Shown here: positions 1 through 22,308 of the stretch, piece by piece
Layout of the letters: every line of letters starts with the position of its first letter
Numbering within the stretch: the stretch's first letter is position 1
NCBI GenBank assembly: GCA_964514485.1
Contig: CAZEWG010000037.1
Location: 1 to 22,308, forward strand
Direction of reading: 5' to 3'
DNA length: 22,308 bases
Origin: an uncultured Pseudomonadales bacterium
GTDB lineage: Bacteria; Pseudomonadota; Gammaproteobacteria; Pseudomonadales; Oleiphilaceae
Position numbers and translations under genes: made by a program
Notes under the pieces: generated by a model
Databases searched by the model: none
What the model saw: only the letters and a program-made list of their open reading frames with translations
Told to the model about the DNA's origin: nothing

Positions 1-1199
1 CACATGGTCTTGCCCTGGCTGTCGCTCAGCTTGGCCACAGGCTTGTCGTTGAACCGTACCAGCTTGATCACAATGTTCAGCGGCGTGGGGCCCAGGTCAT
101 TGGTGAGGTGAGTGCCAATGCCAAAGGCGGTGTTGGCCCGGCCGGCAAAGTACTCATACAGATTCAGCGCCTTGCGCATGGTCAGCCCGTCGCTGAATAC
201 CAGCGTCTTGGTCATGGGGTTGATCCGCAGGGACTCATAGTGGTGGATGATCTTGCTGCCCCATTCGTAGGGATCCCCGGAGTCGTGACGGACGCCGTCA
301 TAGAGCTTGGCGAAATAGAGGTCAAAGTCCCGGATGAAGGCATCGATCCCGATCACATCGGTCAGGGCGATGCCCAGATCGCCCCGGTACTCCTTCACCC
401 AGGCTTCGAGAGCCGCCTTCTGACTGTCGGCGAGCTGATATTGCTGAGCCTGGAAGCTTTGCAGGAATTCGTGGGCGTGGGTGCCGATGGGAATTAAGCC
501 TTCGGTCATGGCCAGGTAGACATTGCTGGTTCCCACGAAGTATTTCGGCAACAGTTGCACCAGGTTGCGTACCACTGTGGCCTGCCAGTCACGGCTGAAA
601 CGGCGGCGGGTGCCGAAATCCGAGAACTTGAAGCTGCCCACGCCACGCCCGGGAACCTTGGCAAAGTGCTCTTCTACCAGGGCCACCTTTTCATTGAGAC
701 GGCGCATGCCTTCCTCGAACACCGCGTCCGAAGCGTATTGGCGAAAGTGAAGCTCATTGATGATGGCCAACAGATAGATCTCAAACGGCATCACATGGAG
801 CATGGGGCCTTTGATGCGGATCTCCAGCTGATCGCCGGACACATCAATCTGGACGAACTCCTTCCGAAGTTTGAAAATCCGCAGAAACTCGATGTAGTCG
901 CGCTTGATGTAGCGCAGGCTCGCCAGGTAGGCCAGTTCCGACTCGGTGAACTGGAGCTGGCACAGGTGCTCAAGCTCCAGGCGCAGCTCGTCAGCCAGGG
1001 GGCGCAGGTCGATGCCCTCGTTACGGCACTTGAAGCGGTATTCGCTATCCGCGTCCGGGAACTGGTGTAAAACCACCTGCTGCATGGTGAACTTGTACAG
1101 GTCCGTGTCCGTCAGGTGGGTGATGATGGGCATCCGGCCATGCTGCTTGAAAAAGGCTTCGTTCGCGGGATGTTGTTCGACACTGGGACGGGGAAACAT
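1..1199 (-). CDS. pncB: Nicotinate phosphoribosyltransferase, 3' end truncated by the window edge
   Basis: The minus-strand translation starts MFPRPSVEQHPANEAFFKQHGRMPIITHLTDTDLYKFTMQQVVLHQFPDADSEYRFKCRNEG and ends ...FAGRANTAFGIGTHLTNDLGPTPLNIVIKLVRFNDKPVAKLSDSQGKTM. This is a PncB-family signature over about 400 aa. The ATG at 1199-1197 is preceded by an AAGGAA Shine-Dalgarno. The ORF runs off position 1, which is why it is missing from the ORF track. The plus-strand ORFs 108-497, 555-1070 and 946-1470 are antisense shadows. Confidence 0.9.
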   Translation of the reverse strand, partial: MFPRPSVEQHPANEAFFKQHGRMPIITHLTDTDLYKFTMQQVVLHQFPDADSEYRFKCRNEGIDLRPLADELRLELEHLCQLQFTESELAYLASLRYIKRDYIEFLRIFKLRKEFVQIDVSGDQLEIRIKGPMLHVMPFEIYLLAIINELHFRQYASDAVFEEGMRRLNEKVALVEEHFAKVPGRGVGSFKFSDFGTRRRFSRDWQATVVRNLVQLLPKYFVGTSNVYLAMTEGLIPIGTHAHEFLQSFQAQQYQLADSQKAALEAWVKEYRGDLGIALTDVIGIDAFIRDFDLYFAKLYDGVRHDSGDPYEWGSKIIHHYESLRINPMTKTLVFSDGLTMRKALNLYEYFAGRANTAFGIGTHLTNDLGPTPLNIVIKLVRFNDKPVAKLSDSQGKTM

Positions 1200-1215
1200 G
1201 GCAGAGTTCCTTTCC

Positions 1216-1860
1216 TTATTGGGTCAGTTCGGCTGCGGAATTGATCATGGCTACGCCGGCGTCTTTCATGGCGGCAATTGCGGCTTCCGTGGTGTCCGGT
1301 GCAATACCTCGGCAGGCCCCAAGGTTGACCACCACGTTAAAACCGGCGCGTTTCAGCTGCAGGGCGGTGGTTTTGACACAGTAGTCGGTGGCAAGCCCGC
1401 CCACGAGGACTATCTCCACTCCACGGGCCTTCAGTACTTCGATCACCCCGGTGCTGATGCGGTCTTTTAAGTCGTGATAGCAGGCACCATAGGGGTGCAT
1501 ATCCGGCTCCACGCCTTTGTAGACAGGAAAGTCATACTCCGTCTCTGCTGGCAGGCCATCCAGCAGCTCAAAGCCTTTGGTGCCGGGCACGCAGTGCAGG
1601 TTCCATCTCACATCCATGTTTTCTCCCTCCACAGGGCTCAGCATGGGCTGCTCCGGTGTGGCCAGCCACGCCGGATTGGCGGGGTGGGAGTCTTTGGAGA
1701 AGACGCGGGTACCGGCAAAGCGGGCCTGGGCATTGAGTTCAGCCACGATCAGATGACCTTCCGGTACCGGCAGCTCGTCCGGGCACAGTGGGGTGAAGCC
1801 TTTCTGGGCATCCACATCAAAGGCGGCGACTTTCGAGGGGCTCGGAAGCTGGATCATCAT
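1216..1860 (-). CDS. pncA: Nicotinamidase / pyrazinamidase (isochorismatase-like hydrolase)
   Basis: The 214-aa product starts with the VAAFDVDAQKGF motif and contains a catalytic Cys in the DYCVKTTA context, typical of PncA. Its stop lies 16 nt upstream of the pncB start, consistent with an operon. An AGGAG Shine-Dalgarno precedes the ATGATG start. Confidence 0.9.
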   Translation of the reverse strand: MMIQLPSPSKVAAFDVDAQKGFTPLCPDELPVPEGHLIVAELNAQARFAGTRVFSKDSHPANPAWLATPEQPMLSPVEGENMDVRWNLHCVPGTKGFELLDGLPAETEYDFPVYKGVEPDMHPYGACYHDLKDRISTGVIEVLKARGVEIVLVGGLATDYCVKTTALQLKRAGFNVVVNLGACRGIAPDTTEAAIAAMKDAGVAMINSAAELTQ

Positions 1861-1908
1861 CGTTCTCCTGTGTCGTTGTTCCTTATCAAGCTGCGTTGAG
1901 CTGCTCTC

Positions 1909-1972
1909 AAAGTTGCATTATACAACTAATTAAGTTGCAGTATGCGATTAATGATGTGAAAATGCAACTGCA
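1909..1972. promoter_or_regulatory. Candidate NrtR operator cluster in the divergent pncA / nrtR control region
   Basis: Three copies of the half-site AGTTGCA/TGCAACT are present. AGTTGCATTATACAACT at 1911-1927 is a 17-bp imperfect palindrome. AGTTGCA at 1933-1939 pairs with TGCAACT at 1963-1969 across an AT-rich spacer. The cluster lies 50-110 bp upstream of the pncA start. NrtR regulators are known to bind palindromes upstream of pnc genes, but I could not compare this to the exact consensus. Confidence 0.4.
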
Positions 1973-2163
1973 ATTGAGGAGGCGGCCACTTGGTGGTGGC
2001 GCAGCGCAAGGCCATCCGCAGTACCGAAGTCCGTGCGCACCTTGCTGGGACCGGACCGCAGGCGGGCACGGCCCTGGGAGCTTGGCTCCCAAGCCTGGTG
2101 GGGCCTACGCTTGCCCAGTATCTTCTGAACAACCAGATTTACCGGTAAGACATAGGAGCATTT

Positions 2164-2871
2164 GTGACTCAGCATCGACAGAACATCCTGGTCACCGTCG
2201 ATACCGCAATTTTCACGCTGCAGGACTCACAGCTACAGGTGCTGCTGGTGCAGCGGGCTACCGAGCCCTTCAAAGGGACCTGGGCATTGCCCGGCGGCGT
2301 GGTGCAGGAAGAGCAGGATAGCAGTCTGGAGCAGACGGCATTTCGCAAGCTGGCGGAAAAAACCGGCGTTGCCAGCCCCTATCTGGAGCAGGTGATGACC
2401 TTTGGCGGCCCGGAACGGGATCCCCGGGGATACAGCGTATCCGTTCTTTATATGGCGCTGTTGCGCAGCACGGAGCTGGTTCTGCAAGGGGATGACCGGG
2501 TCAGCGACATCGCCTGGGTGAGGGTGGATGGTGAACGGGTAGACCGGCCCCTGGCATTCGACCATGCCAAGCTGCTGGAGGCAGCCTGCCAGCGCTTGCG
2601 TTCCAAAGCCCAATATTCCTCTTTGATTGCCCACCTGCTGCCCGACGAATTCACCCTGTCCGAACTGCGGGAGGCCTACAGCAGCATTCTCGGGGTGTCC
2701 CTCAATGCCGCCGGTTTTCGTCGCCGGGTACTGCAAGCCGGCCTGGTGGAAGAGGTGAAGGGAGCCTTTCGCCACCATGGACGCCGTCCCGCCCAGCTTT
2801 ATCGTCTGCACCCCGAAAGCAACCAGGTGTACTTCGAAACCAACCTGATGTGGAGAGTTGGGGAGGGCTAG
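2164..2871 (+). CDS. nrtR: Nudix-related transcriptional regulator NrtR (Nudix ADP-ribose-binding domain plus C-terminal winged helix)
   Basis: The 235-aa product has an N-terminal Nudix fold (GTWALPGGVVQEEQDSSLEQTAFRKLAEKTGV) and a C-terminal wHTH-like region (FTLSELREAYSSILGVSLNAAGFRRRVLQAGLVEEV). It is divergent from pncA-pncB, which is the classic NrtR arrangement. The GTG start at 2164 follows a TAGGAG Shine-Dalgarno, and an in-frame TAA at 2146 rules out a longer N-terminus. Confidence 0.85.
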   Translation: MTQHRQNILVTVDTAIFTLQDSQLQVLLVQRATEPFKGTWALPGGVVQEEQDSSLEQTAFRKLAEKTGVASPYLEQVMTFGGPERDPRGYSVSVLYMALLRSTELVLQGDDRVSDIAWVRVDGERVDRPLAFDHAKLLEAACQRLRSKAQYSSLIAHLLPDEFTLSELREAYSSILGVSLNAAGFRRRVLQAGLVEEVKGAFRHHGRRPAQLYRLHPESNQVYFETNLMWRVGEG

Positions 2872-2890
2872 GCAGAAACTGGTTTCTGCC
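2871..2890. terminator. Perfect GC-rich hairpin between convergent nrtR and the 369-aa gene (bidirectional terminator candidate)
   Basis: GGCAGAAAC-TG-GTTTCTGCC is a 9-bp inverted repeat at 2871-2890. It overlaps the nrtR TAG stop (2869-2871) and the stop of the minus-strand gene (2890-2892). No U tract follows on either side. Confidence 0.4.
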
Positions 2891-3999
2891 TAAGCAAGTG
2901 CGAATACAGCGCCCACAGCAAGGCCTATCGCGAAGTACCAGAGATAATGTATGGAGGACGCAGGTTTCGCAGTCTCATGAGCTGTTGGTGTCATCTGATC
3001 TGGCTTTGCAGTGGCATGGGCCATTGGGGGAGTCTGATCAGGTTCTGCAGTGTCAGAGGTCACTTGTATGGCTTGATCTGACTGTACAGGGATAGAGGGT
3101 GTCTGTGCTGGTCGATCCGGCTCCGGGGTGTCGCTAGCTATCTCGGCGGAGGGGGCCTGCTCCGTGGGGGCTTCGGTTGTCAGCATATCCAGCTCTGAGC
3201 GGATGCTGTTTAGACGGGGCTCGATGCTGTCGCTAGAGGACTTTACGTCCTCTAGAAGAGATTGAATCTCCCGTGACATGAATTCAATCTCCTCTGAAAG
3301 AGGCTCCACGTCGTTCTGGAGGGGAACGATATGGGTTTGGTGCCAGGTGTCCGCCAAGTGGGCAAGCTGTGGATTGAGGGATGAGCGGGTGACCAGTTCA
3401 ACAGTATGGCTTGCACAATGTCGGGCTAGAACTGGAGAATCATATTCGTCGCCTACAACCAACCAATAGCGCTCTGGCGGCAATAGCTCATCTTGCTCGT
3501 CCAGGGCTTGTACGCGCCAGATCTGGCCCTTAATATTATCAGCGCCTGATGGCCCTCTGAGTACCTCAATGAGCTCTGGATCCCTTACTGCCACGTTCCA
3601 GATCACCAGTATCCGCTCTCCATTGGCATTGTGGGCAACGGCATTGAACGCCAATGCTGAGATAATCTCGCTGGATATGACCGCGGGTGTTCCGGCCCAA
3701 CCTATTAGGATATCTTGGCGTGCGCACTCAAGAGCAAGGGCGTATAGCGGGAGCTCGTCCATGCCGACGGGGTGCTGGGCGTCTTTCCATTCCGTCAGAA
3801 ACTCTCGCATTTCCTCAGGGTCAGAGGACATATAGCCAATGCCGGCGTTAATCTTGTGAACGAACTCCCCCAGGAAGCTGGGGCGCTCACCTGGTTGAGT
3901 TATGGTGGCGACATACATGGGCATATCCCGCCACTTTTCCAGAAAACCGACAAAGCTTGCCTTAATATCGTCTTGAAATTTTAAAAAACCGGCGGACAT
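2890..3999 (-). CDS. Hypothetical C-terminally tail-anchored membrane protein: globular N-terminal domain, short coiled coil, Pro/Thr/Gln-rich repeat linker and a single C-terminal TM helix
   Basis: The 369-aa ORF has an ATG at 3999-3997 with an AAGGAA Shine-Dalgarno 6 nt upstream. Its C-terminus SSIHYLWYFAIGLAVGAVFALA is a clear TM segment. The preceding linker is TSDTAEPDQTPPMAHATAKPDQMTPTAHETAKP. I could not assign the roughly 240-aa N-terminal domain to a family. It is the last gene of the flotillin operon direction. Confidence 0.7.
   Translation of the reverse strand: MSAGFLKFQDDIKASFVGFLEKWRDMPMYVATITQPGERPSFLGEFVHKINAGIGYMSSDPEEMREFLTEWKDAQHPVGMDELPLYALALECARQDILIGWAGTPAVISSEIISALAFNAVAHNANGERILVIWNVAVRDPELIEVLRGPSGADNIKGQIWRVQALDEQDELLPPERYWLVVGDEYDSPVLARHCASHTVELVTRSSLNPQLAHLADTWHQTHIVPLQNDVEPLSEEIEFMSREIQSLLEDVKSSSDSIEPRLNSIRSELDMLTTEAPTEQAPSAEIASDTPEPDRPAQTPSIPVQSDQAIQVTSDTAEPDQTPPMAHATAKPDQMTPTAHETAKPASSIHYLWYFAIGLAVGAVFALA
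2994..3100 (-). repeat. Imperfect 39-40 nt tandem repeat (3 copies) encoding the PDQ(T/M)xP(M/T)AH(A/E)TAK linker repeats
   Basis: TCTGATCTGGCTTTGCAGTG at 2994, TCTGATCAGGTTCTGCAGTG at 3033 and TTGATCTGACTGTACAGGGA at 3073 show a 39-40 nt periodicity inside the coding region. Confidence 0.4.
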
Positions 4000-4147
4000 G
4001 GGATTTCCTTATTCTGTTTCTCTATGCCATCCATGAGGGGATGTTCGCTTGTGGGTGATTGCAGCATCTAGCGCGGGCCCCAACAGCTCTGGGGCCTCTC
4101 ACGGAAGCAGGGTTGCTTGATACGGCTTTGGTGCTTCCAAGTTGCCT

Positions 4148-7100
4148 TTAGGAGGCGGGGTTGCCGTCTCCGCTGAAGGCGCCGCGCCGGCCATTGAGGT
4201 CAGTTCCCAAAGCACGCAGTTGCTCCATCAGCTCTCCCAGGCGCCGATAGGTGCGCACGTCAATGACCAGCTTGCCGTTCATGGCGCGGGCCAGTGGCTC
4301 GAAGCCGCTTTCCATGGTCGTGGTCAGCTTTTTAAGCATCTTGTCGAGGCCTGGAGCTGGCTGGTTAATGACTTCCACCCGGGGCTCCCGCTCCAGCAGT
4401 TGGGTGAGGCGATCCAGTAATGGCTCCATCAGTTCTTGCGGCAGCAGTGGGGGAGCCTCCTGGGACTCGGACTGGGCCCGTTCTGCCTGGGCGGCCAGGC
4501 TATTGAGCCCGGCCCGCAGGGCTTGAATCCCTTCCACGACGCCAATCAACTGGCGTACCACCCGGGCGCCTACATCCTCGTCGTCGCCCCCGGCGGACAT
4601 GCGGCGGCGGAACTCTGTCTTGATCTCTGTCCAGCGCTGTTCCTGTTCCGGTGTCATGTTGCCGCGCAGTTCGGCTAGTTTCAGCAGATTCTCCTCGGCT
4701 CCCGTGGTCAACAACTGGGCTTCGCCACGGTAGTGGTCGGCGATCAGTTGCATCAGCTCGGCCTCGGTCATCACTGAGGAGACCTTCTCCGCCATCTTGT
4801 TCATGTTGCGGTAGGAACCCTGCAGCTTGAACGGCGGCTCGGTGCGGTAGCTGTCGGCCTGGGCGCTGGAAGCGATATACTGCAGGTTGACCCTGAGGAT
4901 CACCTGCTGAATCACAAACAGCTTTTGCAGCACACTGACAATTTCCTGGCTTTCCGCCGCACTGTAGCTGTGGCTGAATTCCGTCGCGGCGACCGGCTTG
5001 CCTTGGGCCATATCCACAAAACGGTAGACGTCTTGCAGGTCACGGCTTGCCAGGGGGGCCAGCACCGGGTTGGAGGTGAGGGCGTTCTCGATGTAGCTCA
5101 GGGCAAAGGCTTCTTCGCTGCCCCCCAGTACGTCGCCGAGGTTGTACACATCGGCGCGGTTGGCGAGCATATCGGGAATGCGGAAGGTCTCGCCGGTTTC
5201 GGTGTAGGGGTTGCCGGCCATGACCACGCAGAATTTCTTGCCCCGCAGGTCATAGGTCTTGGCCTTGCCTTTCCACACACCTTCGATACGACGGGTGGCG
5301 TCACACAGGGAGATGAATTTCTGCAGAAACTCCGGATCCGTGTGCTGGATGTCATCCAGGTACAGCATCACGTTGTTGCCCATTTCCAGGGCCAGGTTGA
5401 GTTTCATCAGCTCCTGGCGTGCCGTGGAGTTACCGGCCTGGTCCGGGTCCAGGGAGCGGACTTCGTGGCCCAGGGAGGGGCAGTTGATACGCATGAACAC
5501 CAGCCCCAGGCGGTTGGCCACGTACTCCATCAGGGTGGTCTTACCGTAGCCGGGCGGTGAGATCAGCATCAGCAATCCCATGAGGTCGGAGCGCTTGTTA
5601 TCGCCCACCGTGCCCATTTGCTTGGCCAGGTTGTCGCCGATAATGGGCAGGTAGACTTCATTGATCAGCTTGTTGCGCACAAAGGTGGCAAGCGGTCGGG
5701 CCTTGAAGTCTTCCAGCCGCAGGCGTTCCCGTTCCCGCTGGAGAAACTGCAGGCGTGCGGCCTGGTAGCGCTCGAAGGCGGGAATGGTCACCGTCTGGTG
5801 GTGGGACAGGCGCTGGACAAATTCATCCAGCCGCAGCGTCAGGGTCTGGCCTTGTAGGTTGGGATGCTGCCCCAGCAGTCCGGTAATGGTCTGTTCCAGA
5901 TCCACTTCGCGAATATCCCTGGGGACCGGAATCTCCGCGGCCACCAGTGTCACGGCTTCATCCAGATAGTGCAGCCGTTCCGTCAGGCCTTCCCGTTTGA
6001 TCCAGGCGGCCAGCCAGGCAGTGGCCGTGGGCCAGGCACTATCTGCTTCACCTTCGGCGAATTTCAGGCTGTCGAGAAAGCCTTTCCACAGGCCAGCCTC
6101 CTGCAGGGAGTGGCGGAACTGTTCTGCCAGTTCGGCGGCGACATGGGTGGTCTCAAAGGCCAGGGCCTCTTTTGCCAGCTCCTCCACCAGATATTCGGCG
6201 GTCAGCGGTAAAGTCTCCGGGGCAAAGGGCAGATGGCGCTGTTCCACAAAGCTCTGCAGCCGGCTTTCCAGTTGGTTGACCAGGGCTTTGAAGGCTTCAT
6301 CGCTCCCCAGCCGCTCACGTAGCTGCACGGCGGAACGGGCCCGGTTGCGCCAGGCTTGGTTGTCCTTGTCGTGCTGTACCTGGGCCCAGTAATACACTGC
6401 CTGGGCCCGGACGGTGACCGGATAGCGCAAGGTGCCTGCTGCCCGGGCCTGGGGAATCAGCTGCTGCAGAATGAGGGCCGCGTCGTGGTCATGGATACCC
6501 CGTTCGTAGCCTTCCCGATAGCGGGGCCCGGCGTAGTCCCGTACCCGGGATACCAGGGCATCCAGGTTCTGGAGCTCTGCCAGGATCTCACTGCGCTTGG
6601 ATGCGAGTTCGCCTGCCTGTAACGCCTGCCAGAACTGATAGGCCAGGTATTCGGCCCGGTATACGCTGGTGGACTCTGAGGCCAGGGTCATGGTCCAGTA
6701 GGGCTTCAGCTCATTGAGCACCGGGTCGTCGACCACCTCGTAATAGTCGGTGCCGGTGAGGTGTTGGGCCAGGTGTTCACCCCGGGGTAGCAGCGTCAGG
6801 TCGACTTCCTGGGTGTTGACGCTGAACCGGTGGCGGGGCCCCAGCTTGATGACCTGGCCGCCTTCTTCGAAGATCTCCGCCTTATCCCGCAGGGCCCGCA
6901 CGCCCTGTTCGCGCATGGCCTTGAAGCGGGCGCTGAGGTCATCGGCCTTGACGGAGGCATCCAGCCCTTGCAGTTCTTCGATCAGCTGGCGCAGTTTGAG
7001 GATCAGCGGGTCGGAGGCGAAGAAGCTGTTAACTTCATCGGCCGTTTGGAACTTGTCCAGGCGCCGTTGCACGCTGGTGAGGATGCGGTTGGCGGCATCT

Positions 7101-9493
7101 TCCAGGTTCTGGGCCCGCTGCTGGCGGGCGTCCAGTAACTTCTGCTTGTGGGCCTCGAAGGCTTCGACGATTTCCTCGCGCTTGCCCAGGATATCCGCCA
7201 GGAACTGGTCGTAGTCGCTGAACTGGCTTTCCACTTCCTGCAATTGGGTGAGCAGGCGTGACAGTAGCTCATCGCAGCGATCCGGCGTATCCGCCATGGC
7301 CAGGGAGCTGGACACGCTTTGCTCCAGCAGGCGGAACTGGGCGGCGAACTGGGCTACGGCCTCGGCCGAGCCAATCTCCCGGCGCTTGTTGTCGGCGCGG
7401 GCCCGGCGCTGGTTAATCTGGGCATAGAGTTCGGAGACCGCGTCGATAATGCGGGTGCGGGTGGTAGCATCACCTTCCTGCAGGCCGGCAAGCAACTCCG
7501 ATACCAGCCCTAACCCTTGGGACTGCTGCTCGTACAGCTCGATGACTGCGGTAATCTGTTCCAGGGTCTGAGCCTCGGCCAGTTGCCCATCCAGCTCGGC
7601 CAAGGTCTTGTCATAGCTGGCCAGTGCCTGGGGCTTTGACAGGAATGCCAGGGTTTCTTTGGACAGGCGGGATTCCGTGGCGATGACCTGTTGTTCCAGT
7701 TGGTCGACGCGGGCCACATCCATATAACGATAGTCGCGGATGGTCAGCAGATGCCCCCGGTGACGGCGCAGTTCGGCCAAGGCGTCAATAAACAGGTCGG
7801 GACGGTCCCAGCTCTCCGGGCTGATCCGGCGCAGCAGGGCGGCCTGTGTCTGTTCCGCCTCGGCCAGGGCCTGGCGGGACTGCTGCTGGATGGCCTGGAC
7901 CTTTTCATATTCGTCGAGGATCAGCTCGCCGGTCTCGGCAATCTGTTTCAAGGCCTCGTCCAGACCGCCCAATTGTTCGGCCCCTAGCCAATGATAGGCG
8001 TCGAACAGCCGGGTAATGGCACGGATCAGGTCGTTGTAATGGCCGGGGCGGATATCCTCCTTGGCCATCATCCGTTCGATGCTGTAGAGCTCGGAAATTC
8101 CCCGCACCAGCTCGGCATTGCCGATTCTGCCGAGAAAGGTCTGTGAGCCACCGGCTTGGGCTGCGTGTTCCTCACTGAAGAAGGGAGTGCGCCAGATTTG
8201 CATGGCATGCACCCGGCTGGCTTCATCGGAAGCCTGCAACAGCACCAGGCGGCCATCGGGGAACAGGGCATAGCTGTGGCCCTGGATAGGGTTGGCCACA
8301 GCCTTATTGATAAGGTTGTAGGTGTGCAGGATCGCGCGGCCGTCTTCCGGGTGGTAGAACACGTACAGCACGTCCTCCCCGTTCGGGGAGACGATCCGTC
8401 GCTTAAAGCGGAAGCCGGCTGCATCCAGGTCAAACCGCTTGAGCTCACCAGTTTGCAGGTAGTAGCCGCTGGGATAAATGATGCCGTGATCTTCCGGCAA
8501 CTGCACGCAGGAGGCGCCAAGCTCGTCGATCCGTACCACTTCCCGGATCAGGCTGTTGTAGACGTAATGGCGTACCTGATCTTCCCGGTAAGGCTTGATG
8601 CGAACCAGGATCAAATTGCCCAGGGCGGCGTAATGGAACTCCGCGTCGTCCAGGGACTGGGTCTTGTCCTCGACCGGGTCGGCATAGATGCCCAGGCCCG
8701 TTTGGGTGTTGTTCTCCACCTTGAAGGTGATGTCACCCTGGATGTTGTCCACAAACAACTGATCCAGGATATTGATGTGGGGGTGACGCCCCTGCACGAT
8801 CTGGTCCCGGCCCACCGGGATCCAGTCAAAATCGGTTCGGGGCGGCAGGACCACATCCCGCTCGCCTCGGTTGTCCAGATACTCCAGCACCTCACCGGTA
8901 GGGGAGAGCGACCAGCGGAACACCCGGATATCCGATTCCTTTTCGCCAATACGGAAGTTGGCCAACAGCTTGCCGTCCCGTACTGCCAACTGCTGCAGCC
9001 AGGGGGCTTTGTAGAAGGTATAAAGCTCGGTGAAATCGGACTGGAACCGGCTGTTATCCAGAAAGCTGCCTTGCACCGGCTGGTGGATAAACTCCAACCC
9101 TTCCGGGCCTTCGTGCAGCTGGTACAGGGAGAAGACATCCTCCACCGCCGTGGTCTTCTGCAGGCCCTTGAAGACGTTGTAGCCCAGCAGGATGTACTGG
9201 CCGACCCGTACCGTATCCCTGGGGATGCAGTTGTGTTCGGTACGCGCCCGTGCCCTGCCGGTCACTTCCAGGCTGGTGCTGCCGAACTCCGCCAGGCGTT
9301 GCTGGTTCAGGTGCTCGATGCGCTGCTTGAGATCGCGGCCCTGCTCCAGCAGGCGGCGGCGAATCACTTCATAGGCGCCGCCCTGGGCGACGGCCTGGGA
9401 TACAAGGTCCTGTTGAATGTCCGAGGTCATGCCGAGTCCAGAAGAAAGGTTGTGAAATCGGTGGCGTTCCCTGAGAGGCGATGGTGATGCCAA
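4148..9493 (-). CDS. Giant (1781 aa) multidomain protein with an N-terminal beta-rich region, a central coiled coil, a single MoxR/AAA_5-like AAA+ ATPase module and a helical C-terminal region; no characterised family recognised
   Basis: A single uninterrupted ORF ends at a TAA stop at 4148-4150. The start is ambiguous. A TTG at 9493 has an AAGGG Shine-Dalgarno 8 nt upstream, and an ATG at 9430 (M22) has a poor Shine-Dalgarno. Walker A ISPPGYGKTT lies at about residue 1311 (nt about 5539-5565). Walker B is VMLYLDDIQH, sensor-1 is in VVMAGNPYTE, and an Arg-bearing IPDMLANRADVY motif resembles the MoxR LDRF region. Residues about 500-900 (nt about 6793-7993) are strongly helical with a heptad-like Q/E/L/A/R pattern. 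Confidence 0.8.
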   Translation of the reverse strand: MASPSPLRERHRFHNLSSGLGMTSDIQQDLVSQAVAQGGAYEVIRRRLLEQGRDLKQRIEHLNQQRLAEFGSTSLEVTGRARARTEHNCIPRDTVRVGQYILLGYNVFKGLQKTTAVEDVFSLYQLHEGPEGLEFIHQPVQGSFLDNSRFQSDFTELYTFYKAPWLQQLAVRDGKLLANFRIGEKESDIRVFRWSLSPTGEVLEYLDNRGERDVVLPPRTDFDWIPVGRDQIVQGRHPHINILDQLFVDNIQGDITFKVENNTQTGLGIYADPVEDKTQSLDDAEFHYAALGNLILVRIKPYREDQVRHYVYNSLIREVVRIDELGASCVQLPEDHGIIYPSGYYLQTGELKRFDLDAAGFRFKRRIVSPNGEDVLYVFYHPEDGRAILHTYNLINKAVANPIQGHSYALFPDGRLVLLQASDEASRVHAMQIWRTPFFSEEHAAQAGGSQTFLGRIGNAELVRGISELYSIERMMAKEDIRPGHYNDLIRAITRLFDAYHWLGAEQLGGLDEALKQIAETGELILDEYEKVQAIQQQSRQALAEAEQTQAALLRRISPESWDRPDLFIDALAELRRHRGHLLTIRDYRYMDVARVDQLEQQVIATESRLSKETLAFLSKPQALASYDKTLAELDGQLAEAQTLEQITAVIELYEQQSQGLGLVSELLAGLQEGDATTRTRIIDAVSELYAQINQRRARADNKRREIGSAEAVAQFAAQFRLLEQSVSSSLAMADTPDRCDELLSRLLTQLQEVESQFSDYDQFLADILGKREEIVEAFEAHKQKLLDARQQRAQNLEDAANRILTSVQRRLDKFQTADEVNSFFASDPLILKLRQLIEELQGLDASVKADDLSARFKAMREQGVRALRDKAEIFEEGGQVIKLGPRHRFSVNTQEVDLTLLPRGEHLAQHLTGTDYYEVVDDPVLNELKPYWTMTLASESTSVYRAEYLAYQFWQALQAGELASKRSEILAELQNLDALVSRVRDYAGPRYREGYERGIHDHDAALILQQLIPQARAAGTLRYPVTVRAQAVYYWAQVQHDKDNQAWRNRARSAVQLRERLGSDEAFKALVNQLESRLQSFVEQRHLPFAPETLPLTAEYLVEELAKEALAFETTHVAAELAEQFRHSLQEAGLWKGFLDSLKFAEGEADSAWPTATAWLAAWIKREGLTERLHYLDEAVTLVAAEIPVPRDIREVDLEQTITGLLGQHPNLQGQTLTLRLDEFVQRLSHHQTVTIPAFERYQAARLQFLQRERERLRLEDFKARPLATFVRNKLINEVYLPIIGDNLAKQMGTVGDNKRSDLMGLLMLISPPGYGKTTLMEYVANRLGLVFMRINCPSLGHEVRSLDPDQAGNSTARQELMKLNLALEMGNNVMLYLDDIQHTDPEFLQKFISLCDATRRIEGVWKGKAKTYDLRGKKFCVVMAGNPYTETGETFRIPDMLANRADVYNLGDVLGGSEEAFALSYIENALTSNPVLAPLASRDLQDVYRFVDMAQGKPVAATEFSHSYSAAESQEIVSVLQKLFVIQQVILRVNLQYIASSAQADSYRTEPPFKLQGSYRNMNKMAEKVSSVMTEAELMQLIADHYRGEAQLLTTGAEENLLKLAELRGNMTPEQEQRWTEIKTEFRRRMSAGGDDEDVGARVVRQLIGVVEGIQALRAGLNSLAAQAERAQSESQEAPPLLPQELMEPLLDRLTQLLEREPRVEVINQPAPGLDKMLKKLTTTMESGFEPLARAMNGKLVIDVRTYRRLGELMEQLRALGTDLNGRRGAFSGDGNPAS

Positions 9494-9570
9494 GGGCCGC
9501 CCTTGTTAGGGCGTGACCCAGGGAGCTCAAAGGTTTGGACTGCGCCCTCCAAAGGAGGGCACTAAGTGGC
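9494..9570 (-). promoter_or_regulatory. Two stem-loops in the 77-nt spacer between flotillin and the giant gene (possible attenuator or processing site)
   Basis: CGCCCTTGTTAGGGCG at about 9505-9521 has a 6-bp stem. GCCCTCCAAAGGAGGGC at 9543-9559 has a 7-bp stem. Neither is followed by a U tract on the minus-strand transcript. Confidence 0.3.
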
Positions 9571-11652
9571 TTAGCCGTCCGTGCCTGTGGTACCGGTGAG
9601 CTGGCTGCTGGCGGTTTTGACCACCGACTCCTTGCCACCGATAGCCAACAAGCGGTTCAGGGCTGCCTGGATGCTGGCATTGCGGGTTACGCCTTCCAGC
9701 CCCTTGCCCACTGATAGGCCCTTGGCGAATTGCTCGAAGTACTCGCCCTGGCCGCCGACGATTTCGATCTTGGCCTTCTGCAGCGCTGAGGACAGGACTT
9801 CGGCCTGTTCCTTGGCAATTTCCTTGTTGGCCTCGATGGACGCCATGGTTTCCTGAATGGCTGCATCCAGCTGGCGGGTCATCATCTCGAAGTCGCGAGC
9901 CTCGGGAGACATCTGGGCCATGGATTCGAACTTCTCCAACAGACCCTGAGCTTCTGCCTTGGCTTTCGCCAGCAGGGTATGGGCAGCCGCTTCGCCCTGT
10001 TCCCGTTGGCCCTTGGCCTCGGCCAGCAGCTTCTCTTCCAGTACCCGTGCTTCGACCAGACCTTCTTCCTCGATGGCTTTGGCCTTGGCCTTGATGATTT
10101 CGGCCTCTGCCATACCCTGTTCGCGCTGGCCCTTGGCCTCGGCCAGCATCCGCTCTTCCAGTACCCGTGCTTCGGCCATGCCTTCCTCCTCGAAGGCTTT
10201 GGCCTTGGCCTTGGTGACTTCGGCTTCCACCAGGCCTTCCCGCTCGAGGGCATCGGCCATGGCTTCTTTGACGCGGGCTGCTGCCAGGCCATCGGCCGCT
10301 TTCACCGCGCGGATACCTTCTGCCCGCTTGGCTTCGGCCAGGGCCCGCTTGTCGGCGGCTTGCAGTTCGGCTTCCGCCAGTACCTGGATTTCCCGGGCCT
10401 TGTGTGCGGCTTTCTGCTCTTCGGCTTCGGCCGCTTTCACAGCTTTGATCCGTTCTTCTTCTGCCTGGGCGGTGGCCTCGGTGATCTTCACCTGCTTCAG
10501 ACGCTCGGCTTCGGACAGTACATGGGTATCTTTGATCCGCTCTTCTTCTTCGGCCACTTTCTTCTCGGTGGCGATCCGCTCGCTGATAGTGACCGCAATG
10601 AGCTTGCGCTCTTCCTCCAGCGCCTTCTCTTTCTCGATGCGCTGCAGTTCCACTTCCCGCTCCCGGGTCACGGCTGCCAACTGGCGCGCTTTCTCCACGT
10701 TTTCAGCCTCGACCACCACGGCCCGCTCGCGGTTCTTGTCGGCCACTTCCACCTGACGGCGCTTGTTGGCTTCGGCAATCTCGATGGCCTCTTGTGCGGC
10801 AATGCGGGCTTCTTCTGCGCGACGACGCTCCTGCTCCCGCACGGTTTCCGCTTCGGCCTGCTCCCGGGCCCGGATCACTTCGATCTCACGCTGCTGCCGC
10901 GCCTGGGCTTCGGCCCGTTGTTTCTCGAGTTCCAGAAGCGCCTCGGTGGTGGCCGTATCCTTGCGGTCAATTTCCAGCTTCTGGTCGTTACGCAGGCGGT
11001 TGGTTTCTTCCGCCTGGGTTTTGACCAGTTCGGTCAGCTTGCGGATACCCTGGGCATCCATGGCATTGTTGGGGTCGAGCAGCTCGATGGGCGTCTGCTC
11101 CAGGTAGTCGATGGCCACGTCTTCCAGGATGTAGCCATTGAGGTCCTCGCCGATGGTCTTGACGATTTCTTCCCGGAACCGGATGCGGTTGTCGAACAGC
11201 TCCACAAACTCCAGTTGTTTGCCCACTGATTTCAGGGCTTCGGAGAACTTGGCATTGAACAGCTCGTTGACGGCTTCCTTGTTGGAGGCGCGGGCCACGC
11301 CTACGGACTTGGCCACCTTAAGCACATCTTCAGGCGTTTCATTGACGCGGATGTAGAAGGCGACCGTGATGTCGGCGCGGATATGGTCCTTACAGATCAG
11401 GCCTTCCTTGCCCCGCCGGTCAATTTCCAGGGTCAGCACGGAGATCCGCATGACTTCCTTTTTGTGGATAACCGGCCAGACCATGGCGCCGGTGAAGTAC
11501 ACCTTAGGCGTCTGGGATAGGTCGTTGACGATCAACGCCTCTCCCTGTTCCACCTTGACGTAGAACAGCTTGAACAGAAACAGCACAGCCAGAATGACGG
11601 CAAAGATGACGCCAACGGCCAGCAAAAATGGCAGCACAATAGACAAAGACAT
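9571..11652 (-). CDS. yqiK: Flotillin-family SPFH protein (YqiK-like), long form with C-terminal Ala/Glu-rich repeats
   Basis: The 693-aa product has an N-terminal TM/hairpin (LSIVLPFLLAVGVIFAVILAVLFLF) and an SPFH/band-7 core (EALIVNDLSQTPKVYFTGAMVWPVIHKKEVMRISVLTLEIDRRGKEGLICKDHIRADITVAFYIRV). A long EA-rich helical region with 40-aa tandem repeats follows. The ATG at 11652 has an AAGGAG Shine-Dalgarno 6 nt upstream, 29 nt downstream of the yqiJ stop. Confidence 0.9.
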   Translation of the reverse strand: MSLSIVLPFLLAVGVIFAVILAVLFLFKLFYVKVEQGEALIVNDLSQTPKVYFTGAMVWPVIHKKEVMRISVLTLEIDRRGKEGLICKDHIRADITVAFYIRVNETPEDVLKVAKSVGVARASNKEAVNELFNAKFSEALKSVGKQLEFVELFDNRIRFREEIVKTIGEDLNGYILEDVAIDYLEQTPIELLDPNNAMDAQGIRKLTELVKTQAEETNRLRNDQKLEIDRKDTATTEALLELEKQRAEAQARQQREIEVIRAREQAEAETVREQERRRAEEARIAAQEAIEIAEANKRRQVEVADKNRERAVVVEAENVEKARQLAAVTREREVELQRIEKEKALEEERKLIAVTISERIATEKKVAEEEERIKDTHVLSEAERLKQVKITEATAQAEEERIKAVKAAEAEEQKAAHKAREIQVLAEAELQAADKRALAEAKRAEGIRAVKAADGLAAARVKEAMADALEREGLVEAEVTKAKAKAFEEEGMAEARVLEERMLAEAKGQREQGMAEAEIIKAKAKAIEEEGLVEARVLEEKLLAEAKGQREQGEAAAHTLLAKAKAEAQGLLEKFESMAQMSPEARDFEMMTRQLDAAIQETMASIEANKEIAKEQAEVLSSALQKAKIEIVGGQGEYFEQFAKGLSVGKGLEGVTRNASIQAALNRLLAIGGKESVVKTASSQLTGTTGTDG
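9994..10233 (-). repeat. Tandem 120-nt (40-aa) direct repeat, two full copies plus a partial one, inside the flotillin C-terminal region
   Basis: ccctgttcccgttggcccttggcctcggccagcagcttctcttccagtacccgtgcttcg at 9995 recurs as ccctgttcgcgctggcccttggcctcggccagcatccgctcttccagtacccgtgcttcg at 10115. The encoded units are KAKAKAFEEEGMAEARVLEERMLAEAKGQREQGMAEAEII and KAKAKAIEEEGLVEARVLEEKLLAEAKGQREQGEAAAHTLLA. Confidence 0.6.
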
Positions 11653-11681
11653 ATCGACTCCTTGTTCGACGGGCGGGATTT

Positions 11682-12323
11682 TTATCCGGTGAACTCGTGC
11701 TCCGGCACGATTCGGTATGCGTTTTGGTCAGAGAGGTGTTCAACAAGGATGGCCTGGTCGCCACGCTTCAACTTGCCAGATTCGGCACGCACCTTGAGGA
11801 TCAGCTTGGCGCCGTCCAGGGTGACAGTGGCCTCCCCAAAGTGCTCATCCACCACGGAGCTGCGCACCACACAAGTGCGGCCCAGTAATGCAGGAACCGT
11901 GGCGGGACGGTGGAGTTTACGAAACAGGGGGCGCAGGGGGCGCACACTGGCGGCGGTGGCGAACAGGGCCAGAGCTGTGGCGATCAGGATCACCAGGCTG
12001 CCCGCCAGCCAATAGAACAACCCTGTGGGCAACAGGCTGAGCAGGAAATGGACTGCGAAATAGGAGGTCAACCAGGCGTAAAGGACCAGTAGCGTGATCA
12101 CCAGGGAGGCAGGGACACCGGTTAATCCTAGGGTGACCATGAAACCGCCCAGTCCGCTGAGGCTGACGGAATCGCCACTGATGTCGAAATCGAAATCCGT
12201 TTCAAATAGGTCTGGGCTGACCAGGCCGAACAGCGCGAACAACCAGTAGAGGCAGACAACACCCAGAAGTACGCTGAACAGGATAGTGGGGAACGACAGT
12301 GCGTTTGCCAAAAACTCTTCCAT
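11682..12323 (-). CDS. yqiJ: NfeD/YqiJ-family inner-membrane protein with a C-terminal OB-fold, the usual flotillin partner
   Basis: The product has multiple TM helices (FPTILFSVLLGVVCLYWLFALFGLV, LVITLLVLYAWLTSYFAVHFLLSLL, LFYWLAGSLVILIATALALFATAA). Its soluble C-terminal beta domain (GRTCVVRSSVVDEHFGEATVTLDGAKLILKVRAESGKLKRGDQAILVEH) is typical of NfeD. I prefer the ATG at 12323-12321 (MEEFLANALSF), which has a GGAAGA Shine-Dalgarno. The ORF track extends to a TTG at 12353 with no Shine-Dalgarno. Confidence 0.85.
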   Translation of the reverse strand: MEEFLANALSFPTILFSVLLGVVCLYWLFALFGLVSPDLFETDFDFDISGDSVSLSGLGGFMVTLGLTGVPASLVITLLVLYAWLTSYFAVHFLLSLLPTGLFYWLAGSLVILIATALALFATAASVRPLRPLFRKLHRPATVPALLGRTCVVRSSVVDEHFGEATVTLDGAKLILKVRAESGKLKRGDQAILVEHLSDQNAYRIVPEHEFTG

Positions 12324-12460
12324 TAGTCTTCCATTAGTCCGTCCCTCAGACAACTTATGTCAAAGTAGCCTTTACACATGAACCACGTCAACCCTCAAGT
12401 CGCAAAAAGTGATCCCATTCCGAAAAACAGCGACTTTTGAAGGAAAGGGATAAAATTTTA

Positions 12461-12490
12461 TTGACATAAATTGTCATAGTCGCCTAGTTT
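12461..12490 (+). promoter_or_regulatory. Candidate sigma70 promoter for the yjfI-yjfJ operon, overlapped by the inverted repeat TGACATAAATTGTCA
   Basis: A TTGACA -35 box lies at 12461-12466 and TAGTTT lies at 12485-12490 with an 18-bp spacer. An AT-rich upstream tract GGATAAAATTTTA precedes them. The 5-bp inverted arms TGACA/TGTCA at 12462-12476 overlap the -35 box and are a possible repressor site. Confidence 0.3.
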
Positions 12491-12608
12491 GTGAACAGGA
12501 CAGTTGATGTCGCTTTGCCAGAAAGGCCCATGCCGCAGTTCGGAAACTCACTGCCTGTCAAAGGACTGTTCAACGATTGAAGGCCACCATTGCAGAAGGG
12601 AGTTGCCA

Positions 12609-13016
12609 GTGAGCTTGCTACAAGACATGACGTTAAGCCTAGCGAATACGGTGTTCGAAGGACATCGGTTCGACTGCCTGCCCATCTCCGGCGAACAGGA
12701 AGTGCTGCAAGTGCAGGTTTCCGGACTGGAGGAAATGCCGATCTACGTGACGGTAACGGATACCCAGATTCTCTGTATCAGCTACCTGTTCAAGAAATCC
12801 GAGCTCAAGGAAGGCAGCATCAATGAACTCAATGCCTTGCTCCTTGAATTGAGCCTGCCCATGCCGCTCAGCAGTTTCGGCATGGTGGGTGATCATTATG
12901 TGATCTATGGGGCACTGGCCCTGACGGCGACTGCTGAACACGTGATGAAGGAACTGACCACCCTGGCCGGCAACGCGGTTGACGCGCTGCAAACGCTTGA
13001 GCCCTATCTGAAGTGA
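12609..13016 (+). CDS. yjfI: DUF2170 family protein (YjfI-like), the usual upstream partner of the PspA-like YjfJ
   Basis: A GTG at 12609 with an AAGGGAG Shine-Dalgarno 6 nt upstream gives a 135-aa product. The alternative ATG at 12627 gives 129 aa. The protein is acidic with a conserved-looking core (VLQVQVSGLEEMPIYVTVTDTQILCISYLF). It lies 112 nt upstream of the pspA-like gene, matching the E. coli yjfI-yjfJ arrangement. The ORF track's 12504 start adds a Cys/His-rich 35-aa extension, which I treat as leader sequence. Confidence 0.7.
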   Translation: MSLLQDMTLSLANTVFEGHRFDCLPISGEQEVLQVQVSGLEEMPIYVTVTDTQILCISYLFKKSELKEGSINELNALLLELSLPMPLSSFGMVGDHYVIYGALALTATAEHVMKELTTLAGNAVDALQTLEPYLK

Positions 13017-13128
13017 CCGGGTGATGGAACCCGATGACTGAACCAAGGAGAACCGTTGCAGTCGGGCTACCCGGTGCGCCTCGTTGTTCTCAGTGATGCT
13101 TCATTAAGATGAAAAGAAGGATTCTTCC

Positions 13129-13821
13129 ATGAGTGTATTGCGCAAGATCTGGACTGCACTGCGGGGGAGCGCCCGTGAACTGGGTGATGCCGTGGTGGAC
13201 GCCAACAGCATCCGTATTTTTGAACAGGAAATTCGTGACGCCCAGGCTGCCATTGATGACTCCAAGCGGGCGCTGACAGGGGTGATGGCGGACAAGATGA
13301 AAATCGACCGTCGTCTTGCTGAGCTCAATGACCTGATTGCGGATGACGAAGCCAGTGCCGTTAAAGCGCTGGAGCAGGATAACGAGGCCCTGGCCCTGGA
13401 AGTGGCCCAGCGTATTGCCAAGCGGGAGGCTGAGCGTAAGGAGCAGTTTGAAATTGCTGAGCGCCTGGCCTCGCAAATTGCTTCGCTGCGCCAGAAGATT
13501 GATGCCGCCGAGAAGATCATTGCCGATCACCAACGGGAGCTTTCCATTGTGCGTACGACGGAAAGCGTGCAGAAGGCCACGGTCCAGATTGTCGATAACA
13601 TCGCTGCCCAGGACTCCACGCTGAGTTCGGCCCGCAGCTCCCTGGAGCGGATCAAGGCGCGTCAACAGCGGCTGGATGACCGCCTGGCCGCCGGTGAAGT
13701 GCTGGCCCGGGAGTCCGGTGAGCAGGCGCTGGATGAGAAGTTGAAGGCCGCCGGTATTAAAGGTGAAGCAGCGGATGCCAACGCAATTCTCGCCCGGTTG
13801 CGGGCCCGTGCTGAGTCCTGA
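13129..13821 (+). CDS. yjfJ: PspA/IM30 (ESCRT-III superfamily) membrane-stress protein, YjfJ-like
   Basis: The 230-aa all-helical coiled-coil protein begins MSVLRKIWTALRGSARELGDAVVDANSIRIFEQEIRDAQAAIDDSKRALTGVMADKMK, which is typical of the PspA/IM30/Vipp1 family. It has an AGAAGGA Shine-Dalgarno. Its length matches E. coli YjfJ, and it follows a DUF2170 gene. Confidence 0.9.
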   Translation: MSVLRKIWTALRGSARELGDAVVDANSIRIFEQEIRDAQAAIDDSKRALTGVMADKMKIDRRLAELNDLIADDEASAVKALEQDNEALALEVAQRIAKREAERKEQFEIAERLASQIASLRQKIDAAEKIIADHQRELSIVRTTESVQKATVQIVDNIAAQDSTLSSARSSLERIKARQQRLDDRLAAGEVLARESGEQALDEKLKAAGIKGEAADANAILARLRARAES

Positions 13822-13890
13822 AAGGATCAATGAACCTGGCTGCCCATTTTAACTTGCCACCTTGGCTGACAGACCGGGAAGGAGGAATCC

Positions 13891-14223
13891 GTGCCTGACC
13901 GTAACGATCGCTGGAAAAAGGAACGCGAGGCCATTCGGGCAACCCAGATAGCATTCGATCTTTCCATGGAGACCCAGTACAGTGTTAAACGGGCGGCGCT
14001 GGCTGAGCGGCTCAGCCCGCCCGACTATGTCCGTAAGCTGTTAGGCCTGCCCTATAACAAGCGTCCGGTGCGGCCTCGGTTGACGGTCACCTTTCGGCCG
14101 GAAGACTTGGAATTGCTGGGGCAGCGTTATGGCGTTGCCCCCAGTGATTTCATCAAGATCCGGGAGAGGGCGGCGGAAGAGTTGATCAAGGCTGCACAGC
14201 AAAAGGGTGGCGAAGGGCCATGA
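13891..14223 (+). CDS. Small hypothetical protein (110 aa), probably a tandem ribbon-helix-helix (RHH) DNA-binding protein
   Basis: The GTG start is immediately preceded by a GGAAGGAGG Shine-Dalgarno. Two RHH-like units are present. The first is RATQIAFDLSMETQYSVKRAALAERLSPPDYVRKLL and the second is RPRLTVTFRPEDLELLGQRYGVAPSDFIKIRERAAEEL. Each shows a strand followed by helix A, a turn and helix B. Confidence 0.6.
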   Translation: MPDRNDRWKKEREAIRATQIAFDLSMETQYSVKRAALAERLSPPDYVRKLLGLPYNKRPVRPRLTVTFRPEDLELLGQRYGVAPSDFIKIRERAAEELIKAAQQKGGEGP

Positions 14224-14304
14224 GGCTACAGGCTAGCCTAATGGTTGCTGCCCTTCCGATGCCTGCCCGTTCCTTAGTCTCAGTTCCCCCCCCGTGAACC
14301 GGTT

Positions 14305-14331
14305 GCCTTGTGGATCCAAGGCTAATTTATT
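14305..14331 (+). terminator. Hairpin plus T-rich tract downstream of the 110-aa gene
   Basis: GCCTTG-TGGATC-CAAGGC has a 6-bp stem at 14305-14322. TAATTTATT follows at 14323-14331. This region is AT-rich and noncoding-looking, which argues against the ORF track's 14310 start for the next gene. Confidence 0.4.
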
Positions 14332-14475
14332 ACCTCCTTAAAACGGAAATATTGCTCAGATTTTTCTGGTGCCCCTTAAAAGCTCTGCTACTTTTATGGG
14401 AGTTGCGGGCATTTTGCTTGGCCGCAGTCGACACCCACTTTTATTGGCGTTGCATTCAAGCCACAGGAAAAATCT

Positions 14476-15428
14476 ATGCAGCTCTCAAGAACGCTTGCTC
14501 TGTTTTGTGTGGAGCCCTGGCTCTCGGTAATCCATTCCCGGCACAAGCCTGGGGAAGTCATTTCGAGCAAGTCAGAGCTGACGCTGTCAAAGGAGATGCC
14601 AAAGCCCAAACAGCCCTGGGCAATATGTATCACGATGGTTTTGGGGTGGAGAAGGATATCGCCAAAGCCCTGGAGTGGTATCGCAAGGCTGTCGATCAAG
14701 GCTATGGGGAGGCTCAATTCCGGCTTGGCCACGAGTACTCAACAGGCCATGGAGTGACCGCTGATCAGGAAATGGCCGTTAAGCTGTTTAAGATGGCTGC
14801 AGCCCAAGGGCATGGCGCTGCACAGTTCCGGCTGGCTGAATGTTATTTGGCGGGACTCGGGGTTCAGAAAGATTCGTTTGAGGCCCTAGTCTGGTACAAG
14901 AAGTCAGCCGATGCCGGACACCTGAATGGCCTGTTGAAGATGGCCGACTTCCATTATCGGGAAAAAGAGTGGCCGCAAGCCTTGAGATATTATGAAAAGG
15001 CAGCGGAACAGCGTAGTAGTGAGGCCCAGTATGTGCTTGGTTTGATGTATTTGCAGGGGCAGGGTGTTGACGCGGATGATAAGAAAGGGGCTCGCTATAT
15101 AATGCTTGCCGCTACTGATGATAAGCATATCGCAGCCAAAGCTGTCTATGGGCATTTGTTATCAAAGGGCAGGGGCGTCTCCAAGAATCCCGATCTGGCC
15201 TATGAGTATTTGTCTGATGCGGCCGAGAAAGACGATGTGGAAGCTATGTTTTTGTTGGCGGAAGGATTGTACTCCGGGGAAATCAATCTGCCTGGCTCGG
15301 ATCTGGTTGCAGCATATAGTGGCGAGTCAGTTGACGATGTGCTGAAGCAGGAAGCCAAGGATTGGTATGAAAAAGCTGCTGCCGCCGGAGACTCCAGGGC
15401 ACGATACAGGCTAAGGGAACGTTACTGA
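14476..15428 (+). CDS. Secreted Sel1-like repeat (SLR/TPR-like) protein; start codon and frame at the 5' end unresolved
   Basis: At least seven Sel1 repeats are present (AQTALGNMYHDGFGVEKDIAKALEWYRKAVDQGYGEAQFRLGHEY, AAQGHGAAQFRLAECYLAGLGVQKDSFEALVWYKKSA, AEQRSSEAQYVLGLMYLQGQGVDADDKKGARY and others). A signal-peptide-like segment KNACSVLCGALALGNPFPAQA-WG lies in the repeat frame from 14478, but that frame has no ATG, GTG or TTG. An ATG at 14476 has an AGGA Shine-Dalgarno 7 nt upstream but sits in the +1 frame. GC content is lower than in the surrounding DNA. Confidence 0.65.
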
Positions 15429-15671
15429 GTCGTTTCACCAACTGTTTCCGGGGGGATGACATTCTGTCGCAGCTGAGCCGGCGCCAGCCAATTGGCAATA
15501 CCGGTGGAGCCAACATCAGTGCTTTTGCGTCCATGCCGATTACCAAAGAGTCGCAGGTGATATTGGAACAGGAATCATAGGCTTGCCGACTGACACCAAG
15601 CATCTTGGTAGTAATGACTAATGGGATAGGCCTGCAAGGTTTTTATTTGCAGTCTGTTACTTTAGAATGGG

Positions 15672-15800
15672 CGCGTCATTGGGGAGTAGCCTCTCTTCAT
15701 CATTGAAGAGGCCTGCATCAACACGCTTGACCGGCAGGTCATGGTGCAGGCGGCCTCTGAGCTTGGCAAGACCTTTGACTATGCCGCACCGGTAGGGCCG
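15672..15800 (+). ncRNA. Candidate yybP-ykoY family Mn2+ riboswitch in the leader of the UPF0016 transporter gene
   Basis: The hallmark-like core UUGGGGAGUAGC lies at 15679-15692, immediately downstream of a putative promoter (TTTTAT at 15641-15646, TAGAAT at 15664-15669). A series of helices follows: CCTCTTCA/TGAAGAGG at 15691-15712, CCTGCA...TGCAGG at 15712-15750 and GGGCCG...CGGCCC at 15795-15830. A UUGGCAAGACC segment lies at 15763-15773. UPF0016/GDT1 Mn2+ exporters are a known gene class controlled by this riboswitch. Confidence 0.55.
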
Positions 15801-15844
15801 GGGCGTGGCGTAGTCATTGGTGGTCGGCCCAGAGAACTGTTTAC

Positions 15845-16420
15845 ATGGAAGCTTTTCTACTCTCGACTGGCATTGTGGCGCTCGCTGAAATCGGCGATAA
15901 GACCCAATTGCTCGCCTTCGTCCTCGCTGCGAAATTTCGCAAACCTCTTCCCATCATTCTGGGTATCCTGGTGGCCACCCTGGCCAATCATGCTTTCGCG
16001 GGGGCAGTGGGCGCCTGGATTACCACTCTGGTCGACCCGGCCATTCTGCGTTGGATATTGGGTATTTCCTTTCTGGCCATGGCCGTTTGGATCCTGATTC
16101 CCGACAAGTTGGAGGAAGACGACACCCATCTTGCGCGTTTCGGTGTGTTCGGCACCACCGTTCTGGCCTTTTTCTTGGCCGAAATGGGCGATAAAACCCA
16201 GGTTGCCACCGTTGCATTAGCAGCGCAGTATGCCGCCTTTTTCACAGTGGTCGCGGGTACCACGCTTGGTATGATGATCGCCAATGTGCCCGCGGTGCTG
16301 TTAGGGGATCGCATAGCCAACCGGCTTTCAATCCGGCTGGTGCATGGCATTGTGGCCGTTGTCTTCGTGATTCTGGGAATTGCGGTTTTGGCAGGGGTGG
16401 ATGAATCACTGGGGTTCTGA
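15845..16420 (+). CDS. UPF0016 / GDT1 / TMEM165-family cation (Mn2+/Ca2+) transporter, MneA-like
   Basis: The 191-aa, 6-TM protein carries the family signature E-x-G-D-(K/R)-(T/S) twice, as LAEIGDKTQ in the N-half and LAEMGDKTQ in the C-half. This is the internally duplicated antiparallel architecture of the family. Confidence 0.85.
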   Translation: MEAFLLSTGIVALAEIGDKTQLLAFVLAAKFRKPLPIILGILVATLANHAFAGAVGAWITTLVDPAILRWILGISFLAMAVWILIPDKLEEDDTHLARFGVFGTTVLAFFLAEMGDKTQVATVALAAQYAAFFTVVAGTTLGMMIANVPAVLLGDRIANRLSIRLVHGIVAVVFVILGIAVLAGVDESLGF

Positions 16421-16448
16421 CCCGGGTTGGTTTTTATACAGCGAAGGG

Positions 16449-16469
16449 GGCATCAGGCCCCCTCGATGA
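16449..16469. terminator. GC hairpin between convergent UPF0016 and nhaP2 genes
   Basis: AGGGGGC-ATCAG-GCCCCCT has a 7-bp stem and overlaps the nhaP2 stop codon. The T run GGTTTTTAT lies just upstream on the plus strand, so this is not a canonical intrinsic terminator in either direction. Confidence 0.3.
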
Positions 16470-18189
16470 CTTCCGTATCTGGCCGGCGAATACCCACTGT
16501 GGTGATCCGGTTTTGCAGCATGCTCCGGACGGAGAGGATCACTTCACCCCGAAAGATTTCAGCCCCTTCGGTGACCTGGTCGCCGAGTTCCTGCCGCAGG
16601 AACTGGTCCAGCGTCAATTCAGGGTCCGTGCCCAGATCCAGGCCATAGGAATGCAATAGATGCTTGACTCGATTGCTGCCTTTGACGCGGAGCTCCTGGT
16701 CGGGCAGATCACTGGCGCCTATTTCCGCGGCATCCGAGAACACATAATCCACAAAGGCCCGCGTTTCTGGTTTGATGACCACAAACAGGCTGTCGCCGGC
16801 GTATAGCCGGGTCGAGCCGCGGGGAGGAATAACCTCGGTATTCCGGGCAATCATGGCGATGACCACGCTTTCTGGAAGTGCCAGTTGTGATAGTAGGCGT
16901 CCGGCTGCTTTAGAATGGTCGCCCAGCGTGTATTCCACAATTTCCGCATCCACATCGCCTAGTGCTGTAATCTCAAGGGTCGCGGCAGGCGTGGCGGGGG
17001 GCTTTTCCGTCAGGCCCAGTTTGCGGGCCACCATGGGCAAGGTGGAGCCTTGGACAGTGGCAGAAATCAAGACAACGAAAAAGACCACGTTGAAAATCAG
17101 CGGGGCCCCCGGGAGGTCATAGATCAGGGGAAAGATCGCAAGGATAATGGGTACCGATCCCCGTAGTCCGACCCAGGATACCAGGGTAATTTCCCGGGCG
17201 TTGAAGCCGAAGAGCTGAAGCACTGGAACGACTGCAATGGGCCGTGCAATAAACACCAGCACCAGGGCGATCATCAGGCCTTCCTTCCAGACTTCCAGGA
17301 GTGAAGTCGGGTTAACCAAGAGTCCCAACACCACGAACATGGTGATCTGACTGAACCAGGCCAGGCCGTCATGAAACAGGAAGGTACTGCGCTGGAACAC
17401 AAAGCGGCTGTTGCCGATCAGGACCCCCGCTAGGAAAATAGCCAGGAAGCCGCTGCCCCCGAGGTTGGCTGCAATACCAAAGGCTGCCAGGCCACAGGCT
17501 GCAACCATCACCGGGTACAGGCCCGAGGCTCCCAGTTGAATCCGGTTGATCACGTGGATTGCTGCCCAGCCCACGGCCAGGCCGACGGCGGCGCCTATCC
17601 CCATCTGCATGACAAATAGCTGGAGGAGGGAAAAACCCAGCGGCAGGTCATTGACCAAGACCTCCAGCAGGCCGACCGTTAGGAAAATGGCCATGGGGTC
17701 GTTGGAGGCGCTCTCAATTTCCAGAATGGATTTCAACCGTTTGTTGATATAGATGCCTGCATTCCGTAACAAGGAAAAAACCGCGGCAGCATCGGTAGAG
17801 CCGACAATGGCTCCTAGTAGCAGGCCTTCCAGAAGGGACAGGTCCAGAACCCAGGCTGCGGCTAGTCCGGTGATTGCCGCTGTGACCAGAACGCCGAGGG
17901 TGGCGAGCACTGATGCGGGCTTCCAGACCAGCTTTACGGAAGACATTGGAGTTTGCAGGCCACCATCAAATAGGATCATGGCGAGTGCGAGGGTGCCCAT
18001 GGCGTGGGCCGCAACGGGGTTGTCGAATACAACACCGCCAATTCCGCCTTCCCCGGCCAGAATGCCGGTGAGCAGAAAAAGCACAAGGACGGGGAGTCCG
18101 AGACGAGCAGAGAGCTTGCTGGAGAGAATACCCAAGAGGATCAGGATGGCCGCCAGCAGAATCAGCTTATCGATGGCAAACAATTGCAA
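16453..18189 (-). CDS. nhaP2: CPA1-family K+(Na+)/H+ antiporter with a C-terminal RCK/TrkA-C domain (NhaP2 / CvrA-like)
   Basis: The 578-aa product has about 12 TM helices beginning MQLFAIDKLILLAAILILLGILSSKLSARLGLPVLVLFLLTGILAGEGGIG. Its soluble C-terminal regulatory domain (VVIAMIARNTEVIPPRGSTRLYAGDSLFVVIKPETRAF) matches the NhaP2/CvrA architecture. Confidence 0.85.
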   Translation of the reverse strand: MQLFAIDKLILLAAILILLGILSSKLSARLGLPVLVLFLLTGILAGEGGIGGVVFDNPVAAHAMGTLALAMILFDGGLQTPMSSVKLVWKPASVLATLGVLVTAAITGLAAAWVLDLSLLEGLLLGAIVGSTDAAAVFSLLRNAGIYINKRLKSILEIESASNDPMAIFLTVGLLEVLVNDLPLGFSLLQLFVMQMGIGAAVGLAVGWAAIHVINRIQLGASGLYPVMVAACGLAAFGIAANLGGSGFLAIFLAGVLIGNSRFVFQRSTFLFHDGLAWFSQITMFVVLGLLVNPTSLLEVWKEGLMIALVLVFIARPIAVVPVLQLFGFNAREITLVSWVGLRGSVPIILAIFPLIYDLPGAPLIFNVVFFVVLISATVQGSTLPMVARKLGLTEKPPATPAATLEITALGDVDAEIVEYTLGDHSKAAGRLLSQLALPESVVIAMIARNTEVIPPRGSTRLYAGDSLFVVIKPETRAFVDYVFSDAAEIGASDLPDQELRVKGSNRVKHLLHSYGLDLGTDPELTLDQFLRQELGDQVTEGAEIFRGEVILSVRSMLQNRITTVGIRRPDTEVIEGA

Positions 18190-18482
18190 TTTTCCTTAGT
18201 TCGTTCACTGCATGACAGTGTAAAGTGGCGCACTTAGGCCGTATCCGCCGAAGGATCGCACTATGGTGGAGGCCTGAGTCATCATAAAGAAGCTGCTTAC
18301 TTTACAAGATCGGTACGGAGTGTGGCGAGTACCGTGATAGACTTTCTTTTTTTATTAAATCGGCATCGTAAACAAAAGCATGGGGCGCCCCGTCCTGGTA
18401 GATTGGCACCATCAGGAGCTCTTTATGCTGATGCTAACGGATGACCGATGTTCAGCATTGGCAGTCACAGAGGTAAAGCTTC

Positions 18483-18971
18483 ATGAAGAAAATTGTTATG
18501 GCAGGCGTGCTCGGATTGTTTGCAGTCGGTGCATCTGCTGAAAATATCCCCTACGAGCAGGCTCAAAATGCCGGCATTAAAAAATGCCTGCCCGCCATCA
18601 AAAAGATCACCGATTTCATTATCGAAGATGGCAATGCCGGCGCCCATAGCTTCTGGAACACCAATAACCCCGATGGTTCGGCGTTCTCTACCATCATTGA
18701 GCGCAACTTTTCCGACGGCACTATTCTGACCAACGTCACGGTGGCTCCGACCCCGAATGGAAGCTGCTATGTGGAGTACCAGAAGATTGTTAACCTGAAC
18801 AAGACTTGTCTGGCGGCAGCTCAAGGGCTGGAAGGGGCGAAGTACAAAGCCGAGTTGAACCGGGAGGTGGCAGTGCTGGACCATGGGACGGTATCCGTTT
18901 ACCTGCTTCCCAACGGCAACCAGTGCACCATGATCCGCAAGGAAGTCATTATGGATGGTCTGGCCCTTTAA
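18483..18971 (+). CDS. Small secreted hypothetical protein (162 aa) with a signal peptide
   Basis: An AGAGG Shine-Dalgarno lies upstream of the ATG at 18483. The N-terminus MKKIVMAGVLGLFAVGASA-ENIPYE looks like a signal peptide with an A-x-A cleavage site. The mature part has four Cys (CLPAIKK..., NGSCYVEYQ, KTCLAAAQ, NQCTMIRK), suggesting two periplasmic disulfides. I recognised no family. Confidence 0.7.
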   Translation: MKKIVMAGVLGLFAVGASAENIPYEQAQNAGIKKCLPAIKKITDFIIEDGNAGAHSFWNTNNPDGSAFSTIIERNFSDGTILTNVTVAPTPNGSCYVEYQKIVNLNKTCLAAAQGLEGAKYKAELNREVAVLDHGTVSVYLLPNGNQCTMIRKEVIMDGLAL

Positions 18972-18986
18972 CCATTCTGCCGATCC

Positions 18987-19010
18987 GGCCCTGGCACTTT
19001 AGCCAGGGCT
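18987..19010. terminator. 8-bp GC-rich hairpin between the convergent secreted-protein gene and metR
   Basis: GCCCTGGC-ACTTTA-GCCAGGGC lies 16 nt after the TAA stop at 18969-18971 and 35 nt beyond the metR stop. No U tract follows. Confidence 0.4.
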
Positions 19011-19044
19011 CGCCTAGCAGTAGCCTGATCGGGCACTTGGGAGC

Positions 19045-19941
19045 TTAGCCCGCAAGCTGGTTATGAGTACGGGCAAGCTCCATAAACGCCCGCAAGTAAT
19101 CAATCTCCACATCCCGTTCCCGAATTCCCAGAAAGATCTGTTTGGCAATCCCCTCAGCTCCTAACTGGACCGGGACGATAGGCAGCCGGGTCGCGTATTC
19201 CTCAACCAGCCAGCGGGGCAGGGCAGCCACGCCCCGGCCTGCCGCCACCATTTGCAGCATGATATCCGTCGTCTCAATGGTTTTATGCCGTTTGGGGCTG
19301 CAATTGGCTGGTAGCAGGAACAGGCTGAAAATATCGAGACGCTCCGTTTCCACCGGATAGCTGATCAGGGTTTCGCTGCTTAACTGTTCGGGGCTGACAT
19401 AAGCCGCAGTGGCTAATGGATGCTGCTTGCCGACCACCAGTACCTGTTCGTAGTCGAACACCGGCTGGAACTGTAATCCGGCCATAAAGAGCGGATCGGG
19501 GGTAACCAGAACATCAATCTCATAACCGAACAGGGCGCCGATTCCGCCAAACTGGAACTTCTGCTTTACGTCCACATCCACGTCCGGCCACTGCTGCAAA
19601 TAGGGCGCGACCACTTTCAGTAGCCACTGATAACAAGGGTGACATTCCATGCCGATTCGTAGTGTTCCCCGTTGTCCTTGGGCAAACTGCGCCATGATTT
19701 CTTCCGCATGCTCCAACTGAGGGAGCAGCCTTTGTGCGAGGTTCAGCAGGTAATTGCCGGCCTGGGTAAACCGGAGGTTGCGGCCTTCCTTGATCCAGAC
19801 GGCAGTGCCGATCTGCTGCTCCAGCTTGCGGATGGCGTGGCTCAGGGCTGACTGGGTCAAGCACAGGGCGTCGGCGGCAGCGGTCAGCGTCCCCTGGCGG
19901 TGGACTTCCCGGAGAATGGCCAGATGATGGCGCTCGATCAT
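19045..19941 (-). CDS. metR: LysR-family transcriptional activator MetR
   Basis: The 298-aa product begins MIERHHLAILREVHRQGTLTAAADALCLTQSALSHAIRKLEQQIGTAVWIKEGRNLRFTQAG. It closely parallels the E. coli MetR N-terminal HTH and the co-inducer domain (YPVETERLDIFSLFLLPANCSPK..IMLQMVAAGRGVAALPRWLV). It is divergent from metE, which is the canonical arrangement. Confidence 0.9.
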   Translation of the reverse strand: MIERHHLAILREVHRQGTLTAAADALCLTQSALSHAIRKLEQQIGTAVWIKEGRNLRFTQAGNYLLNLAQRLLPQLEHAEEIMAQFAQGQRGTLRIGMECHPCYQWLLKVVAPYLQQWPDVDVDVKQKFQFGGIGALFGYEIDVLVTPDPLFMAGLQFQPVFDYEQVLVVGKQHPLATAAYVSPEQLSSETLISYPVETERLDIFSLFLLPANCSPKRHKTIETTDIMLQMVAAGRGVAALPRWLVEEYATRLPIVPVQLGAEGIAKQIFLGIRERDVEIDYLRAFMELARTHNQLAG

Positions 19942-19974
19942 GATTTCGACTCATGAATAAAATGAATGGATGAG

Positions 19975-19997
19975 TGAGATAATACCATTATTTCTCA
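19975..19997. promoter_or_regulatory. Nested palindrome in the metR-metE intergenic region (candidate MetR/LysR-type site)
   Basis: TGAGATAATACCATTATTTCTCA has outer arms TGAGA/TCTCA and inner arms ATAAT/ATTAT. The inner part fits a T-N11-A LysR box. An ACTCAT...ATGAGT inverted repeat (19949-19974) also lies nearby. I found no AGACGTCT MetJ boxes. Confidence 0.35.
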
Positions 19998-20040
19998 TGT
20001 TTTAGGCTGGCTAACATGGGCTCATCAGAAAGAGGAGCTT

Positions 20041-22308
20041 CATGATGGTCACGACACATAACCTGGGTTTTCCCCGTATCGGCAGCCGGCGCGAACTGAA
20101 GTTCGGCCTGGAATCTTTTTGGCAAGGGCAGTCCACCCACGAGGCGCTGCTTCAGCTTGGAAGCGAGTTGCGCCAGGCTCACTGGCAGCAGCAGTCGGGA
20201 CTGGATCTGGTCCCGGTGGGGGATTTCTCCTTTTACGACCACGTGCTGGATATGAGCTTTACCCTAGGCAATGTGCCCGAGCGGGTTAGCGGCTTGCAGG
20301 GGCAGGAACTGGATAACTACTTTCGGGTTGCCCGCGGGCGTTCTGCCAAGGACTCTGACTGCCAGTGCGTCCATGCCGGGGAAATGACCAAGTGGTTCGA
20401 CACCAACTATCACTACATCGTGCCTGAGTTTACGGCGACCACCCAGTTTCAGTTGCAGCCCGAGCGTATCCTTCAGCAATTGGAGGAGGCCCGGCAACAG
20501 GGGCATCAGGCCAAGCCCGTCATTATTGGTCCGGTCACCTATCTATGGTTAGGCAAAGCAAAGGATGACTCTGACCGGCTGGCACTGCTGGACCGGCTGA
20601 TTCCGGTTTATGCACAACTCCTGAATAAGCTTACCGAGGCCGGTGTGGAATGGGTGCAGATCGATGAGCCTATTCTGGTGACAGAACTGGATGCGGCTTG
20701 GCAGCATGCGTTCTACAAGGCCTATCATGATCTGAGAACCTGCGGCATGAATCTGTTGTTGGCGACCTACTTTGGGAAACTGGAGGAGAACCTGCAGCTG
20801 GTCTGTGAACTGCCGGTTCAGGGCGTGCATCTGGACGCGGTCAGTGCCCGGGATGAAGTCACACGCCTGGTGGACTGGCTGCCCGGGCATCGGGTGCTGT
20901 CCTTGGGCGTGATCAATGGTCGCAATATCTGGAAGACCGATCTCAACCACACCTTGGATTGGCTGGAACCCATCCATGCCCGTTTGGGCGATCGTCTGTG
21001 GCTGGCGCCCTCTTGTTCCCTATTGCATGTGCCGGTTGATCTGGACAGTGAAGCTGCCCTGGATCCAGAAATTAAATCCTGGATGGCTTTTGCCCTGCAA
21101 AAACTCCAGGAGCTGTCGATCCTGGCCAAAGCCTTGAACGAGGGGCGGGAGGCCGTGGCGCTTGAGCTTGCGGACAACGCACAAGCCATCCGCAGCCGAC
21201 AGCAATCGGAGCGGGTTCATAATCCTGCAGTTCAGCAAGCGGTTGCCCGTATCAAGCCGGAGGCCGGCTGTCGCCAGAGCCCATATCCTGAACGGGCGAA
21301 AAAGCAGGCCCAGCGTCTGAAGTTGCCCCTGTACCCGACCACAACCATTGGTTCGTTTCCCCAAACAGCGGAGATCCGACAGGCACGGCTCAAGTTCCGC
21401 AAGGGAGAGCTAGACGAAGCAACCTATAAGGCCCTGATGCAGCAAGAAATTGAGCGGGCGGTGCGAGAGCAGGAAGCCCTGGGACTGGATGTACTGGTCC
21501 ACGGTGAAGCGGAACGCAACGACATGGTGGAGCACTTTGGCGAGCAGTTGAGCGGCTATGTATTCAGCCAGTTTGGCTGGGTGCAATCCTACGGCTCACG
21601 GTGTGTGAAACCACCAATTATCTATGGCGATATCAGCCGCCCCAAAGCCATGACTGTGGACTGGATTACCTATGCCCAAAGCCTGACGGATAAACCCATG
21701 AAAGGCATGCTCACCGGGCCGGTGACCATCCTCAACTGGTCCTTTGTGCGGGACGATCAGCCCAGGTCTGTCACCTGCCTGCAGATCGCCCTGGCGATCC
21801 GCGAGGAAGTGCTGGATCTGGAAAAAGCGGGCGTGCAGATTATCCAGATCGACGAAGCGGCTCTGCGGGAAGGTCTGCCGCTTCGCAAGTCGGAGTGGCA
21901 GGCGTATTTGGACTGGGCCGTGACCTGTTTCCGGGTCAGCGCCAATGGGGTGGCCGATGAAACCCAGATCCATACCCATATGTGTTACTCCGAGTTCAAT
22001 GACATCATCGAGTCCATCGCCCAGATGGATGCAGACGTGATCACCATTGAAACCTCCCGCTCGGATATGGAACTGCTGGATGCCTTCGACCAGTTCCATT
22101 ACCCCAATGAAATTGGGCCGGGTGTCTACGATATTCATTCGCCCAATATTCCAACGGAGGAGCAAATTGTCGGGTTGATGCAGAAAGCGGCGGAGCGGAT
22201 TCCAGCTGAGAGGCTTTGGGTGAATCCGGATTGCGGCCTGAAAACCCGCCAGTGGGAGGAAGTGCGGCCGGCGCTGCAGAATATGGTGCAAGCAGCGCGG
22301 CGTTTGCG
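20041..22308 (+). CDS. metE: Cobalamin-independent methionine synthase (5-methyltetrahydropteroyltriglutamate-homocysteine methyltransferase), 3' end beyond the window
   Basis: An AGAGGAG Shine-Dalgarno precedes ATGATG at 20041. The N-terminus [79 protein letters not shown] parallels E. coli MetE. The ORF stays open to the window end (756 codons), so it is absent from the ORF track. Confidence 0.95.

Follow-up and report, generated by a model that had tools for sequence, protein, structure and literature searches.

A conserved flotillin/giant AAA+ ATPase gene cassette beside a PspA unit in an uncultured Pseudomonadales bacterium

The window, a stretch of 22,308 nt from an uncultured Pseudomonadales bacterium (contig CAZEWG010000037.1), carries four minus-strand open reading frames (ORFs) encoding, in the direction of transcription, a YqiJ/NfeD-like membrane protein, a flotillin, a giant ATPase and a tail-anchored protein. 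A PspA unit lies divergently next to them, and the window neighbors are housekeeping and ion-transport genes. The genes of interest are as follows.

2890..3999, minus strand: tail-anchored protein, 369 aa, lineage-restricted (ORF listing, Shine-Dalgarno, architecture)
4148..9430, minus strand: giant cytoplasmic ATPase, 1760 aa from ATG 9430 (Pfam); longest ORF form 4148-9493, 1781 aa from TTG 9493
9571..11652, minus strand: YqiK-type flotillin (SPFH2), 693 aa (ORF listing, BLASTP, hhalign, transmembrane prediction)
11682..12323, minus strand: YqiJ/NfeD2-like small membrane protein, 213 aa, with several transmembrane (TM) segments and an OB-like C-terminal domain; longest ORF form 11682-12353, 223 aa from TTG 12353
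12609..13016, plus strand: YjfI-type DUF2170 protein, 135 aa, divergent from the cassette (Pfam DUF2170, E 9e-34)
13129..13821, plus strand: PspA/IM30 family protein of YjfJ type, 230 aa (Pfam PspA_IM30, E 3.9e-34)
13891..14223, plus strand: small conserved protein, 110 aa, after pspA; candidate palindrome-binding regulator (homologues, alignment)

An earlier sequence-only reading located the four minus-strand ORFs correctly, and the gaps of 29, 77, and 148 nt that it gave are valid for starts at TTG 12353 and TTG 9493. Gene callers, as applied to identical metagenome contigs, place the start of the giant at ATG 9430 (1760 aa, leaving a gap of 140 nt) and that of the YqiJ/NfeD-like gene at ATG 12323 (213 aa). 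A sequence scan of the four-ORF array found neither a sigma-70-like promoter nor a canonical terminator in any gap; GC-rich hairpins lacking a U-tract follow the flotillin and giant stops. Only the spacing and the absence of terminators point to co-transcription in the window. The GC content had also been described as resembling the flanks, which is so for the three core genes (GC3 0.72-0.78, neighbors 0.67-0.72) but not for the 369-aa gene (0.56).

Neither the flotillin nor the NfeD-like protein of the window is recognized by Pfam or NCBIfam, so their identities needed other proof. The flotillin aligns with Escherichia coli YqiK by BLASTP (30% identity over 467 aa, E 2e-41) and by hhalign (probability 99.9%), and Pfam Band_7 detects 5 of the 29 family members (best E 5e-11) but not the window protein. 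It has the anatomy of an SPFH2/YqiK protein: a single TM anchor at the N-terminus (aa ~5-30) is followed by an SPFH domain, a long coiled coil rich in Glu and Ala, and a C-terminal region. The coiled coil includes an internal duplication.

9995..10224, no strand assigned: tandem duplication, 120 nt, 1.9 copies, 89% identical (Tandem Repeats Finder and translation), encoding a repeated AKAKA(F/I)EEEG...AEAKGQREQG

Like NfeD, the upstream partner is a short membrane protein (hydrophobic segments aa 4-40 and 58-130) encoded on the same strand 29 nt before the flotillin gene, with a putative OB-fold at its C-terminus. A profile of its 28-member family aligned with E. coli YqiJ over 139 columns spanning the TM region and the C-terminal domain (hhalign probability 93.8%, E 1.7e-7). 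Pairwise BLASTP of the window protein against E. coli YqiJ was not significant and Pfam NfeD, which matches one of the 28 members, was negative for the window sequence; the YqiJ/NfeD relation therefore stands at the profile level only. The E. coli yqiJ-yqiK and Bacillus subtilis yuaF-floT (NfeD2-SPFH2) pairs share the homologous flotillin, the profile-level YqiJ and a like order and spacing, but in E. coli no ATPase gene lies downstream. Compared with YqiK, the window flotillin is 140 aa longer, has an expanded and partly duplicated coiled coil and escapes Pfam Band_7.

The sequence-only reading could not place the giant in any characterized family. It belongs to Pfam DUF3686 (E 9.5e-189) and DUF7902 (E 3.7e-22), with a single AAA/AAA_5 module at aa 1308-1431 (28.6 bits, cut-off 22), and its family comprises at least 3,588 homologous protein clusters. 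Homologues with 43-56% identity occur in Pseudomonadota, Myxococcota, Actinomycetota, Deinococcota, Bacteroidota, and one Clostridia MAG. No TM segment was predicted in the giant. Structure predictions and sequence motifs divide it into four regions, in 1760-aa numbering; AlphaFold2 model m3101e9a9b234 (mean pLDDT 81.7) defines the propeller and the coiled-coil region.

8189..9268, minus strand: beta-propeller, residues 55-414 (AlphaFold2 and Foldseek)
6881..8173, minus strand: long helical/coiled-coil region, residues 420-850 (DSSP of the model)
5741..6658, minus strand: all-helical domain before the ATPase, residues 925-1230 (high-confidence prediction)
4856..5578, minus strand: AAA+ module (Walker and sensor motifs)

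The anatomy read from the sequence, one AAA_5 module, an N-terminal beta-rich region and a long coiled coil, is thus borne out. The predicted propeller, preceded by a helix at residues 19-49, has about 27 strands and probably seven blades, falls inside the DUF3686 match (7991-9334) and resembles Ski8 WD40, KLHDC3 kelch, paraoxonase, and prolyl oligopeptidase among PDB structures (Foldseek E 1e-6 to 1e-4). Six residues of this region (H239, D283, E304, C329, H406, and H429) are invariant across four phyla. The coiled-coil region of about 430 residues contains DUF7902 (7376-7630), and the all-helical domain had no informative structural match. In the AAA+ module we identified Walker A (SPPGYGKT), an Asp-Asp Walker B (hDDIQ), sensor-1 (GNPY), and an MLANRAD motif with a candidate Arg finger. 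The ATPase motifs, hDDIQ included, are kept in all 83 homologues, sensor-1 being found in 80, and the conservation of sensor-1 and the candidate Arg finger argues for genuine hydrolysis.

The nearest folds of the module are MoxR-type CbbQ/NorQ, ClpB-NBD2, and midasin, and it has a beta-hairpin between helix alpha3 and the sensor-1 strand. The giant differs from the MoxR family (CbbQ, NorQ, RavA) in having a 1,280-residue N-terminal extension, no VWA-domain partner gene, no evident helix-2 insert in the model and the Asp-Asp Walker B. Two other assignments were rejected. Vps4-like and classical AAA proteins combine an MIT domain at the N-terminus with a classical AAA core that lacks the pre-sensor-1 hairpin, a pattern that the giant does not fit. 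The split ABC head of SbcC/RecN/SMC-type proteins is absent: 65 residues separate Walker A from Walker B within a single AAA+ module (aa 1313-1381), and no ABC/SMC family matched.

We compared 84 loci from other organisms, 75 of which had enough upstream DNA to establish the order of three genes. The flotillin gene immediately precedes that of the giant in 82 of the 84, and in 73 of the 75 the NfeD-like gene joins these two in collinear order, across at least five phyla. The YqiJ-like/flotillin/giant trio is a real and widely conserved syntenic core, as the sequence-only reading had supposed for these three genes. The distribution of the cassette is patchy, with copies on plasmids and megaplasmids, among them pQBR103 and plasmids of Deinococcus, Streptomyces, and Hymenobacter.

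That reading had pointed to the neighboring PspA operon as fitting company, and the link proved stronger than it suggested. The DUF2170 protein matches E. coli YjfI (BLASTP E 1e-13; 135 aa by gene call) and the PspA protein matches E. coli YjfJ over its full length (29% identity, E 1e-20). This YjfI-PspA dyad adjoins the cassette in 37 of 74 loci, with the divergent layout of the window in 4 of those 37. In Burkholderiales and Pseudoalteromonas the genes form a fused operon, duf2170-pspA-RHH-nfeD-flot-(ZnR)-giant, with overlapping or tiny gaps. Half of the loci lack an adjacent PspA gene, so PspA may not be the substrate.

In the window, the divergent promoter region holds three copies of a 13-bp palindrome, GACAT-N3-ATGTC.

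12349..12361, no strand assigned: operator-like palindrome 1 (GACAACTTATGTC), just upstream of the yqiJ-like start (inverted repeat)
12463..12475, no strand assigned: operator-like palindrome 2 (GACATAAATTGTC), divergent intergenic region (motif search)
12499..12511, no strand assigned: operator-like palindrome 3 (GACAGTTGATGTC), divergent intergenic region (motif search)

Homologues of the 110-aa protein follow pspA in 13 of the 74 loci. Their alignment shows two strand-helix-helix units and appears ribbon-helix-helix (RHH)-like; at least 1,791 clusters make up the family, some with the UniRef name "Ribbon-helix-helix protein CopG domain-containing". Comparison with an approximate CopG sequence by hhalign was in register but weak (probability 22%), and no Pfam or PDB sequence match was obtained. 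Upstream of the DUF2170 gene, clusters of GACA-N5-TGTC sites are confined to loci that carry the RHH-like gene: they occur in the window and in 12 of 13 RHH-carrying loci vs none of 25 loci without the gene (Fisher p 1.7e-9). This co-occurrence of an RHH-like gene after pspA with the GACAT-N3-ATGTC palindrome is new here. Given the shared promoter region and its three palindromes, the cassette and the yjfI-pspA-RHH unit most likely form one regulon, with the RHH-like protein as candidate regulator.

Ravi et al. (mSystems 2024; PMC11237479) described in silico an operon of CesT/Tir, YqiJ/YuaF, Band-7/flotillin, and a "beta-propeller-coiled-coil-AAA+ ATPase" associated with PspA, with a locus of Dokdonia donghaensis (ANH61663.1) as an example, and assigned DUF2170/YjfI to the CesT/Tir superfamily as a CesT/Tir-like chaperone. 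The cassette has thus already been described by comparative genomics, and our locus is a further member. Both sets have the DUF2170/CesT-like protein, PspA, the YqiJ-like TM protein, the flotillin with TM, SPFH, and coiled coil, and, directly downstream of it, the ATPase with propeller, coiled coil, and AAA+ module, to which the architecture string in their supplement conforms; in both the DUF2170(YjfI)-PspA(YjfJ) dyad adjoins the flotillin genes. In contrast to their single co-directional operon, however, the PspA unit of the window is on the opposite strand, and the palindromic sites shared by the common promoter region suggest co-regulation in place of a single operon. The window further differs in its RHH-like gene and conserved palindrome, a putative operator (in Ravi et al. 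an RHH gene is noted solely in another class of PspA operon), and in the orphan tail-anchored gene after the ATPase, where the paper has a PLD/HKD gene. A literature search found no experimental work on the cassette or on any member of the giant ATPase family.

The tail-anchored protein has the globular part, linker, and C-terminal anchor recognized in the sequence-only reading. The globular part at aa 1-215 (3355-3999) is acidic and is followed by a helical segment (3175-3354), a Pro/Thr/Ala/Gln-rich linker at aa 276-345 (2965-3174), and a single C-terminal TM segment at aa 350-369 (2893-2952). AAGGA stands 8 nt before its ATG. Searches of Pfam, NCBIfam, PADLOC, and PHROGs assigned it to no family, and its homologues are absent from the 84 loci, from 5.8 billion clustered proteins and from 1.84 billion representatives, with the sole exception of a 119-aa fragment of 88% identity. 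Elsewhere the slot downstream of the giant is filled by unrelated genes or by PLD, rhomboid, or Zn-ribbon genes. Marinobacter sp. MBR-99 and four relatives from metagenomes carry there the gene of a different tail-anchored protein (538 aa), 24-35 nt downstream of the giant; the other Marinobacter species examined had no such gene there. Similarity between the 369-aa and 538-aa proteins is faint and collinear (hhalign, 178 columns, 26% identity, P 0.009, probability 4%) and not significant (BLASTP E 1.3).

The sequence-only reading had made the 369-aa protein a full member of its cassette and proposed gene-neighborhood analysis of both added genes, which bore out the giant as syntenic with flotillin and NfeD but not the 369-aa gene. 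Having no detectable homologue and an atypical codon usage, the 369-aa protein is not a conserved component. On sequence grounds its gene is a lineage-restricted accessory in a variable downstream slot, outside the conserved machine, and its recognition as a homologue-less add-on is new here. It is probably co-transcribed with the core, and its product is possibly a membrane adaptor.

SPFH proteins form cages: HflK/C encloses the AAA+ protease FtsH, QmcA-YbbJ is a cytoplasmic cage of 26 heterodimers, and Staphylococcus aureus FloA-NfeD stabilizes unfolded proteins without ATP (PMC13086221, PMC11222466). In B. subtilis, an SPFH protein brings PspA to the membrane (PMC8581546), and bacteria lack a Vps4 for PspA (PMC7619361). 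The most likely role of the cassette, and of the giant within it, would be that of an ATP-driven remodeller of flotillin/PspA assemblies in membrane stress. In such a scheme, the flotillin would insert through its N-terminal TM segment and build on the inner membrane, by its long coiled coil, a cage or lattice that faces the cytoplasm and is stabilized by the OB-fold tail of the NfeD-like protein, and PspA would polymerize on damaged membrane. The giant would oligomerize through its AAA+ module, with coiled-coil stalks and propellers reaching the flotillin and/or PspA assemblies, and ATP binding and hydrolysis would remodel, disassemble, or load and unload them, by analogy with Vps4 on ESCRT-III, FtsH inside HflK/C, or MoxR-type remodellers.

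The locus resembles HflK/C-FtsH in coupling an SPFH scaffold to an AAA+ ATPase, which in HflK/C-FtsH is an inner-membrane enzyme linked both genetically and functionally, and the likeness is one drawn from the literature (PMC13086221, PMC13220708). FtsH, however, is a membrane-anchored AAA protease of the classical clade and the HflK/C cage is periplasmic, whereas the giant has no TM segment, no protease domain and a MoxR-like AAA+ module. There is no homology beyond the AAA+ fold. With the ESCRT-III/Vps4 systems of archaea and eukaryotes the locus shares a PspA/ESCRT-III-superfamily gene beside an AAA+ ATPase gene, an arrangement that suggests ATP-driven polymer turnover, an idea that Ravi et al. 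(PMC11237479) also raise.

Taken as a whole, we put the chances at about even that the locus is a PspA-associated flotillin/AAA+ envelope-stress module in which the giant remodels flotillin/PspA assemblies and the 369-aa gene is accessory. The giant may instead be a nucleotide-dependent sensor or scaffold, its propeller sensing a ligand or damaged-membrane cue, ATP switching its oligomeric state with slow hydrolysis at a DnaA-like Asp-Asp Walker B, and its coiled coils recruiting or releasing flotillin and PspA. We regard this as unlikely: the universal hDDIQ, the lack of a visible aromatic pore-loop motif, the invariant propeller His, Asp, Glu, and Cys residues and the resemblance to ligand-binding or enzymatic propellers (paraoxonase, 6-phosphogluconolactonase) would all suit it, but the closest folds are those of mechanical remodellers, a ligand site was not identified, and the conserved sensor-1 and Arg-finger candidates argue for real hydrolysis. 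A function in DNA repair, finally, is extremely improbable. Pfam (PF12458) and NCBI records call the family "DNA repair ATPase" or "ATPase involved in DNA repair", and this inherited name, which probably stems from coiled-coil similarity to SbcC/SMC-type COGs, is all that speaks for it. Family and fold searches revealed no DNA-binding, nuclease, or ABC/SMC-type head domain in the giant, its one AAA+ module sits in the C-terminal third with unsplit Walker motifs, and its invariant neighbors are membrane proteins.

The sequence-only model of all four genes as one integral machine, with the 369-aa protein as obligate membrane partner of the ATPase, is quite improbable. It accords with a co-directional gene 148 nt downstream that has a good Shine-Dalgarno and no terminator, and with the different, faintly similar tail-anchored protein that occupies this slot in some Marinobacter; against it stand the missing homologues, the deviating GC3, the slot's varied occupants (including Marinobacter without such a gene), and the nonsignificant Marinobacter similarity. 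An anti-phage or abortive-infection system, with the giant sensing infection and membrane or PLD/rhomboid proteins as effectors, strikes us as very improbable. Patchy phyletic distribution, plasmid-borne copies, and a very large ATPase combined with accessory genes that vary and include one for an HKD/PLD enzyme would be in keeping with defense, but none of the four proteins matched a PADLOC-DB v2 model (E <= 0.01), PHROGs matches were to generic ATPases only, the surroundings are no defense island, and the steady partners flotillin, NfeD, and PspA are those of membrane maintenance.

An extension of the preferred envelope-stress reading is speculative and, in our view, on balance doubtful. The giant could be the missing ATP-driven engine of membrane-repair scaffolds, a counterpart of Vps4 or ClpB acting on flotillin cages and PspA polymers, switched by an RHH repressor through GACAT-N3-ATGTC operators and combined with interchangeable, lineage-specific, membrane-directed accessories (tail-anchored, rhomboid, PLD, or Zn-ribbon proteins). 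If true, the assembly, disassembly, or recycling of flotillin cages and ESCRT-III-like PspA polymers would gain an ATP-driven engine.

Of the two hairpins of the array, the one following the giant stop is GC-rich and lacks a U-tract (z -0.7); the other directly follows the flotillin gene.

9542-9562, minus strand: GC-rich hairpin, 9 bp, without a U-tract, directly 3' of the flotillin stop (RNA fold)

Folding of 9431-9573 gave -51.2 kcal/mol (z -2.6), and the hairpin was not scored as an intrinsic terminator. Such a stable structure counts against simple co-transcription; it may be an attenuator or stabilizer setting the ratio of flotillin to ATPase expression.

The four co-directional open reading frames (ORFs) proposed by the sequence-only reading are present on the minus strand exactly where it placed them, with intergenic gaps of 29 nt, 77 nt (widening to 140 nt if the giant ATPase gene begins at its ATG), and 148 nt. 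In transcription order, and with the repeat and hairpin that accompany them, the features of the cassette are as follows:

11682-12353, minus strand: NfeD-like ORF, 223 aa from a TTG start, or 213 aa from ATG 12323
9571-11652, minus strand: flotillin ORF, 693 aa
9995-10224: tandem duplication in the flotillin coiled coil, 120 nt, 1.9 copies, 89% identical
9542-9562, minus strand: stable 9-bp GC hairpin without a U-tract, directly 3′ of the flotillin stop codon
4148-9493, minus strand: giant ATPase ORF, 1781 aa from a TTG start, or 1760 aa from ATG 9430
2890-3999, minus strand: tail-anchored ORF, 369 aa

In six essentially identical metagenome contigs, among which there is no variation, gene calling placed the starts at the ATGs. 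Sequences identical to the window occur in metagenome assemblies only and the source organism is uncultured, the nearest genome match being a 4.5-kb contig of a “Proteobacteria bacterium” metagenome-assembled genome (MAG) at 89% identity. A consensus scan found neither sigma-70-like promoters nor canonical intrinsic terminators in the cassette gaps, and no sigma-54 promoter (TGGCAC-N5-TTGCA) was found anywhere near the locus. The hairpin that follows the flotillin gene (intergenic fold z −2.6) may set differential expression of flotillin and the ATPase; a second, weaker hairpin lies 3′ of the ATPase stop codon. At the front of the cassette, a perfect 11-nt tandem duplication (12316-12337; TCTTCCATTAG twice on the plus strand) covers the Shine-Dalgarno and ATG region of the yqiJ-like gene, the coding strand reading CTAATGGAAGA twice and giving two ATG GAA GA. 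starts.

Searches of Pfam, NCBIfam, and PDB sequences gave no match to either the flotillin or the NfeD-like protein, whether the cutoff was relaxed to E ≤ 10 or family profiles were used, and their identity was settled against Escherichia coli YqiK and YqiJ, taken from NC_000913.3. Judged by sequence, the 693-aa protein is clearly a YqiK-type flotillin (30% identity to YqiK over 467 aa, BLASTP E 2e-41; hhalign 99.9%), with one predicted N-terminal transmembrane (TM) segment. The duplication in its coiled coil doubles an Ala/Glu/Lys-rich segment of ~40 aa, and the strong negative AT and GC skew at 9.5-11.5 kb stems from this region. The 213-aa NfeD-like protein is a polytopic membrane protein whose family profile matched YqiJ (93.8% probability, E 1.7e-7); the pairwise comparison of the protein itself with YqiJ was not significant.

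The giant protein had been considered unplaceable in any characterized family, which Pfam matches to DUF3686 (E 1e-188, aa 54-501), DUF7902 (aa 622-706), and AAA/AAA_5 (aa 1308-1431) correct. Two AlphaFold2 models, built on 41 homologues and together spanning the whole chain, predict an N-terminal helix, a beta-propeller (residues 55-414 in the 1760-aa numbering, with Foldseek matches to generic propellers), helical hairpins and a coiled coil of ~430 residues, a confidently predicted all-helical domain, an AAA+ module, and C-terminal helices, in that order. The AAA+ module is single, and in the model a beta-hairpin follows its alpha3 and precedes its sensor-1 strand; no TM segment is predicted in the protein. 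Walker A (SPPGYGKT), an Asp-Asp Walker B of unusual form (hDDIQ), and the motif MLANRAD are kept in 83/83 homologues examined, and the sensor-1 motif GNPY in 80/83, and we therefore consider the ATPase site to be under strong selection.

At least 3,588 protein clusters, from five or more phyla, make up the giant family, and the literature searches turned up no experimental work on it. Public records of the family (protein matches P0002-P0121; plasmid matches H1-H13) carry the names “DNA repair ATPase”, “DNA repair protein”, or “ATPase involved in DNA repair”. We rejected this naming, which finds no support in sequence, structural models, or gene context and appears to be an inherited misannotation, and there is little support for reading the system as one of DNA repair.

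A scan of species-representative genomes (one per species) identified >551 relatives of the giant, and 80 loci were retrieved; six-frame ORFs of all retrieved loci were searched with the proteins of the window. In 82 of 84 other-organism loci the giant is immediately preceded, on its own strand, by a flotillin homologue; in the other two the contig begins within the ATPase gene. The order NfeD-like, flotillin, giant is found in 73 of the 75 loci having at least 3.2 kb of upstream DNA. Carriers belong to the Gamma-, Beta-, and Zetaproteobacteria, Myxococcota, Actinomycetota, Deinococcota, and Bacteroidota, together with one Clostridia MAG, and include as tractable organisms Stenotrophomonas maltophilia, Marinobacter, the Pseudomonas alcaligenes group, Myxococcus, and Proteus mirabilis. 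Plasmids of Pseudomonas (pQBR103), Deinococcus, Streptomyces, and Hymenobacter likewise encode a small membrane protein, a flotillin, and the ATPase in the same order (tblastn). The three-gene core is real. The sequence-only reading made synteny across genera the check on the whole extended cassette; synteny holds for these three genes but not for the fourth, of which no homologue was found in the 84 other-organism loci.

The architecture claimed for the 369-aa protein, a globular cytoplasmic domain followed by a Pro/Thr-rich linker and a C-terminal TM anchor, agrees with prediction, and its gene has a good ribosome-binding site. A word-indexed search of 5.8 billion clusters matched the protein to itself only, and an exhaustive phmmer/HMMER search of 1.84 billion representatives gave a single 119-aa fragment (P0122, 88% identity); JGI metagenome contigs, Pfam, NCBIfam, PADLOC, and PHROGs gave no match. 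The gene has a GC content at third codon positions (GC3) of 0.56; that of the three core genes is 0.72-0.78 and that of other neighbors 0.67-0.72, which suggests that its history differs from theirs. The 369-aa gene is a lineage-restricted accessory, outside the conserved core.

The slot downstream of the ATPase is variable. A tally of accessory genes at or near the ATPase over loci L012-L090 (other-organism loci carrying the giant) showed PLD/HKD genes (~230 aa) in 12 loci, rhomboid-like membrane proteins (~190 aa), often overlapping the ATPase stop codon, in 9, and a double-CxxC Zn-ribbon protein (~180 aa), sometimes placed between flotillin and ATPase, in 8. Xanthomonadales loci have a coiled-coil protein and a putative TelA-like protein (likeness judged by eye) in this slot. 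In Marinobacter sp. MBR-99 and four metagenome relatives (loci L042:15330-16946 and L093-L097; relatives at 70-93% identity) the gene directly 3′ of the ATPase encodes a protein of 538 aa whose one TM is C-terminal; other Marinobacter species lack it. It looks unrelated to the 369-aa protein. A profile of the 538-aa family nevertheless shows faint collinear similarity to the latter, over 178 columns at 26% identity, that falls short of significance (hhalign P 0.009, probability 4%; BLASTP E 1.3).

An intergenic region of 285 nt separates the cassette from a divergent plus-strand unit of three genes, encoding a DUF2170/YjfI protein (BLASTP against E. coli YjfI, E 1e-13), a PspA/YjfJ protein (against E. 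coli YjfJ, E 1e-20), and a 110-aa protein. The proposal that this neighboring PspA operon is tied to the cassette is borne out, with a PspA homologue within ~5 kb upstream in 37/74 loci and a DUF2170 homologue in 38/74. Burkholderiales, Pseudoalteromonas, and Thiodiazotropha have these genes in one tightly packed operon, duf2170-pspA-(110-aa gene)-nfeD-flot-giant, in which starts and stops overlap or almost touch; the divergent layout of the window is shared by one genome of the Cellvibrionaceae and by three species of Marinobacter. The features relevant to a link between the two units are as follows:

12349-12361, 12463-12475, and 12499-12511: palindrome copies (consensus GACATnTTATGTC) in the divergent intergenic region
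13891-14223, plus strand: 110-aa gene 3′ of pspA, no family assignment, same position in 13/74 loci

The 110-aa family comprises at least 1,791 clusters, a few of them named RHH/CopG by UniRef, and its alignment resembles two ribbon-helix-helix (RHH) units. Its profile (A6) had only nonsignificant matches in the PDB, among them the RHH protein AvtR (E 0.44) and a Vps4 MIT domain (E 0.43). The MIT match concerns the C-terminal half of the protein and, at 13.9 bits, is about as weak as that to AvtR; MIT domains bind ESCRT-III/PspA-type proteins.

A 15-nt inverted repeat in the divergent intergenic region resolves into copies of the 13-bp palindrome GACA-N5-TGTC. It occurs 29 times in the window and 1.88 Mb of loci taken together, and 26 of these sites lie at most 350 nt upstream of a DUF2170 gene. 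The palindrome is found in 12 of the 13 loci with the 110-aa gene, as well as in the window, and in none of the 25 DUF2170 loci lacking that gene (Fisher p 1.7e-9, kinship of loci ignored). The simplest reading of this sequence pattern is an operator for an autoregulator of the RHH type, with the 110-aa protein as candidate; placed between the two divergent units, the operator would govern the PspA unit jointly with the flotillin/ATPase cassette. The candidate regulatory link that the 110-aa RHH-like gene and the palindrome provide between the PspA unit and the cassette is new.

The system itself is widespread, mislabeled, and known from comparative genomics. Ravi, Aravind, Gennaro and co-workers (mSystems 2024; preprint 2020) already described it computationally, as CesT/Tir-PspA plus a YqiJ/YuaF-type TM protein, a Band-7/flotillin protein, and an ATPase of beta-propeller, coiled-coil, and AAA+ architecture, sometimes with a PLD/HKD hydrolase, noting that abbreviated operons without PspA are more widely distributed and giving a Dokdonia architecture string in their supplement (PMC11237479). 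Since the association was published before, the window adds little beyond one more member. Locally it stands out by its divergent layout, candidate RHH operator, and orphan tail-anchored gene. Assignment to a defense system was rejected on PADLOC and PHROGs searches, and that reading has little support.

The cassette, which is very widespread, bears on how bacterial flotillin cages and PspA/ESCRT-III-like polymers may be turned over: its ATPase, large and strictly conserved, is encoded immediately after a flotillin/NfeD pair and in many loci after PspA as well. SPFH proteins form cages and are bound by NfeD OB domains; the AAA+ protease FtsH is enclosed by HflK/C, Staphylococcus aureus FloA-NfeD holds unfolded proteins without ATP, and PspA is recruited to the membrane by a Bacillus subtilis SPFH protein (among works cited: PMC13086221, PMC11222466, PMC8581546, PMC7619361). 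Bacteria appear to be without a Vps4-like ATPase, PspA having no Vps4 (2025 review, PMC7619361). We infer from these published facts that scaffold remodeling is the best-supported mechanism: flotillin and the NfeD-like protein would build a cytoplasm-facing scaffold on the inner membrane, and the soluble giant, oligomerizing via its MoxR-like AAA+ module and reaching the scaffold and/or PspA polymers via its coiled coils and propellers, would spend ATP on remodeling or recycling them when the membrane is under stress.

The main alternative to a motor is that the giant works as a nucleotide-dependent switch or sensor, which is favored by its DnaA-like Asp-Asp Walker B, by the His/Asp/Glu/Cys residues conserved in its propeller, and by its lack of an aromatic pore loop. 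The identity of the system is very probably as given here, whereas remodeling as the specific mechanism is tentative and rather doubtful, and for identity and mechanism together the balance is about even. From the earlier interpretation of a flotillin-scaffolded membrane machine, the three-gene core and the PspA link are retained as real and the fourth gene is set apart as a lineage-restricted accessory. The corrected ATPase label, the tractable carriers, and the candidate regulator with its operator would offer experimentalists a concrete handle.

After the RHH-like gene lies a gene for a 372-aa Sel1-repeat protein (14310-15428, plus strand; Pfam Sel1 E 1e-49), of which no homologue was seen in other loci. 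Its GC3 of 0.53, against 0.67-0.78 for the rest, is low like that of the 369-aa gene, which may mean that the system has acquired genes recently at each of its outer ends. Just past the PspA unit are genes for a GDT1-family divalent cation/proton antiporter (15845-16420, plus strand) and an NhaP-type Na+/H+ exchanger with TrkA-C and CorC domains (16453-18189, minus strand), and a LysR regulator is found at 19045-19941. On the other side, an NAD-salvage cluster adjoins the cassette (window 1216-2871; loci L005/L009), comprising an NrtR-type Nudix regulator (2164-2871, plus strand), whose stop is 18 nt from that of the convergent tail-anchored gene, and an isochorismatase/PncA-like gene (1216-1860, minus strand), followed on the longer contigs by a NAPRTase (PncB).

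Follow-up and report, generated by a model that had tools for sequence, protein, structure and literature searches.

A DUF3686-family AAA+ protein encoded next to YqiJ-like and flotillin genes, a candidate ATPase of sub-membrane scaffolds

Genes of the locus and membership in the DUF3686 family

The window, i.e., the whole stretch of 22,308 nucleotides analysed here (contig CAZEWG010000037.1 of an uncultured Pseudomonadales bacterium), carries a minus-strand triad in the order yqiJ-like, yqiK-type flotillin, ATPase, with the ATPase gene third, and a divergent cluster on the plus strand. The genes are as follows:

4148..9430, minus strand: gene for a 1760-aa protein (the ATPase); stop codon 4148-4150, likely start ATG 9430
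9571..11652, minus strand: YqiK-type flotillin gene (TM segment followed by an SPFH/Band_7 domain and a helical region rich in E and A), directly upstream of the ATPase gene
11682..12323, minus strand: gene for a YqiJ-like (NfeD-type) membrane protein with a C-terminal beta domain, first of the triad
12504-13016, plus strand: DUF2170/YjfI gene (DUF2170 E 9e-34), divergent from the triad
13129-13821, plus strand: PspA/IM30 gene of YjfJ type (PspA_IM30 E 4e-34), divergent from the triad
13891-14223, plus strand: gene for a small conserved 110-aa protein, in the divergent cluster 12504..14223

The flotillin gene product matches Band_7 (E 7.8e-11), and E. coli YqiK is a homologue of it (E 2e-41). 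The relationship of the YqiJ-like protein (p223) to E. coli YqiJ is visible only by the family profile (hmmsearch E 5e-11, hhalign probability 93%), plain BLASTP giving no significant match (E 0.32). The remaining genes nearby have housekeeping functions (NrtR, isochorismatase, Na+/H+ exchanger, LysR). Scans for sigma-70 and sigma-54 promoters and for terminators gave no signal above chance. The earlier note on this DNA had left out the flanking genes, which hold most of the functional information.

The mechanical ORF of the ATPase, 4148..9493 on the minus strand, has 1781 codons and opens at TTG 9493; all residue numbers below are counted from this TTG (ORF residues). Since the 100%-identical database protein has 1760 aa and the N terminus of all homologues lies near M22, sequence comparison makes the ATG at nt 9430, rather than TTG 9493, the likely start of the 1,760-aa protein. 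The full-length homologues (1740–1805 aa among the matches listed, with 53–57% identity to the window protein) are colinear over 97–99% of the protein, and therefore the ORF is real and represents one gene, not two.

The window protein is a typical member of the widespread DUF3686 "DNA repair ATPase" family, with over 3,900 homologues in the database search. Its architecture had been called unusual, which does not hold: the family comprises 724 clusters at 50% identity, the intact ones being 1,600–1,900 aa long with DUF3686 at the N terminus, and both Pfam and published work already cover it. The nearest non-identical relative shares 57% identity, and 67 diverse members (33–52% identity) align to the window protein end to end, the tail excepted. 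We regard the proteins of this family as cytoplasmic, with about 1,600–1,900 residues; no hydrophobic membrane segment was seen by eye in the translation of the window protein. Genera amenable to experiment, among them Pseudomonas, Stenotrophomonas, Proteus, Vibrio, Streptomyces, and Myxococcus, have members of the family, whose genes are also found on some megaplasmids. NCBIfam and PADLOC scans of the protein gave nothing useful, and no published experiments on any DUF3686-family member were found in the literature searched.

Domain order and the nucleotide site

In the family, an N-terminal helix is followed by a propeller-like domain, a spectrin-like rod, and an all-alpha middle domain; one AAA+ module and then a helical tail complete the chain. 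In the window protein, these parts are located as follows:

9284..9427, minus strand: long N-terminal helix, residues 23-70, AlphaFold2 model
8189..9268, minus strand: beta-propeller-like domain, core of DUF3686, residues 76-435
6872..8173, minus strand: helical rod resembling spectrin-repeat bundles, residues 441-874
7376-7630, minus strand: Pfam DUF7902 (PF25472) inside the rod, residues 622-706, 78.7 bits against a cut-off of 26
6731..6799, minus strand: small, highly conserved three-stranded beta element, residues 899-921
5612..6658, minus strand: all-alpha middle domain, confidently modelled, residues 946-1294
6482-6499, minus strand: conserved GIHDHD motif in the middle domain, residues 999-1004
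5129..5584, minus strand: single AAA+ alpha/beta core, residues 1304-1455
5534-5560, minus strand: Walker A, SPPGYGKTT, residues 1312-1320
5342-5371, minus strand: Walker B, VMLYLDDIQH, residues 1375-1384
Residues 1403-1414, minus strand: pre-sensor-1 hairpin
5156-5215, minus strand: sensor 1 N1428 and candidate Arg finger R1446
4592..5128, minus strand: AAA+ lid and conserved helical domain, residues 1456-1634
Residues 1555-1564, minus strand: invariant FKLQGSYRNM motif in the post-AAA+ helical domain
4568..4591, minus strand: acidic GGDDEDVG patch, residues 1635-1642
4151..4567, minus strand: variable helical tail of low model confidence, residues 1643-1781

Residues 54–501 (nt 7991-9334) match Pfam DUF3686 (PF12458) over profile positions 1–448 of 448, with E 9.5e-189 and 628 bits against a cut-off of 25. 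The AlphaFold2 model that includes the N-terminal region (pLDDT 86.7) places about 27 strands at residues 76–435, after the helix at 23–70, so that the proposal of a beta-rich N-terminal region is borne out. Fold searches with the models returned propellers, spectrin repeats, and AAA+ modules, the spectrin repeats being the best matches of the helical part.

For residues 500–900, an almost uninterrupted heptad-rich, SMC-like coiled coil had been proposed. The helical character stands but the continuous coiled coil does not: the AlphaFold model shows 13 helices of 10–58 residues separated by turns, and the segment contains 6 Pro and 17 Gly. An a/d-heptad test on this segment gave a score not above shuffles; being crude and of low power, it also missed the helical region of the flotillin and thus weighs little against a canonical coiled coil. 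Conservation of the rod among homologues is moderate. The all-alpha middle domain (946–1294) had no match in Pfam or PDB.

Pfam and an AlphaFold2 model place the one AAA+ core, expected at about 1300–1460, at residues 1304–1455, with no second module; this second model (pLDDT 79.6) was counted as confident. The best full-length Pfam match of the module is AAA_5 (28.6–31 bits against a cut-off of 22), a subfamily to which the MoxR, midasin, and dynein modules belong as well. No other part of the protein is as well conserved as the AAA+ region (column identity 0.91–0.96). Across 68 sequences with 33–52% identity to the window protein, conservation is at least 95% in Walker A (including K1318 and T1319) and at D1380, D1381, N1428, and R1446. 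The nucleotide site is under selection, and the motif set predicts a functional AAA+ ATPase. Because the conserved acidic pair of Walker B is the unusual DD (D1380/D1381) and not DE, hydrolysis may be slow or serve as a switch. Neither the sequence nor the AlphaFold2 model has an aromatic pore-loop residue in the loop after beta2, and threading in the style of Vps4 or Clp is therefore doubtful. PDB sequence searches, run with the protein by itself and with a family profile built from 40 sequences, gave P-loop-level matches only (Rix7, RuvB; E at least 0.006), and by this measure the DUF3686 family is without a solved structural relative.

C-terminal to the module, the acidic GGDDEDVG patch in a helical tail was found as described in the earlier note; it holds no special position within the final 320 residues, where it had been placed, and lies at 1635–1642. 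Close homologues share the pattern G-G-D-x-x-D-x-G with at least 90% conservation. Beyond the patch, the final ~120 residues form an extension confined to the Pseudomonadales-type subfamily, to which the window protein belongs.

The rod raises the question of whether the protein is mainly structural, a sub-membrane skeleton of spectrin-like rod and propeller in which nucleotide binding is an assembly switch and not a motor. The spectrin-repeat-like rod, its moderate conservation, which fits a spacer role, the DD of Walker B, and the very large size of the protein agree with this, but it is the AAA+ region that is conserved most, and sensor 1 and the candidate Arg finger are kept in at least 95% of sequences. 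Sensor 1 and the Arg finger are required for hydrolysis in AAA+ oligomers. We consider a mainly structural role unlikely.

The same domain data bear on the database name. SMC/SbcC/RecN-type repair ATPases share with the window protein their large size and helical middle region, and the reading of the protein as one of them comes only from the source names and from what Pfam calls the entry, "ATPase involved in DNA repair". Those proteins have a split ABC head, whereas here ~60 residues separate Walker A from Walker B within a single AAA+ fold near the C terminus, and the two motifs are not divided between the two ends; a long antiparallel coiled coil, a hinge, and a zinc hook are all absent. 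Neither a nuclease nor a DNA-binding domain is found in the protein, nor a nuclease among the conserved neighbours, the only repair-related match is a 40-residue P-loop alignment to RuvB (E 0.006–0.03), and the conserved gene context is wholly membrane related. A repair enzyme is thus scarcely credible, and the "DNA repair" label of the DUF3686 family is not to be trusted.

Conserved gene order and proposed function

We compared 80 loci from Gamma- and Betaproteobacteria, Myxococcota, one Clostridia MAG, and one Eremiobacterota MAG. The flotillin gene is immediately upstream and co-directional in 77 of the 80, the remaining three ending at a contig edge, and the YqiJ-like gene is co-directional in 73. 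The triad arrangement is also present in Streptomyces, Hymenobacter, and Deinococcus, and the linkage of the ATPase gene to flotillin spans at least seven phyla, wherever upstream sequence exists. A PspA gene adjoins in only 33 of the 80 loci (41%), on the same strand and upstream in 28 of these 33. On plasmid pQBR103, PspA, YjfK/L/M/C homologues, YqiJ-like, SPFH, and ATPase genes follow each other in one co-directional array; in other lineages, PLD, TelA, or rhomboid genes lie downstream of the ATPase gene, all of them membrane or envelope related. The CesT/Tir(YjfI)-PspA(YjfJ) dyad, an envelope-stress module to which the triad is often joined and which marks the extended operon form, adjoins the triad in the window divergently.

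Several candidates were rejected in the course of this comparison. The 369-aa gene downstream in the window was considered as a fourth component, but it is missing from 80 of 80 related loci. Two apparent Rosetta-stone fusions, P0172 (NfeD1b_N + DUF3686) and P0250 (flotillin C terminus + DUF3686), were not accepted as fusion evidence because their Arg/Pro-rich nonsense linkers are typical of wrong-frame run-ons in high-GC DNA, apparently from gene calling. Knock-out phenotypes of Shewanella SO1376/SO1377 are not transferable: these genes form a two-gene yqiJK unit with a predicted terminator next and no ATPase in the unit. Since both E. coli and Shewanella have yqiJK without a DUF3686-family ATPase, the ATPase is an accessory of flotillin, not a partner that is always required.

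On balance, we read the window protein as most likely using ATP to remodel or organise sub-membrane scaffolds of flotillin/PspA, a partner in membrane repair rather than a DNA enzyme, because its conserved context (flotillin, YqiJ-like, and often PspA) is membrane related. In line with this, B. subtilis PspA depends on an SPFH protein for its localisation (PMC8581546). Points that weigh against the reading are the DD of Walker B, the missing aromatic pore-loop residue, the adjacency of PspA in no more than 41% of loci, and the occurrence of yqiJK without the ATPase in E. coli and Shewanella. Gene integrity, domain order, the conserved nucleotide-site residues, and operon linkage were established directly. 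We infer from them that the AAA+ modules would oligomerise and that the rods would hold the propellers outward as binding platforms, with the cytoplasmic flotillin assembly and/or PspA (ESCRT-III-like) polymers as putative partners. ATP binding and hydrolysis would then cause the scaffolds to be assembled, remodelled, or dismantled during membrane stress or repair. A mechano-enzyme or remodeller, as the earlier note had favoured, remains more likely than a housekeeping AAA+ protein of the protease type. Pfam matches are limited to DUF3686, DUF7902, and AAA-type families, with no protease domain.

The module could alternatively belong to a MoxR-like maturation chaperone acting on another membrane client (a respiratory or transport complex), with the flotillin microdomain as a platform and the scaffold not as a substrate. 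The AAA_5 match and the missing aromatic pore loop point this way, as does, we presume, the resemblance of the NPxxExGxxxxxPxxLxNR stretch of the window protein to MoxR sequences. Of the earlier label "MoxR/AAA_5-type", AAA_5 is retained and MoxR in the strict sense is not: the match to AAA_3, the model for MoxR proper, reaches 16.7 bits where the cut-off is 27, no VWA/MIDAS partner occurs among the scanned window ORFs or the conserved neighbours, and Walker B is DD. No client gene is conserved across lineages except YqiJ, flotillin, and PspA, and a chaperone of this kind seems to us rather unlikely.

An anti-phage or conflict system, in which membrane damage is sensed by the giant ATPase and a response set off, would be in keeping with a large multidomain NTPase adjoining "phage shock" and membrane genes, with its occurrence on some megaplasmids, and with the PLD-family gene downstream in some lineages. 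The absence of a PADLOC match, of the family gene from 50,697 phage records, and of an obvious effector in the core triad speaks against it, as do the housekeeping neighbours in the window and a gene order that is stable across phyla, unlike that of defence islands; we regard this explanation as very improbable.

Returning to the scaffold remodeller, we advance tentatively a more specific possibility, that the family is the missing bacterial energy source for PspA (ESCRT-III-like) and flotillin scaffolds, a non-homologous functional counterpart of Vps4 whose propellers would grip the polymer or cage while an AAA+ ring drives disassembly or turnover in membrane repair. Bacterial flotillin and PspA/Vipp1 assemblies are large cages and polymers, and a giant AAA+ protein linked to flotillin, and often to PspA, across phyla is an obvious candidate for dismantling or recycling them. 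The idea of a scaffold ATPase is not new, having been raised by comparative genomics in 2024; what is gained here is a clear operon context and a list of conserved residues for mutagenesis.

Comparison with known systems

Dynein and midasin chains contain six concatenated AAA+ modules each. The analogy drawn to them is not supported, as the window protein has a single P-loop domain, the rest being propeller-like or all-alpha with no further AAA+ module. Nor does the window protein conform to McrB, a GTP-specific AAA+ with a McrC nuclease partner. The MoxR-group AAA+ proteins (NorQ, CbbQ, RavA; Pfam AAA_5/AAA_3) are among the closest known systems.

FtsH works inside the HflK/C SPFH cage, where a scaffold of the SPFH family is paired with an AAA+ machine. 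The pairing in the window is similar, but FtsH is membrane-anchored and has a protease domain, features that were not seen in the window protein. The likeness to Vps4 acting on ESCRT-III in archaea and eukaryotes is that an AAA+ gene is linked to a protein of the ESCRT-III superfamily (PspA) and that both enzymes may remodel a membrane-bound polymer; the N-terminal MIT domain and aromatic pore loop 1 of Vps4 and the classic-clade AAA proteins are lacking here. According to reviews, a Vps4-like ATPase appears to be absent in bacteria (PMC7619361).

The closest counterpart is the "Betapropeller+Coiled-coil+AAA-ATPase" protein of an operon class already described by comparative genomics, for which a role in sub-membrane dynamics was proposed (Ravi et al. 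2024, PMC11237479). Compared with this protein of the CesT/Tir-PspA-YqiJ-flotillin operon, the window protein has the same domain order and length class, the same upstream YqiJ-like and flotillin genes, and PspA/YjfI nearby; nothing essential differs, except that YjfI-PspA is divergent here and not co-directional and that the window protein has the ~120-residue C-terminal extension of its subfamily.

Gene boundaries and predicted architecture of the ATPase

The giant ATPase is encoded by the following reading frame, from whose first codon residues are numbered here:

4148..9493, minus strand: ATPase ORF, 1781 codons from TTG

The frame is present as originally described, with the gene start moved. 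We take the gene as 4148–9430, since an identical database protein of 1760 aa begins with the ATG at nt 9430 and all homologues likewise start close to the methionine encoded there. A database sequence search found more than 3,900 homologues. Among the matches listed, the full-length ones are 1740–1805 aa long and 53–57% identical at 97–99% query coverage, and this colinearity excludes a merger of two genes by sequencing error, which the earlier note had named as a refuting option.

Two AlphaFold2 models, calculated from 86-sequence alignments, jointly span the full chain: model 1 covers residues 22–880 (pLDDT 86.7), and model 2 covers residues 861–1781 (pLDDT 79.6).

Table. Predicted structural elements of the ATPase
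Residues 23–70, model 1: long N-terminal helix
Residues 76–435, model 1: beta domain, about 27 strands
Residues 441–874, model 1: 13 helices, each of 10–58 residues
Residues 899–921, model 2: small three-stranded element
Residues 946–1294, model 2: all-alpha middle domain, very confident
Residues 1304–1455, model 2: one alpha/beta P-loop core, with a hairpin preceding sensor 1
C-terminal to 1455, model 2: lid and more helices, confidence falling beyond about 1640

Overall, the domain map of the earlier note is largely right, and the ATPase finding is real. The beta-rich N-terminal region was correctly recognized; Pfam assigns residues 54–501 to DUF3686 ("ATPase involved in DNA repair", E 9.5e-189). 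The top-ranked Foldseek matches of the beta domain in the PDB are nearly all beta-propeller proteins (WD40 proteins, paraoxonase, prolyl oligopeptidase and clathrin heavy chain, the terminal domain of which is a propeller), with E of about 1e-6 and probability 1.0, yet with TM-scores of at most 0.32.

The proposed SMC-like, almost uninterrupted heptad-rich helix is unsupported, because the model shows only short helices, 6 Pro and 17 Gly fall within the stretch, the a/d-heptad count is not above that of shuffles (a crude test of low power), and a split ABC head, hinge and hook are all absent from the ATPase. The Pfam domain DUF7902 lies in this region, at residues 622–706.

The claim of a single AAA+ core holds: neither the structure models nor the fold searches revealed a second P-loop domain, and the weak Pfam matches to AAA, AAA_5 and AAA_22 all fall at residues 1306–1431. 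Its assignment as MoxR/AAA_5-type stands at the level of AAA_5 (28.6–31 bits, cut-off 22) and fails for MoxR proper, whose model AAA_3 scores 16.7 bits against a cut-off of 27; the structural neighbours of the core do not tell MoxR and HCLR-type modules apart. A MoxR-like chaperone serving another membrane client is an unlikely alternative, though the strongest of those considered. Searches of PDB sequences with the single protein and with the family profile returned P-loop-level matches only, and by this measure the family is without a solved relative there.

Conservation and the nucleotide site

Among 40 close homologues, mean column identity is 0.91–0.96 in the AAA+ region (1262–1461), about 0.8 in the propeller, 0.54–0.85 in the rod and 0.24–0.66 in the extreme tail, the last ~120 residues being alignable only within the Pseudomonadales-type subfamily. 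The helical tail does carry the acidic patch noted earlier, at residues 1635–1642, and its pattern G-G-D-x-x-D-x-G is at least 90% conserved in close homologues.

In a diverse alignment of 67 full-length members, 33–52% identical to the window ATPase, plus the window sequence (n = 68), six motifs are at least 95% conserved: Walker A (S1312–T1320), D1380-D1381-I-Q-H1384, G1427-N1428-P-Y-T, P1440-D-M-L-x-N-R1446, the post-AAA motif F1555-x-LQGSYR-x-M1564 and G999-x-H1001-D1002-x-D1004 of the middle domain. The last reads GIHDHD in the window (residues 999–1004, nt 6482–6499) and might bind a metal; the searches recognized no known domain at this position.

Gene neighborhood in the window and across lineages

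Most of the information on the ATPase comes from its gene context. On its own strand it is immediately preceded by a flotillin gene and, farther out, by a YqiJ-like gene; a second cluster, for DUF2170/YjfI, PspA/IM30 and a conserved protein of only 110 aa, diverges from them. This last gene and the one behind the ATPase are located as follows:

2890–3999, minus strand: 369-aa protein, encoded immediately after the ATPase
13891–14223, plus strand: 110-aa protein after PspA, without a Pfam match

The flotillin (693 aa) combines a TM segment at the N terminus with an SPFH/Band_7 domain (E 7.8e-11) and a helical region rich in E and A. It exceeds E. coli YqiK by 140 residues and shares 30% identity with it across 467 residues (E 2e-41). 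Its gene shows a strong strand composition bias at 10001–11000 (AT skew −0.50, GC skew −0.15), most likely because of E/A/K-rich helical repeats, among them a tandem duplication of ~50 residues (AEARVLEE…LAEAKGQREQG, twice). The YqiJ-like membrane protein (~213 aa) has a C-terminal beta domain. Plain BLASTP leaves its relationship to E. coli YqiJ undetected, whereas the profile of its family recovers it (hmmsearch E 5e-11, hhalign probability 93%).

A GC-rich hairpin, gccctcc-ttt-ggagggc (9544–9560, minus strand), lies 11 nt past the flotillin stop codon and 113 nt ahead of the ATPase ATG, with no T-run behind it; by affecting mRNA stability or by attenuation, it could set the flotillin-to-ATPase expression ratio. 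The intergenic region shared by the yqiJ-like gene and the YjfI-PspA cluster (12354–12503) contains a perfect inverted repeat, TGACA-TAAAT-TGTCA (12462–12476), which overlaps a TTGACA hexamer and is a possible operator; a consensus promoter scan of the region found nothing. The 110-aa protein is kept beside PspA in 11 related loci (40–49% identity) and might act as a small regulator of the YjfJ-type PspA module or as an accessory to it. The 369-aa protein bears a hydrophobic tail anchor at its C terminus, along with repeats rich in P, T, Q and A (…TAEPDQTPP…TAKPDQMTP…), matches nothing in Pfam, NCBIfam or PADLOC, and is not conserved, its gene being missing from 80/80 related loci. At 1216–2871, an NrtR-type regulator (Nudix plus NrtR winged helix) beside a divergent isochorismatase-family gene looks like an NAD-salvage regulon unrelated to the ATPase.

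We compared 80 related loci, taken from one-genome-per-species contigs of Gamma- and Betaproteobacteria, Myxococcota, a Clostridia MAG and an Eremiobacterota MAG. Flotillin is immediately upstream and co-directional in 77, the remaining 3 being interrupted by a contig end, and 73 have the YqiJ-like gene in the same orientation. A PspA gene neighbours the unit in 33 loci, in 28 of them on the same strand, and DUF2170 does so in 19–23, depending on the E-value cut-off. Some lineages (L001 and L019 among the loci) carry co-directional extra genes 0–2 kb downstream, namely PLDc_2 phospholipase-D-like (15 loci), TelA (15, Xanthomonadales) and rhomboid (11), none of which occurs in the window. Among annotated replicons, the "DNA repair ATPase" of Streptomyces comes after flotillin; the order in Hymenobacter, shared by Deinococcus, is "chaperone Tir", PspA, DUF1449, a 722-aa protein and the ATPase. 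Plasmid pQBR103 of Pseudomonas carries a co-directional array of PspA, rhomboid, DUF2491, DUF350, DUF1190, glutathionylspermidine-synthase-like, YqiJ-like, SPFH and ATPase genes.

The database name of the family is misleading, and a true DNA-repair ATPase is the least probable reading, a very remote one. The ATPase had no match in phage records and none in PADLOC, and a role in defence or conflict is improbable.

Proposed role and comparison with known systems

The ATPase is a giant cytoplasmic-type protein whose nucleotide site is conserved and whose gene is linked to the YqiJ-flotillin pair and frequently to PspA. We suggest that its AAA+ modules would oligomerize, that the rod and propeller would extend to the cytoplasmic flotillin assembly and/or PspA polymers and bind them, and that the nucleotide cycle would drive assembly, remodelling or disassembly of these scaffolds under membrane stress. 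Taken as a whole, we regard this model as somewhat favored; a mainly structural role as a spectrin-like skeleton, with nucleotide acting as a switch, is doubtful and ranks below the MoxR-like chaperone. It should be noted that the argument extends no further than inference from gene context and predicted structure.

The window ATPase is unremarkable within its family, which is widespread, already catalogued and already noticed in the literature. Our literature search found no paper naming DUF3686 or PF12458 and none reporting experiments on a family member. Ravi et al. 2024 (PMC11237479) described exactly this YqiJ-flotillin-ATPase operon class, reported that shorter operons without PspA are more widespread, and listed "Betapropeller+Coiled-coil+AAA-ATPase" for Dokdonia in a table. 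The family could credibly be what powers flotillin/PspA scaffold dynamics in bacteria, an idea that is not new. A 2025 review considers a Vps4-like ATPase apparently absent in bacteria (PMC7619361). The Walker B acidic pair of the ATPase is DD instead of the usual DE, and the loop after beta2 of its AAA+ core has no aromatic residue; both features speak against a threading motor of the Vps4 or Clp style but are no argument against a remodelling role.

Follow-up and report, generated by a model that had tools for sequence, protein, structure and literature searches.

The gene pairing examined here is already known, both from the bacABCDEF cluster of Pseudomonas aeruginosa and as the “CesT-PspA + band-7 + YqiJ/YuaF + AAA+” system. 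In P. aeruginosa, bacABCDEF (PA3732-PA3727) is a biofilm-associated cluster organized as one operon (Mace 2008, PMC2587700; Wallart 2024, PMC10948618). Its genes are co-transcribed, and BacB-F go up together 6- to 13-fold in a bacA mutant (PMC2587700, PMC10948618). BacA has been proposed to act as a negative regulator (PMC10948618), and a putative RpoN (sigma-54) site has been proposed upstream of bacA (PMC2587700, PMC10948618). Gene-neighborhood classes of CesT/Tir-PspA were described by Ravi et al. (2024, mSystems, PMC11237479), in passages of which an RHH transcription factor gene closes “some cases” of a related spermidine-synthase/polyamine-type operon and a flotillin domain is assigned to the bacD protein class by profile methods. 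In Escherichia coli, the DUF2170-PspA dyad (YjfI-YjfJ) heads the operon yjfIJKLMC and is followed by DUF2491, DUF350, DUF1190 and peptide-spermidine ligase genes, while in both E. coli yqiJK and Bacillus subtilis yuaF-floT the gene for an NfeD-type OB membrane protein lies directly upstream of an SPFH/flotillin-like gene. The locus bears on the regulation of the non-canonical PSP systems (YjfIJ, Bac) and on the frequent linkage of PspA to flotillin/NfeD and polyamine modules. Our literature searches did not find the control logic of the combined PspA and flotillin system, and a search with the operator motif returned only an unrelated plant paper. The locus described below is a real and coherent regulatory variant of the known system.

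The window, by which we mean the whole 22,308-nt stretch of DNA analyzed (contig CAZEWG010000037.1, from an uncultured Pseudomonadales bacterium of the Oleiphilaceae), encodes a PSP/flotillin membrane system of the bac type, with its genes divided between two divergent operons (Table 1). It shares its core genes with bacABCDEF, namely those for DUF2170, PspA-family, ∼23 kDa membrane, ∼76 kDa SPFH and giant AAA+ proteins. The original prediction of divergent operons about 285 bp apart proves exact: the intergenic region spans 285 bp (12324-12608) between the minus-strand ATG at 12323, the start of the 213-aa gene, and the plus-strand GTG at 12609, the start of the DUF2170 gene. The end given earlier for the control region, 12626, falls 18 nt within the DUF2170 gene. 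The spacer is AT-rich as described, with a GC content of 0.405 over 12300-12499 compared with 0.52-0.60 in the flanks.

Table 1. Features of the divergent locus in window coordinates; promoters, operators and the X110 assignment are predictions
Feature	Position	Strand	Evidence or remark
bacE-like giant ATPase: DUF3686 beta-propeller region + DUF7902 + AAA+	4148..9430	-	Pfam
bacD-like membrane SPFH/band-7 protein, 693 aa, YqiK/FloT type, flotillin-like	9571..11652	-	
bacC-like membrane protein, 213 aa, C-terminal NfeD-type OB barrel, YqiJ/YuaF type	11682..12323	-	
Exact 11-bp tandem duplication, TCTTCCATTAG x2, spanning the bacC start codon	12316..12337		Repeat search
O_C, putative operator proximal to the bacC promoter, TGACATAAGTTGTCT on the minus strand, abutting the -10 box	12348..12362	-	PWM 9.7 bits
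P_C, predicted sigma-70 promoter: -35 TTGACG (12391-12386), 18-nt spacer, -10 TACTTT (12367-12362)	12362..12391	-	Family grammar
AT-rich stretch separating the two back-to-back -35 boxes	12392..12460		GC 0.405; 60% identity to L007; without conserved motif
P_A, predicted sigma-70 promoter: -35 TTGACA (12461-12466), 18-nt spacer, -10 TAGTTT (12485-12490)	12461..12490	+	Family conservation
O_A1, putative distal operator TGACATAAATTGTCA, overlapping the P_A -35; the inverted repeat originally noted	12462-12476	+	PWM 14.1 bits
O_A2, putative proximal operator GGACAGTTGATGTCG, weak, located at the predicted start of transcription	12498..12512	+	Spacing
Long 5' UTR preceding the DUF2170 gene; RBS GGGAG at 12596-12600	12513..12608	+	
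bacA/yjfI-like DUF2170 gene, CesT/Tir-type chaperone fold	12609..13016	+	Pfam PF09938
bacB/yjfJ-like PspA/IM30 gene	13129..13821	+	Pfam PF04012
X110, conserved 110-aa protein, putative single-chain tandem RHH repressor	13891..14223	+	

The minus-strand operon begins with the bacC-like gene, is continued by the SPFH gene 29 nt downstream and has the bacE-like gene as its last conserved member. The bacE-like protein, assigned 1760 aa by the gene callers, matches DUF3686 (9.5e-189), DUF7902 (3.7e-22) and AAA/AAA_5 in Pfam. A 369-aa gene (2890-3999) was considered as a bacF equivalent and rejected, as it occurs only in the window's own lineage and has no family match. In the bacD-like protein, a hydrophobic N terminus precedes the SPFH domain and a long, repetitive, Ala/Glu-rich coiled-coil tail forms the C terminus. 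Its first 240 residues match Pfam Band_7 (PF01145) at 8.6e-11 (42.6 bits, cut-off 23.6, residues 33-183); the full-length protein as query has no Pfam or NCBIfam match, and a search of residues 241-693 (E ≤ 10) gave nothing relevant and no Pfam Flot match.

The bacC-like protein has no match in Pfam (NfeD and YqiJ included, E ≤ 10) or NCBIfam, one ortholog shows a faint YqiJ_N match (E 0.26) and one homolog is annotated DUF1449. Its AF2 model (pLDDT 80) comprises transmembrane helices and a five-stranded barrel, and the top two PDB matches in Foldseek are soluble domains of NfeD proteins, 3cp0 (E 7e-4, TM 0.75) and YuaF 2k14 (E 0.014, TM 0.64). The NfeD label given originally is thus upheld by the modeled fold and finds no counterpart in Pfam. 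The window's protein differs from yqiJK and yuaF-floT in missing these Pfam models, and its gene pair is extended by a further gene, for a giant AAA+ protein, and linked with a PspA operon. Neither single-sequence nor profile queries of X110, the NfeD-like and the SPFH protein gave a relevant match among PDB sequences.

On the plus strand, the DUF2170 protein matches PF09938 at 4.3e-34 (117.7 bits, cut-off 27), with 163 homologs detected. Against the NCBIfam BacA equivalog model NF050185 (cut-off 300) it reaches 40.6 bits, and only over the C-terminal part, so that by profile score it is not a BacA equivalog. The PspA/IM30 protein matches PF04012 at 3.9e-34 (118.6 bits, cut-off 33.9), with residues 2-228 aligned to positions 1-218 of the 220 in the profile. 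The third gene, encoding X110, had been read as a small RHH-like gene that replaces yjfKLMC. The E. coli layout was given correctly, but the replacement does not hold, since the X110 gene belongs to operons of this type as a conserved component and is present in every motif-bearing locus that extends far enough downstream. E. coli lacks X110, an adjoining flotillin module and the operator motif upstream of yjfI.

The comparison with Pseudomonas is closer. In L088, a Pseudomonas sp. locus, a BacA equivalog (340 bits, our positive control for NF050185) is followed by homologs of the B, C, D and E proteins of the window (tblastn identities of 42%, 46%, 69% over the SPFH domain and 55% over 1776 aa, respectively). 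There the genes form a single co-directional operon, whereas in the window C-D-E lie on the strand opposite A-B across the divergent spacer. Pseudomonas has rhomboid and PLD genes after the ATPase and a proposed sigma-54 promoter, in contrast to the sigma-70-type promoters and dedicated operators predicted for the window. Both X110 and the palindromic motif TGACATAWTATGTCA are present in the window and absent from the Pseudomonas operon.

The inverted repeat TGACA-TAAAT-TGTCA at 12462-12476 is preceded by a T that completes a TTGACA box at 12461-12466, an overlap already seen in the original prediction. Taken from the window alone the palindrome is not significant, with two matches at one mismatch or fewer compared with 0.61 expected and 16 of 100 shuffles reaching two. 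Both matches lie inside the spacer, at 12348-12362 and 12462-12476, and form a 15-nt inverted pair (O_C and O_A1) in which 14/15 positions agree. A PWM trained on other genomes (training median 26.5 bits) scores O_A1 and O_C highest in the 22-kb window, at 14.1 and 9.7 bits, and no site outside the spacer reaches 8 bits.

We surveyed 80 species-level genome loci (1.37 Mb) at a motif threshold of PWM ≥ 12 bits. The DUF2170-PspA-110aa and NfeD-like/SPFH/AAA+ genes adjoin in 24 of the 80, divergently in 15 and as one co-directional operon in nine, and the bacE-like gene adjoins the SPFH gene in these 24; with the 56 loci that have no bacC, this makes three architectures in all. The palindrome is confined to promoters of the PspA/flotillin system, and zero copies occur elsewhere in the 1.37 Mb at this threshold. 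The T-A-W-T-A positions, which the search pattern had as N, are nearly invariant. A pair of sites lies ahead of the DUF2170 gene in 73/80 loci. The divergent loci add a second pair ahead of the NfeD-like gene, giving a 2+2 arrangement in 12/15 and fewer sites only in L007, L008 and Hahella. In the nine co-directional loci, bacC always lacks the motif and the DUF2170 gene has two copies of it. Two sites at the DUF2170 gene are likewise found in 52 of the 56 loci without bacC, and in 36 of these 56 a further single site marks the promoter of an upstream operon linked to the locus. The palindrome, a putative operator, is conserved across marine Gammaproteobacteria. The passages of Ravi et al. cited above (PMC11237479) contain no operator, promoter or regulon, whereas here the RHH-like gene and the operator occur in nearly all 80 loci, those of the flotillin type included.

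Coordinated regulation of the two modules, as first proposed, gains support from their adjacency in relatives, from the single operon of Pseudomonas and from the occurrence of the same motif before both halves of the divergent loci. The idea of one shared operator needs amending: each promoter has its own predicted copies (O_C on one side, O_A1 and O_A2 on the other), and what would be shared is the regulator.

The position of the sites relative to the promoters is regular. The -35 box is an exact TTGACA in 60/61 unique DUF2170-side promoters and in 13/13 bacC-side promoters, TAnnnT follows 16-19 nt downstream in 46/61, and the proximal site begins mostly 7-9 nt past the -10. The distal site of the family coincides with the exact TTGACA box, and the proximal site covers the predicted transcription start on the DUF2170 side and abuts the -10 on the bacC side. 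This geometry suggests a repressor architecture on sigma-70 promoters. Some RHH proteins, such as AmrZ, both activate and repress, and the direction of regulation is unreadable from sequence alone; X110 might accordingly activate, or have a dual role at, promoters of the P_A/P_C type. We regard this as very unlikely. Sites that overlap a perfect -35 hexamer together with the -10 or the start of transcription are placed as is classic for repression by steric hindrance, and an activator is not required where the -35 is a consensus one.

In the window, a generic sigma-70 scan found no promoter because the -10 boxes match at only 3/6 positions, and it took conservation across the family to reveal the promoters. 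P_C was placed with the C-side grammar of the family, TTGACATAWTATGTCG-N6-c-TAGATT/TAGTTT, in which the -10 directly adjoins the proximal operator; the relative L007 reads TTGACG ... TAGCTT at this position. Predicted transcription starts are ∼12497 on the plus strand and ∼12355 on the minus strand. In both position and geometry, O_C corresponds to the proximal C-side operator of 13 divergent loci. Classical Psp control, by a sigma-54 promoter and an enhancer-binding activator as in E. coli, would have a precedent in the putative RpoN site upstream of P. aeruginosa bacA (PMC2587700, PMC10948618). No -24/-12 match in the spacer exceeds chance. The -24/-12 pattern (TGGCAC-N5-TTGC) occurs 205 times in the window with three or fewer mismatches compared with 233 expected, and no match with a GG/GC core is suitably placed in the spacer. 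Neither pspF nor pspB nor pspC is found among the window's ORFs or Pfam matches, and conserved sigma-70 -35/-10 elements are present instead. We therefore rejected a sigma-54 promoter and consider control of this kind extremely improbable here.

The window's operators are the weakest of the family, yet they are conserved against L007. O_A2 begins 36 bp past the start of O_A1, within the family mode of 34-36 bp, and scores only -2.1 bits, yet its block is conserved (GGACAGTTTATGTCG in L007). The block containing O_C (12338-12364) is 93% identical to L007 and the P_A blocks are 91% identical, compared with 34-60% identity over the remaining spacer, at a synonymous divergence of 0.6-1.5. The distal operator that overlaps the bacC -35 in relatives has degenerated in the window. 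This loss, together with site scores of 14.1, 9.7 and -2.1 bits where the family median is 26.5, could mean that the operators of this lineage are decaying, with operons that are effectively constitutive or otherwise controlled and a repeat that survives as a relic, mainly as a -35 box. That L007 and L008 alone, Hahella apart, fall below 2+2 among the divergent loci fits such decay. The high conservation of the sites at this divergence argues against it, and O_C and O_A1 deviate alike from the consensus (GACAAYTTATGTC), a pattern suggestive of selection and not of drift. X110 is moreover under strong purifying selection (dN/dS 0.064). We think decay unlikely; the remaining sites are weak but conserved, so that repression is probably looser than in relatives.

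Several other elements of the spacer were considered. The 11-bp duplication at the bacC start creates a minus-strand mini-ORF (ATG-GAA-GAC-TAA) with a stop codon that runs into the genuine start (TAATG); the duplication is found in L008 and not in L007. L007 matches the DUF2170 leader at 34% identity and has two deletions in it. The leader has no Rfam match and folds no better than shuffles (z = +0.67), and an RNA element was rejected on these grounds. The 10-nt inverted repeat I2 (12544-12553 / 12607-12616) is not conserved. The palindrome itself was rejected as an RNA hairpin because its distal copy overlaps the -35 and is untranscribed, and because its bases do not covary but are invariant. 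A DNA loop joining O_C to O_A1 was also rejected, as the side-to-side distance varies from ∼117 to 275 bp among relatives and so shows no constraint that would support it. A PADLOC scan gave nothing meaningful, and an anti-phage defense system was rejected.

The probable operator-binding protein is X110, as judged from its distribution. Across the loci compared, including E. coli and Pseudomonas, which lack both, X110 and the motif are present together and absent together without exception. The family is small and dedicated, with 178 representatives. Its AF2 model, built from eight sequences, has a pLDDT of 75.6 and no strands, and resembles with moderate confidence the single-chain tandem RHH proteins TraY, single-chain Arc and AvtR. 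X110 is most likely a single-chain tandem ribbon-helix-helix protein, to go by this model. A Foldseek search with the model gave nothing significant, and no RHH family model matches the window's X110 sequence. Among 42 orthologs only sub-threshold matches appear, to RHH_1 (0.006), FitA-like_RHH (0.0085, residues 24-52) and NikA-like (0.006-0.02), and alignment of one half with the other in hhalign revealed no significant internal repeat (probability 25% local, 0.6% global). X110 has no detectable sequence similarity to F-plasmid TraY, viral AvtR or engineered single-chain Arc, its own fold being modeled only, and it differs from the relaxosome and viral proteins TraY and AvtR in being a chromosomal, operon-specific putative regulator.

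The DNA-binding fold of X110 is accordingly not firmly established by AF2, Foldseek or hhalign, and some proteins combine an X110-like with a DUF4178-like domain in one fusion, a possible sign of a role in protein interaction. The palindrome may then be a real operator whose regulator is encoded elsewhere, with X110 serving, for example, as a structural partner of PspA/DUF2170 or as an antitoxin-like protein. We hold this to be quite improbable.

Considered together, these data make it likely, in our assessment, that two back-to-back sigma-70 promoters sit on TGACATAWTATGTCA operators and that X110 represses both operons. In this model, two copies of X110 would bind each palindrome, one per GACAT half-site, and would occlude RNA polymerase. 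The outcome would be negative autoregulation of DUF2170-PspA-X110 with co-repression of the flotillin operon, and repression would be released presumably by membrane stress, relayed via a protein partner. In the lineage of the window, the distal bacC operator has decayed to a bare -35 box. Gene identities, synteny, the distribution of the motif, the geometry of promoters and operators and the joint occurrence of X110 and motif are observed, while the transcription starts, binding and repression by X110 and the inducing signal are inferences of the model. Counting against it are the soft fold assignment of X110, the low scores of the window's operators and the different situation in Pseudomonas, where the same genes go without X110 and the motif and BacA is the proposed negative regulator (PMC10948618). 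More tentatively, X110 may found an unmodeled family of single-chain tandem-RHH repressors and serve, in marine Gammaproteobacteria, as the dedicated master switch for a membrane-stress regulon of the PSP type that depends on neither PspF nor sigma-54. One 15-bp palindrome would then control DUF2170-PspA, NfeD/flotillin/AAA+ and, in Shewanella-type genomes, DUF350/7TM-spermidine-synthase-like operons, with relief by sequestration via DUF4178 or the CesT-like DUF2170 chaperone. This wider scheme is a possibility to which we give limited weight.

For the window itself, the locus is well explained and holds no surprise. Biofilm formation, rhamnolipid production and virulence are all affected by the bac system in P. 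aeruginosa. With a sharply defined operator that has zero background, and with a candidate 110-aa repressor, the regulation of the non-canonical PSP systems becomes accessible to simple experiments, and culturable carriers include Shewanella, Hahella and Ketobacter. The operator would place the flotillin/NfeD/AAA+ and PspA modules in one regulon even where they are not one operon, and a common regulon would speak, as an independent line of evidence, for joint action of bacterial flotillin with PspA/ESCRT-III-type membrane repair.

The two divergent promoters between the NfeD-like gene and the DUF2170 gene are each predicted to carry their own operators, and comparison with related loci supports coordinated control of the two operons, for which the original prediction had suggested one shared operator. 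The intervening 285-bp spacer has a GC content of ∼0.41, against 0.52–0.60 in its flanks. To its left lie three closely packed minus-strand genes, and the plus-strand operon to its right ends in X110, a 110-amino-acid protein. The spacer itself is as first described, except for a right-hand limit set at 12626, just inside the DUF2170 gene, on whose GTG start homolog alignments and independent gene calls agree. The TTGACA box and the inverted repeat overlapping it lie exactly as claimed.

Features of the window, with promoters predicted from the family grammar
Feature	Position	Strand	Remarks
NUDIX/NrtR-type regulator gene	2164–2871	plus	adjoins 369-aa gene
369-aa gene	2890–3999	minus	follows ATPase gene
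∼1760-aa ATPase	4148–9430	minus	DUF3686, DUF7902, AAA+ domains
693-aa protein (SPFH)	9571–11652	minus	
213-aa membrane protein (NfeD-like)	11682–12323	minus	
11-bp tandem duplication	12316–12337		exact, TCTTCCATTAG twice
Spacer	12324–12608		
O_C, operator at NfeD-like promoter, TGACATAAGTTGTCT	12362–12348	minus	one-base overlap with P_C −10
P_C, NfeD-like promoter	12391–12386, 12367–12362	minus	TTGACG, 18 nt, TACTTT
P_A, DUF2170 promoter	12461–12466, 12485–12490	plus	TTGACA, 18 nt, TAGTTT
O_A1, distal operator at P_A, TGACATAAATTGTCA	12462–12476		
O_A2, proximal operator at P_A, GGACAGTTGATGTCG	12498–12512	plus	7 nt past P_A −10; then leader of ∼110 nt
DUF2170 gene	12609–13016	plus	GTG start; Pfam 4e-34
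PspA_IM30 gene	13129–13821	plus	Pfam 4e-34
X110 gene	13891–14223	plus	no family match
Sel1-repeat gene	14310–15428	plus	follows X110

No Pfam or NCBIfam model matched the full-length 693-aa protein at E ≤ 0.01, probably because its repetitive Ala/Glu-rich tail suppresses the Band_7 match: residues 1–240 match Pfam Band_7/SPFH at 8.6e-11 (42.6 bits, over a gathering score of 23.6). The Pfam flotillin C-terminal domain was not found in this protein. The 213-aa protein has no sequence-family match in Pfam or NCBIfam; its AlphaFold model (26 sequences, pLDDT 80) places a barrel of five strands after transmembrane helices, and its two best PDB matches, 3cp0 (E 7e-4, TM 0.75) and YuaF of B. subtilis (2k14; E 0.014, TM 0.64), are NfeD soluble domains. 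This makes "SPFH/NfeD operon" a reasonable label, with SPFH identified from sequence and NfeD from fold only.

The pairing of PspA with SPFH/NfeD/AAA+ genes is already published. P. aeruginosa PA3732–PA3727 form the co-transcribed bacABCDEF operon, whose products are the DUF2170 protein BacA, the PspA-like BacB, a membrane protein of 23 kDa, one protein of 76 kDa and two others, and in a bacA mutant BacB–F rise together 6- to 13-fold (PMC2587700, PMC10948618). Direct confirmation comes from L088, a Pseudomonas sp. contig on which the gene for a BacA equivalog (340 bits against an NCBIfam cut-off of 300) precedes those for homologs of the window PspA (42% identity), NfeD-like protein (46%) and SPFH domain (69%) and for an ATPase matching that of the window at 55% over 1776 aa. 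At 40.6 bits, the window DUF2170 protein falls short of that cut-off and does not qualify as a BacA equivalog, and, unlike the window, L088 lacks both X110 and the canonical operator motif. Just 5′ of its bacA, at 3165–3205, is a short direct repeat, ATTACATGTG ... ATTACATGTG, which may be a different operator for this X110-less, Pseudomonas-type operon. Gene calling splits its SPFH (BacD) gene, at 5292–6295, into short ORFs of 251 and 79 aa in place of ∼690 aa, which suggests a frameshift, truncation or assembly error.

Scanning genomes with a profile of DUF2170 gave 80 species-level loci, whose layouts were read by tblastn with the window proteins. Flotillin/PspA adjacency, whose absence from close relatives was to count against the original prediction, is kept in 24 of these. 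Fifteen, including Hahella and Ketobacter/Ketobacteraceae, are divergent as in the window (NfeD–SPFH–ATPase/DUF2170–PspA–X110), and nine (Kangiellaceae, Reinekea) carry the same genes co-directionally, from DUF2170 through X110 to the ATPase. The other 56 (Shewanella, Alteromonadaceae, Cellvibrionales) have no NfeD–SPFH–ATPase genes and read DUF2170–PspA–(DUF4178-like)–X110, most with a lipoprotein/DUF350/7TM-spermidine-synthase-like operon upstream. The window's lineage, an uncultured gammaproteobacterium, is present in several metagenomes.

In the 400 nt preceding the DUF2170 gene, a search for TGACA-N5-TGTCA with at most one mismatch recovered sites in 79 of the 80 loci, nearly always paired, ∼34–36 bp apart. 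The five positions left unconstrained are nearly invariant, T-A-W-T-A, which makes the complete motif TGACATAWTATGTCA and its 13-bp core GACATAWTATGTC. We built a position weight matrix (PWM) from 117 unique sites, leaving out the window's lineage, and applied it at 12 bits. Divergent loci have two sites at the DUF2170 gene in 12 of 15 and two at the NfeD-like gene in 12; co-directional loci have two at the DUF2170 gene in 9/9 and none at any NfeD-like gene; and 52 of the 56 loci without the flotillin-side genes have two at the DUF2170 gene. The second pair thus occurs exactly where the flotillin-side genes form a separate transcription unit, the signature expected from one factor acting on both halves. 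Exactly one extra site, ∼3.8–4.0 kb upstream of the DUF2170 gene, occurs in 36 of the 56. In Shewanella xiamenensis (L074), the one locus in which its neighbors were identified, this site (6027–6041) has the full consensus and lies at the start of the linked operon, with glnE on one side and, on the other, a 329-aa gene, then DUF350 and a 7TM-spermidine-synthase-like gene; the predicted regulon therefore reaches a polyamine-type module. No further match at ≥12 bits was found in the 1.37 Mb searched.

On the DUF2170 side, the base before the distal site is T, completing an exact TTGACA, in 60 of 61 unique promoters; in 46, a TAnnnT hexamer lies 16–19 nt further on, and the proximal site mostly begins 7–9 nt past it, at the expected transcription start. 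All 13 NfeD-side promoters read TTGACATAWTATGTCG-N6-c-TAGATT/TAGTTT, the −10 immediately abutting the proximal operator and the start codon lying 16–23 nt on in most. Placement of perfect −35 boxes within operators, and of operators over the start site, points to strong sigma-70 promoters under a repressor. The window spacer has no sigma-54 −24/−12 element matching above chance.

Within the window, promoter/operator geometry is canonical and the sites are weak, at 14.1 bits for O_A1, 9.7 for O_C and −2.1 for O_A2, where the family has a minimum of 13.4 and a median of 26.5. Decay has left only a bare −35 box of the distal NfeD-side operator. O_C and O_A1 share a deviation from consensus, GACAAYTTATGTC, and are alike at 14 of 15 positions. 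Counted in the window alone, the motif is not in significant excess (2 occurrences against 0.61 expected), and the case for these candidate operators is made from position and comparative data. Against the related locus L007 (dS 0.6–1.5), the O_C, O_A1 and −10/O_A2 blocks are 91–93% identical and the remaining spacer 34–60%; despite their weakness, the sites are under constraint.

Hahella sp. NBU794 (L009, 9808–10000) is another lineage with partly degenerate operators: its NfeD-side pair is still good, and its DUF2170-side sites have two mismatches each (CGACATAATATGTCC, CGCCATATCATGTCA). The 11-bp duplication spans the NfeD-like start codon and is present in L008 and absent in L007. It yields a minus-strand, three-codon mini-ORF (ATG GAA GAC TAA) with a stop codon that overlaps the true start (TAATG), an arrangement that resembles translational coupling. 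Among the 80 loci, homologs of the 369-aa and Sel1-repeat genes occur in the window's own lineage only, and both genes probably lie outside the conserved system. The NUDIX/NrtR-type gene, with precomputed Pfam NUDIX and WHD_NrtR matches on matching metagenome contigs, appears unrelated to the operator motif above.

Wherever a motif-bearing locus reaches far enough past PspA, X110 is encoded there; the four motif-bearing loci without it (L039, L041, L058, L063) end within ∼350 nt past PspA or before it. Like L088, E. coli K-12 yjfI lacks both the motif and X110, and L043 has a best PWM score of −0.1 and no X110 at E ≤ 1. X110, which had been taken for an RHH-like replacement of yjfKLMC, is instead a conserved component of this operon type and likely the regulator of the operators, probably as a repressor. 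Purifying selection on it is strong (dN/dS 0.064), and it belongs to a small family (178 representatives among 1.84 billion proteins) with no Pfam model. Several orthologs give sub-threshold Pfam RHH matches; the AF2 monomer model (only 8 sequences, pLDDT 75.6) has no strands, Foldseek found nothing with it, and hhalign gave no significant sign of internal duplication. The evidence for an RHH fold is suggestive but not firm. Ravi et al. (PMC11237479) mention an RHH transcription factor as the final gene of the related polyamine-type operon in some cases.

An exhaustive search also returned three proteins of 403–479 aa (P0255, P0262, P0280) whose C-terminal ∼75 residues match X110 residues ∼26–104. 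Their N termini share a conserved motif, MLDxIxDFWKP...GFGFVPQ..., and no Pfam domain was found in them. By eye, a relationship is possible between this motif and the DUF4178-like protein whose gene separates PspA from X110 in operons of the Shewanella type.

In the best-supported model, DUF2170–PspA–X110 would be negatively autoregulated and the NfeD/SPFH/AAA+ operon co-repressed through separate operators, with looser repression in the window's lineage than in its relatives. Each palindrome would be occupied by two pseudo-dimeric X110 monomers, one at either GACAT half-site and their centers ∼8 bp apart. The gene association is known; for the operator/repressor logic and for the divergent arrangement in two operons, no description was found in the searchable literature. 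Two leads may point to an anti-repressor or inducing signal: the rise of the other Bac proteins upon BacA loss in P. aeruginosa, and the putative DUF4178-like fusions to X110-like domains in distant relatives, in which, if the N termini are DUF4178-like, gene fusion joins DUF4178 to the putative regulator domain.

Follow-up and report, generated by a model that had tools for sequence, protein, structure and literature searches.

A predicted manganese riboswitch of the yybP-ykoY class, with a candidate translational platform, in the leader of a UPF0016 gene

A UPF0016 gene, its neighbours and its putative promoter

The window, the whole stretch of 22,308 nt analysed here, carries a UPF0016/GDT1 (MneA-like) gene of 191 codons at 15845-16420 on the plus strand. 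Pfam places its product in GDT1/UPF0016 (PF01169, E 4.4e-43, two stretches), and both GDT1 repeats contain the E-x-G-D-(K/R)-(T/S) motif, which reads AEIGDKTQ and AEMGDKTQ in the translation. No NCBIfam model names the protein. By analogy with Vibrio cholerae MneA (PMC7380456), it would export Mn2+ from the cytoplasm. A terminator-like hairpin with a T run lies just past the stop codon (16409-16435, plus strand) and the next gene (16453-18189) is convergent on the opposite strand, so the unit is monocistronic.

The neighbouring genes, which encode a Sel1-repeat protein, a Na+/H+ exchanger with a TrkA-C domain, PspA and a LysR-type regulator, have no evident connection to manganese. Further upstream, the minus strand of 2890-11652 holds an open reading frame of 1781 amino acids (4148-9493) with DUF3686 ('ATPase involved in DNA repair'), DUF7902 and AAA domains, flanked by frames of 693 and 369 amino acids that have no Pfam match. 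This region may be an uncharacterised multi-gene system. On the plus strand, 12504-14223 comprises a DUF2170 gene (12504-13016), a PspA/IM30 gene (13129-13821) and a frame of 110 amino acids with no Pfam match, an arrangement that resembles a membrane-stress cluster. The roughly 200 nt between the Sel1-repeat gene and the promoter described below (15429-15640) contain no convincing open reading frame.

All elements of the UPF0016 leader lie on the plus strand. Its putative promoter is recognised by one conserved feature only, the -10 box TAGAAT at 15663-15668. Of the 44 orthologous leaders that reach far enough upstream, 38 have a TAnnnT box 6-8 nt before the first aptamer helix, P1.1, and five of the remaining six have it up to 19 nt before this helix. 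The first-pass annotation had proposed TTTTAT-N17-TAGAAT. Both boxes are indeed there, TTTTAT at 15641-15646, but the spacer is 16 nt, and 17 is obtained only if the -35 box is read as TTTTTA (15640-15645). In either form the -35 box is weak (2-3 of 6 positions match) and has no conserved counterpart among the orthologous leaders, and a consensus promoter scan of 15300-16700 found no sigma-70 site. Judged from the conserved position of the -10 box, transcription likely starts at the foot of P1.1, around 15674-15676, which gives a leader of about 170 nt, the length proposed earlier. At 15632-15652, overlapping the weak -35 box, lies a second terminator-like hairpin (CTGCAAGG...TTGCAG) followed by a T-rich tail; it may be an end point for transcription arriving from upstream.

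The aptamer and its conservation

When the whole 22-kb window was searched with cmscan against all 4227 Rfam families, a single match was returned. This is RF00080, the yybP-ykoY family, at 15659-15835 (94 bits, gathering score 45, E 7.9e-24), and the UPF0016 gene begins 10 nt past its end. The identity suggested in the first-pass annotation is thus clearly borne out. Model positions 1-177 are matched, with full posterior probability for the conserved cores. Over its 3' third the long model fits poorly, which is to be expected of a variable expression platform. The minimum free energy of the leader has a z-score of -4.2 against shuffles. The element also stands where members of the family are found, in the 5' leader of a gene for manganese homeostasis (MntP, TerC, UPF0016 or a P-type ATPase); here, 65 nt separate the end of the aptamer from the ATG of the GDT1/UPF0016 gene.

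The predicted Mn2+ aptamer (15675-15779) folds into a four-way junction. Its helices are P1.1 (15675-15682 with 15772-15779), P1.2 (15689-15691 with 15765-15767), P2 (15692-15699 with 15704-15711), P3.1 (15712-15719 with 15743-15750), P3.2 (15728-15732 with 15737-15741) and P4 (15752-15754 with 15761-15763). Both halves of the metal-binding site, the family's loops L1 (GGGGAGUAG ... AAGACC) and L3 (UCAACA ... AUGG), are present in the window and invariant across 45 leaders. The L1 core GGGGAGUAG occupies 15681-15689 and is invariant, or nearly so, in these leaders; it aligns to the Rfam consensus with full posterior probability. It lies within GCGCGUCAUUGGGGAGUAGCC (15671-15691), which begins 2 nt past the -10 box, so that the close succession of box and core described earlier holds. 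The L3 loop UCAACACGC (15718-15726) contains UCAACA and matches the Rfam consensus GUCAACAUAC; in the alignment of 45 sequences (A2), T60, C61, A62, C64 and A65 do not vary. The helices that follow the core had been outlined correctly in part. CCUGCA (15712-15717) and UGCAGG (15745-15750) pair within P3.1 as proposed, and the UUGGCAAGACC element is found at 15763-15773. The 5' strand of P2, on the other hand, is UCUCUUCA within CCUCUCUUCA and not CCUCUUCA.

Covariation supports this fold. We counted pairs on alignment A2 for P1.1, P1.2, P2, P3.1 and P3.2, pooled with a sixth helix, c.c', that lies beyond the aptamer and is described below. In this pool, 90.5% of the cells are paired, with 164 compensatory cells compared to 42 in shuffles, and 25 of the 37 pairs have changes on both sides. 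None of 500 shuffles reached the observed values, and pairing fell to 27-45% when the registers were slid by 1-3 columns. P1.1 carries a conserved UU/UU mismatch between its GUCA/UGAC and GG/CC parts, which makes it an intrinsically weak helix.

The relatives behind these counts come from a tblastn search of a collection with one genome per species, which confirmed 582 relatives of the UPF0016 protein. The best orthologues are from betaproteobacterial metagenome-assembled genomes and are 77% identical in protein sequence, which implies that the source organism is absent from the collection. Leaders were compared for the best 80 of the 582, from beta- and gammaproteobacteria. Of the first 20 loci, 12 have an RF00080 match immediately before the orthologue. 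An nhmmer search, using a profile built from the RF00080-positive leaders, recovered the full leader of about 170 nt in 45 of the 80, always ending at the start codon. In the other 35 of these closest orthologue loci no full leader was recovered, and among the first 20 loci 8 gave no RF00080 match (loci lacking the match or the leader include L004, L007, L008, L010, L013, L017, L018 and L020). A small number of the leader-lacking loci lie at contig ends, where the upstream sequence is missing. In a published screen, UPF0016 genes were found behind yybP-ykoY elements in 328 of the 333 strains that have a UPF0016 gene (PMC7380456). The riboswitch therefore appears to be less universal in the present orthologue group. 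The same screen documents UPF0016 genes as a target class of this RNA, as had been stated for this locus.

Taken together, the leader element is almost certainly a Mn2+ riboswitch of the yybP-ykoY class that controls the UPF0016/MneA-type gene at 15845-16420. That the aptamer binds Mn2+ and that expression responds to it are predictions from its membership in RF00080.

A conserved expression platform

Conservation among the orthologous leaders extends past the aptamer. The 5' strand of P1.1, GUCAUUGG (15675-15682), has a second copy at 15813-15820. This copy is part of an alternative, anti-aptamer hairpin (15771-15821), whose 5' strand (15771-15787) takes in the whole 3' strand of P1.1 and whose 3' strand (15805-15821) takes in the GUCAUUGG copy. 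Because 15772-15779 is common to both, P1.1 and the alternative hairpin are mutually exclusive. The hairpin appears in every unconstrained fold shown, for the window and for its relatives. Compensatory changes occur in 12 of its 17 pairs, with 73.7% of cells paired, and the whole alternative structure tested is 72.3% paired in register compared to 31-43% for slid controls. In lineages whose P1.1 sequence differs, such as the Oxalobacteraceae and Burkholderia groups, the sequence of the copy is altered in step. RNAalifold, applied to the post-aptamer region, recovered only 9 base pairs at the outer end of this helix, as indels misalign its interior. A small apical hairpin within the helix, CUCCGG/CCGGGG, was poorly supported (64-71% paired) and was discarded.

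Unconstrained folds continue the alternative helix downward, pairing ACC with GGU, GGC/GCU with GUCGGC and finally CUCUG with CAGAG. This last step reaches the ribosome-binding region. The window has a weak Shine-Dalgarno-like element, CAGAGAA, at 15830-15836, 8-9 nt before the ATG, for which the best match of the 16S rRNA 3' tail is -2.9 kcal/mol; relatives have GGGAG or GGAG at this position. CUCUG (15755-15759) lies in the loop of P4, and it pairs with CAGAG (15830-15834) in minimum-free-energy folds, making it a candidate anti-Shine-Dalgarno. The window and several relatives are predicted to fold into the extended helix with this pairing; one of these relatives (L024) forms 10 perfect base pairs between P4 loop and Shine-Dalgarno. 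The change from UUCCC/GGGAG in relatives to CUCUG/CAGAG in the window is a double change. After removal of near-duplicates, the P4 segment forms a more stable duplex with the Shine-Dalgarno-to-AUG stretch of its own leader than with those of others (-6.93 versus -5.41 kcal/mol); the permutation p is 5e-5 whether or not the near-duplicates are kept. Towards c' it has no preference for its own partner (p 0.19).

A further conserved element is the helix c.c'. Its 5' arm c, GGGCCGG (15795-15801), is part of the apical region of the alternative hairpin, and its 3' arm c', UCGGCCC (15824-15830), stands directly 5' of the Shine-Dalgarno-like element. It is 91.9% paired with three compensatory pairs, with variants such as GACCGG/CCGGUC (L047, L066) and GGGUCGGGC/GCCCGACCC (L059), and it passes the duplex test of own against other partners (p 5e-5). 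In the first-pass annotation, its core GGGCCG (15795-15800) and CGGCCC (15825-15830) had been read as a helix that could gate ribosome access. The helix is real, covaries and ends 14 nt before the ATG as described, but it does not extend into the Shine-Dalgarno region, and a role as gate is less likely. Since the extended alternative helix uses c' in its lower part, the two are incompatible, and c.c' more likely holds the switch open. The comparative evidence instead points to the long alternative helix as the gate, which would use the 3' strand of P1.1 and end in the pairing of P4 loop and Shine-Dalgarno.

Together, these elements suggest how the switch could work. Without Mn2+, the GUCAUUGG copy (15813-15820) would take the place of the 5' strand in P1.1, a weak helix, and the alternative helix would zip down through GGC and ACC to the CUCUG/CAGAG pairing. 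The ribosome-binding region would then be buried and initiation blocked (OFF). When Mn2+ is present, L1 and L3 would dock and so lock P1.1, P1.2 and P4. The GUCAUUGG copy would be left single-stranded, c' would pair back to c and the Shine-Dalgarno region would be free (ON). The released copy strand may serve as the linker that lets c' reach c, which suggests that c.c' forms a pseudoknot with the loop of the upper hairpin. We offer only tentatively, and doubt more than we believe, that c.c' is such an ON-state pseudoknot, possible only once the duplicated GUCAUUGG strand has been released. As for the sequestering mechanism in this particular form, we lean towards it by a small degree. Our confidence in the direction of the response is considerably greater: from the comparative evidence and from precedent, the switch is very likely Mn-ON.

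Fold predictions do not separate the two states significantly. The predicted accessibility of the Shine-Dalgarno core differs weakly between them (0.29 versus 0.35, Wilcoxon p 0.08; 0.17 versus 0.22 for the window itself). A cruder comparison of ribosome-site accessibility from folds of sub-sequences gave p 0.79, and the unpaired probability of the ribosome site did not differ significantly between folds with P1.1 forced and free. Under a nearest-neighbour model that ignores tertiary contacts and pseudoknots, forcing the aptamer costs on average about 14 kcal/mol relative to the free fold. This gap is large for a reversible switch, though the model leaves out the tertiary contacts of the aptamer. 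When P1.1 alone was forced in the window, the upper hairpin persisted and c.c' did not form.

A further pairing was seen in the unconstrained fold of the window. The L1 segment GGGAGUAG (15682-15689) is a perfect 8-bp complement of CUACUCUC (15857-15864), which covers codons 5-7 of the UPF0016 gene. Orthologues have CUC(A/G)UCUC at this place, and the complementarity is probably specific to the window. It could add to the block of initiation when the aptamer is unfolded.

Regulatory logic and comparison with known systems

The leaders of relatives also bear on the role of the alternative helix. Counted by alignment column, nine of the 45 orthologous leaders (L006, L056, L060, L042, L048, L001, L037, L027 and L049) have a run of at least four U (4-7 U) straight after it. 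The window has GGUCGGCCC at this place, and neither it nor the other 35 leaders have a U run. The U-run leaders resemble the classical terminator that forms without Mn2+, which identifies the alternative helix as the OFF-state structure. Mn2+ would in that case turn expression on. This agrees with E. coli mntP and alx, which are translational Mn-ON switches (PMC13594968), and with mneA, which is induced by manganese and encodes, in Vibrio, an exporter behind a yybP-ykoY switch (PMC7380456, PMC13274385). Across the relatives, the platform seems to be drifting between control of translation and control of transcription. For the window, the lack of a terminator U tract noted earlier is confirmed, and a translational platform is a reasonable reading.

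The same aptamer could nevertheless act mainly on transcription, either through early Rho-dependent termination when the Shine-Dalgarno region is buried and the leader untranslated, or because the alternative helix itself is a weak intrinsic terminator. In that case, initiation of translation would be no more than the trigger, or would not be the regulated step. This possibility is compatible with the translational model. The nine leaders with U runs suggest that termination is used in part of the lineage, and a review describes the riboswitch control of UPF0016 genes as transcriptional (PMC7380456). The window, however, has GGUCGGCCC and no U run after the helix, a scan of the leader found no terminator-like site inside it, and the RNA-seq coverage of Vibrio parahaemolyticus mneA does not fall markedly at the riboswitch (PMC13274385). 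On balance, we regard mainly transcriptional control as unlikely at this locus.

An inverted, Mn-OFF switch would use the same parts in another way. Here, locking of P1.1 would pair c with c', and the freed pyrimidine stretch 5' of c (CCUCC in relatives) would pair with the Shine-Dalgarno. In the metal-free state, CCUCC would be tied up in the alternative hairpin and the ribosome site would stay open. Such a scheme would account for the conservation of c.c' and for its ending right at the Shine-Dalgarno region, and many relatives do have CUCC 5' of c and GGAG 3' of c'. In some of them, for example L002, L076 and L060, the Shine-Dalgarno core is predicted to be less accessible in the aptamer-locked fold, and the predicted accessibility of the ribosome site does not separate the two states. 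However, CCUCC is not supported as an anti-Shine-Dalgarno by the duplex test, its covariation with the Shine-Dalgarno being insignificant (p 0.09) where that of the P4 segment is significant (p 5e-5), and the window has CACCGG in its place. The U runs past the alternative helix in 9 of 45 relatives mark this helix as the OFF structure, contrary to the inverted scheme. To our knowledge, every characterised yybP-ykoY switch is Mn-ON. A Mn-OFF switch would be the first of its kind and would imply uptake or another non-export role for the UPF0016 protein. The mneA gene is induced by manganese (PMC7380456, PMC13274385). We therefore consider an inverted switch very improbable. That the match is a decayed aptamer or a chance resemblance to one, without any regulatory function, is effectively refuted: nothing speaks for it specifically beyond the poorly matched 3' third of RF00080 and the weak Shine-Dalgarno element, and against it stand a score twice the gathering threshold, intact L1 and L3 cores, helices with compensatory changes and a whole leader conserved upstream of orthologues in many genera.

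Taken as a whole, the locus is thus very probably best explained by an RF00080 riboswitch in a leader of about 170 nt that likely turns translation on as cytoplasmic Mn2+ rises. That this riboswitch precedes UPF0016 genes is already published; the arrangement is ordinary and documented in hundreds of bacteria. What is added here is solely the conserved wiring diagram of the translational platform, made up of the duplicated P1.1 strand, the P4 loop as predicted anti-Shine-Dalgarno and the covarying c.c' helix. It provides a testable scheme for translational Mn2+ switches before beta- and gammaproteobacterial UPF0016 genes. For annotation, this means that 15845-16420 can be described as a manganese-responsive exporter (predicted), and the 204-nt interval before it as a regulatory RNA and not an unexplained spacer. 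The U run that close relatives add to the same helix is a small example of a platform drifting between translational and transcriptional modes.

Among characterised switches, those of Lactococcus lactis yoaB and Bacillus subtilis yybP, which are transcriptional, likewise share the 3' strand of P1.1 between the aptamer and an alternative helix (PMC8632737). There, the alternative helix is an intrinsic terminator, whereas in the window it has no U tract and reaches the ribosome-binding region. Both the duplicated GUCAUUGG strand and c.c' are features that we describe for the lineage of the window only. In the work of Price (2015) and Dambach (2015), a P1.1 stabilised by Mn2+ reportedly prevents the OFF structure of yoaB and yybP.

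Two further known systems are proteobacterial. E. coli mntP has the same four-way-junction aptamer in a long leader without an intrinsic terminator and is activated translationally by Mn2+ (PMC13594968, PMC8632737). It differs in controlling an exporter of the MntP family, and in a promoter that is also under MntR, Fur and H-NS, where the promoter of the window shows only a conserved -10 box. The mneA genes of Vibrio cholerae and V. parahaemolyticus share with the window the Rfam family, a two-repeat UPF0016 protein with E-x-G-D-K-T and the expected induction by manganese (PMC7380456, PMC13274385); they differ from it in the lineage of the host.
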